DNA of 63,272 nucleotides, filler included, from Hausera hauseri (lineage: Eukaryota), in assembly GCA_046269625.1 (NCBI GenBank). It is 12 parts of 12 records of this genome, joined end to end, with 100 filler letters (N's around TTAATTAATTAA, not from the genome) between each part and the next. Parts side by side here need not be neighbours in the genome. Positions count along the whole stretch, not along the records: positions 20,783 to 25,673 come from JBJURY010401590.1; 11 more parts are not named here. One strand, given 5' to 3'. Below the pieces are notes generated by a model that was given only the letters and a program-made list of their open reading frames with translations, searched no databases and had not been told where the DNA came from. The first letter of the stretch is position 1. Every line of letters starts with the position of its first letter. Shown here in pieces: positions 1-63,272 of this stretch. A program made the position numbers and the translations under genes.

Positions 1-39
1 AACTTTCGCGTTGAACTTTTCCATATTGAAAGATTTATT

Positions 40-260
40 TTCTCAATTTCAAAGATTATCTAGAATGATTAAACAATCGATGGATCTTGGTGCGGTTCGT
101 GATAAATTAGAAACGTGTGTACAAAAGCGAGCTGAAATTTTTGGCAGATGTCAATCTCATGTTCAGCAAATGTTTTACCTATAACGACGTTTCACGATTT
201 TTACGCGACATTCCGGAGATATTCGACGAGAAGTACAGTAAAGTATGCAAATTAAGCAAA
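40..260 (+). pseudogene. Frameshifted bromodomain fragment
   Basis: DYLEMIKQSMDLGAVRDKLE, then a frame change into YKSELKFLADVNLMFSKCFTYN; matches the bromodomain pattern Y..IK.PMDL..I..KL...Y......DV.L.F.NC..YN. Confidence 0.75.
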
Positions 261-3200
261 TTGTTGACTGCACCGGCAGCTGCAGCAACTGTTATAAAGG
301 CAGATCCGACGTTTGCAGCCACGCCAGTTCCTACTCCTGGGTGCCAATTTGATGTAGCAACGGCATTTGAGTCATTTCAGCAGGAATACCCTCATTTGGT
401 AAATCATTTTGTCAGTTGGGAAGGACGCATGTCTAAATTTGCTACGGGACGGAACACACCATGCGAGCCGGCGTCATTTAATCACGTTAATGATTACTTC
501 GGGATACTAACAAAGCGACTCTTGGATTTGGATTGTTCGATTTATAATGAAGACGATAATGCTCTCAGATATTTCACGCACTTTCAGTCATCGATCATCT
601 AAGACCATATTATGGACTTGTTCAATGATTTGTGCTGGTCATTCAGTGATTTGCGTGGATCATCTTCGAGGATTGTACGACCAAATTTAAAAAGGAACAG
701 CCCATTTTTTCACAGTGAAAGTTGAAGGCGATGAATCCTTATACACTTTTAACAATTTCGGATGAATTTCCTTTGGTGTTAAACCATTGAAAACAAAAAA
801 TTTTATCGCTGCACGATGTCCAATTTTGTACATTCGGAAAAAATTAATGACATGTCAATATTAAAAAACTATTGTGTTGACACGATAGTAATTTTTCTAT
901 AAATTTAGTGACATTATACATAAGTACCATTATTGTCCATTACATTGCGGATATGAATTTGAAACATATCAAATTCGTGTTTCATAATTGCGGGAGTGAA
1001 AGTGGCATATTGGGTGTGAAGGTATTTGTTAAAGTCCTCTGTATCATCAAAATTTAATCTGCACCTCAACGGACAATCAATGAACAAGAAACTGAATTTC
1101 TCGCGGGGTCGTTATGCCGTCGCATTTGTGTGCCGAGTTAACGTCGTTACAGCGTGCGTTAGTGTTCCAATTTATTTTTAATTTCGGCACTTCTTCAGAA
1201 TCTCATAATGACTTTTTGTTAGTCCTGCTAAAAATACAGTCAGTGGCTATTGTATGATCAGATTTAGTGATGCATGTGTAACCGGTTTATCGGTTTTGTT
1301 GTCTAGTGATGCCGGATTGATATCCACGGTTGTATTTGGTGTGGAGACCGGATTAAGATACACGATTCTATCCGAAACTGGCGCGTTTGCGGTAGTCGTT
1401 ACCACCATTATTGTTACCTTGGTTTTCATGACAATTTTGTATGAAATGGTACATAAAAGCGATGAAACAGTTCAATGAAACGATCGGTATAAAATCATTA
1501 TTTAAGTCATCAGAAGAATCATTAATGGGAGAATGATCTTCTTCATATTGCTTATGATAGATTTCCTGAAAAATTCGCACTGGCTTCGCGGCATATTCGA
1601 AGTGTCGAAAGTTCGGTAAATCGTAGAATAATTCGATGTCATGGGAGTATGCAAAGATGGATTGCTATAAGTAATAGGTTAGTTGATTTGTAACGATCGA
1701 CTGATAGACTCCGAATGGTTTGGATATGGGAAATTTTGGTTTGTCTCAAATATGCCACACTGCACAGATGAAAATCTTCCATATTCTGAATGATTTTTAC
1801 CAAAATTCCGCAGACTTTTCGGAAATTTGGGTTGGCGACTAAATATTGAAAATTGGAGCATTCCTCTCTGTATATTCCATAAATATAAATTCAATGCCTC
1901 TGTTTTAGTAATATTTTTATATCAGAAATCAAAAATTTTAGAACTTTTAAAAATGACTCAAGTATAAAATTCACAAAGTTTAGTTTGAACGTAATTTCCA
2001 AACAAAGAATAAAGGCGATTTCTGAAAAAATATGTATATTTTTAAAATGTTATAAACACTGACAAAATAATGTTGCATATTTAAACAACCAATAACTTTG
2101 TCAATTAAAATTTTTGTTTGGTGGACCAATGTGGACACCACAACAAAATAGGAATAAAAAACAAAAATTGAATGTTTACTGCTACATTTATAGTTTTCCT
2201 GTCCGTCTGCTGATTTAAAGAAATTATCGGAACTCGATTGTGTGAGCCTTCTCATAGCAAGCTCTGATATGTGTCTGCCGGAACAAATTGAGACCAACTA
2301 GCTTTTGGTCGGTAAATGAAACTCTGATAGTTAGTCTATCGCCGTCATTATACTCAGGAAAATCCCGAAGAAACCGACTGAATCAAACACTGGCGTTCTT
2401 CTCCATCCCCGAAATTCTCGTTGAGATGGGCTCTCGCTAAATGATTAGGATCTTGCTCTGATAAGTTGTTGAAATGCCGTATAAAACGGTTTCTTTTTAA
2501 CAACTCCCGTGCCGTACAGAAATCCGAATAAGATTTGTAAGAGGCGGACCATCTGTTTGTCTGGCATCGCCTCCTGTACGGCTCGAGGTCTCGCGGATTT
2601 GAATATCGGCCGTTTTTGTGGCAGGTTTATCATGTGAACTACTTCTACCAGTTGGTGAATCCGATTCAACATGCGCTGGTCTAGGTACTTTCGGGATTCG
2701 GTAGCCAGATGTGACGTCGATCTTCTCCCTCGTTATCGACTCACCAAGTTTAGTCGCTGTTTTTGATGTTTGCTGCAGTGTTTGCTCTGGTGATCGTTTC
2801 ACAGTGTTTTATACTCGGAGTCGGTGTTATCAGCAAGTTTTCGGCGCTGTTTTTCTGTGATGATCTGTTTTTGAAAAATCTCGTTGTTATTTTTTATCAA
2901 TATAAATAATTTTTTATTTGTAACTTGTTTATTTTATTTGGACATGAATCCGTGATTTCTAGGCCTGAGATTTGTGTAATATTCTGCAATTCATTATTGG
3001 TTTCGACAAAGTAAATTTATGACGCTATGTTATTAAAATTTTATAATTCTGCTGTTTTTATTTTTTAAGATTTGGTTTTGTATGTAAAGCAAAGCCTTAC
3101 AAGGTAAATCCTTCATGTAAGGAACAGTCAATGCAGATCAGCAACGTCTCATTACAAAGTACAGGTCACGATAGGCAATCAACGTCCGTTTCGTTTCGTC

Positions 3201-3585
3201 AAAAAGAAAATGATTAGTTTACAAGCAACACAAGATTTGAATTAATCATTCTCTGTCTGACAGCAACAATATAAGTTAGATGGATATAAATATTCGTTGA
3301 CTACTTAGATGGTTTTATAAGTGACACACTATTTGGTCTATAAATGTCTTGAGTACCCATAGAAGATATCTGTTGACTTTTGGCTATGGATAAATTGATT
3401 TTCTTTTATACTAAATCTACTCGCAAGGCAGTTACCTCTGCTCTTGCTCGATGTGTCATCTAAGTCAAAAAATACTTGTTACCAACTTGATTGACTATTT
3501 TAATTAAATTGAACTAAAATTGAGAATTAATAAACATACAATGTTTTTCTATCTCTATAAAAATTATAGCTCCTTGTGTTCAAAT

Positions 3586-4832
3586 CCTGGTAAGGCTAAA
3601 ATGTCCTTAGACTCGTATAGAAATAAAAAAGATAGGAGAACCAAATGTTCCATTTAAAAGACCAATTATATGTAGGTAATTAAAATATGTTTTGTTTAAT
3701 TGTTGTACATTTTTTGCAATCAGTTTGCGTATATTTGAAAAACTGTCCGACGCAGTCGAATTTCGCAGTGTTATGGGTTTTTTGCTGTTGAAGAACACTA
3801 GCAAGAAGGACATTATTCTCCAGGTTTAAGAAGCATATCGGGAGAAAGGCCCATCAAAGACAATCATTATAACTCGATTCATCAGTTTTCCTCTGGCCAA
3901 ACAAACGTGTTTGGGAGACAAGTGGTTGGGACTAGTGGAAATCGGTTTGGAAAAAAAGGAGAAATTGAAGGAAATTGTGGCCCAGGAGAGGAAGATTATT
4001 AAAATTGAGCTGTCTCAGCGAGTGAGTGTGAGTAAGAGAATAGTACAGCTTCTGCTAGAGAAATTGGGAATCGAGACGCTGTGCAGTTGATCAGTATCAC
4101 GCTTCTTAACAGCTGAAATGATGGAAAGACGTCAAACAGCATGAGAAAACAATCTTCAGCTGTTAGAGGAAATTAAACCCAGTTTATTGACGCCATTATG
4201 TCTCTATAATCCCTATCCAAACGAGAATGAAAGGAGTTGATTTTGCCCGACGAGAAGCCACCAAAGATGTTCCGTTCAACCACATCTAATCGAAAATGTG
4301 TCTTTATGTGCGTCTTTGGGACTCCAAAGGAGTTGCAAGGTTGATTTCACTGAGAAAATCATCAATTCTGAGTACTACATCAATATAATCAATGAAGTCA
4401 GGGACCTCCGACGCAAGCCACGCAACCAGGACCTCTATTTGCTTCACTACAACGCTTCTGTACACATCGCATCGAACACAGCAGACAATTGCAAAAGGTG
4501 GATTCGTGTTCATGGACCACCCTCCTTACAGCCCTGATATTGCACTCAGCGATTTTTGGTTGTTTAACCATCTCAAGAAACATTTACGAGGCCAGCAATT
4601 CGATTCAAAGGACGATCTGAAGGAAAATGTGAAGAAATTTCTCTTGGGAAAGGGTTTAGATTTCTTCGAAATGGAATTCAAACCATGGTCGAACACTGGA
4701 GAAAATGCGTGAGTTTGCGTGGGAATTATGTTAAAAAATAAAACCTTTATATGCTTGTTGTTTCAAATATAAATTTGGTCCCAGTATCTTTTCTATTTTT
4801 AAACGAGTCTAAAACTTTTAGCCTCGCCACAT
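3586..4832 (+). mobile_element. Decayed mariner (Tc1/mariner) DNA transposon, about 1.25 kb
   Basis: Degenerate TIRs: tggtaaggctaaaatgtccttagactcgtatagaaataaaaaagat at 3588 versus the reverse complement of about 4785-4829; transposase remnants between them. Confidence 0.88.
3716..4741 (+). pseudogene. Mariner transposase pseudogene
   Basis: LLHYNASVH (HDNA-like) and HPPYSPDIALSDFWLFNHLKKHLRG (YSPDLAP.D motif); several stops and frameshifts. Confidence 0.88.
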
Positions 4833-5759
4833 AATTCATATTTGACAATTTCATATGTGCACTTAAAATTAGGAAATACTATGGAAACAGAATCCTAAAT
4901 ACTATAAAAATTATTTTAGATTTATAAAAATAAAAATTGATGACACCGGTTGTAAATTGTAATTGTAATAAATGGTTTAAAAAACGACTTGTTTTTATTT
5001 CACAATACTGTATCGAATAAATGCTTTTAGTGAATGTTTCTCAGAATACGGGAATTCTTTTGTAGCAACATTTAATACAAAGATGTCAATAAGATCGAAA
5101 TATCAGTTTAAAAAATTCGCAACATTATTGTCCTCAAAAAGACTTATCATTTTACATTATCGTAAATGTATTTAACAAATCAAAACAAAGAATAAAGTTT
5201 ATATTTAATAAAATGTGCAAGTATTTGATATTTAAACTGATATTATTTATTCGATCCAATGACGCTTATCGGTAAACAAGCCTAGTGCCTTTATTTTACA
5301 GTATATGGTTAATAAATGATAATTAGTGACAATTATCAAATAATTAAATATAATTTCCAAATCAATTATTATATTTAATTTTTTAAAAATTATAAATTTG
5401 AAAAGTAACATGTTTTAAGTTAAAATTAATGCTTTGTAAAACAATTTTTTATTAAAATATTTGTAAATAAAATTCAAATTTACAAACGTGTTTAGATCAA
5501 TAATTAAGTTATCAATTTACAGTACAATGTTTCATTGCGATCAGAAATATTATTTAATAAATTTTACACAAATTCAATTGGATATTATATAGCATATTAA
5601 GTTCTATTAAACATAGTTTTCAACTTACAGTAAAATTAAACATGTATTCGGTAAACATAATGCATATTCAATCGAACTTTATGTTTTATCCGTTTATATT
5701 TAATAATAGAATATAATTAGAATTTAACCAGATTGAAACATTTTAACGATTTTATATAA

Positions 5760-6350
5760 ATTTATCAAGTTTCGATTTAAATTTCAAATTAGTAATATTT
5801 AACAATCTGCCATTTAAAATTTTGATATTTTACTTACGTAATAAAATTGTAAATATAAATTTGAAATTTGAAGTTAATTATGAAAATCATTGATAAAACC
5901 TTTTATCCATGTCCAATTTGTGTACATTCAGTATACAAAGATAGATCTCGTTGAGTTCTATAAATTAAACTAATTTCTAAATATCTAAAATCAATAAAGT
6001 TTCTGATTAATTTTTCATATGACACTTCTTATAGTTTAAATGCATTCTATAGAAAAAGAAAATATGTAATAAAATATTTATAGAAGGTTTATGAATTTTA
6101 ATTCCATTTTTAATTCAAATATATATATGCAAAAAATAGAGTAGAATATATTAAAATTTGATCAGAAATAAACGTTCTAATCAATTTATTTCAATTTATT
6201 AAGTTTCAATTTAAATTTATATTAATAATATTTATTAATGTTTATAATGAAATTATAAAGATGGACATCATCGAGTTCCGTAAATTAGTACTAATTTCTG
6301 AATTTCTATAATCAATAAAATTTCTGAGTAATTTTTCATAGAACATTTTT
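5760..6350. repeat. Degenerate direct duplications in AT-rich DNA
   Basis: About 90 bp at 5941-6030 recurs at 6261-6350; about 45 bp at 5762 recurs at 6196. Confidence 0.6.
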
Positions 6351-6655
6351 GGATATTACGTAAATTACTAGATCATGTATCTCAAAATATATTTTTGATC
6401 ATCCTTTATTATATTGCATAAATTTTCGATTGTTTAAATGCATTAATGAAATAAATTTTCTAATTGATTTTTAAAAATTAACCTTGGATATCTTATACTA
6501 AATACCACAAAAACATAACACCAACTTTGTTGCATTTTGTGATGTCCACATAACTCTAACCATATATCTAAACCTAACCTTATATTTAATCCATGGAAAT
6601 TTAAATTCTGATAAAAATCAAATTGATAAAAGGAATAAATTGAGAAATAATTTTG

Positions 6656-6755
6656 NNNNNNNNNNNNNNNNNNNNNNNNNNNNNNNNNNNNNNNNNNNNT
6701 TAATTAATTAANNNNNNNNNNNNNNNNNNNNNNNNNNNNNNNNNNNNNNNNNNNN
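6656..6755. other. Artificial contig linker (also 11740-11839, 16528-16627, 20683-20782, 25674-25773, 30107-30206, 34679-34778, 39826-39925, 45020-45119, 49707-49806, 54204-54303)
   Basis: Identical 100-nt block, 44 N + TTAATTAATTAA (stops in all six frames) + 44 N, occurring 11 times. Confidence 0.98.
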
Positions 6756-7057
6756 AAAATTAATATTAACAGGCAACAGTTTCGACTAAACCAATATATC
6801 AATATTTACAATATTAACATATGGCAATTTCCACTAGACTAATAATCAATATTTACATGTTGTCTGATTAATAATTAGCCACTTGTTCGATTCCCAATGT
6901 GGCTTAATCGTTATAAACATTCCGTTTACATAATGAAATTGTTATGGAAATAACTTGTAAATGTAATAGTTTCTTCTTACAGAAACTTACAGTTGTGTTA
7001 CTAATTCAAATTCTTATATTTACAGTTTTCTTCATATTTACAACATCTCTCCTCCCT
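6756..7057 (-). repeat. Polypurine tract (7046-7057) and start of 3' LTR (7045 downward, truncated by contig end)
   Basis: Minus strand reads AGGGAGGAGAGA|TGTTGTAAATATG; a roughly 50-bp internal duplication lies within 6760-6860. Confidence 0.7.
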
Positions 7058-9474
7058 GAGACGCGACTTCGGATGATGCGCCATTGCCTTCAGAAGGGGA
7101 GTCACGGTCGTTCGATCTTCTTAAGCGATCCAGTCTTCTTCGTAAACTGTTCTCTGAATCCGTTCGTAGAACAGTTTGTGGGCTTGTCTCCAGATGATAG
7201 TTAGTTTTAGGCCGGATTTCTACTACTTGGTTATTTTCCCCGTTTGAATAGTATTTCAACTATGTTTCTTCCGCTCGACACACTGGGCATGTGGTTTTCC
7301 CATTATCGAGGGTTTACGTCTCTATACAATCCCTACAATATTTGTATCGGCAGCCTTTGTTGGCCAATACAACAAAACCTTGCTTGAGATTAGCTTCGCA
7401 TATTGGACAGGTGTCTATTTCGTTCCCTTCAACGTGCAAATCCACATTTGTTATAGTTTCAATTCTTTCAAATACTAGACCTGTCCGATCTTGGTATAAA
7501 TAACCATACAGCTCCTTCTGATTTGGGTCTTTTGCGCTTTTTCTCGGGTCTATTTTTACGGGAAGAAGTGTCCACTCAACTATCTTTTGCTGGTCTAGAT
7601 TAGGAATACCATTGATTTGTGCTCTAATTTCAACTGGACTTTTAGCTGGGTATCTACGGGCACTGTCAGTCTTTTAGATCCGGTTTTGGGTTTGAAAATA
7701 GGGGCCAAGTATTTCCCTAATTTGGGATTCTCTTTAGCGCAAACGTTTCCATAAATTTCTCTTTGGGGTGAAACTCTTGCATAAGTTAGAGCTTCTTTAA
7801 TCCGACCATGACCAAAATACTCTGCCATTTTTGGTTTCGGATCCGTTTCCCTGGTCTCCATATTTTTTTATTCTGGGTTTTCCTGAAAAGATCGTTGCTC
7901 GTTTTTCAAGGACGTTTACGTCTTTGAGTTTGATGTCCATTTTGGGCTTCTTTCTTTTCTGCTCAATGAGGCCGAATAGCGAGGTCTTGGGTTCTTTTTC
8001 CGTTGGTCTCTTTGTACCGGTTTTCGGTTCTGGTGTTTTCGGTTTCTTGAATACATTTTGTTTAAGATTTTCTCGGGGATTTTGCTCCTATGTGACTTCG
8101 TTTTTTGAACTATTTGGGTTTTTGTTTCCGTTTTGCTTTGATTCGACCTCTTTGGTTCTGCTAGTAAATGGAAAATTGGAACCCCGCTGTTTGTTTGTGG
8201 AATGACTACTCTTGTCGGAGAATGTGCGTGATAATTTCGTCTGTGTTTGTGGCTTAGCTTCTCGAGGTTTGTAGTACTTTGAATATTTTGTTTATGGCTT
8301 TCGGATGACCATTCGAGGTCCCAACGCAATGATACATATATGTCGCGGAGATACTGTGTTTGTTGACTGGCATATAGAAGTTTGTGGATTTTAAAGTATC
8401 TCCCATTCATTGCTTCTAACATCAGTTTGAAACGTGCTTCTGCGGTTCTAGGTGGTAACAAGGAGTTATTCTTTCTCATTAATGTAAGATTCACTTGGTC
8501 TGTTACAGTGGAATGCCGCTCCATTTCGCGTATTCCGGTCAAGTATGTATTTTCGATACCTAGTTTTGCAATCATACACCGGACTCTATATTGGTTTAGG
8601 ACACATCCATAAATGCAGTGTTTCACTTCTTCCTTCATTACGTGGATGTCTTTTCCGTTCGTAAGGTCTTCTTTTGTTAGTCCTGTTAGATCGACAAAAG
8701 TTTCTCGTATTTTTTTCCTTGGAGCAATATTCCCAGAGATTTACTCGTTTCCACTCGGTTTTCTTATAGAAATTTCTATTGGGACGTTCCAACCATCCTC
8801 GTCCTCTTCATAGTTCATATCAATAATACGAACGTTCAGTCCATCTTGTACAAGCCGGTATGATTCTGACAACTGCTCAATATCTTCCTCTGAAGGTTGT
8901 TTGAATTGTCGTGTGGGTAAGATAACAAATGGGGTTTCTTGATGGGTGATTTTGTACATGAGTTTGATTGGAAGGGAGGCTGTCCGGAACTCCAACTCGT
9001 AGTTGATTAGGTTGTAACTGCACAAACTAAGAGTACTGAATCTCCATTGTTGTGCATTATTCACACTCCAAGACTGTCCGACGATTCTGTATTGGAGTTA
9101 CTCTTCTGCTAAATGTATAAATATCTGTTTATGATGTACCGTTTCAAAGTTTATCATTTTTCTTAAGACATTACACGGGCATCTGAATCGTTTTTCATAG
9201 CATGGAGCCGCATAACGCGACTTTCTTCGGTTGTTCCTTTCACTTTGTTGAATATTTTCTCTATTTGAGTATACTCTACATAGGTTTTATTTAGGAATTC
9301 GGTATTAATCTGTCTATATAGGGCTTTTGATGTTGGTGTAAGGATCGTTACATGTTTCTGGAAGAATTCATTGATTTTGTGTCTTTTCTGGGCTGTCTTG
9401 TGGTTCATCTTCGCCTTTTTGGCTATATTTACTGATCTAAAAAAGAAAAATAAGTTAATCCTAAAGCAGATCAT
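7038..9474 (-). pseudogene. Decayed accessory ORF(s) with C-terminal RING-HC finger (7278-7409)
   Basis: Manual translation CPICEANLKQGFVVLANKGCRYKYCRDCIET*TLDNGKTTCPVCR, in frame with ORF 7038-7259. Confidence 0.7.
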
Positions 9475-9531
9475 CGTTTTAAAACAAAATATTTTCTCTG
9501 TCTGATGATAGGATAACCCGATCTGTAATTC

Positions 9532-10700
9532 TCAGGTTATTCTATCATAAGTGTCGTTTCGGGGTTCCATTACCCATTGTTCCCTTTTCTCGATTTCGTG
9601 GCTCTTAGACTGACAATTTTTGGTAATTAATCGAAGAGTCTCAATTAATATTATGAGAACGAATGTTGACAGACCCGAAAATGATATTATTGTTAAAATT
9701 TTTAGTTCAGTCGAGTTTTCAGTAGTAAGCACACATTTTGGTGCTAGTCTCCTTATATTGTTTTGCATGAATTTCGATCAGTGTTCGTATTGTAAAGGTT
9801 TTATCTTCTTTGTCGTCTGCAGAAATTTCAATTACATAGTCATAGGGTCGTAATACTTTACATTCAGTTTCAGAGAACCCTTTTTTAATATTACTATTTG
9901 ATTAGTATGTAATGTCCGACATTCTATAGCTTAATTTTTTCTCGACGAAGAACAAACTTATACTGGTGAGCTAAATGCTTAGTAGGTATGTTTTCTAATT
10001 CTCTTTTAGGTGTTTTACTCGAGATGACGGTATTTGTGATAGTACTTGGAACTAGAGTTGTAGTCGACATTCTCGTAGTAATTTTCGAGGGAATCTTCCA
10101 CATTCGTTCTTTTGGATAATAGCCTCTTAGGAACACACTTTGTTGGTTAGGTCGCATCTTGTATAAGTTGAAATGTATTTTGTATTCATGGCCAATTGAT
10201 ATCTTATAACACGGATTGGGGTTCGTATAATTAATCATGCAATCAGCTTATGGCGGGGTTGGCTCATTTACTTTTATCAATCGAATAGAGATTTGCTGTC
10301 CCTGGTTAACATCGTGGTTTTAATTTGAATGGATTCGTTCTTCTCATTTTTAGAAATTCCGATGATGTTTTCATCTAAGACTTGTTTTTGTGGATTAGTG
10401 CTCTGAATCATCTCGTCAATTTTTGTTCAATTCATTCGACTGGTGTAATTAACCAAAATTGTGGCTCAAATTCGGTTTAAATTTCGTTTAACTTCCGATA
10501 GTACATGCAAAATATGTAGACATAAGAACAGTCGTAGTTTATTTTGCAACACAGCTTCTGAATTCCTTATAGGAAGTCACAATTTACTATTATCATTGAA
10601 GAGCTATATCTGAAATTTTACGGACTTCCTTACAGGCTTAGTTGTCCCAAACCAAACACATCGCACCTTCCGAGCTATATCGCAGGCCTTAATGGACTGT
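9532..10700 (-). pseudogene. Decayed type I membrane protein-like ORF downstream of integrase
   Basis: Cys-containing segments, a Thr/Ser-rich stalk (TTRMSTTTLVPSTITNT), a hydrophobic segment ILTIISFSGLSTFVLIILI and a short tail. Confidence 0.45.
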
Positions 10701-10949
10701 AAACTATCTGTATCTTTTTGCTTCGCGGCCTATTCTTTTTCAGCTATCTTTTGTATCCCACCCTTACGGATTCCATGGATGTCTTCTATTGAGGATTCAT
10801 TCAATATCCAATGTTGGATTTTTGCTCCAGGTATATGTGAGTCGATTAATGATAGTGCTAATATTATTTGTACGTATGATATCGGCCTGGCAATTATGGA
10901 AGAAGCTTCCTTTTTGCTTTTGCTTTTGGGTTTCGTTATGCGATCATAA

Positions 10950-11739
10950 GTTGTAGCGTTTATTTGGTTTTGTCTGCTTTGACACTCTGAACTGACACGG
11001 CCTCTTTACCATTCTTGTCAATATAAACTGTAGTTGGGGTAGCCTTGATAATCTCCTACGGTTCTCTTCCATTACGAGTAAGTTTAATTGATGTTCCTTT
11101 CCTGGCGTCTGGGTAGTGTACGTAAATCCGATCACTTGGTTCTACTTAGTGCTCTTTAGCTTTTTGTCCTACTGCTTTTAAATTGTTCCTGATATTCTTG
11201 AGATAACTCCTTTGCAATTTCCCAACATTTTTGTAATCTTGTCTGAAATACCTCAATTAAATTCTGTTCTAAATATTGAGGTTTTAGCACATGGCGTCCT
11301 TCCTAAATCCGTCGGTCGTATGGCTTCTCTTTGTATAACCGTTGCGTTTATTCGCTCGACCATCCCGTTACATTGAGGATGACAGGCTTTCGTAGTTAGT
11401 CGTTCGATATCAAATATTTTGTGATTTTATCGAATAGTTCGCTCGTAAAGTTTTTTCCTCTGTTCGTCAAGATTTGTTCAGGTGGCCCGTATCTACAAAT
11501 ATTTTCCCTTACTACGGTCTTTGTCAAAGTTTCAGCCTTTTGATCCCTTAATGCAGTTAGCACGACGAAGTGAGTTAGTCGGTCAATACATGTGAAAATG
11601 TATTTATTACTTTTGTGAGTGGTAGGTAACTGTCCTACAATACCCATGGACATCGCTTACATTGGCTTATCCGGTACGTTTATCGGTTTTCCTTCAGCTT
11701 TGTAATGTCGCACTTTTTTCTATTTAGCTGCGCGCTGTT
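10950..11739 (-). pseudogene. Gypsy integrase (rve core) pseudogene
   Basis: GIVGQLPTT..NKYIFTCIDRLTHF...CRYGPPEQILTNRGKNFTSELF, followed by HPQCNGMVERIN. Confidence 0.9.
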
Positions 11740-11975
11740 NNNNNNNNNNNNNNNNNNNNNNNNNNNNNNNNNNNNNNNNNNNNTTAATTAATTAANNNNN
11801 NNNNNNNNNNNNNNNNNNNNNNNNNNNNNNNNNNNNNNNAATTTATCAATAGAAAACGTTGTTTGTTGTATGAAGCCAGGCAATAAAATTCATGTTAAGG
11901 ATAATGATCATCATGACGAAAATTGTACAAATTTATCGATCAATTACAATTCCAAATATGATCTGATATTTTTTA

Positions 11976-12290
11976 ATGTTTCAGAAATGGGAAGAAAGGC
12001 GAATGAGTGGAAAATTATGTTTCTTTAGCTCCGTCCTGTATTTTATAACGGTCTATTTAATATTGTTCACATATCCGAATATTATTTTTGCAATGTATTG
12101 TTTGGCATTTGTCGTCTTATTCATCATTCGGTTATATTCGTATACTAAATCGAATGATTTCTTATTTCTATTTGGCAATTGTTATTTTGCAAATCTCGCG
12201 TTGATTTTATATCTCTGGTTACGACAAGTACCAACGGATACCCTTATCTGTTCGATATTTGCTGTGGTTCATGTCCATTACAAATTGGAA
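11976..12290 (+). pseudogene. Fragment resembling glycerophosphocholine acyltransferase GPC1 (DUF2838)
   Basis: Hydrophobic segments with IIRLYSYTKSNDFLFLFGNCYFANL, resembling R...Y.....YFL.DFCYF.N. Confidence 0.55.
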
Positions 12291-12872
12291 TTGCTATTGG
12301 ACGTTTGTTTAAATGTGGCAATAAGGTTTTGACAAATTTTGTACAAACATGAAAATATATTGATTTGCAGTTAACTTTTGATTCCATATTGAAATTTTTA
12401 AATCAGTTTTATTTTCGAGTTATTTACAGATTTTAGTTTGCAAACGGAAACATCAAGTAATATTTATCTGGTCTATTTATTGCCGTAATTTTAAGTCATT
12501 ATAATCTGAATTTAATTATCTATCGGAATTTTGTCGTTTTCTCTTTTCACATTAGAATTTTATTCATATTTATCAGTCAGTGTTAATAACAAAATTGGTG
12601 TCAGAAAAATGACTTACCCAAAAACGTTTATATTTTCATCTAACGGTTTTAAAGCGTACATCTGTGCATATTCCGCCGAATTATTCAATGTTTTTACGAA
12701 AGATGCTCGATCGGACGATGAAATATTTTGCAAAGTGTTGGAGATTGTGTCACACAAAAGCCTTAGCGGTCTATTTTACAAAGACAAAAACCAAGTCTCA
12801 TATCAAATCAGCTCCAACAATCACATCCAGTTCATTACATCGGAATTAGTCGTGTTGTGCTTCAAAATTGAC

Positions 12873-13100
12873 AGTCGTGCTGCGATCAACTCACGAACGA
12901 ATGCAAAGCTGGGAATAAGCCCCCTGATGCCGGCTTTAATGAATGGCCATGTAGATGCGGTTTGCGTTCTGTTGGAGAAGAGGTCGGATATCAATTTACA
13001 AATTGAAACAAAGCGCAATACAGCTTTGACACTGGCATGTTTCCAGAGTCGTAGTAAGATTTTATCGATTTTATTTGAACGAGAAGCGTCTATCGAACAT
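12873..13100 (+). pseudogene. Two ankyrin repeats from MASK/ANKHD1/ANKRD17
   Basis: INSRTNAKLGISPLM.A.MNGHV.AV..LL...SDIN.QIET.RNTALTLACFQ closely matches the conserved MASK repeats. Confidence 0.88.
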
Positions 13101-13104
13101 CTCG

Positions 13105-14667
13105 AATCAAAGAGACTACTTGATGAAACAACTCGATATCGTGAAGATGTGAGAGAAGAATTAAAGGAAGACGTTCATGAGCTTGAGCAACGTAACGAAA
13201 TTCTTGCAATATTAGATCATATATTTGATCTTGACCTAAAAATAGATTCAGTATTTCAGCCGATTGAGTCGATGTACGCTCATTTGGAAAGATCTGAATT
13301 ACCGATCATGAGAACCGAGGCGGATGAACTCGGTAATCTTCGACAATATTGGAATGAATTGATTAAATGGCGGAAAGCCAAAGAAATCGTCTGCTTAATG
13401 AAAAGAGAAACGTATCCCATGAAGAACTTGAGAAACAGTTAAAGAAATTCACAGTTGAAGTGATACAATTTCGGAACTTTTTTGATTATGATTGCCCGAG
13501 TACGGCAAGATCAGATCCACTAGAAGTTGAACAAAGATGGGAGAATTTCCAAAAGCAGCATCACATTTTCGAGGAGAAACGAAACACACTGATTTCAATA
13601 AGCAAACTCTGATTTGAAAATTCAAAGTTTCTCCGAATTACATAGCATGAAAGAGGATTTGATGTTATTGACACAACTTTACAGCCTTTATCAAAATATT
13701 TCGAAATTTGAGAAAATTTTCAAAGAAACTCTGTGGAGTACAGTGGACTTAAGCACATTTCTTCTTAAGTTAACAGAATTCTGGGATGAATGTCTTACCT
13801 TGCCAAGTAAGTTAAAATAGAAAGAGTCATACGGTGAACTGAAGGGAAAAATTGATTACCTCATTAAAATTCATTCGTTTTTAATCAATTTGGAATTGAA
13901 GGAAATTCGAAACCATCATTGGCTTCGAATAATGAACATTACAAGTACAACATTTCAACTTGAGGCCGGAACTTTCACATGCTCAGACTTAACAGATATC
14001 AATTTATTAGAACACAAAAATGAAATTGAAAAAGTTTGCTATGACGCGCGTAAAGAGTTGGAACTTGAAATTAAGCTTCATCAAATTGAAGAAGAATGGA
14101 CAGAACAAGTACTTGTGTTTCAGAATCATCAAAGGCGCGGACCTGTAATTCTGGAAGTAAAATTTACACAAAGTTTGTTACAACAACTCGAGGACTCACA
14201 AATCACATTGACAAGCATGTTTAATTCTCGCCATATTGATCCAATGAAAGATGAAGCTGCTTTATGGGCAGCAAATTTGATGGAAATAAGTCAAGTATTG
14301 GAATTGTGGCTTGAAGTACAACGGTTGTGGCTGGACATAGATACCATTTTTGCAAGTCCCGTGATTGTGAAAATGCTATCAGAAACACAAAAGGTTTGAA
14401 CGTCTTGACAAAAGTTACGTAAAATCAATGAGACGAGTATTCGAAACCAAAAATGTTTTTCAGTATTGCATATCGAACGAATTCTCAAAAAGAAGTTTCT
14501 TGAAAAATATACAACAAGGATTGGAAAGTTGTTTTGATTCATTAAAAGGCTATCTTCAGACAAAAAGGGACTATCTTTCTCGATTGTGGCTTGTTCCAGA
14601 TATAACTATATTGTCAATATTAAACTGTTCCAGTGATTTAAGAAATCTTGAACAATACTTACCGTAA
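13105..14667 (+). pseudogene. Dynein heavy chain fragment (tail/DHC_N2 region, axonemal-like), intronless with stops and frameshifts
   Basis: IRNHHWLRIM, ARKELELEIKLHQIEEEW, LELWLEVQRLWLDIDTIF, SLKGYLQTKRDYLSRLWLVPD. Confidence 0.85.
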
Positions 14668-15974
14668 TTTTGGCATTTGACATTTATTGTAATTGAGTAT
14701 GTTGTTTTGAAAAGGACACAAGTCACATTTGTTTTTTACTGCCTTACGCCCTTTTCAAGATAACCTATTCATTTATAACCAAACCTAATAATTATATTAT
14801 TTACACCTTAATTTAAACAGTAAACAACTATTTATCATTTTATCTCCTCTATTTTATTTAATTACTACTTCTTAGTACTTTCCACTGCACTCTACCTGTT
14901 CTGGTGACCCGGCAGGTCCAGTGTTCTGTTCTGAGAGTTCATGTACTGTACAATACTGTACATGTACATAATATTTTCCACAAAATAGTGCCACCATTTT
15001 GTAGTTTTCTTTCATTAAGCCGTCACTGTTTTGCCAGTCTAAAGAACTACATTACCCAGAAGCCATCAGTTCACTTCCCAGAAGTCTACACTGCTTCCAA
15101 CCGCTGCTTTCTGCAAATGGAGGGAAAGTTTTGCAGCAAAGTCAGAAGTTCTGTAAGTTCTGTTGCTCACAGGACTGGCAGGAAAGTCAAGCTGAACTTC
15201 ATTCATTCAACCTTTATTTAGGCAGGTTAATCCCATTGAGCCTCGAGGACTCATTTACAAGAGAGACCTGGTTTCAACAAAGAATGATGACAACAGCGAC
15301 AACAATAGACAATCATAAGAGAAGCGTACAGGTTTTTTTTTTAAACAAGTTTAAAAAGATGTCAAATTAGCAAAACAGCTAGATTATACTGATTATAACT
15401 GTTGTTAGAGCAGAAAAACTTTGGACTACAGCCACCTGTGCGCATGTGCGACTTCACACTTGCGGAGCATTTCACACCTCCATGGGGGCTTCCCCCGAAA
15501 ATCTCCACTGAGACCTGGATTCAGAAGCCTTGGATTTCAGACAGAATGAGAGCTTCTGTTGTGTAACTAAATGACTGAACCATTTAAAAATGAAAGTGCA
15601 TCAGTTTCTTTGTTGAATTGCTGATGCTGAGCCTAAAATGATGCATATTTCTGCCTCTAACAGGTCATTTGCTGAGATACTTTGAAACTTGTAAATATTT
15701 TTCATCTTTAAACATTTTGTATCTCATCAAATGTAGCATCAACATTTGATGAAATCACGGCTGATTTGCTTTGAACCATTAGATGGAAATGCACTTAATT
15801 CACATTATGCTTTTTTTTCTTCCTGTTTTGAGAAATTTTAAAACTTTTTCTCAAAGTTTGAATGACAAAACATGGCTGTTGTGAAACAAGGTTGTGACAG
15901 CATCATGTGTTTTTTTCTTTTGCTGGTAAAGTATAAGCTGGTCACAACTGACAGGAAGATGAATGGCTCTGGGT

Positions 15975-16140
15975 TCAGTGCAGTCCTGGAAGAAACCCAT
16001 TAGAGCCGACAAAAGATTGGGCGCCGGGGCAGAGGTTCCAACGGGATGACTCTAAAAATACAGGAAGAGCTGGAATGGTGTGGTGTACAATATATCAAAC
16101 CATATTCCTGTGTTAAAGTGGCGTAGATAAAGTCCTAAAT
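15975..16140 (+). mobile_element. Short decayed Tc1-like transposase remnant
   Basis: gtcctggaagaaac...ggggcagaggttccaacgggatgactctaaaaataca resembles the ILEENL...FQQDNDPKHT-encoding segment of teleost Tc1 elements. Confidence 0.4.
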
Positions 16141-16627
16141 ACAATTTTGGTGGTTGGTGGTATGAGTGTGCAGGGATGCCTGTGTTTTCTAACGGAGAGC
16201 TGCAGGTTTCCTCTCATACTCAGAGTCATTCAAACAAACTAAATCTTAGAAATGGCTTTTTATAACACTTATAATGTCCTCCAATTATTATGAAACCTAT
16301 CTGCATAGACCATCAATATTGTTCAATAAAAACAAATAGTTTCATAAATTATAGTTACATTATGTGTACAAAATGCACCACATTTTAATTACTGCTATCC
16401 TCCAGAACTTACAAACAGCCTCAAGTAAGAAAAAAAAACATTTATGTAAAATACATGTGCTGCCATAAATGTCAACTCTAATTTTCTGTATCTTGTCAAT
16501 ATTGTATAAACCTCTGACAGCACTCAANNNNNNNNNNNNNNNNNNNNNNNNNNNNNNNNNNNNNNNNNNNNTTAATTAATTAANNNNNNNNNNNNNNNNN
16601 NNNNNNNNNNNNNNNNNNNNNNNNNNN

Positions 16628-19600
16628 ATCCAAAAGAAGATTAGGTGTAAAAAGCTGCAAAAACTGAGATATCTGACAAAACACAAACCGTGTTAAATGT
16701 GAGTCAAAAACTGTAAAAAGAATATTGCAAATGCCGTCCTTAGTCCAAAATCTGCAGAACTGTGTCGACTAATGTCAAAAAAGCGCTGCATCAACCACGA
16801 GCAGGACACCTTGCTCTACACCTTGTGTTGGCTGTCTCTGTAAGCAGACCAGATCATACAGCATCAACACCTATTTGATGTCCCTATCAGCCACGTTGAC
16901 ACCTGTGAGAGCTACTAAGCTGCTGAGCTGAGCTGCTGCCAGAGCGTGTGAGATGCTGACAGAGCATGTCATGTGCTTTTNNNNNNNNNNCCCAGCTTTG
17001 AGCTCTGTCAGAGACTGTGAGCTGTTGTCAGTGTCTGTCACATCTGTTAGCTGCTGTCCCAGCCTTTGAGCTGCAGTCAGAGCCTGTGGGCTGCTGTCAG
17101 ATGTGTGAGATGCTGTCAGAGTCTGTCAGCTGCTGTGAGCTGTTTTCACAGCCTGTCAGCTACTGTCAGAGTCTGTGAGCGGCTTTCACAGCCTGTAAGA
17201 TGCTGTCAGAGCCTGTCAGCTACTGTCAGAGTCAGTGAGCGGCTTTCTCACCTGTGAGCTGCTGTCAGAGCTTGTGAGCTACACAAGAGTCAGCAGACAG
17301 CGTCTATGAGCTGCTTTAAGATGCTGTCAGCTGCTGTCAGCTGCTGTCAGCTGCAGTCGTAGTCAATGAGTTAGTACTAGAGCCTGTGAGCTGCTCTCAG
17401 AGACTGTGAGTTGCTGTGAGCTGCTTTCAGAGCCTGTGAGCTTCTGTCAGAGACTGCGAGATGCTGTCAGAGCCTGTCAGCTACTTTCAGAGTCTGTGAG
17501 CGGCTTTCACAGCCTGTGAGCTGCTGTCAGAGCTTGTGAGCTACACTAAGAGTCAGCAGACAGCGTCTGACAAGCTGTTGAAACAGCTTGTCAGATGCTG
17601 TTGGAGTCTATGAGCTGCTACCAGAGCCTGTGAGCTGCTCTTAGAGTCTGTGAGTTTCTGTCAGATCCTTTGAGCTGCTTTCATCTGCTGTCATGTGAGC
17701 TCATGTCACATCCAGTCAGCTGCTGTCACAGTCTTTGAGCTGCATTCAGACCCTGTGAGCTGCTTTAAGCTACTGTCATAGCTTGTGATCTCGTGACAAA
17801 GCATTTTAGCTGCTTTCACAGCCTTTAATCTGCAGTCAGATCCTGTGAGTTGCTACCAGAGCCTGTGATTTGCTCTCAGAGTCTTTGAGTTGCTGTCATC
17901 TGCTATCAGAGCCTGTGAACCTCTGTCATAGCCTGTGAGCGGCTTTCATAGACGTCAGCTATGAAATAGTCTGTGCATAGTCTGTGAACTGCTGTCCGAG
18001 TCTGTGACCTCCTCTTAGCAGCTGTCAGAGCCTGTTAGCTGCTGTCAGATCCTTTAAGTTGAAATTATTTGCAGTCATGTGAGCTCCTTTCCTAGCCTGT
18101 GAGCTGTTGTCAGAGTCTTTGAACTGCTTTTAGCTTTTGTCATAGCCTGTGAGCTCCTGTAAAAAGCCTGTTAGCTGCTGTCACAGCCTTTTAGCTTCAG
18201 TTAAACCCTATGAGCTGCTACCAGAGCCTGTGAGCTGTTGTCAGACTCTGTGTCCTGCAGTCAGAAAGAGCGAGTTGTCAGCTGCTGTAAGAGTTTGTGA
18301 ACTGCCTTCAGAGGCTGTGAGACTCCTCATCCAAAAGAAGATTAGGTGCAAAAAGCTGCAAAAACAAAGAGATATATGACAAAACACAAACCGTGTTAAA
18401 AGTGAGTCAAAAATTGTAAAAAGAAAATTGCAAATGCCGTCCATTGTCCAAAATCTGCAGAACTGTGTCAAAACCCTGTAGAAGCAAGAATATTGCCATT
18501 AATGTCCGCATTGTTGTGACACAGACACAAAAACACGAGAAAGGACATCCAAATAGCAATAAAAGTGAAACTGAGGCAAAATGGTTCAAGCCAATGTAAA
18601 AATATTGCCAAACGCTAGAAAAACAAGCAAATCGCAAATCAATATTAAAAAGCACAGGAACCGGCTAAAAAATCATGAAAAGTGCCGACTAATGACAAAA
18701 AAGCGCTGCATCAACCACGAGCAGGACACAATCCACAGATCAGCCTATTCAACCCTGATTGGATGGCTGGTTTTGCAGCCCAGTTACATACCTAAGCAGC
18801 CTCACCTCCAAGATGGACCCTATGCGGCCTCTCCACATTTTGGCTAGTTGGCTCCACAGCCCAGTCACCTCTATGAAGCTCTACACCTTGTGTTGGCTGT
18901 CTCTGCAAGCAGACCAGATCATACAGCATCAACACCTCTTTGATGTCCCTATCAGCCACGTTGACACCTGTGAGAGCTACTGAGCTGCTGAGCTGAGCTG
19001 CTGCCAGAGCGTGTGAGATGCTGACAGAGCATGTCATGTGCTTTTAGGTCCTGTAAACTGCTACCAGAGCCAGTGAGCTGCTGCCAGAGTCTGTGTGCTG
19101 CAGACAGCGTCTATGAGCTGTCAGCAGCTTTCAGCTGCAGGCGTAGTCAATGAGTGACTACTAGAACCTGTGAGCTGCTCTCAGAGTCTGTGAGTTGCTG
19201 TCAGCTGCTTTCAGAGCCTGTGAGCTTTTGTCAGAGCCTGCGAGATGTTTCCATTGCCTGTCAGCTGCTGTCAGATTCAGTGAGCTGCTGTCAGAGGCTT
19301 TAAGCTGCTGTCAAAGCGTGTGCTCCTGTCAGAGCGTTTGAGCGGCAGTCAGAGCCTGTGAGCTGTTGTTACTATTCTATGAGCTGCTATCACACTTTGC
19401 GAGCTGATGTCTGTCAGCTATGGTCAGCTGCTGTCAGAGAATGTGAGCTGTTGTCAGTGTCTGTCACAGCTGTTAGCTGCTGTCCCAGCTTTGAGCTGCA
19501 GTCAGAGCCTGTGGGCTGCTGTCAGAGCGTGTGAGATGCTGTCAGAGCCTGTCAGCTGCTGTGAGCTGTTTTCACAGCCTGTCAGCTACTGTCAGAGCCT

Positions 19601-20682
19601 GTGAGCTGCTTTCACAGCCTGTAAGATGCTGTCAGAGCCTGTCAGCTACTGTCAGAGTCTGTGAGCGGCTCTCACAGCCTGTGAGCTGCTGTCAGAGCTT
19701 GTGAGCTACACAAGAGTCAGCAGACTGCGTCTATGAGCTGCTGTAAGATGCTGTCAGCTGCTGTCAGCGGCTGTCAGCTGCAGTCGTAGTCAATGAGTTA
19801 GAACTAGAGCCTGTGAACTGCTCTCAGAGTCTGTGAGTTGCTGTGAGCTGCTTTCAGAGCCTGTGAGCTTTGTCAGAGCCTGCGAGATGCTGTCAGAGCC
19901 TGTCAGCTACTGTCAGAGTCTGTGAGCGGCATTCACAGCCTGTAAGATGCTGTCAGAGCTTGTGAGCTACACTGAGTCAGCAGACAGCGTCTGTGAGCTG
20001 TTGAAACAGCTTGTCGGAGTCATTGAGCTGCTACCAGAGCCTGTGAGCTGCTCTCAGAGTCTGTGAGTTTCTGTGAGCTGCTGTCAAATCCTTTGAGCTG
20101 CTATCATCTGCTGTCATGTGAGCTCATGTCACATCCTATCAGCTGCTGTCACAGTCTTTGAGCTGCATTCAGACCCTGTGAGCTGCTTTTAGCTACTGTC
20201 ATAGCTTGTGATCTCGTGACAAACCTTTTTAGCTGCTTTCACAGGCTTTAATCTGCAGTCAGATCCTGTGAGTTGCTACCAGAGCCTGTGAGCTGCTCTC
20301 AGAGTCTGTGAGTTGCTGTCATCTGCTGTCAGATCCTTTGAGTTGATTTCATTTGCAGTCATGTGAGTTCATGTCACATCCTGTCAGCTGCTGTCACAGT
20401 CTTTGAGCTGAATTCAGAACCTGTGAGATGCTGTCAGTGCCTATCCGCTTGTGTCGGAGCCTGTGAGCAGCAGACAGCGTCTGTGAGCTGTGGAAACAGC
20501 ATGTCAGCTGCTGTCGGAGCCTATGAGCTCCATTCACAGCTTGTTAGCTGTTGTCACAGGCTTTAAGCAGCAGTTAGATCATGAGCGCTGCTGCAAGAGC
20601 CTGTGAGCTTCTGTCAGGTTCAGTGAGCAGCTGTCAGAGGCTTTAAGATGCTGTCATAGCGTGTGCTCCTATCTGAGCGTTT
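16628..20682. repeat. Complex satellite: CTGT(G/C)AG-based 10/20-bp subunits within a multi-kb higher-order repeat
   Basis: Very many ctgtgagctg/ctgtcagagc variants; the unique block atccaaaagaagattaggtg occurs at 16628 and 18329. Confidence 0.92.
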
Positions 20683-20782
20683 NNNNNNNNNNNNNNNNNN
20701 NNNNNNNNNNNNNNNNNNNNNNNNNNTTAATTAATTAANNNNNNNNNNNNNNNNNNNNNNNNNNNNNNNNNNNNNNNNNNNN

Positions 20783-22500
20783 AACGAATGCAATGGAGAG
20801 GCTACTGTTGATATTCTTTAATAAATTTTCGATAATATCCTATAAGACTGAGAAACTTTAGAACTCCCTTAACTAGTTTCGGGACTGAAAAATCTTGTAT
20901 TTTATTTATTTTCCCAATCTGAGGACTAATGCCTTTTCTGCTTACATTATGTCCTAAAAAATCAACCTTGTTTCTAACAAAACAACATTTCTTGAAACTG
21001 ATTTTATGCCAAGAAGAGCACACCTCTCTAACATATCTTTGAGGTGTTCTTTATGTTGTTAATAGTCACTGTAAGCGATTATGACATCATCTACGTAACA
21101 CATTATTTGAAATGTTGCCGGAGAATTTTTCATTCCAAATGCCATTCGGTTAAATTCGTAATGCCCATTTGCGGTCACGAAAGCTGTTTTTTGTTTACCT
21201 TCTTCCTGTACGTCTATCTGCCAAAAACCTTTTTTTATAGATCTAACGTGATAAATAACATTTTATCTTCCAATTTATCCAATAATTCGTCAATTCTAGG
21301 TAGTGGATAGGTATTGTCTATTGTTACCTCGTTAAGAGCACGGTAATCCACACACATTCTGATAGATCCATCTTCTTTCTGCACCATTACAGTTGAAACT
21401 GCCAATGGAGAATTACTGTGTCTCATTATATCATGTTTTCTCATTTCAGCTATTATTTTTTTTGCTTTTTATCTTTTATCGTAATTGAGCCGATATGGCC
21501 TCTTCTTAATAGGGGTTTCCATCCCGGCTTTTAATTTAATTTCATGTTTAATAACGGGGATTATACACATATCATATTCGTCAATGGCGAAGGTATCTTT
21601 GTATTGTTGTAATGTTTTGATTATTCCTTCTTTTTCGGAATCTGTCAATGTGCTGTCTTTACCCAACAAATCATAATCATTCCAATTAATGGGGGTCTTG
21701 ACAAATGTTGTCATTCTTTTATTTTTGTTAAGATGACCTTTTAGTTTATTCATTGGTTCTGTTTCGAATCGTATTCCAAATTCTGTTTGGGGTTTTTGTT
21801 GTTGTTTTTCTATAAATTCATATAACTCTTGTACGGTGGAAATAATGGCCACTGTTGCTTTATTGCCTATATCTTTTATGATGTATACATAGGCAATTCT
21901 CATGCCTTTTCTTAATAGTTTGTTTGAAACATGGGCTATTCGAACGATTACTTGTTGTTCTCGAATGTTCTCGATTGTATGAGCTAGCCATAGCTCATTC
22001 TTGTCCATGAACGTTATATGTGGTTCAATATAAACGTCTCCTTCATCTCGACCTTCTACTAAAGTTTTGAGCACAATCGCCGTTCTGGCTGGTATTAGCA
22101 CGTCTTCCATAATGGCCACTGTATCCTTTTTCTCATTCTTTGTTTTTCGATATGGTTGGATTTGTTGAGTTTCCATGTGTATACACATATCTTTTAATTT
22201 TGCTAACGCGTCACACCCGAGTATAGCTTCAGCCACCAATTCATCAGCTATTCTGAATTCCTTTTCAAATTTTTGGTTTAGAACTTTTGTCTCACATTTA
22301 ATCAGATCTTTCACTTGTACTCTTGTTCCGAATGCTCCAACATTCGTAATGTCCTCTTTGGGTTTTTGTAACATTTTCTTCAGTTGTTCTGGAAGTTGTT
22401 TGCGTGAGATCATTGAGGCTGATGCTCCTGTGTCAGTTATGGCTGTGATAGGATATCCGTCTATCCAAATTACTGTTCTCGGAATTACTTTACCGCCATC
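20783..22500 (-). pseudogene. Aspartic protease and reverse transcriptase
   Basis: AITDTGASASMI, AILGCDAL, PIKKRPYRL, KEDGSIRMCVDYRALN, YPLPRIDELL, CYVDDV at about 21083-21100, KVDFLGH. Confidence 0.93.
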
Positions 22501-22849
22501 TATGCTGGTTATCAAAACTTCGTTAGGAGCTAATGGATAAAATGTGAGTTTCATATATTTTGGCTCACAGTTATCTATATCGCTAGAACAATGTATATCT
22601 ATATATTCATTAGGGGATATGAAACGTTGTTGTTCCATTGGATACTTATTCCATTTTCTGATTTGGAGAATATCCGAAAGTAGAGTTCTCCGTTTCTTAC
22701 TTCGAGCAGTGATTAAACTCCATGTTTTCTTAGTACGATCAAACGACTGATGTCCTGTTTCTTTTCTCTTCTTTACTGGAGGCTCATCGTCTTCATCATT
22801 GGTGTCGTTTCTGTTTCTATTCTTCTGGTTCCATTCTACATCCTTCTTT

Positions 22850-24685
22850 GTTAGGAAACAGCTAGCAATTGACGGAATTAAGGCGCATATGATTTTCCAG
22901 GTACATCCAGCAGTTTGTTTTATGCCATAACCTTTTGTTATCATTGCCAGGATTACTTTTATAAATGCAAAAATATAATAAAATCCTAACCATCCCGAAT
23001 TAAATTGACCAAACCACATGTACCATCCTCAGGCAGTAGTAAATATATCCTTAGCAATTTTCTTTGCATAGCCAGGTCTTATCAAATTTTCCCAGTTAAC
23101 TTTCTCCGTATGATCAGCTAGCACTTTTATTGCCATCTCCGTTAAAACTTTCTGTTTTTGTTGATGAAACATCATCATCCTTTTATGATTTTCCATATCT
23201 TGCTCATAATATACGCCCGTCTTTACTAAATCTGTTAGTGGTTTATACGTTTGTTCCATTTTTAAATTAATTAGACTAATTCACCGAGGTGGAGTAATCT
23301 GCTCTTTTTTCAGCATCATTATACACAAGTTGTCGCTTAGTCGAAATTCTGGCGACATAGTATATGTACAATTTTGATGTACGTAGGGTTTTTCTGTCGG
23401 ATCCAATAGTATCCTTGTAATTGGTTGAAGGAAACGTGGTTTTTCTTTGTACCAGACAGGTAACACCATTGTACATTCACTGGTTGGTCTAAGTTTAACG
23501 GATACTCTAGTACATTCGAATCTTACAAGAGTTTCACCCATTGTTTGTGCAAATTTCCCTTCTGCATCAGGTGATTCGGCTGGATGTTTTATTATTCCGT
23601 CCGTTATCGCCGACAGATATTCTGTTTTTGATTATGTCGCGATTAAATTTATAATCTTTCAAGATTATTTCTCGATACATTGTGTAAATATTTTCCTGTT
23701 TGAAGTGATAGATGAAGTCTATTTTATTGTCAAAATACAGATGCGGTTTTACTTCCGATTTATCAATCTGTCTTTTAGCTTCTTCAATTCTTGTTGTCGA
23801 CAGGAATATTCCTTTGTAGTTTGTTCGGTATAACGTTTCATCACATCTCTTAGTATCGCCTTCTAATTTAAATCACATCCCTTCTGTCGGATCTGCTGAG
23901 TATACTATAGGTGGTGTATCAATTGTGTCTGATACTCGAAATATTTGACTTTTGGATATTTCTTTGTATATCTGTCCTCTAGTCTCGTTAAACTTTCCAA
24001 CCTTTAATAATACCAAATGGCATCGATCTCTGTTAACTTCGTATGACATGATTGATTCACCCGTATCACATTCTTTATTATAATTGTCACATTCGGGAAA
24101 TATCATCATTTTTCCAGACGATATTTCGAAGAGTGCGTCGTATTCCCTTAACTTAACTTGATAGTCTTCAATAACTGTCACATTATCCAGTATTTCATTG
24201 TTTATGTTATATGACTCACTTTTACAGTATCCTGTTTTATCGATTGAACCGGCTACAAAAATTCTTTTATTAATAATTTTTTCTTTTGGAGCCCTTAACC
24301 GAATGTTTCCAATATTGATCTGTTTTGTAACAAATGCTTCTAGGCACATCCGTTTACTTATTGGAAGTGGCTCAAACGTAGTAGTTGGTTCTATTATAGC
24401 TGAGTTCCTGTACCAGTAGCCACAAATAAAATAAAAATGATTTCTTCGGACAAAACATTCTTTTACTTTTGTCTTTACAAATTCTGATTCCTGATAAACA
24501 TAATATTCTTTTTCTGGTAATGTAATAGTGACGTTGGATTAGCAAATGGATATTTTTCTAAGTACAGTAAAGAATATATTGGACCGTCCTTAGCTTGGTT
24601 GCAATCATGTGCAATAATGGAAAGTGTTTTTGGCATAAAACTAACATAAGGAGTATGAGTATAACCTTAATTAGCCATGATAGAT
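22850..24685 (-). pseudogene. Envelope glycoprotein, chuvirus-like / class III (gB-like) fusogen
   Basis: Signal peptide WLIKVILILLML, then SIIAHDCNQAKDGPIYSLL; GETLVRFECTRVSVKLRPTSECTMVLPVWYKEKPRFLQPITRIL; C-terminal hydrophobic region WFGQFNSGWLGFYYIF...GYGIKQTAGCTW. Confidence 0.75.
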
Positions 24686-25257
24686 TTTGTTGTCTCTCTG
24701 GTTGTTGAGGTGGGAAATGTTTTGTCTGTCGATGCGTGACTGGTACGGATTTGTGTATTGTCGTCTGAATTAAACTAGTAATCCATCCACCTCTACATTT
24801 TACCCATCCGTCGACGTCAGCCTTTAACGCTCTAGTAGCAATTTCTATATTTCTCTCTATCTCTTCTTGGTTTGGATTAATTCCATTTATCACTATTATT
24901 TTATACAAGAGACAGGATATTGCTGTTACAATTTTATTTCGAGATATGCCAGTTCCAATCATTCTGGACAGTATGTTTCTTTCGTGGATTTCATTTATCC
25001 TCTCATTTGTAGGAATGTCTGCAAATTGTTCACTAATCTTTTTGATCTAATTCCTGATGCATTGAATTAGTGAATCTGGTATTTGTAAGTTTGTGTTAAA
25101 TTCAACAAAAGCATTACGCATTCGTGTTAACAAGGTTGGCAATAATGTTGTCAACGATACATTATCTACATCATATTCATCTTCTGTTGTTAGCAATCTC
25201 AGAAGAATTTCATCATCTCTGGCTTTCCTGCCTTTCAGTTGATAAAGTTTCGTTGTT

Positions 25258-25658
25258 CCTTTTGGTCTGCCACGATTTCTCTTATTCGTTTGGATTTGTT
25301 CTGATATAGGAATATTTATTTCAGCTTCTACTTGTTGAGCCTGATTCAGATGTTCAGCTTCTTGTATTTTTTGCCTAACGTCAGTGATGATTTCATCAAT
25401 TATCTCTTGTTCGGATTGTCTATAAGTAATGCACACAATGTTGTATCGGTTCTCCCAGATACCTACTTCATATAAAGTTTCATAATCCATCAGCGTTCGT
25501 CCGTAGAAGCGTAACTCTAATTTTCCTTGAGGCTGGTTTATTTCATTAATTCTGTTTCTTAATACAATTATCATATATAGCAACTTCATTCTTAGAACAT
25601 GAAAGTCGTGGTTATACTGTTGGAATGTAACCATTATTTCCGTGTTTTCTCCAACCAT
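25258..25658 (-). CDS. Ubiquitin-like domain followed by an AT-hook
   Basis: LELRFYGRTLMDYETLYEVGIWENRYNIVCITYR parallels ubiquitin [40 protein letters not shown] follows. Confidence 0.55.
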
Positions 25659-25899
25659 TCTTACCCTATCGGCNNNNNNNNNNNNNNNNNNNNNNNNNNN
25701 NNNNNNNNNNNNNNNNNTTAATTAATTAANNNNNNNNNNNNNNNNNNNNNNNNNNNNNNNNNNNNNNNNNNNNATTATTGTGTAATCAAATTTTGAATAT
25801 TCGATTTGGGAAATTGAAAATCGAAATACAGTGTTGCGACGAAATTATTGTGTAATTACTAAAATTAGAATTTGGAATTTTGAAATAAAGGAATCCAAA

Positions 25900-25970
25900 A
25901 TAGAATGACGTCATTTTAATAATAGAATGACGTCACTCTCAAAATAGTAACTACCAGGTATAAAAGCAAA
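25900..25970 (+). promoter_or_regulatory. Putative Pol II promoter: two CRE sites and a TATA box
   Basis: TGACGTCA at 25906 and 25928 within a duplicated AATAGAATGACGTCA; TATAAAA at 25959; ATG at 26089. Confidence 0.45.
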
Positions 25971-28900
25971 CCACCAAACAACTATACACACATTTTTCAT
26001 ACTTGACCTACATTGGAAGAATTTCAAATTTCGAACCCTGAGAGGTTAGGCCTTAGTAAGAAACTATTGTAATTAAGTTTTTTAGAAAATGGCCGAAATT
26101 AATGATCACAGTAACTCGTTTGGAGAGGAATCTGGTAAGCATTCCTTTGGTGTATCTGTAATTGGTTGTTATTTTATTTTATTTGTAAATTATTGTTGTG
26201 AAATAAATGTTTTTCAAAATTAAACGAGACCAAAATGTTTGATATCGTGGATCGAGAATGTTTTGACGATTATAGCGAGAATGTTTCCAACCGCAACCGC
26301 CAATTTTATTAATAGCGTACAGCTGATCCGTTTATCGAACTCGGAGTGAAGTCAGTCAAATCAGAAACATTTGTTCCGACCGAATAATGTAGACCGATTG
26401 GGAACGGGCTATGGCAATTAACCTCGTTAATATCATTGGAGATGACGGAAGGATGTGCTGATAGCGATATATGCTTATGCGGTCTTGATCTGGAGCTTAG
26501 TCTATATTAAATAAAGATAGCGGTTTATTTTGTATATCGATCGAGATGCAAGTTGGCGAAACATTATAAATTATACGTCCTTAGTTATAATTATGTGCAT
26601 ATATTTAGATGGTAGAACGTACATCCGTTGATGCTGTGGTTTGTAAATAAAGTTTAAATTTAGACACCTTTGGGACAGTATAGTTGACAAGATATTTTCA
26701 AGCCCATTATTTGATGATTTTTATCGGTAAGAATATAAAATCGAATTGAAAAACGCTTCATCTGAGTTAATTGGATTGAGGAGAAGCAATATGATTTCCA
26801 TCTTGTCGCAGTTACCGAATTTATGTAGAATAATCAATTCGATTGACTCGAAAGTTTTAAATTTTCTTTTGATATAACTCTGTTAAAATAGTTTCAAGTT
26901 AATAGAGTGTGTATTTTAACCACCGAGGCCCACTAAAAGGTGTAACAATTAAGGAAATTATTTATGACAAATTTACGCCTCGGTTAAAGAATATTTGCGG
27001 CTTAAAGTAATATCGAGAAATTAAATTTTAACAAGGAGTACAAGGTATAGTATTAAAAATCAAAATTAATGTTCACTGAATTTTTATTTACGTACTTGTG
27101 CCCTCTCATCACGGGAGTTTCGTCGTTTGACGATCATTGCTTCGTGTCTCACTGATTTGAAGATTCGGATTTGGAATAAGAAAACATTGAACTTTTGGCC
27201 AAGGCCTTTGGACCGGGATGAATCAACCGTGTCTGGACGTTAATAATTTTGATGGCCAACGTGAGTCAATTGTTCGGGCTTGGCGGAACATTAATGACGA
27301 ACAACAAGGACCGTTAATGAAACTGAAACATAACGATGAGTAAGTAAAAGGAAGACGGATATCAGCGAGTCGAAAGATATTGTGAATGGAACTATGGCAA
27401 CAGAAAATGATGGAACATTCAGAAGGTCGATGCAAAACCAAAAAATTTAGTGGAAGATGAACCTGTTGAGGATGATAATGCTTAGTACGAGATCGGAATA
27501 TAAACTGATAAAGACCCGATCTGATAAACAATTCATCGATACAAATACATTGACTTCCATTGTAATATTTGCTCTTCTGATAAATTCTATTAATAAAGTT
27601 CAATACGATTACTGAAAATTCGACAGAATATTAAGTCAGAATTCGTATTGAGATTATGCATGGAATATTGTGCCAGATTTCTTACTGAAATTAAATCTCG
27701 CTTATCGAATAGTGCAGCGACGATTAGCGATCATAATAATGACGAAATATGGTCTTTTCGCGACGGATATGAGTATGTAACATGACCTGGGGAGTGTTTT
27801 GGACCATTTGGTCATGGCTAAAATTCAGAATAAAGGGAACGATATCTGCACCAGAGGTAAAAGGTGTTATCGAAGAAAAGTAGTAGAATAACGACATGTA
27901 GGTAAACAAGATGTATGATGCATTTGCAATCTAGTCGTGATGGATATAAATAAAGTTTATGTAAATAGATATTGGTCACGAGAACAGATCTTTGATACTC
28001 GGTAGAGTTTTAGCTAAATAGAGATAATCTTTGCTACAAAGTTTGGATCAAAATTAGTTATCAAAATACCCAATCTAAATAAAATATGACCCATCTAATA
28101 ATTATCCATGGTTGCCAACATCGACTAAATAATGAAATTGCAACATTTTCTTATATAATCACTCCAAGAGGGCCCTGATGATCCGACACCCTTTTAGTTA
28201 TGAATAATTTAAAGGATTGTACGGGCTAACCATACCTTATTTCATAAGGAAAGACAAGATATGAGGTTTGCATTTATGAATAATGTATTGGGTTGAGACG
28301 AGTAAGTTCCTGTCCTGATTTCCGCTTACATATTTTTACTATATCGGGAATCCCTGTTTACCTAACCGACCCCCTTTTAGTCGATAAATATTTGGAACTG
28401 TCATATTTTTATTATGTTAAAAATCATTGCTTACTTAACAGACTCCTCTGTAGTTGATACATATTTGGAGCTGTCGGATTAATTTTGATTGGCGAAAAGT
28501 TCGATCGGAATATATATTTTATGGACGCCATATTTGAATATAATCTTGTGTACTGTAACCTTGATGTTGATCGTCTCCTTCCATCGCATTGACTGAAATT
28601 TTAAATCATATATCAAGTTTAGCAAATGTTTATTGATTCCCGAATGCAGAGATAGTTGGAAAGATCATTAATTTCCAAACACCTCAGAGGAATTTGATGT
28701 TAACGACTACTTTAATGAATTCGTGTAATCCATTTTAGATTGTCAATAATGATCATTCTATTTCGAATAAGTACAGAATCCTAGGCAAAGGGATAAATCG
28801 ACGGTTGGAATAATCTCTGATGAAGATAAATCAATACGTATTATTGTGTCGTCAATTTGATGGGTAGTATTGTTAGTCAAATCGCAAATGAATCGTGTTC

Positions 28901-30206
28901 AATTTGTATATTTGTAAATTCAAACCGTACTTTGTATTGTGAATATATTGATGTTCAAATTGCAGTATTCGAGATCGATTGTGCGGTTCTAATATTATAA
29001 CGACATTATTTACATTATTATATAATAAGCTATAAATAAATTACAATTTGTACAGCAAGGACGTTCGATACCATAAATAACGCAGTATTTAACTCATGAC
29101 GTCTGATTTTGATCACCTCTTTTGGTATATAATGCAATATGTTCGGAAATGTTACGAATCGAAGACACACGATAGTTGGCACATAATGTGATCCATTCTC
29201 GGAATACTATATACTAAAAGCGTTTAACCATATTGGGGTGATCTATGTTCATACGTTCCAGTTATATGACTTATAACTTGACAGTGTGTTTGGCTACTTT
29301 GATGTTTTATGTAATCCATTTATTAGCCCGAAACCTTATTATGACCATCGTTGCATTTTACAAACCTCCCAACCGTTTGACACTTGGAATTTGATGAATA
29401 TTCATTTGTAAACCTATTTGATTTAAACCCTAGCCTATAACCATTTGGACCCCTTCTATTTCTTACAAATCTGCATGGATCTATATATTAAATACGTTGT
29501 TTAATACATACTTCAAAACACCTCATATCGGAGATACGGAGATTCTTATGAAGATTCGACGTTTTGGATAGAATAGACTGAGGAAAGAAGAACTCACAAT
29601 CCTTCAGGCCAGGAGGCAAATAGAGGTAAGTGATCAATTAAGATGAGAATACTTCAAGACTATATTACCTCAAACTATATGTCATGTCTGAAAAACCCTT
29701 CAAATATACTTCTGATTCAAAGGAATTTCAAGAAAGAAAGAAAATACAACAAGGTGTCTATAATAGAAAATAATTATTTATATGTTAGGTACTACTTAAG
29801 GCTAATATATATAACAGCTCCTGTACCACCAACAAATCGGATATCAACAAGAATTTGAAAGATCTGTCAGAACAAGAAAATATTCTGAACGAAATTCAGC
29901 AGTCGTACTATGTGGAATTACGTGAACTGAAGTCACTCGTTTCGTCACAATTCTCTCCTTTGATCAATCTATTCAAAACCCACCTCCGTTTATTACAATC
30001 CAGTGCACAGAAATTGAAAAAACAGATGCCGGACGAATCGTTGGTTATCGATTACGAACTCAAAGTTAAAATTGAAAAGGTCTTGAAGCTGATTAACTCT
30101 ATAGAANNNNNNNNNNNNNNNNNNNNNNNNNNNNNNNNNNNNNNNNNNNNTTAATTAATTAANNNNNNNNNNNNNNNNNNNNNNNNNNNNNNNNNNNNNN
30201 NNNNNN

Positions 30207-33200
30207 TGAAACGCTTGTGTCTATTCTTTGAAAGCCTTGATTCCATTTTTTAAAACGCTTGCCTCTATTCTTTGAAATGCTTGCCTCTATTCTTTGAAAC
30301 GCTTGATTGTATTCTTTGAAACGCTTGATTATATTCATTCAAATGCTTGTTTCTGTTAAATGAAATGATTTACTGTATTTCTTGAATTGGTCCATTGTAT
30401 TCTTTGAAAGGCTTAATATTGTTTTTTAAACGCGTGACTCTATGCTTTGAAAGGCTTGTTTCTATTCTTTGATATGCTTGATTCTATTGTTTGAAAGACT
30501 TGATTCTATTCTTTGAAATGCTTCTGTCTATTCATTGAAATGCTTGATTCTACTCTGTGAAACGCTGATCCTATTCTTTGAAATGTTTGATTTTATTCTT
30601 TGAAAACCTTGATTCTATGTTTTAAAACGCTTGACTCTATTCTTTTCTATGCTTTTGTCTATACTTTATAATGCTTCTCTCTACTCTTTGAAAAGCTTGA
30701 TACTATACGTTGAAATGCCTGATTCTATTCTTTGAAACGCTTGCTTCTCTTCTTCAAAGTGCTTGATTCTACTGTTTGAAACGCTGGTTTGTATTCTTTG
30801 AAATGCTTCATTCTATTCTTTGAAACCCTTGTTTCTTATCTCTAAAATGCTTCATTTTTTTCTTTGAAACGTTTGATTATATTCTTTAAAACTCTTGATT
30901 GTATTCTTTGAAACGTTTGATTCTGTTATGTGAAACTCTTGATTCTATTTTTTGAAAGCCTTGATACCATTTTTTAAAACGCTTGACCTATCCTTTGAAA
31001 TGTTCGCTTCTCTTCTTCGAAATGTTGTTTCTATACTTTGAAGTGCTTGATTCTGTTCTTTGAAACCTTGTCTATATATTTTAAAACGCTTGAATCTATA
31101 CTTTGAAATGCTTGATTCTATTCTCTGAAAGCCTTGATTCCATTTTTTACATCGCTTGACTCTGTGCTTTGAAATCTTGTTTCTATTCTTTGAAACGTTT
31201 ATTTGTATTCTTCGAAGTGTTCATTCAATACTTTGAAACGTATGTTTCACTTCTTAGAAATGCTTTATTCTATTGTTTTAAATGCTTGATTCTATTGTTT
31301 TGATCGCTTGTTTCTATTATCTCAAAAGCTTGATTCTATTCTTTGAAACCTTGTTTATATACATCAAAACGCTTGACTCTATACTTTGAAATGCTTGATT
31401 CTATTCTTTGAAACGCGTGTTCCTATTCTTTGAAATGCTTGATTCCTTTCTTTGAAACGCTTGAATGTATTCTTTGACACGCTTGATTCTCTTCTGTGAA
31501 ATGCTTGATTCTATTCTTTGAAAACCTTGATTCTGTTTTAAATCGCTTGACTCTGTGTATTGAAAGCTTGTATATATTCTTTGAAACGCATGTTTGTAAT
31601 CTTCGAAATGCATCATTCTATTCTTTGAAACGCTTTTTTCTCTTCTTTGAAATGCTTGATTCATTTATTCTCAATGCCTGATTCTACTCTTGGAAACGCT
31701 TGTTTATCTTCTATCAAATGCTTCATTCTATTGTTTGCAACGCTTGTTTCTATTCTTTGAAACGCGTTATTCTATTATTTGAAATGCTTGATTCTATTAT
31801 TTTAAAGTTCTTCATTCTATTCTTCGAAAGACTTGATTCCATTTTTTAAAACGCTTGACTCTAATCTTTGAAATTCTTGTTTCTTTTCTTTGAAATGATT
31901 GTTTCTATTCTTTGAAATGCTAGATTCTATTCTTTGAAAGCCTTGATTCTATTCTTTGAAACGATTGAATCTATTCTTCAAAATGCTTCATTCTATTCTT
32001 TGAAACGCTTGTTTCTCTTTGAAATGCTTGATTCATTTATTCGAAATGCTTGATTCTATTCTTCGAAACGCTCGTTCCTATACTTTGAACTGCTTGTTTC
32101 CATTCTTTGAAATGCTTGATTCTATTGTTTGAAACGCTTGTTTCTAATCTTTGAAAGGCTTGATTCTTTTCTTTGAAAGCTTGTTTCTATTCTTTGAAAC
32201 GTTTGTTTGTACTCTTTGAAATGATTCATTTTAATCTTTGAAACATTTGTTTCACTTCTTTGAAATGCTTGATTCATTTATTCTCAATGCCTTATTCTAT
32301 TCTTCGAAACGCTTGTTTCTCTCCTTTGAAATGCTTGATTCTATTATTTTGAACGCTCGTTTCTATTCTTTGAAACGTGTGATTCTATTATTTGAAATGC
32401 ATGATTCTATCATTTTAAAGTTCTTGTTTCTATTCTTCGAAAGCCTTGATTCCATTTTTTAAAACGCTTGACTCTTATTTTTGCAACTCTTTTTTTTTTC
32501 GAAATGATTATTTCTTTTCTTTGAAAGCCTTGATTCTATTCTTTGAAACTATTGATTCTATACTTCGAAATGCTTGATTCCATACTTTGAAACGCTTGTT
32601 TCTCATCTTTGAAAGGCTTGATTCCATTTTTTAAAACGCTTGCCTCTATTCCTTGAAATGCTTGTTTCTATACTTTGAAACGCTTGTGTCTATTCTTTGA
32701 AAGCCTTGATTCCATTTTTTAAAACGCTTGCCTCTATTCTTTGAAATGCTTGTTTCTATACTTTGAAACGCTTTATTGTATTCTATCGCTTGATGTTATT
32801 GTTTGAAAAGCTTGATTCTATTCTTTGAAATGCTTCTTTCTATTATTTGAAATGCTTGATTCTCTTCTTTGAAATGCTTGATTTTATTCTTTGAAACGCT
32901 TGTTTCTATTCCTTGAAATGCTTGAATTTCTTCTTTGAAATGATTGATTCTATTCTTTGAAATGCTTGATTCACTTCTTTGAAATGCTTGATTCTATTTT
33001 CTAAAACATTTGATTCATTTATTCGAAATGCTTAATTCTTTTTTTCTAAACGCTCGTTACCATTCTTTAAAATGCTTGTTTCTATTTTCAGAAATGCTTG
33101 AATCTATTGTTTGAAACGCCAGATTCTAATATTTAAGAAGCTTGATTCTATTCTTTGAAATGTTTGTTTCTATTCTTTCAAAAGCTTGATTCTATTCCTT

Positions 33201-34678
33201 GAAATGCTTGATTCTATTCTTTGAAACGCTTCTTTCCATTCTTTTAACGCGTAATTCAAAGAATTGAAACCCTTGATTCTATTCTTTGAAATGCTTGATT
33301 CTATACATTGAAGGCCTTCACTCTATTCTTTGAAAAGTTTGATTTTATTCTTTGAAATGCTTGATTTTATTCTTTGAAAGCCTTGATTTCCTTTTTTGAA
33401 AGGATTGATTCTATAGTTTGAAATGCTTGATTCTTTACTTCGAAACGATTGATTCTTTACTTTCAAATGCTTTATTATATTCTTTGAAATGCTTGATTCT
33501 ATTCTTTGAAACGCTTGATTCTTTTCTTTGAAATGCTTGATTCTATTCTTTGAAAGGTATGTTTGTATTCTTCCAATTGCTTCATTCTATTCTTTGAAAC
33601 GTTTATTTCACTTCTTTGAAATGCCTGAGTCTATTCTTTTAAATCCTTAATTCATTTATTCGAAATGCTTCATTTTATTCTTTGAAACGTTTGTTTCGCT
33701 TCATTGAAATTCTTGATTCTATTCCTTGAAATGCTTAATTCTATTCTTTGAAATGCTTGATTCTATTCTTTGAAATGTTTGATTCCATTCTTTGAAACGC
33801 TTGATTCTATTCTTTGAAACGCTTGATTCTCTTCTTTGAAATGCTTCTTTCTATTCTTTGAAATAATTGATTCTGTTCTTTGAAATGCTTGATTGTATTC
33901 TATGAAATGCTTCATTCTATTATTTGAAATGCTTGATTCTATTCTTTGAAATGCTTGATTCTATTCTTTCAAAGGCTTGATTCTATTCTTTGAAACGCTT
34001 AATTCTCTTCCTTGAAACTCTTAGTTCTATTCTTTGCAGCGCTTGTTTCTGTACTTTGAAATGCTTGACTCTAATGTTTCAAACGCTGGTTTCTATTCTT
34101 AAAAATGCTTGATTCTCTTCTTTGAAATGCTTGATTCTATAATTTTGAAGTTCTTGATTCTGTTCTTTGAAAGCCTTGATTCTACGTTTTAAAACGCTTG
34201 ACTCTATCCTTTGAAATGATTTATTCTGTTGTTTGAAACACTAGATTCAATTCTTTGAAACCAGTTATTCTATTCTTTGAAAGGCTTGATTATAATCTTT
34301 GAAAGCCTTGATTATATTCTTTGAAACGATGGATTGATATTTTGAAATGCCTGATTTTATTCTATGAAATGCTTGATAATATTTTTTGAAATCCTTGATT
34401 CTATTCTTTGAAATGCTTGACTTTATTCTACGAAATGCTTGATACTATTTTTTGAAATGCTTGATTATATTCTTTGAAACGCTTGATTTTATTCTATGAA
34501 ATGCTTGATTATATTCTTTGAAACGCTGGATTTTATTCCTTATAATGCTTGATTCTATTCTTTGAAATGCTTGATTCTATTCTTTGACATGCTTCATTCT
34601 CTTCTTTGAAATGCTTGATTCTATTCTTTGAAATGCTTGATTCTATTCTTTGAAATGCTTGATTCTATTCTTTGAAAT
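30207..34678. repeat. 22-bp tandem satellite, consensus TTCTTTGAAATGCTTGATTCTA
   Basis: About 200 head-to-tail diverged copies filling the contig. Confidence 0.97.
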
Positions 34679-36605
34679 NNNNNNNNNNNNNNNNNNNNNN
34701 NNNNNNNNNNNNNNNNNNNNNNTTAATTAATTAANNNNNNNNNNNNNNNNNNNNNNNNNNNNNNNNNNNNNNNNNNNNAGGATTATGGGTTTAGAGTTAA
34801 TGATGAGGGTCCATGGCGAGGGTTCATGGTGAGGGGTTTTGCGTTGCACCCGTTGCATACGTTTCGTGCCGGATTGGACTTAGTCTTATCCCGGCGTGAA
34901 GCGCTGCGAGGAGCGAAGCGCGACGGAAATTTTGGGATAAATCTAAGTACAAGACAGCACGATACGGATATAGCGCGTTTCATGCAATAGGGTTTAAGAG
35001 TTTGATAGTAACATGTTGTATATGTTAGGGGTTTAAGGTTGAGGGTTTGATAGTGTTATATATCTGCAGCCTAATTTTTGCTTATATTACTTTTAACTTA
35101 CTATATATTCTAATGTAGTCTAATTTGGGCATATTATATAATTTAGCTTATATTGCTTTCTAATTAATATATACATATTATAATGCGATCTAAGGTCGTC
35201 TTTTGCATGTTTTAACTTCTACTGTAGGGTTTGATTGTGGCGTATTGTATGTATTACGGGTTGGTAGTAGGGCTTTTCATGTGTTAGGGTTAATTATTAT
35301 TATTATTAACAAATGATAGGGCACGAAATAGGGCTTTTAAGCATCATACAGCTTTTAAGAGTAATTTCACTTTTTACATAATTTTGTCTTATATTTTACT
35401 ACAATGTAATTTTGGCTTATTACACATATATTGTTACTTATTCTAATCTAATAACATGTATTGCTATTGTAACTCTAACTTACGGTATATATTGCACCAT
35501 TTCGCGGACTTTCAACTTTAATTTGAAATGATTTTCTCTGCGCCGGTCGCATTGCTGCTGCCACTTGTTAACTAGGCTTATCCGCATACTTGGTAGCTTC
35601 TATCACTTGATCTTGCCGGTGCTTCGTCATTCGCACCTGCGGGCTTTGCGGCTCAATTAGCCGTTTGATAGGCTTCACACTTGGCACAGGCTTCTTTTTC
35701 GTTTCTGTGTTCTTCTATGTTTCCGATTCATAGTCAGAGTAGGCGTCTGTTAGTGCAATGCCCATCCTTAACTGACTGATAGACACTACATTTTTCCTAT
35801 GCTGGAGGCTGGCTCTTTGATTTACTGGACACTGGTGTTAGGTATTCAACCAAATAGACCGATTTGTCAAAATCTACTATTTCTTCGGCATTTGTCTCTG
35901 CTTCTGACTGTATATGCTCATTTTTAATCTTATTCTTTGTTCACTAGCTCTTGAGTAAGATGCTGACTTGTCATATTTTCGATAAAATAATGACAAATGC
36001 TGCCTTATATACTTTGCCATACTACTTCTTTTCTAAGGATGTCATAATTAGTGTCTGCACACATAATTTTAGGTGTGCGCGCACATCAAAAAAATAAAAG
36101 CACACACACAGTTTTCTGGATGCACACATTCACACACATTATTATATATAATATTTTACATTGCGGCTTTTTAACGTTACTAAGTAACAAGGTTAAAAAA
36201 TACTAATATTTTACATTGTGGTATGTTAAGTAATTTTTTCAATAAAATTTTATGTTTTGGCAACATTGACTTAAAATAGTTTTGGTAAACGGTTGATGTC
36301 AGTTATATAGTTTTATTTGATAAGTCTTAATAAATCTATATAGCACAAACTAAATAACACACATGTATATAACTTTCTCGCTATAAAATTTAATAAGTCT
36401 TTAAAAACTATAACACACACTCGAATATAATTTTTTCGTTGTCAAATTTTATAAGTCTAACAAAATTATATAACACATACACACATGAATACAAATTTGT
36501 TGCTATATTAGTCCTGAATGTTCCTATATAACACACACGATTACAATTTTACAAGTTGTTATTAAAACTAATTAACACAAACTAATAAAAATTTATTTGT
36601 TACAA

Positions 36606-36854
36606 TTACAAACTATACATTTTAAACATCCTCATTGCTTCAATATGCTTCACGACTAGCAATTGTACATCTTCGCTGTAAATTGAGTAGTACAGACTAG
36701 ATTAGGCACACTGTGGGCACGTTGTCTTTTCTTGTATCCATTGGTTTATGCACAGCAGGCAATACCTGTGGATACATCTGACTACTCTGACAGGCGTATA
36801 TTGTACACTGTCCTGACAAATGACGCAGAAGTCGCATTGAGATAAGCTTTACAT
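36606..36854 (-). pseudogene. Small C3HC4 RING-finger gene (two internal stops), divergent from pPolB
   Basis: Manual translation M*SLSQCDFCVICQDSVQYTPVRVVRCIHRYCLLCINQWIQEKTTCPQCA*...; AATAAA just after the final stop. Confidence 0.85.
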
Positions 36855-37639
36855 TGTTTAATAATGATTTATTGCAACATATTGCTACATTATATACATT
36901 TTTATCCTATAATTTGATTGGCTGAAATTTACTATAAATAAAGCATTGTAATCCACAAAAGTAACAAATCATTTCAAAGGATAAAATGGTATTATATTAC
37001 TTACATATTTCTTCTTACTTCTTATTCTAGAATTACGAATACAACTATTGTACCAGCCAAATCCACTCGCCGGACAAATGCTATGAAATTATGGCCAAGT
37101 ATTATGGCCTTCAATTGGACGGATCACAGTTTTCCATCTGTCCAAAATGTGAGAACTACAATACCCAGAATTCAAACATCGCCAAAAGGGATCACCTATC
37201 TTATTTCACAAAATCGAAAAAAATTAATTCTCAAAGGCCATATGGATACTATTAAAGTGGCCAAACAATTCGTCGCAGATCAACATGTAAAACCAACAAC
37301 ATGTACCCAACAACAACAACCAGTCAAACGGGCAATGAAGCCTGATCACAGTGTAGATAAGAAACGTAAATTTGATGAACATATTAAAAGGTCTGTACAA
37401 AAGATTAGACTCGATGTACAATCAGTTGTTGGTAATAATTATGTAAAGTTTTGTTTTGATGTTGTGCTGACCAAATGACTTCTACTCGACCGTCTGATGA
37501 GATTTTGACCATCTTACATCTGTACACTTCTACATTTCCATCTTGTAAAGTCCAATACGGTCTGGAGATTCTGTTTACTGATGTGAGTGTGATACAAAGG
37601 AGGATTATATTTCCCACAAATCTGACTCTTATGAGCAGT

Positions 37640-39612
37640 TTTATCCTGATTTAGTAGCTGGTAGTTTACTGTAGCAAATTGAAAATTTTGCTGAAATGGG
37701 TAGTGGGTGGAAGGTGGTTAAGATATTAAAGTACTCTTTTCATGTAGTAAATCAAGCACACTACCCTATTTGTCGGGTAAGTCCTATATTTCAACACCTG
37801 GTACTTTAAAAAAATGAAAAGGCTGTTATTAGTGTTCAAAATTAGGACCCTGTGATTCTTATACTCCATTCTTGCAATTGCTAAGTATTTCCTCTTTAAA
37901 GGTTCGGGTAAAAAGTCAGTTACTGTTAAATTTCTGGACACTTTGCAGCTTTTACCCGCTTCGCTCAAAACATTAGCATCGAACTTAGATAGCTATCCAT
38001 TGACAGAAGCGGCTTTTCCTTCGGACATTATTAAAGGAAAAGGTATATTTCCTTACACCGCTGCAAAATTTTCAGCGACTTGCAGTCCATTTCTGCATTA
38101 CCATGAAAATGGGGTGGTGTGAATGATACAGATTATGACGAAGCACAACTGGTTTGGCCAAGATATAGTTGCAGCTCGCTTTTGGATTATATGTTTATAC
38201 ATATGAAACTTTATGTTTTCTTGTTAGGTGATGTTTTCGAACCGTTTGGAAAGGAAGTTAAGTTGAACGATGGATTAAAATACGTTAATTTCGTCTCTAT
38301 TTCTGGTTTATCTTGGGCAACGCACTGAAAACCAGTCCATATCGAATAGAACTTATTCAGGACCCTCAGATGTACAATTTCTTTCAAACTGGTATATAAA
38401 TGTAAATAATTTGTACGACTCGGCTTTATCACAACTACTGCCATTTGCGAATTTAACATGGATATATGATGAGGACAAATTAACTAGCCTGATTGAACAA
38501 TTTCCTTTCATTGACTATGTTAGGGGAAAACGAGGCTTAGTATTTGAGGTGGATTTAAGCATTCCGGTTGACAAAGATGATGAGTTTGAAGAATTGTCTC
38601 TAGCACCAATTAACAAATGTCATCCTAGTTCAAAAGTTAAAAAATTGCTGCTTACACATGAGCGTAAGTCCAACTATGTTGTTCACTATCGGCTCTTACA
38701 GTTTTACATCGAGTTAGGCGCTAGAGTTTGAAAGGTACATCGGGATGTTGAGCTTGACCAGGGATATGTTTTTAAGGATTACATACGTAAATACTGCTAA
38801 GAGGGCTGCAGCAAATACTCTTTTTGAAAAAGACTTTTTAAGCTTAAGAACAATAGCTTATACGGCAAAACTGTTGAAAATCTTCTGAATAGATCCAACC
38901 TGAGACTGTACAATAACGCTAAAGAGCTAGTTACATATGCTAATAAGGCCCTGTTTAAAGATAGCATCATTATAGCCGATGATCTGGCTGCCGTTTTCCT
39001 TAATAAAGACATGGTCACATTAGATAAGCCCTCATACATCGGTCAGGACGTACTTGATCTATCCAAGTTACGGATGTATGAGCTGCATTATATCGACTTG
39101 GAGACATATAGGCACCAGTTACACTATGAACTTAATATTGTTGTTGTTGATACAAGCGGCTTCTTCCTTAAATGCCGTGGTGTTGACTTAAAATCACAAT
39201 TCTTACCGGAAATGATAGCAAACGAGAAGTTAGATACGTTAAACTATGACAAGAGTGATCCGCTGTACTCGACTGGTTTCGCAACTGTAATTGGGAACTT
39301 TAAAGACGAGATCAAGGGCAGCGCCTAGCATCAAAAGGCGATTTTCCTACGGCCGAAATCCTATGCCCTCAATACCGAAATTAAACCAGTCCTCAAACGT
39401 GACGGCATAAATCTCAAGCAGACAGATTTATACTTTGACAGCTACCTACAGGCTTATGAAACCGGTGGAAGCACCCTGGTGGATCACGAGGGAATTGGAA
39501 ATCCATCAGCTTATGACAATCAGCTCAAAAATGAAAGCATTGGATCGGTTCGACGACAAACGCCAGCGGATTGACAAGAACAAAAGTGTTGCATATGGAT
39601 ATTATTGTATAA
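37640..39612 (+). pseudogene. Polinton/Maverick-type protein-primed DNA polymerase B, decayed and internally deleted
   Basis: GSGW, FLDTLQLLPASL, KGIFPY, FEVDL, KKLLLT, KLKNNSLYGKTVEN, LDLSKLRMY, RPKSY, FDDKR. Confidence 0.9.
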
Positions 39613-40756
39613 ATGTGTGATTACATTTGGTGCCAATAAATATTTCATTCTTTACCGTGTTTATTTTATTAATAAGGTTTTCTTAATCAGGGTAAATACG
39701 TTTCATTTACACTGTTTTCGTATTGAGAACATTTACAACATACAAAGGTTAACATTTATTATCGAACATATTTTGATAAAAATACTACAACTGCACCAGT
39801 AAGAATACTACACACAAGTAAAACANNNNNNNNNNNNNNNNNNNNNNNNNNNNNNNNNNNNNNNNNNNNTTAATTAATTAANNNNNNNNNNNNNNNNNNN
39901 NNNNNNNNNNNNNNNNNNNNNNNNNACAGGGCAGTTTCCGGTCGACAGTCAACTTGCGCTCAATGTCCAATACATCACAACCGGAAGCTACACTATTAGA
40001 GTATTGGCGTATAATAGCATTGAAAGTACCATGGAAAACGGTAGTTACTGCGTCTCGTGTTAATTGCAACCTGCCAGTCACAACTACAAACGATAACAGT
40101 ATCTACATTCAATGAAGCTTATTTTTTCAATTATCTCTAAATGCCAATAAAAGATAGATTCATCACAGATCTCTTCATCAATCAAAGTATTATCATTCAG
40201 ACCAGGTCATTCGCACTCAGTAGATAAAAATTCCATTTACACAGAAAATCCAAATAAGGAAGATTGATCTCTAGACGCCTGCTTTTAGGCTGCTTTTGCA
40301 AATTCACCGACTTCAATGGATGTACTGTGTTTAGAATAATTTGTATTCTTTTCTTTTGCAAAAAGTGCATTTTATTACTTTTCAGTTGTTCTGGATTGAC
40401 ACCAACTTAATGCACATTACTCTTTTTGTGACGTAATTTGTTATGTCATCAGTTAATGTCAATGGTTATTTTTTGCAAGTATGTTGTCGAAAAATGGTTT
40501 GTTTAAAATAACCAAAAAAAGGAGGATTGAGAAGTACGGTTTTTGAATTCGGCTTTTAGCCGTAGTGAATAAAATCGTTGTGTCCCTGTTGAATTCAATT
40601 TCTTGCAGTTTGCCATTTTGGACTTTTATCGTCATTTTGACTTCATTTTATTTTGTATTCTCTTGTTGTCGATCATTGGATATAACTCAATTTCCAAATT
40701 GGTGTCAGATTATACCAGTACAAAACAGTCAATTTTCTTTCCAAACTGACGTTAGA

Positions 40757-41940
40757 ATGCACAATAAATTCTGGTCAAATCGTAAAAGTACCAATGAGAA
40801 ATCCATTCATTCTCTAAAAACAAGAAATCGACATGATGACGAAAATTTTAAGAGTTCCGTGAATAATTGCAACGAAAAGCCTGACAAGACTTTTACCGTA
40901 TTTTCCAAACTTCGATCTTCGTTTTCTAAAGCAAATTCGTTTGATTCAGATTTTTTACAGAAAAAACCAAACATATTTCCGAAAGAATTGGATAATTGTG
41001 ATCGTCATTATGGGGAAAAGGGTCTGATATCATTGAAAATGATTTTCTCCAAATCTTTGAACATATCGTCGACAAGAATGAGACGTTCCAATGATGACCA
41101 AGATCGTGAAACCGGCGATGTTGTTAGCCATTTGTCTGTGAAAAGTGACGAAGACGATCGAGATTGGCATTATTCATTGCATCCCATGAACAGTAACAAA
41201 GCGGAAATTACACCGAAGGATATCGCGAACAATGGCAACACATGTTATATCAATTTCATCATCCAATGCTTGAATTCAGTTGATCAACTTGCGAAATATT
41301 TTCTTCTCGACGAATTCGTTGACGATAGCAAATCCTCGAAGAATTCAGATACTATGAATTTGATGTTGTTAACGAAATTCTTTATGTTTCTCAAATGTCT
41401 CTGGTTGTTAGAACTCGATTGTTATTCGTTATCCAATGATTTCCGTTTTTAATTGCCAAATACCGAACGCAGTTTTCAAAGCAATGATCAACAGGACGCC
41501 CAAGAGTTTCTGTTGTTTCTACTCAACCATTGCCACGAACGTTTGAAAGTCTGTGTCGTTTTGGAACCGAAGAAAGTCAAGAAACCGAGAAAGAACATTC
41601 TCTATTTCGAAGCGCAGAAAATCGTCAACCTGAACAAATCCCGAATTTATTCGATTTTCGCCACATATCAACAGTTGGTTATTGTCTGTCCGATTTGTCG
41701 TACTCGAAAGAACAAATTGGAACCGAATATTTGCCTTAGTCTTCCAGTTCCGGCTAAAACAATGGAGCCGTTGTATTATTGTTTTGTTGAAAAGGACGGA
41801 TCACAAATATTCGCAGAGATATGGATAAACACTGTCAGCCCTGTACAGTTTGTTCGTGCAAATATCGCTCACAAATTCAGAATTAATGTCGATAACACCA
41901 TGATCATGGTCGTCACTGAATCAGGATTCGGGAAATGTTC
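40757..41940 (+). pseudogene. Ubiquitin-specific protease (USP) N-terminal half, no His box
   Basis: Cys box NNGNTCYINFIIQCL, QQDAQEFLLFLL, CPIC...EP..CLSLPVP; in-frame stop at 41450-41452. Confidence 0.88.
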
Positions 41941-42327
41941 TCAGGGTTCTGGCACGTCTATCGAATTGCTGTCTGCGGAAAACACAGTCCACGACAAGCA
42001 ACATATGGAATGGTGTAGTCGCCCTTAAGACATCATACGTAAACAATAATTCATTCCGTCAAGAAACCGATCCAGACTCTGATCAGTGCGCATCAGATGA
42101 AAAATAGTAATTTGCCATTGAGTAGAATTACTTTCGATCACACCAATGACATACGTCGTCGAAATGAACATTATGATAATTTGTCTTTAAATGAGGAAAA
42201 GTGTACATATACTTTATTGGACGGTATAGAAACACGATGTTGTCAGTCGATTAATGCATCTGTTAATAAAAACCAGTCAAACACCGACGACGAATCGTCC
42301 GAAAGTCAACTGAAGCTCGTCGCTATT

Positions 42328-43285
42328 CGCGTTGAAGAACTTGTCGATGTGTTAAAACTTCAAGATCGCCAATATCTGGGCATTAAAGCTTGCGCACTCA
42401 GAACTCTAACGGCCATAATTCATAGCGGCATACACACGTCTTGCTGGTCTGTGTTAAAAAACATGACGAGAGTAAACTCATATCACGGGAATTTTCCGAC
42501 GATGATGCGCGATTGGATTGGCGATTTGGTTCAAGGCAAATTCTATCCATTTGCTGGCACCATCGAACAACACTTTACAACAGCGATTTTACCATTTCTT
42601 TATCCTTTGGCTTGTACGAATGAAGTCAGTTCTAGCCAAGGGAATCTAGTTGGAACCGGATTACTACATTCCTTGGAGGAAATCATAATAGGGCGCACTG
42701 TTGAAACAGATTACATTAGTTTTGCAACTAGAGCAGTTCGACTTATTGATCAAATACTCTTGTCCTTTCAGATCAACAGCAACACAACTAGTCAAAAGAG
42801 CATAATTCATGCCTTGGTGAACAGATTAAAATTCGATGTAAACATCTATTTAAATTTTGATGTTGGTGAAATCACAATGAAACATCTGGCAATCAACACA
42901 CAACGCGTTGGATTCATCAAAAACATGTTAAATTTGACAAAACGTTTAATCCTCGATAACAAATGGACGGATACGTCACACACTACGATGGAATATGAAT
43001 TGCCAGACATAATACGGCAAAATTTCATGAACTATACTAAATTCAATCCGCAATTGTGCCTGTTCTCAATGGAAGTCATCACGAATTTCGAATACAATCA
43101 GCCGTCAAGCATGTCCACAATGCAGGATCGACATCTTACTCGAGATATTCTTCCCGTTTTAACGGAACAACCTCTTTCAGTTAACCGGGATTTCTTTGTG
43201 GCATTGCCAACGTTGTTGACTGCCTTGTCTACAAATAGGCGGGGTATCAACGAAACAAAGGAGACCAATATCGTCGTCAATATCA
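42328..43285 (+). pseudogene. HUWE1-like HECT E3 N-terminal ARM region, internal fragment
   Basis: VEELVDVLKLQDRQYLGIKACALRTLTAIIH, NSYHGNFP, FATRAVRLID, QPSSMSTMQD, LPTLLTALSTNRRG. Confidence 0.85.
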
Positions 43286-43587
43286 ATCAGACCTGTTTGA
43301 TTATCATTTCCGTTATTGCATCGGAACTGACAGATTCATATAAAGGTAATACAATAATTGTTGCAATATATATTAAGTGCCATATGGACATTTTGATCAA
43401 ATTTGCCTACAAAAATTAATCTGTTTATTCCCCGCTGTTGAAATCATTTGTAACCATGCTCGGTGAAGCCCAGCAACTTGACTTTCGAACTTAAGACCAT
43501 CCTGAACAGCCAGAGGAGTCATCGGTCACCCCTAAATTTGGTACCAGCCGCGGTGAGGCTGACGTTCCGGCCGCCCACCCTGCGCCA

Positions 43588-44937
43588 TTGGGTCAGACGG
43601 CGCCTTTCGCTTTAGCTCCACAACACGCCCCGGGCACACCACTTCTTATTTCTTTCTTTTTTCTCAACAACAAACACATTAACACACATACAGCAACACA
43701 TTTAAACTCTGTTGCCATCCATGAAATCATCTCCACTTCTCTTCTCTCCTCTGATTTCTACCTTACACACGACGGATCTCTAGTACTCTTTGCTGGAACT
43801 CTACAATCTTCCTCAACCCACATCTGTTTTCATAATCATTTCCGTATCCGTGGTGGCATGGATTTGTCACCCACAATTGACACCGCGGATAAACTCACTA
43901 AACAACAGATCCCCATCATTCATTTACCCAAACACAGCGCTTCCAACATCTCTACACAACATACCCTCCTCACTCATTCACCCTGCACAGAATATTTTCT
44001 CGATAGCCAAAACTCTACTCAAACTTGGCTAAAACTGCACCAATTTTGGCTCCAATCTCAAAACGTCGTCGACTGGTTAGCCAAGGCCAACAGCCTCTTT
44101 TTCCACTTACCAGCCTCCATGAAAATTAAAATCACCAATATAATCGATATCCTTCAGCACGCTGACCCATATACCCAACTCTATAATGCCGTTCTCAAGC
44201 TTACTGAGCCCTCAATCGATTCAATCATTCAAATGTTCTTTAATGACAACGCCATGGGCCTTCAGAAACCTTCTGAATTCCTACGCACATCCTTGTCTCA
44301 CCTTAACACCCTTGGAGTAATCTCTGAACACAGTCCTGAACTCCTTTGTAGCTATTTCTTAAATGCATTGCCCCTTCAAATAAGAGCTTTGCTAACTGTG
44401 TTTGAGGACTCCACGGCTCTTGACAAGCTAGCCGAACTGGCAGACAAGGCATACGAAGTACGGCACTCACATGCAGCGCCAACTATTTCTGCAACCTTGA
44501 CAACAGATCAACAGCAACAAAATACAATGCTGCAGCAACAAATTGCGCAATTGCGCGCAGAAAATAAAACATTACAAAAAACATTCAACCACATTAACGA
44601 CAAAATAAACGCATTAACACTACCTCGACGGAGTTTTTCTAGGCCTGCTTCCCCTAATGCATTTAATCAACGTCAAAGACGGTGGCCTTCGCCCGCGCGG
44701 TCATTAATTTGCTATTATCATAGCAAATTTGGCAACAATGCCCAGAAATGCTGCATCGGTTGTAAATTTCATTCCCCTAATTTCAATACATGCAACATCA
44801 TTTGCATATCCCACTCAAAATTTGGCGCAAAAGCACAAAAATGCCTATCTGGCTGTACCTATAGCACACACAATAAGACCCACACTAATAAGTTCACACA
44901 AAACAGTAGACCAAACTCACCAGCTCCAAAAAACTAA
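43588..44937 (+). CDS. gag: UBL-Gag: ubiquitin-like leader ending RIRGG (to 43857), then Gag from Met 43858 with two CHCC fingers
   Basis: DPYTQLYNAVL, MGLQKPSEFL, FLNALP, LAELADK, CYYHSKFGNNAQKCCIGC and CISHSKFGAKAQKCLSGC. Confidence 0.85.
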   Translation: MGQTAPFALAPQHAPGTPLLISFFFLNNKHINTHTATHLNSVAIHEIISTSLLSSDFYLTHDGSLVLFAGTLQSSSTHICFHNHFRIRGGMDLSPTIDTADKLTKQQIPIIHLPKHSASNISTQHTLLTHSPCTEYFLDSQNSTQTWLKLHQFWLQSQNVVDWLAKANSLFFHLPASMKIKITNIIDILQHADPYTQLYNAVLKLTEPSIDSIIQMFFNDNAMGLQKPSEFLRTSLSHLNTLGVISEHSPELLCSYFLNALPLQIRALLTVFEDSTALDKLAELADKAYEVRHSHAAPTISATLTTDQQQQNTMLQQQIAQLRAENKTLQKTFNHINDKINALTLPRRSFSRPASPNAFNQRQRRWPSPARSLICYYHSKFGNNAQKCCIGCKFHSPNFNTCNIICISHSKFGAKAQKCLSGCTYSTHNKTHTNKFTQNSRPNSPAPKN

Positions 44938-44969
44938 TTTTGCCGCTAGGACACACGGCAAGTTCTAGC
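44928..44969 (+). promoter_or_regulatory. -1 ribosomal frameshift signal (A AAA AAC plus pseudoknot)
   Basis: Slippery heptamer before the gag stop, then GCCG-CTAG...CGGC...CTAG. Confidence 0.75.
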
Positions 44970-45119
44970 AAAGGCAACAACCAGCAAAAACATAGCCGAC
45001 ACATTTCTTTTGCTGTATTNNNNNNNNNNNNNNNNNNNNNNNNNNNNNNNNNNNNNNNNNNNNTTAATTAATTAANNNNNNNNNNNNNNNNNNNNNNNNN
45101 NNNNNNNNNNNNNNNNNNN

Positions 45120-46264
45120 TAGTGCCTTTAAAGTATATCTGTGGTTCGAATCTTCAATCTTCACATTATTTAACGATAACATTGCTTCTTTGAACAATAT
45201 ATGCAGTAACTAGTTACTTGGAATTACTTCTGTATCTACAGAAATATTTGAACAACCTCTTTAATAACTTTAATTTTTACACAGAGCAGCGTATTATTCA
45301 TTCTACGACGAAAATGCAGCACTAAATGTGTCTTGGCTCCAAACAGAAATTTAATGGGTTTCCAAAATTCGTATACTATATACACGGAAATACTGTGCAC
45401 AACATTATGAGATAACGATAATACATGGGTCTGGTGATATTTACGTGAGCAGTTTTACCCGGTGTTTCGTACGTGTTCGAATCCAGTCCAATAGAAGCCA
45501 ACATATACAGGTTTTGTTAGATCCGTTAAAATATTGATTCGATGATATGCTGGAAGTGGTTTGTATTTAGTAGCAATAGGTGGTCCGCCGCCGGTTTGAC
45601 CAAATTCGCGTTTTTCAAAACTCAGATTCCGTGACAATAGTTCATCAAAGACAAAATATGTAATATTATCATGTAGTATAAACGAAATATGACAATCGGG
45701 GTTTAATTCAAATGTCTTGAGAGCCAATTTAGCTACTACCTTAATGGTTACACACAATTCTGTTTCCGTTTCCGTAAGAAAACCATATCCTTTTGTATTA
45801 GAGTAGAAGAATGATTCAGTCTCTTGTCAGTTTACTGTAATATAGGTGGTTTTTATTGTGTTTTTGATAAGTTCAATTTTTCATTAATTATACTATGTTC
45901 ACCGAACTGTAGACCTTTCGAGCGCACATTGACAGATCGCGAACCCCATGCCTAAGGGTTGGCTAGTGATTTAAATAGCAATTGAAATTGGTTGTTTGTG
46001 TTTTAGTACTAATCGATTGTTAAAATAAAAAATATAAACCGGAAGATATTGCCGCTTGTAATTGCGAACGTGAAATCCCTTAAAGTCTCGGACTAACTGC
46101 AAACAACTAGATGCAAGAGGTTGTCATAGTAGAGTATATACTTCATTGTTCTCACGTACTGTTATTAATGAAAAAGTAAATGTGAATTCCGGCAAAGCCA
46201 CTTCCCAGGCTCTCTAGCGTAAATTGGGCGGCTGATCCAACGCCATTGTAAAGTGTTAAGAGGT

Positions 46265-46296
<32 letters not shown>

Positions 46297-46342
46297 CATA
46301 TTGTGAGAATCTGTTACTATCAAGTACCAAATAAATGCTCAT
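45120..46342 (-). pseudogene. Polinton minor capsid (penton-like) protein, decayed
   Basis: MSIYLVLDSNRFSQYD(N)nTS*HFTMALDQPPNL...AWEVALPEF and INILTDLTKPVYVG; lies directly after integrase. Confidence 0.65.
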
Positions 46343-47290
46343 TACTCAATCTGCGATGCAAATATCCAACTCGGTATAGTGTATCCATGCCTCTTGATGA
46401 GAAATTGTTTATTAGAACCTTTGCTACGTAAACGTAGAATTTCCTTAATACGATACACATCATGTTTTTCCGGTAGTACTTGCAGTTCCTGTTCGTAAAA
46501 TTTGCCACGTATTTCGTCACCATTTTCATCTTCTAAAACGTACGTAACAGGCGTTTGTTTTGTGTTGATTGCTGAGATTCGGAAAACTCCATCGTTCCAG
46601 TTCTGATTTAAATTCTTAATGAATGGTGTCGTACTCAGTTTCAAAATACGTAAATAATCACCGATTTTATACTTGGTACGTTTAATTAGTCGTCGTTATG
46701 TTCGTTTTTGATAAAGCCACATGTCCAAATCATCGGTTACATCAACTGGTTGTAATCCATTGATGCCCCCGTGTGTCGAATGGTTGTATGTATGAATAAT
46801 ATCTGGTAGTACATCTACCCAGTGTTTACTGCCCTGCTTGGTAAAGAATGTGTTCATTCGGCTGCGCAGGGTTCGATTAAATCATTTAAAGAGAGCAGCC
46901 TTGTATTACGAAAATACAGATTAGTGGTTTATACCGAACTTGTTCAAGACCGATGCGACATGTGAGATGTAGAATTCTTTACCTAAATCCGTTTGTAAAT
47001 GCTTCGGTGGGGGTTGTTGTTGGTTTATTAATGTGTGAACAGCGTCGACAATCTCTTTACCGGATTTAGATTTCACGGCAATTGCACATGCAAAACAACT
47101 AAACACATCAATACACGTAAGCACGTACCGATACCCATCGTTAATGCTCTTTTACGGAATCATTTCGATCAGATCCATTTGTCATACATTATTTACGCCT
47201 GTATCACGGTATGCACGAGTTAGAAACCGTTTCCTTCTCCGTTTGTCGACTCCAATATAACCAATGGGATGATGCGGATCAAACCACATG
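46342..47290 (-). pseudogene. Polinton retroviral-like integrase with C-terminal chromo-like segment
   Basis: LTCIDVFS, HLQTDLGKEF, FNRTL, WNDGVFRI, TYVLEDENGDEIRGKFYEQEL, FLIKRHGY..SWI. Confidence 0.9.
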
Positions 47291-47439
47291 TCGCCCATCG
47301 TTGTTGGTGTTGTCGATGGTGTCGGATTTGCTTGCAGTACAAAAATTTGAACAAAACGATAGTGTAATAGTCGGTAAACTGGGTCAAAAGGATGAAAACC
47401 ATGTACCCATATTGCAAATAATTGTATACTTACATTCAT

Positions 47440-47730
47440 TGTTTATACTATGCTGCTGTTGCTACCGATAATACTACGCAGTAATGACGCGACAACCGGC
47501 AGAATTGCACCAAGGAATCCGCCGTCTCGCTGGTACATGACCTCTCGTTTCACTTTAGTAAATACCGCTTTCCACTACCAAAGTCAACATTACCCACAAC
47601 GATATTGTATAAAATTTCCATCAAATCGTCTACTGCAAATTACGGGAATAATCACAGCATGTTTCGTTTATGTCTCGACGGTGCTTTAAGCAAAGCAATA
47701 AAGTACGGTTGACTACGTTTAAAACGCATG
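47440..47730 (-). pseudogene. Small Polinton-type ORF ending in a GGFL amphipathic peptide
   Basis: EILYNIVVGNV ... YQRDGGFLGAILPVVASLL. Confidence 0.55.
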
Positions 47731-48019
47731 ATTCAATCAATGAATGAACGAATATTTATGAATCGAATCGTATTTGTTCATAATCGTTGCCACCTTGACG
47801 GTAACATGCGTCTATTTACTGCTGCTGCTGATATTGTTGTTGTTCGGAGCACTGAATTGATCAATTGTTTAACTGTAGCGTTGCGTTTTGATGTATTTGA
47901 CGAACGTTTCATCTTGGATACCTGTTTGGTTAGTTTGCGATTAACAACTGTCTTTTGAAAATTCGTCATTTTACTACTACTATCGTATCGATTTTCGAAT
48001 TTGTTTTTAGACATGATTT

Positions 48020-48113
48020 GATTCAAAATGTCTGTTCGTACACGCATGTCATCTGAACACTGTTGTGTAAAGTCGATAAACAGATATCCATGCGAGTAGT
48101 GGGAAAATACCAA
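48020..48113 (-). pseudogene. C-terminal remnant of Polinton packaging ATPase
   Basis: HGYLFIDFTQQCSDDMRVRTDIL matches the typical YGYL.ID......R.RT.I ending. Confidence 0.6.
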
Positions 48114-48184
48114 TTCGATCCCACCCCTATGGGTGGCACCGAATGGGTATTTTTTCTATTGTTTGGGAAAAAATTTCAATAAAA

Positions 48185-48690
48185 CAAAATTATAAACTTT
48201 ATGTGTCTTTTTGAAGACAATAATGTTGCAGAATTTCTTTAACGTTCTTTATGTAACGTTCTAATATTTCGATCTTATTAAGATTTTTGTTAGAGAACAT
48301 CGGTCGGGCAGATATAATGTTTACTAAACAATGTTTATTCATCTTTTTAAATCTCGCACAGACAATATGTTGCACTATAAGTAAATGTAGATACCCAGCT
48401 ATCAATAGAAAGGTCATCTCACAAATGAAGACGTTTTTGACAAAATCATTTGTTTAATTAAATTCTATTGGATGTTGTTTTTGATAAAGCCTTGTCTAAG
48501 CTGATGACTTTACAGTCAATATAAAATAACAATAGAATTCTTTTGGAGCTACATATTAAGTTATAAACTTTATATACATGTCTCTTTTAGGACAATAATG
48601 TTGCAGAATTTCTTTAACGTTCTTTATGTAATGTTCTAATATTTCGATCTTATTAAGATCTTTATCAGAAAACATTAGTCGGGCGTAAAA
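48185..48690. repeat. Direct duplication of about 120 bp
   Basis: ttataaacttta...gacaataatgttgcagaatttctttaacgttctttatgtaa at about 48190 and 48560. Confidence 0.85.
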
Positions 48691-49149
48691 TTTGAATTTT
48701 TAAAACCATTAAACCCTTTTGCATTCATACACCACGCCTGCTTGCGTGTGTCACTTTAAAAAGTTAATATTCCCTATTTTCGCCTATTAACCATGCATGT
48801 GTGTAAAGTTTTGGCTTACCCATAACTCATCTATGCATCACATCGATTTTAGTCAATAGGGGATAAATTGCGGTTATGTCCTACCCCACCCCAGAGGGGT
48901 AATCGATAAATCAATATTGCACATGTTCTAATCGATAGTTCACATGGTGCACTATCGATCGGCACTGTGACAGACAACGGTGCCACCAGGCACCGTTGCT
49001 AAGCACTATTTTGCGCATTTCACAAATCGATAGCTGCACATTGCACTATTGATCGAATTGATAAGCACGAAGCGCTAATTGATAGTGCATATCAAGGAGC
49101 ATAGATCCGTGCACTGTGCAGGTACACTGCACGTGCGTAAGTGTGCAAA

Positions 49150-49695
49150 AATCAATAATATCGGATTTCCGATAATTCCAATATTGATGATTAGCACATG
49201 GCACCGGGTGCAGTCGAGTGCAAAATCGATTCTTTATACGAATGTGCAATTATAATTTAATTTGATCCATTGGTTTTCGATAAAATGCCACCTGGGACAA
49301 AGCCGCCACAGGCCTTTCCGGTATAAAATAAAAATAGATAAAATCATTACGTCACATGTACTGGTCAGTAGTGCACCCGATGCACTACCGATCGGGAAAT
49401 GCTCAATGTTAAGATGCCCTTGGACACGTTTGCCATGGCACTTTTGCACTTTTCACATATTTGTCGATGCATGGCCCAGCAATGTTCGAATCAATAAGGA
49501 CCAAATGCTGGTGGATAGAGTACGTCAAGATGCATCGACTTGTGCTCGATTCAGTGTAAATGCACATGTGCAAGTGTGTGTAAATCAACAATATAGATTT
49601 TCCGATAATTCTAATACTAATGATTAGCACGTGTGACCGGGTGTGTTCGCTCGCAAATACGATGCACTATACGAATGTGGAATTAAAATTTAAAT
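49150..49695. repeat. Diverged direct repeat, period about 433 bp
   Basis: tttccgataatt.....gatgattagcac...atacgaatgtg at 49151-49260 and 49584-49692. Confidence 0.75.
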
Positions 49696-50218
49696 CTATA
49701 AGTTTANNNNNNNNNNNNNNNNNNNNNNNNNNNNNNNNNNNNNNNNNNNNTTAATTAATTAANNNNNNNNNNNNNNNNNNNNNNNNNNNNNNNNNNNNNN
49801 NNNNNNCGTACCAAAGGGAAATCGAGGGTGCAGTTCATATGTGTATTGCACATGTGTAATACACAACCCTCAGAATTGCCACAATTACATTAGGAGCTAT
49901 TATGGACACAAATTGAATAGGATCATCTATTATAACTGCCCAGGATGTGAGGCTGTATGTGATGGAGAATACATGCAGTTTTAAGAAGATCACAAATATC
50001 ACTTGAATGACTTCATATTAAAATCAAAAAAGGTCATATTTAATGAGCAGCATCGTGTTTTAGCAGCGCAGCCTGTTTTGGCAGCACAGCCACTTCTACA
50101 ATTTAATTTAGCAGCAAGGCCCGATGCAGGACTAAAGCGCATATCAGAAGTAGAAGCAGACGCTCTGTGAAAAAGCCAAAGACATCGTCCAGTTGATGTA
50201 GCTGCACTGAAGAGCAAA

Positions 50219-53200
50219 GTGCGGCAATACTTCATAGCAGCAGTGGGGCAGATATTGCTTCATGAATTCCTGGAATATTCAAAGGAAAAGGCAGCGGGAA
50301 TTCTCAAGGACAACTTGTTGAAGCTGAAGGCCCTTAAGATAAACTTCAAATTGAAAGCCACCTTCACCAATGTCAAAGGAGAGCTGTCTAGTAGAGCCTA
50401 CAAAACAAAGAACAGGTCACTATTAAAATCCTCTAACATTAAGGATTTTACTAGAGGACTATGCAAGGCTCATCCGCGAAGCCGGAGAAAGCCAGGACAA
50501 GAAAAGCGGTTGGACTTTAGCAACAATAAAGGGGTTACTTATGCATGTTCACAAGTATACTCCCATGCGAGGCAGCTCTTACATACCGCTTCCTGAATGG
50601 ATAATTAATAAAAGGGTAGGCATCAATGTCCATAATGAGGAAAGCATGTGCTTCATGTATCCTATTTTGTCAAAACTAGTCCAGGATCAATATAATGCTT
50701 CCCGAGTTTGCATATAGGACAAAGTGCAGCACTCATAGGACTTCAGCTGTATTTTATTCCCGCAGAACGTAGATGAAGTCGTGAAATTTGAAAGCGTAAA
50801 CAACATCTCAATCAACATCTTTGAATTGGATGAGGACAAATTTTATCAATTACATGTGTGCAAGGAGGAATTGCAGGATCATAGGGATCTGCTCGTGCTA
50901 GATGATGGAGAAAGGAGTCATTTCATCTGGATCAAGATTTTGAGCGCCTCGTAGGATCCAAAATATGCAAGCATAAATCAAGGCTGGAAATATGCAAAAG
51001 ATGCTTTCCTCATTTTAATGGCGACACAGCCGCAAAAAAGCTGGAGGAGCACAAGTTTTACTGTAATACAAAATATTGCATCCGAGCAGAATTCCCCAAA
51101 AAGGAATACTTGGAATTCAAAGAGTTCGAGAAGATTCAGAAGGTGTCGATTGCCATATATTGTGACTTTGTATCCATCCTCAGTCCGGTTCACAGCTGCA
51201 GCCATAATACGCAGCAAAGCAGTACTACAACATACCAATACCATGAGTTATCATCATACTGCATGTATGCCAAAGGACTGAACAAAGAATCCTACCCATA
51301 CAGAAGTGTAAATGCAGCAGAACATTTTATGAAACAACTTGACGACATGGCTCATAGGCTTGAAAACATGCTTCAGTAATATAAGGATAATATGAGCATG
51401 TCGAAGCAGCAAGAAGAAAAATGGCGCAAAGCATCAACATGCAAAGTCAGGAATCATTGCCATTTTACAGGCATATACCGAGGCGCAGCGTGCAACAATT
51501 GCAATACATGTACATATATTCCCATGGTATTTCACAATCCTAGTGGCTATGATTCACATTTCATTGTTGAAAAACTGGACAACATTGATGGGAACATTAA
51601 TGTCATTCCCAATAGTGAGGAAAAATACATCACCTTTTCAAAGCATGTGTGCCGCATTAGACTTCGCTTCATTGATAGCTTTCGCTTCATTAGCTAGTCA
51701 CTGGATAGTTTAGTGAAGAACCTTCCTGCAGAAGAACTCAAGGAGACGAAGAGGTTCTTCCTGGATACATTTGATCTGGTGAGGCGGAAAGGAGTGTTCC
51801 TCTATAACTATATAACGATATGGAAAGCACTGTATCAAGATGCTTTACCGACCAAGGAGGACCTCTATAGTCAGTTGTCATACAGTCATATTAGCGATGC
51901 TGACTATGAGCATGCCCAAAGAGTATGACAGACCTTCCAGTGCAGGAAAATAGGGGAATACAGTGATATCTATCTCCTCACAGATGTGCTGTTGCTTAAT
52001 GGTGTCTTCGAAAGTTTTTGGGAAGTGACCATTAAGAACCACAAGTTAGATGCAGGCCATTTCTTTACAGGTCCAGGAATGAGTTGTACATTTATACTGC
52101 GCTATAGCTTCATAAGGCTACAGATCTTGAAGGACTGCCATATGGTCCTCATTATTGAAAGAGGCATCAGGGGTGGAATCTGCCAGGCCATTCACAGGTA
52201 CAGTTAGGCCAATAACAAGTATATGGCCCAGTATGATCCATCCAAGGAATCCTCATATATATCATACCTGGATGCCAAAAATCTGCATGGATGGGCAATG
52301 AGCAACCCATTGCCATATGGTAACTTCAAATGGATGGAGCAGCCGCAAGTCCTGGATATTAAAGGTATGGATCCAAATAGAGATACGGGCTACATACTGG
52401 AGATGGATGTGGAATACCCACATAGCACCCACACTAAACATGAGCTGCTGCCTTTGTTCCCCGAGAGCAAAAGGCCGCCAAATGTTAAGCATAATGGATC
52501 CAAAGTGGACTCAGAGTCATCAGTATTCATCGGACCCTGCAATTCAGCCAGTCTAAATGGCTGAATCCCTACATAGACCTCAATACCCAGTTGAGGGCCA
52601 ATGCCAAAAACGAGTTTGAAAAGGGCCAATTGAAGTTGTATAACAACTCGGTCTTTTGCAAAACTATGGAGAACATCCGGAACCGGATAAACATCGAGCT
52701 GGTATATGACTGGAAAAGAGCAAAGAAACTCATCGCTAAGCCCAACTGCTACAGCAGCACAATCTACACGGAGAACCTAGTGAGCATCCATATGATAAAG
52801 ATATCATTTGAGTTCAACAAGCCTATATATGTGGGCATGTTTATATAGGATCTATCTAAAACCCTGATGTATGACTTTCATTACAACATCATGGTCCCCA
52901 CATTCAAGGAGCTCCAGCTAATGTACATGGACACGGACCGTTTCATATACCAGATCCACGCAGGTGATGTCTTTAAAAAGTTTGCAAAATTGGCGCAGTA
53001 TATGGATACCTCGGACTATCCGAAGGATCATCCAAATTACTCAACCGTCAACAAGAAGGTCTTCCGAAAGTTTAAAAACGAGATGAATGAGAAGATCATC
53101 ACCCGTTTCGTTGCGTTGAGATCAAAAATGTACTCCATCGATGTAAATTGTCAGATAAAGAAGCGGGGTAAGGAAGTTTAAAGGGCCACATTAGCTAAAG

Positions 53201-63272: not shown

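Follow-up and report, generated by a model that had tools for sequence, protein, structure and literature searches.

The contig at positions 20783-25673 very probably carries the central portion of a Ty3/gypsy LTR element that is decayed and Burro-like, and whose single gag-accessory-env-pol open reading frame (ORF) would be processed across the ER membrane as proposed below. The window, the whole stretch of 63,272 nucleotides from Hausera hauseri that was analysed, consists of 12 contigs joined by 11 N-spacers, and the sequence beyond the spacers is not contiguous with this contig. All that is described of the element here comes from this one contig of 4891 bases, read on the minus strand. 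It is a decayed member of a known layout, likened to Burro by the published description and not by sequence comparison.

A decayed frame joining env, protease and reverse transcriptase

The whole contig is a single decayed coding unit on the minus strand, with the following features.

25419..25673, minus: N-terminal alpha/beta region of the segment ahead of env (X), truncated by the contig edge; resembles ubiquitin/SUMO by eye and in its Burro position only
25257..25280, minus: short basic RGRP motif, from sequence
24774..25076, minus: helical domain, Bcl-2-like from concordant sub-cut-off matches, with a BH2-like W-V-x3-GGW motif at its end
24633..24689, minus: hydrophobic internal env signal sequence (KD 2.12), aligning with the pre-env segment of P0016 and P0136
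24535..24636, minus: predicted mature env start, lying in another frame (A-H-D-C, corresponding to AYDC in relatives), from tblastn of P0005, P0016, P0053 and P0004
23609..24538, minus: N-half of the env ectodomain (the fusion, PH-like and central-helix regions of a predicted class III fusogen), Pfam Monjiviricetes_fusion E 2.4e-15
22996..23631, minus: env ectodomain C-half, Pfam Monjiviricetes_fusion E 2.7e-44
22939-22995 (in 22852..22995), minus: env membrane anchor (KD 1.87; 1.79-2.54 in 14 relatives)
22852-22908, minus: second, less hydrophobic Cys-bearing segment (KD 1.60; 0.37-1.71 in 14 relatives)
22483..22851, minus: charged linker, putatively on the cytosolic side, from sequence
22192..22482, minus: retropepsin with DTG at 22426-22434, Pfam RVP E 4.9e-10, FIV protease E 0.007
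21832..22164, minus: spacer between protease (PR) and reverse transcriptase (RT), at the position of Burro's dUTPase-like domain, homologous to other pol spacers (best E 3e-9)
20793..21573, minus: broken Ty3/gypsy RT, truncated by the contig edge, from PDB match, tblastn and stop census

The sequence-only reading had confined the element to 21235..24685; that interval does lie within the unit, but the unit reaches both contig edges, 25673 and 20793. The homology-supported path through this copy meets seven internal stops and one more at the contig end, and changes frame five times (near 24635, 24535, 23620, 21238 and 21005), and the copy yields no whole protein. No gag, LTR or integrase was found on the contig, which is internal to the element.

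The junction between env and pol is open in this copy. A stop-to-stop frame at 21469-23028 (minus strand, 519 aa, with an ATG at 23019) runs uninterrupted through the glycoprotein anchor, the charged linker, the protease and some 35 residues at the start of the region that matches Ty3 RT; at the local base composition, the chance of no stop across 519 codons is ~5e-19. Moreover, positions 23541, 23280, 23019, 21471 and 21237 all fall in one frame, and from 23631 to 21235 that frame holds only 4 stops in 799 codons, versus ~62 expected, confirming the earlier claim that the ORFs from 23541 to 21235 share a frame. In tblastn, a single alignment (789 columns, 29%) spans 23571-21238 with P0004, a natural protein of 2627 aa. 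The open frame and this alignment bear out the placement of env upstream of, and in frame with, protease-RT. The further claim that the ORF at 21469-23019 leads from env into the protease and the start of RT also stands, with most of the RT lying beyond the stop at 21469-21471.

The proposed order X-env-PR-RT is found in many divergent relatives, but in this copy X and the N-half of env occupy other frames; the continuity of X with env is therefore evident only in the relatives. Single stops interrupt the Bcl-2-like domain (25047-25049) and the env N-half (23873-23875), and two interrupt the env C-half (23281-23283 and 23029-23031). The RT contains stops at 21469, 21235, 21059 and 20802, and its frame shifts twice, near 21238 and near 21005.

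The RT is closest to Ty3/gypsy: its best PDB match is Ty3 RT 4ol8 (E 4.5e-19), and the next non-Ty3 entry follows at E 7.7e-6. The order PR-RT is present on the contig, and the full order PR-RT-RH-IN in P0004, P0005, P0040 and P0113. For the spacer between protease and RT, no dUTPase match was found in Pfam or among the 60 of 264 PDB matches listed.

The glycoprotein and its membrane topology

The two halves of the ectodomain match model positions 61-354 (N-half) and 366-640 (C-half) of the 653 in Monjiviricetes_fusion (PF24664). A model of the N-half, folded along with 13 relatives and with an X placed at the stop, was predicted with pLDDT 83.8. Among solved structures, Foldseek matched it best to gB of herpesviruses and GP64 of baculoviruses (E from 1.8e-6), and VIA-align ranked HSV gB first (Z 9.8, rmsd 5.3, 253 aligned), with class III fusogens or domains thereof in all 12 top rows. 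Among predicted viral structures, chuvirus-like glycoproteins lead (E ~4e-18, TM up to 0.74). The suggested comparison with class III fusogens thus puts gB, GP64 and chuvirus-like glycoproteins on top, and both Pfam and structure matches relate the ectodomain to viral fusogens; on the predicted model, the env ectodomain of the element is a class III fusogen. Two short proteins, P0009 and P0037, are 75% and 84% identical to this env and, judged by sequence identity, are closer copies of this env family in public data.

Each relative has a hydrophobic segment right before the AYDC-type motif and one strong anchor closing env. A candidate signal-peptidase site is located two residues ahead of the motif. 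In the element copy this predicted cleavage site has T and S at -3/-1, and in the relatives small residues occupy -3 and -1 in 10 of 11 (background 0.115); the site had been chosen by eye before the count was made. The second hydrophobic segment is most hydrophobic in P0054 (KD 1.71), which counts against a single-anchor topology. The distance from anchor to DTG is 187 aa here and 126-386 aa in 12 relatives.

A topology with Gag in the cytosol, Env in the lumen and Pol in the cytosol would be coherent, because of the internal signal sequence and the fit of the relatives to a signal-peptidase site. The sequence-only reading had supposed that such a polyprotein needs signal peptidase and re-entry to the cytosol, and this is compatible with the hydropathy and the -3/-1 pattern. 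Alphavirus and flavivirus polyproteins consist of a cytosolic capsid, an internal signal, a lumenal envelope protein, an anchor and a cytosolic remainder. The element resembles them in this arrangement, whereas their proteins, class II fusogens without RT, are unrelated to its own.

We propose that, in a working copy, translation would begin in the cytosol with Gag and then the Bcl-2-like domain. The internal signal would then take the env ectodomain into the ER, where signal peptidase would cut the signal; the env anchor would halt transfer, and Pol would be made on the cytosolic side. Cuts by the element's protease would separate the Pol enzymes from the tail of env, and Gag from the signal anchor. 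Gag and Pol would initially be tethered to the membrane that holds Env, which may favour the budding of enveloped particles. What is observed is the identity, order and frame of the domains, their conservation among relatives, the hydrophobic segments and the -3/-1 pattern; the topology, cleavage, particle formation and any anti-apoptotic role are inferred for such a copy.

Relatives, published elements and rival explanations

From the full HMMER scan, the best 150 of 37,845 matches were taken; the query was itself env-PR-RT, so the match list favours fused forms. Among these best 150 of 37,845, 19 proteins bear env (17 of them scanned with Pfam). Twelve of the 19 run on into protease in one protein, six reach RT and four extend across RNase H as far as integrase. 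Another five are short pieces with env alone. P0053 and P0136 end 34-37 residues past the env anchor. Gag markers precede env in P0017 (zf-CCHC, E 7e-6), P0054 (Retrotrans_gag, E 1.7e-4) and P0040 (zf-CCHC, E 0.003; Ty3_capsid, E 0.02). Identity in the env N-half among 13 env-bearing relatives is 22-61% (78 pairs, median 32), and the fusion is common to at least 12 clusters less than 50% identical, most of their polyproteins being much shorter than Burro's. In each of the env-fused proteins P0005, P0016 and P0017, the retropepsin-like unit is repeated three or four times.

A quick RT tree (103 rows, 150 columns) left out 49 of the 150 matches, which have no 110-aa RT stretch. In this tree the RT of the element and all five env-fused RTs form one 13-row group (SH-aLRT 95). 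The remaining seven rows of the group begin at or after the protease region and therefore cannot show env; across the tree, the env label was not significantly clustered compared with shuffles (41 of 500 as low). Word-index searches were blank for the env region (long proteins) and for X, and they carry no weight because they missed HMMER relatives of 35% identity.

The domain directly before the env signal is weakly indicated to be Bcl-2-like, on evidence that stays under threshold in each of the tests. Its Pfam Bcl-2 scores (E 0.12 and 0.057) lie under the curated cut-offs; it is homologous to residues 24-153 of P0016 (blastp E 6e-10), and the relative P0053 matches Pfam Bcl-2 at E 9.6e-4. 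A five-sequence profile (A2) searched against PDB returned Bcl-xL in its top 14 rows (E 0.1-0.17), and the BH2-like motif occurs here and in 3 of 14 relatives. The X sequence itself had no match in PDB. The predicted X model is poor (pLDDT 39); Foldseek placed the Bcl-2 family in its top rows at E 0.057 and weaker, and in VIA-align Bcl-2 chains rank 32nd and lower (Z 4.8), behind unrelated helical bundles.

The first 85 residues of X have no Pfam match and are ubiquitin-like by eye only. The best local match of this N-terminal region to a relative is at E 0.47 (P0136), with model pLDDT of about 35-55; no ubiquitin-like match was found in Pfam, PDB sequences, the relatives or VIA-align with this low-confidence model. 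The RGRP motif at 25257..25280, which we take to be AT-hook-like, is present as [RP]GRP in 3 of 14 env-bearing relatives.

The element follows a published layout. According to the accessible part of PMC6431247 (Arkhipova and Yushenova 2019), planarian Burro polyproteins read BCL2-env-PR-dUTPase-like-RT, and Burro was the first case of an in-frame env between gag and pol. Its ORF1 comprises gag, a Ubi2/SUMO-like domain, BCL-2, env, PR, a dUTPase-like domain and RT-RH-IN; its env matches mononegavirus glycoproteins, and decayed copies with stops and frameshifts were described (PMC6431247). The element resembles Burro (GYPSM1) in having a BCL2-like domain, env, PR, spacer and RT in that order in one ORF. 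It has env in frame with protease and pol, and this env is related to mononegavirus-type fusion glycoproteins; the BCL2-like domain directly before env is weakly indicated, from sub-threshold lines and P0016 homology. Other parts of the published Burro, which exceeds 30 kb with a ~4900-aa ORF, MATH, BIR, ankyrin and Smc domains, LTRs and a gag with CCHC knuckles (PMC6431247), would fall outside our contig. The accessible text on Burro env gives neither a class III label nor signal peptides, whereas both are indicated in this element. The architecture, put forward as unusual by the sequence-only reading, had therefore already been published.

The available part of PMC13524379 (Chary and Hayashi 2026) describes gypsy elements of gB-type GAG-ENV-POL layout from nematodes, flatworms and bryozoans (nine from flatworms and ten from bryozoans; six in Schmidtea), with an env ectodomain bounded by a signal peptide and a TM or by two TMs. 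Our element is like these errantiviruses in being Ty3/gypsy with a gB-type, class III env ectodomain before pol. The available main text of PMC13524379, figures aside, contains none of the terms 'Burro', 'Bcl', 'fused', 'polyprotein', 'in-frame' and 'same ORF'; the Burro and GAG-ENV-POL literatures, between which no cross-citation was seen in the accessible text, probably describe one architecture. As 114 arthropod gypsy elements carry a chuvirus-like glycoprotein according to the same source, the earlier view that such glycoproteins were captured mainly in BEL/Pao does not hold.

Size is the point on which a related reading differs. The element may be an ordinary-size gB-type GAG-ENV-POL gypsy element, not a giant Burro, with the same processing and a different family label only. 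The closest full relatives among the best 150 of 37,845 matches (2146-3243 aa versus ~4900), most of which have no BH2-like motif, and the nine flatworm and ten bryozoan elements of PMC13524379 agree with this, but the Bcl-2-like domain indicated directly before env is a Burro hallmark in the accessible text of PMC6431247, and we regard an ordinary-size element as somewhat unlikely. Quite unlikely, in our judgment, is a real single frame in which Env comes from a spliced or separate message and the full polyprotein bypasses the ER. One ORF forces Gag:Env:Pol near 1:1:1, which is unlike retroviruses, and P0053 and P0136 stop soon after env, both in favour of a separate Env message. Also in its favour, Cer1 yields a spliced product from a single-ORF genome, in the accessible part of PMC10309623. 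Against it, the conserved internal signal and single strong anchor would leave Gag and Pol cytosolic, and splicing is therefore needless. We rejected Cer1 as a counterpart of the element, since its extra ORF lies 3' of pol and is not env-like (PMC10309623, in part).

The fragmented assembly, the decayed copy and the reading of relatives as database proteins would allow a one-off junction, in which deletion or mis-assembly had brought together env and pol from two different elements, or fusions made by gene predictors. An open genomic frame spans the junction here, however, 12 divergent clusters continue env into protease at the same junction, the env-fused RTs group together, and the Burro layout was published independently (PMC6431247, accessible part); we consider a one-off rearrangement very improbable. 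Hardly credible is a BEL/Pao element like Anakin, which carries the same glycoprotein family (PMC7642597, in the part available) and shares its chuvirus-like env with our element but belongs to another retroelement superfamily. The RT here is Ty3-like, and the relatives match gypsy-type RT_RNaseH, Integrase_H2C2 and Ty3_capsid/Retrotrans_gag; a BEL/Pao-type pol was not found in the element or in these Pfam domains of the relatives. A Burro-like Ty3/gypsy element with a single gag-accessory-env-pol frame thus remains our preferred explanation.

Membrane segments beyond integrase

Several relatives (P0004, P0005, P0013, P0018, P0093 and P0113) have a signal-like segment and an ectodomain past integrase in the same ORF, most with a further anchor. 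All six members of the RT clade that extend at least 300 aa beyond the integrase core have hydrophobic segments there; such segments also occur in 3 of 12 non-clade tails. The motif C-x2-L-x-[PYE]-D-x2-Y, which is FN3-like, is found in four of the six tails, and the Atlas look-alikes of the tails are FN3 (score 0.90, 151-159 shared features; a lead only). Similarity between tails is weak (best pairwise E 0.0035), and their profile gave no match to the contig at 6756-11739 (E 2.5 or worse) or to other HMMER matches. An FN3 module in LTR elements did not appear in our literature search, and 'fibronectin' is absent from the available text of PMC6431247 and PMC13524379, figures aside; this FN3-like membrane module may be new.

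The contig at 6756-11739 (minus strand) has a broken integrase whose three best matches (P0004, P0093 and P0013; 43 queries matching) are clade members, followed by hydrophobic segments at 10900 and 9699, 1.2 kb apart. Possibly a related element has its 3' part here. Two further ORFs on this contig resemble RNase_T (7916-8740, E 0.0017) and RING (7314-7673, E 0.003).

Elsewhere in the window, a second, distant gypsy element lies at 55964-62542 (plus strand), with no env seen. Between its integrase parts (59463-59828 and 62312-62542) are ANTH (60623-61132) and Wntless-like (61313-61876) pieces, possibly captured host sequence; the ANTH piece has 4 matches among 74 candidates, of which the two named are from Schistosoma (48%), weakly hinting at a flatworm as host. 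Long, broken USP and DUF913 (HUWE1-like) pieces at 40547-44937 (plus strand) stand immediately ahead of a gag-like ORF, and pieces of DUF2838, ankyrin and dynein heavy chain lie inside 2.5 kb at 11967-14399 (plus strand) as mosaic-like gene fragments. Broken ORFs at 38279-39328, 46342-46695 and 50171-53181 resemble Polinton DNA polymerase B and integrase by eye; at E 0.01, Pfam matched none of the five Polinton-like pieces that were scanned. Satellite arrays of 10/20-base and 22-base units occupy 17000-20600 and 30190 to at least 34430.

Taken together, the contig repeats a published layout with a dead fragment and as such has little significance. With an internal signal and a single anchor, the in-frame env, a predicted class III fusogen, would make the polyprotein topology workable. 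A more speculative and rather unlikely extension is that Burro is the giant member of a broad single-ORF gag-env-pol metavirus clade with a two-part entry machine. Ahead of the protease would lie a class III fusogen, and after integrase an FN3-like type I membrane attachment protein, so that the polyprotein would pass through the ER membrane four times. If the post-integrase module is indeed an attachment protein, these elements would be true retrovirus-like particles whose entry system no retrovirus shares.

Follow-up and report, generated by a model that had tools for sequence, protein, structure and literature searches.

Tan et al. 2016 (PMC5131818) describe chimeras formed by LTR-mediated retroposition in animals, together with maize Bs1, and template switching is proposed there; as presented in that work, partial, intron-free pieces of several mRNAs lie in an LTR element and are amplified again, and in the Drosophila chimeras the internal ORFs are partly replaced, so that the product is non-autonomous. 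The Arkhipova review (PMC6431247), in its passages on gene capture, places captured sequences downstream of pol or between the LTRs; for Burro and for giant or cargo-bearing LTR elements it gives a long ORF1 that holds host-like domains, including a Ubi2/SUMO-like motif, and in Burro Gag is described as N-terminal with fixed domains behind it. Concerning CsRn1, PwRn1 and AgCR, the description of the clade (PMC2582038) lists a Gag with a CX2HX9CX3C (CHCC) motif and overlapping gag and pol frames, and gives an LTR of 381 bp for PwRn1. Outside the retrotransposons, cytopathic pestiviruses are portrayed (PMC13517609) as RNA viruses with sporadic insertions, by which fragments of cellular RNA and a ubiquitin-like unit come to stand in frame ahead of a viral protein. 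Our own search of the literature, in which subscription papers and Repbase were mostly outside the scope, found no group with a ubiquitin-like domain (UBL) joined to Gag and no host mRNA mosaics within LTRs, a blank which counts as weak evidence.

Here, we analysed a window of 63,272 nucleotides from Hausera hauseri, in which 12 contigs of 4-9 kb each are joined via linkers of the form N44-TTAATTAATTAA-N44. One of these contigs (39926-45019) carries a mosaic of USP and HUWE1 fragments ahead of a UBL-gag ORF, and its layout appears to differ from the gene capture known in flies and maize. Partial, apparently intron-free pieces of more than one mRNA are re-amplified in both situations, but in our case gag is whole, the cargo lies ahead of gag and probably upstream of the primer binding site (PBS), and elsewhere in the window a TG..CA unit with cargo has inserted by itself. 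Replacement of internal ORFs by cargo was not found for the UBL-gag ORF, this copy being visible only through gag. With the CsRn1 clade our element has in common the CHCC Gag and, in relatives, the overlapping gag and pol frames and DUF7041; it differs by the presence of two CHCC motifs and of an N-terminal UBL ending in GG, by a primer site which is not of the tRNA-Trp type and by LTR-like cargo units of at least 2.5 kb, compared with the short one of PwRn1. While Burro has fixed domains behind Gag, here variable fragments stand before it, and in contrast to the sporadic insertions of pestiviruses the UBL is fixed in a retrotransposon group. Coding within an LTR is in itself familiar: GAG of Ty1 begins inside the LTR, and MMTV sag and HIV nef are ORFs borne by U3; these, however, are fixed genes of the elements themselves and not changing mosaics of host mRNA.

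A host gene mosaic ahead of a UBL-Gag ORF

The initial annotation had set the start of the mosaic at 39926, a position that proved to be the contig edge only; the other end of the contig falls 82 bp past gag. The order that it had described, namely a USP fragment, a spacer and a HUWE1 fragment, all on the gag strand, was confirmed by Pfam, by USP chains and by matches to human HUWE1. The USP fragment (40757-42028, plus strand, first ATG at 40757) comprises an N-terminal low-complexity part, the Cys box, a QQDAQEF motif and the fingers. Positions 3-51 and 79-144 of the 254 of the Pfam UCH profile are matched, flanking an in-frame TAA at 41450, and the chains of USP8, USP15, USP4 and USP2 from solved structures match 41222-41773 (E 4e-16). 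The Cys box is therefore kept, while the half with the His box is missing, the profile match ending at 144 of 254. The spacer (42043-42321, plus strand) is in frame with HUWE1 and forms the first 93 aa of the ORF 42043-43419; it has no match in a Pfam search at E 0.1 and none above 0.85 in the Atlas, and it may be the insert region of USP itself. Amino acids 94-403 of the same ORF (42322-43251, plus strand, same frame as gag) match human HUWE1 aa 303-619, in the DUF913 region, with an E of 3e-33, and this internal fragment is without the HECT domain. The earlier statement that both catalytic domains are incomplete was thus correct. From the unbroken homology, both the USP and the HUWE1 pieces appear to have lost their introns.

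The mosaic is followed by a tail or U5-like stretch (43252-43538, plus strand) with gag-frame stops at 43417 and 43492. Across 43253-43647 the gag frame has 2 stops in 131 codons, versus 7 and 9 in the other two frames. HUWE1 homology stops 287 bp, and its ORF 120 bp, before the putative PBS at 43539. Among the minus-strand ORFs of at least 45 aa in four upstream or cargo stretches, 0 of 41 match Pfam. This mosaic-bearing copy is decayed.

The UBL-gag ORF (43495-44937) is complete and open and holds both CHCC copies. It encodes a UBL ending in RIRGG (43648-43857, plus strand), recognised by a profile of relatives and by its predicted fold, and then a CsRn1-like Gag with two CX2HX9CX3C motifs (43858-44937, plus strand), the reading frame of which ends in a slippery-type AAAAAAC (44928-44934). 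The profile, built from 16 relatives with the row of the window excluded, finds 43648-43857 at E 2e-4, the next frame of the window being at E 0.26. The model of the UBL has the beta-grasp order, and all 48 of the 48 Foldseek matches listed are ubiquitin or UBL proteins, at E 0.006-0.03, with nothing at E 0.001 or better; the Gag core has no match among those listed, and the UBL alone has no Pfam match. In an alignment of 31 Gags, G120 and G121, the two glycines before Gag, are at least 90% conserved. From the conservation of GG, the profile and the fold, we consider UBL-Gag a trait of the group. The Gag is 50% identical to that at 56057-57151. The tie to CsRn1 given by the two CHCC copies, and the absence in the mosaic contig of TGGTGACCC (which we take to be the tRNA-Trp-type primer motif) within 1 mismatch, led us to use the label "CsRn1-like". 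TCGGTCACCCC at 43522, considered as a decayed Trp-type primer site, was not supported. The order PR-RT-RH-IN and the gag-pol overlap are found in the sister element of contig 12 and in the loci L002, L003, L009-L011, L013 and L016.

Amplification of the mosaic and anatomy of its relatives

The mosaic was compared with contigs of outside runs, mainly X1, which accounts for 51% of sampled words; X2, with a small share, was used for one spanning contig only. X1 covers 30 of 30 bins of the stretch. Among the matches listed, 2-7 distinct contigs are found at each mosaic site and the cargo contigs diverge by about 6-9% from the window; at 40400 and 40466 there is just 1, a contig of 373 bp that covers 40251-40622 with 2 differences and ends at 40622. 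Summed contig depth in X1, which is not copy number and was taken as a relative sign only, is 38-53 over 39926-40265, 14-16 over 40266-40605, 60 in the bin 40606-40775 and 30-109 over 40606-43325, and reaches 219 at 43486, 610 at 43533 and 3126 at 43566. The start of the contig (39926-40586, no strand assigned), where this depth was considered together with AATAAA at 40146 and 40568, would be either flanking DNA or an upstream part of the LTR. A weak candidate for the 5' edge of the amplified unit (40587-40696, plus strand) is marked by TGTTG at 40587, CA at 40695-40696 and the depth step, TGTTG occurring 3 times in 39926-41000 with that at 40587 included.

The junction between USP and spacer is spanned by an X1 contig over 41721-42064, in which a net gap brings USP and HUWE1 into one frame, and that between HUWE1 and tail by another over 43123-43418, while the X2 contig, 43405-43578, crosses the tail into the primer-site motif at 43539. 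The presence of several diverged contigs per site indicates that the mosaic is an amplified unit, and neither a misassembly nor a host locus. Together with the spanned junctions and the same anatomy in relatives, it upholds the earlier view of the mosaic as part of a mobile unit.

A search with Gag 43495-44937 gave 1817 relatives with an E of at most 0.001; among the matches listed (150 of 1817), two CHCC motifs were seen in 40, one cut-off protein counted. Host pieces occur ahead of UBL-Gag in 6 of these 40, all 6 with UBL-GG: DIS3L plus CNOT1, histone H2A, Arp8 (weak, E 0.001), an SCC3-like piece, HSP90 and 5'-nucleotidase. A RING finger is present in one more relative, P0079. Concerning single-CHCC Gags, 20 of 110, mostly the longest, were scanned, and a host domain was present in 1 of the 20, with a UBL in the same protein. 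Protein searches by word index with gag, with longer HUWE1 forms and with longer forms of the Gag alignment gave no match, which are weak blanks; a locus search of metagenomes with the gag of the window gave 0, and two alignments and one pattern had 0 in viral contigs.

The family PBS, TGGTGTCAGAAG, is present in L002, L005 and L009, and whole TG..CA LTRs precede it in L002 (524 bp) and in L009 (431 bp). The peptides that spell it are LVSE, WCQK and GVRS, and in P0003, P0011, P0012 and P0020 the host piece is upstream of such a peptide. The parser took 23 of the 40 proteins, 17 being dropped as N-terminally cut or unparsed; in these 23, the 5118 aa that precede the UBL contain 9 primer-site peptides and the 7457 core aa contain 0, and the shuffle control gave a mean of 0.48 and a maximum of 6 in 2000. 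It should be noted that cluster representatives may be biased to long fusions and that the check on DNA concerned P0015 and P0010 only; each corresponds to one unspliced frame, of L012 and L013 respectively, in which 857 and 351 codons ahead of the UBL are free of stops. Among 17 metagenome loci, L009, L012 and L013 alone reach far upstream of the UBL, while L002 and L005 show the PBS. In L009, at 28% GC, no stop interrupts the 186 codons that lead up to the UBL (P about 2e-6), and the ATG of its ORF1, at 4142, falls within the LTR 3986-4416. Read-through is absent in L002, where a stop closes the LTR frame and gag uses a different one, in L011, which has no open codons, and in L005, whose 33 open codons begin after its PBS. 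Four more loci, all from a single bacterial MAG, added no primer site, and by eye the 3' LTR region of L013 has no recognisable cargo. P0003 and P0152 are identical at 981 of 996 positions and are possibly alleles. The span 40757-44937 of our mosaic copy, about 1390 codons, is near the length of P0015 (1272 aa) and of P0014 (1323 aa). In many members of the group ORF1 opens before the PBS and continues into UBL-Gag, as the DNA of L009 shows and the primer peptides of 9 relatives imply.

Position of the cargo relative to the primer site and the LTR

Two motifs resembling a primer site lie in the mosaic contig. Motif B (TGGTACCAG, 43539-43553, plus strand), the primer of which is presumably tRNA-Leu, is the likely working PBS and reads G-T-S in the gag frame, 106 aa before the GG end of the UBL; in the closest two relatives (P0002 and P0003) G-V-S stands 107 and 111 aa ahead of this end, and depth goes up fivefold from one side of the motif to the other. 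CA directly before 43539 is absent, and motif A (TGGTGTCAGA, 40700-40711, plus strand), which may be a relic or a working PBS, fits the family site better, with a match of 10/12, and is preceded by CA and 3 bases. Motif A, chosen post hoc, has 2 exact matches in the window versus 0.08 expected, both in mosaic contigs. In P0003, CNOT1 lies between two primer-like peptides, which also speaks against motif B. The window contains no tRNA genes. From the position of G-V-S in the relatives and the depth step, the placement of the PBS at 43539 in the initial annotation is probably right. With motif B favoured, the cargo would be on the LTR side and the amplified unit would have its start close to 40590 or outside the contig; a putative LTR at 40587-43538 is directly followed by the primer site.

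The best evidence for cargo within an LTR-like unit is the insert at 59830-62310 (plus strand, TGTT..AACA, 2481 bp), which lies inside an integrase core and contains SPOC, PICALM and Wntless-like TM pieces. It has the features of a solo LTR (TG..CA ends, a short duplication, no target loss) and no inner repeat pair; its flanks, AAAAG and CCAAG, agree as a target duplication at 3 of 5 bases. Of seven relative Pol proteins, 4 break off at a residue on one side of the insert and resume at that very residue on the other, and the remaining 3 resume slightly earlier, within insert sequence. The mosaic had previously been likened to this insert, and the comparison holds for cargo in an LTR-like unit; it does not extend to a 5' LTR, the insert being solo-LTR-like in an integrase on another contig, with a different cargo and no detectable sequence in common with the ends of the mosaic. 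Another contig carries, at 11967-14667 (plus strand), a DUF2838 piece, TGGTGTCAGAA at 12596, a further piece, ankyrin and axonemal dynein; the dynein piece and the transposon content suggest an animal as host. Searches gave no identity for the ORF 54522-55073.

The idea of a cargo-filled 5' LTR also stood in part: the mobile unit, the PBS and the lack of a short LTR pair are in its favour, and the contig, which stops just past gag, shows neither a 3' LTR nor a target-site pair for this copy. No short-LTR pair was detected around the cargo (1018 of 2000 shuffles were as good), and the stretches upstream of the PBS have no mutual similarity. A similarity between the pre-PBS stretch of contig 3 and the 3' end of the solo LTR, real under lenient scoring, was lost under stricter scoring and equalled in 223 of 2000 dinucleotide shuffles (global 89/1000), and it was rejected. 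On the whole, we regard it as quite likely that the cargo is part of the 5' end of the element, and we lean, by a small degree, towards its being inside the LTR, where it could be in U3 instead of R/U5.

If 40700 were the working PBS, the LTR would end at 40696, USP and HUWE1 would be in the leader as an extension of ORF1 and motif B would be a relic. Such an arrangement would agree with the better match of motif A, with the CA ahead of it and AATAAA at 40568, with contig 3, where the same motif is followed at once by ATG and cargo, and with P0003, in which CNOT1 comes after a perfect NGVRS peptide. We consider it rather unlikely, however: depth upstream of 40600 (14-53) is lower than over the cargo, while an LTR is expected to be at least as deep, and it is motif B that occupies the primer-peptide position of the closest relatives. 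It seems improbable to us that the mosaic is a separate cargo repeat (a non-autonomous LTR derivative, a Pack-type DNA transposon or a Helitron) beside which a short-LTR element inserted. The two-step rise in depth, from about 60-90 to 219 and then to more than 3000 after 43539, could be read in this way, and internal captures of several genes are known from the account of Tan et al. (PMC5131818); but there is no short-LTR pair, the two stretches upstream of the PBS are dissimilar, diverged contigs lead out of HUWE1 as far as 43418 and, starting at 43405, over the PBS, and the layout recurs in relatives, with HUWE1 and gag in one frame with few stops.

Misassembly, which the initial annotation had named as its refutation, or real host genes that are neighbours by chance, we judge extremely improbable. 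The assembly is one of short contigs, no outside contig covers the full stretch and the junction between spacer and HUWE1 is absent among the matches listed (16 of more than 4300 pieces). Against this, X1 covers every bin with many differences, which means that it does not just repeat the reads behind the window, contigs bridge two of the junctions, and both USP and HUWE1 are fragments. As for a function of the cargo, the dead USP and HUWE1 might act as decoys in the ubiquitin system, or small RNAs might be directed against the parent genes, as suggested by two ubiquitin enzymes beside a UBL, by two RNA-decay pieces in P0003 and by the silencing RNAs described for W-linked LTR retrocopies in Plutella (PMC9674220). 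The 13 other identified pieces (SPOC, PICALM, Wntless-like TM, DUF2838, ankyrin, dynein, DIS3L, CNOT1, H2A, Arp8, HSP90, SCC3-like and 5'-nucleotidase) have no common theme, however, the Cys box is drifting with a stop downstream of it, and of the 19 fixed differences in the cargo that are best supported among more than 1000 rows, 6 are synonymous and 13 non-synonymous, a weak sample; we find this functional reading very unlikely. The ubiquitin theme that had been suspected in the cargo is unsupported: with USP and HUWE1 as dead fragments and the others themeless, it is probably due to chance, and the two pieces, without their catalytic halves, are most likely passengers.

A possible route of capture and release, and its meaning

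The reading that we prefer, cargo on the LTR side of motif B, suggests the following mechanism. Pieces of spliced host mRNA would be joined by template switching in reverse transcription and would come to lie upstream of the PBS at 43539, within a long LTR (at least about 3 kb), and be duplicated into both LTRs. Captured pieces that keep the frame would become an N-terminal extension of ORF1; in the window HUWE1 is in the frame of gag, and one diverged contig places USP there too. From ubiquitin-fusion biology, a host deubiquitinase would then cut after the GG of the UBL and free a normal Gag, whatever precedes it. In this manner the UBL would make the 5' end tolerant of cargo, with gag-pol kept. 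The beta-grasp fold ending in GG that is expected of a cleavable UBL leader is present in the predicted model. Ubiquitin insertions of pestiviruses are cleaved by host enzymes and would be the nearest functional analogy. The full explanation, in which cargo of the LTR serves as an ORF1 extension and is released at the UBL by host deubiquitinases, is to us a serious candidate at just under even chances. Tentatively, an ORF1 that starts in the LTR, combined with the UBL release site, may turn the LTR into an open bay for in-frame pieces of host mRNA, so that autonomous elements and solo LTRs would scatter changing, promoter-linked chimeras of several genes across the genome.

In the animal LTR captures reported so far, internal genes are replaced and the element is crippled, whereas here the cargo seems to precede a gag that is intact and, in a single instance, to lie in an LTR-like unit of its own (59830-62310). 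If the UBL is a release tag cut by the host, a changing N-terminal extension would be affordable for the element at little cost. If this is true, each solo LTR would be a promoter-linked exon shuffle, or a source of small RNAs against essential host genes.

The HUWE1 end of the mosaic

In the mosaic lying upstream of the UBL-Gag reading frame, homology to HUWE1 stops at GGCGGGGTAT (positions 43236-43247), a string similar to GGCGGGGGCTAT, the family polypurine tract as it stands in the related element L009. The string is a possible switch point, or the resemblance is a coincidence, which is conceivable because GGCGGGGTAT is also HUWE1 coding sequence.

Other mosaics and elements in the window

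An integrase is cleanly split by a TG..CA insert of 2481 bp (59830-62310) carrying SPOC, PICALM and Wntless-like TM pieces, and the reading frame is continuous across the junction from PICALM to TM. A second mosaic contig contains, within 11840-14910, a DUF2838 piece. At 12596 it has the primer-like TGGTGTCAGAA with an ATG directly after it, followed by a piece without assignment, then ankyrin and then axonemal dynein pieces; two of the junctions keep the reading frame. TGGTGACCC lies at 14902, and no gag was seen behind this mosaic. Upstream of the sister gag, 54304-55750 comprises ORF pieces without assignment (54522-55322) and an AT-rich stretch, and possibly holds further cargo.

On the minus strand, 20783-25673 is a retroelement with protease, RT and two Monjiviricetes-type fusion glycoprotein pieces, and 6756-11739 an element with an RNase T-like exonuclease and, judged by eye, an integrase-like frame as well as a stretch resembling a RING finger. 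Inspection by eye likewise suggests that 34779-39825 and 49807-54203 hold decayed, Polinton-like reading frames resembling family-B DNA polymerases. The regions 16628-20682 and 30207-34678 are satellite arrays with units of 10/20 bp and 22 bp.

Relatives and possible sources of host sequence

The UBL-Gag retrotransposon group is also contained in four contigs of a single bacterial MAG (L018-L021), which are probably eukaryotic contamination. In both L002 and L009, a GTAAG donor-like motif lies in gag orientation within 30 bases after the primer site (regions 4993-5025 and 4419-4450, respectively), and host exons could be captured if the element's RNA were spliced at this motif. One relative, the protein P0039, has a near-canonical ubiquitin ahead of Gag (Pfam E 3.7e-23), which suggests that host ubiquitin mRNA serves to renew the UBL tag.
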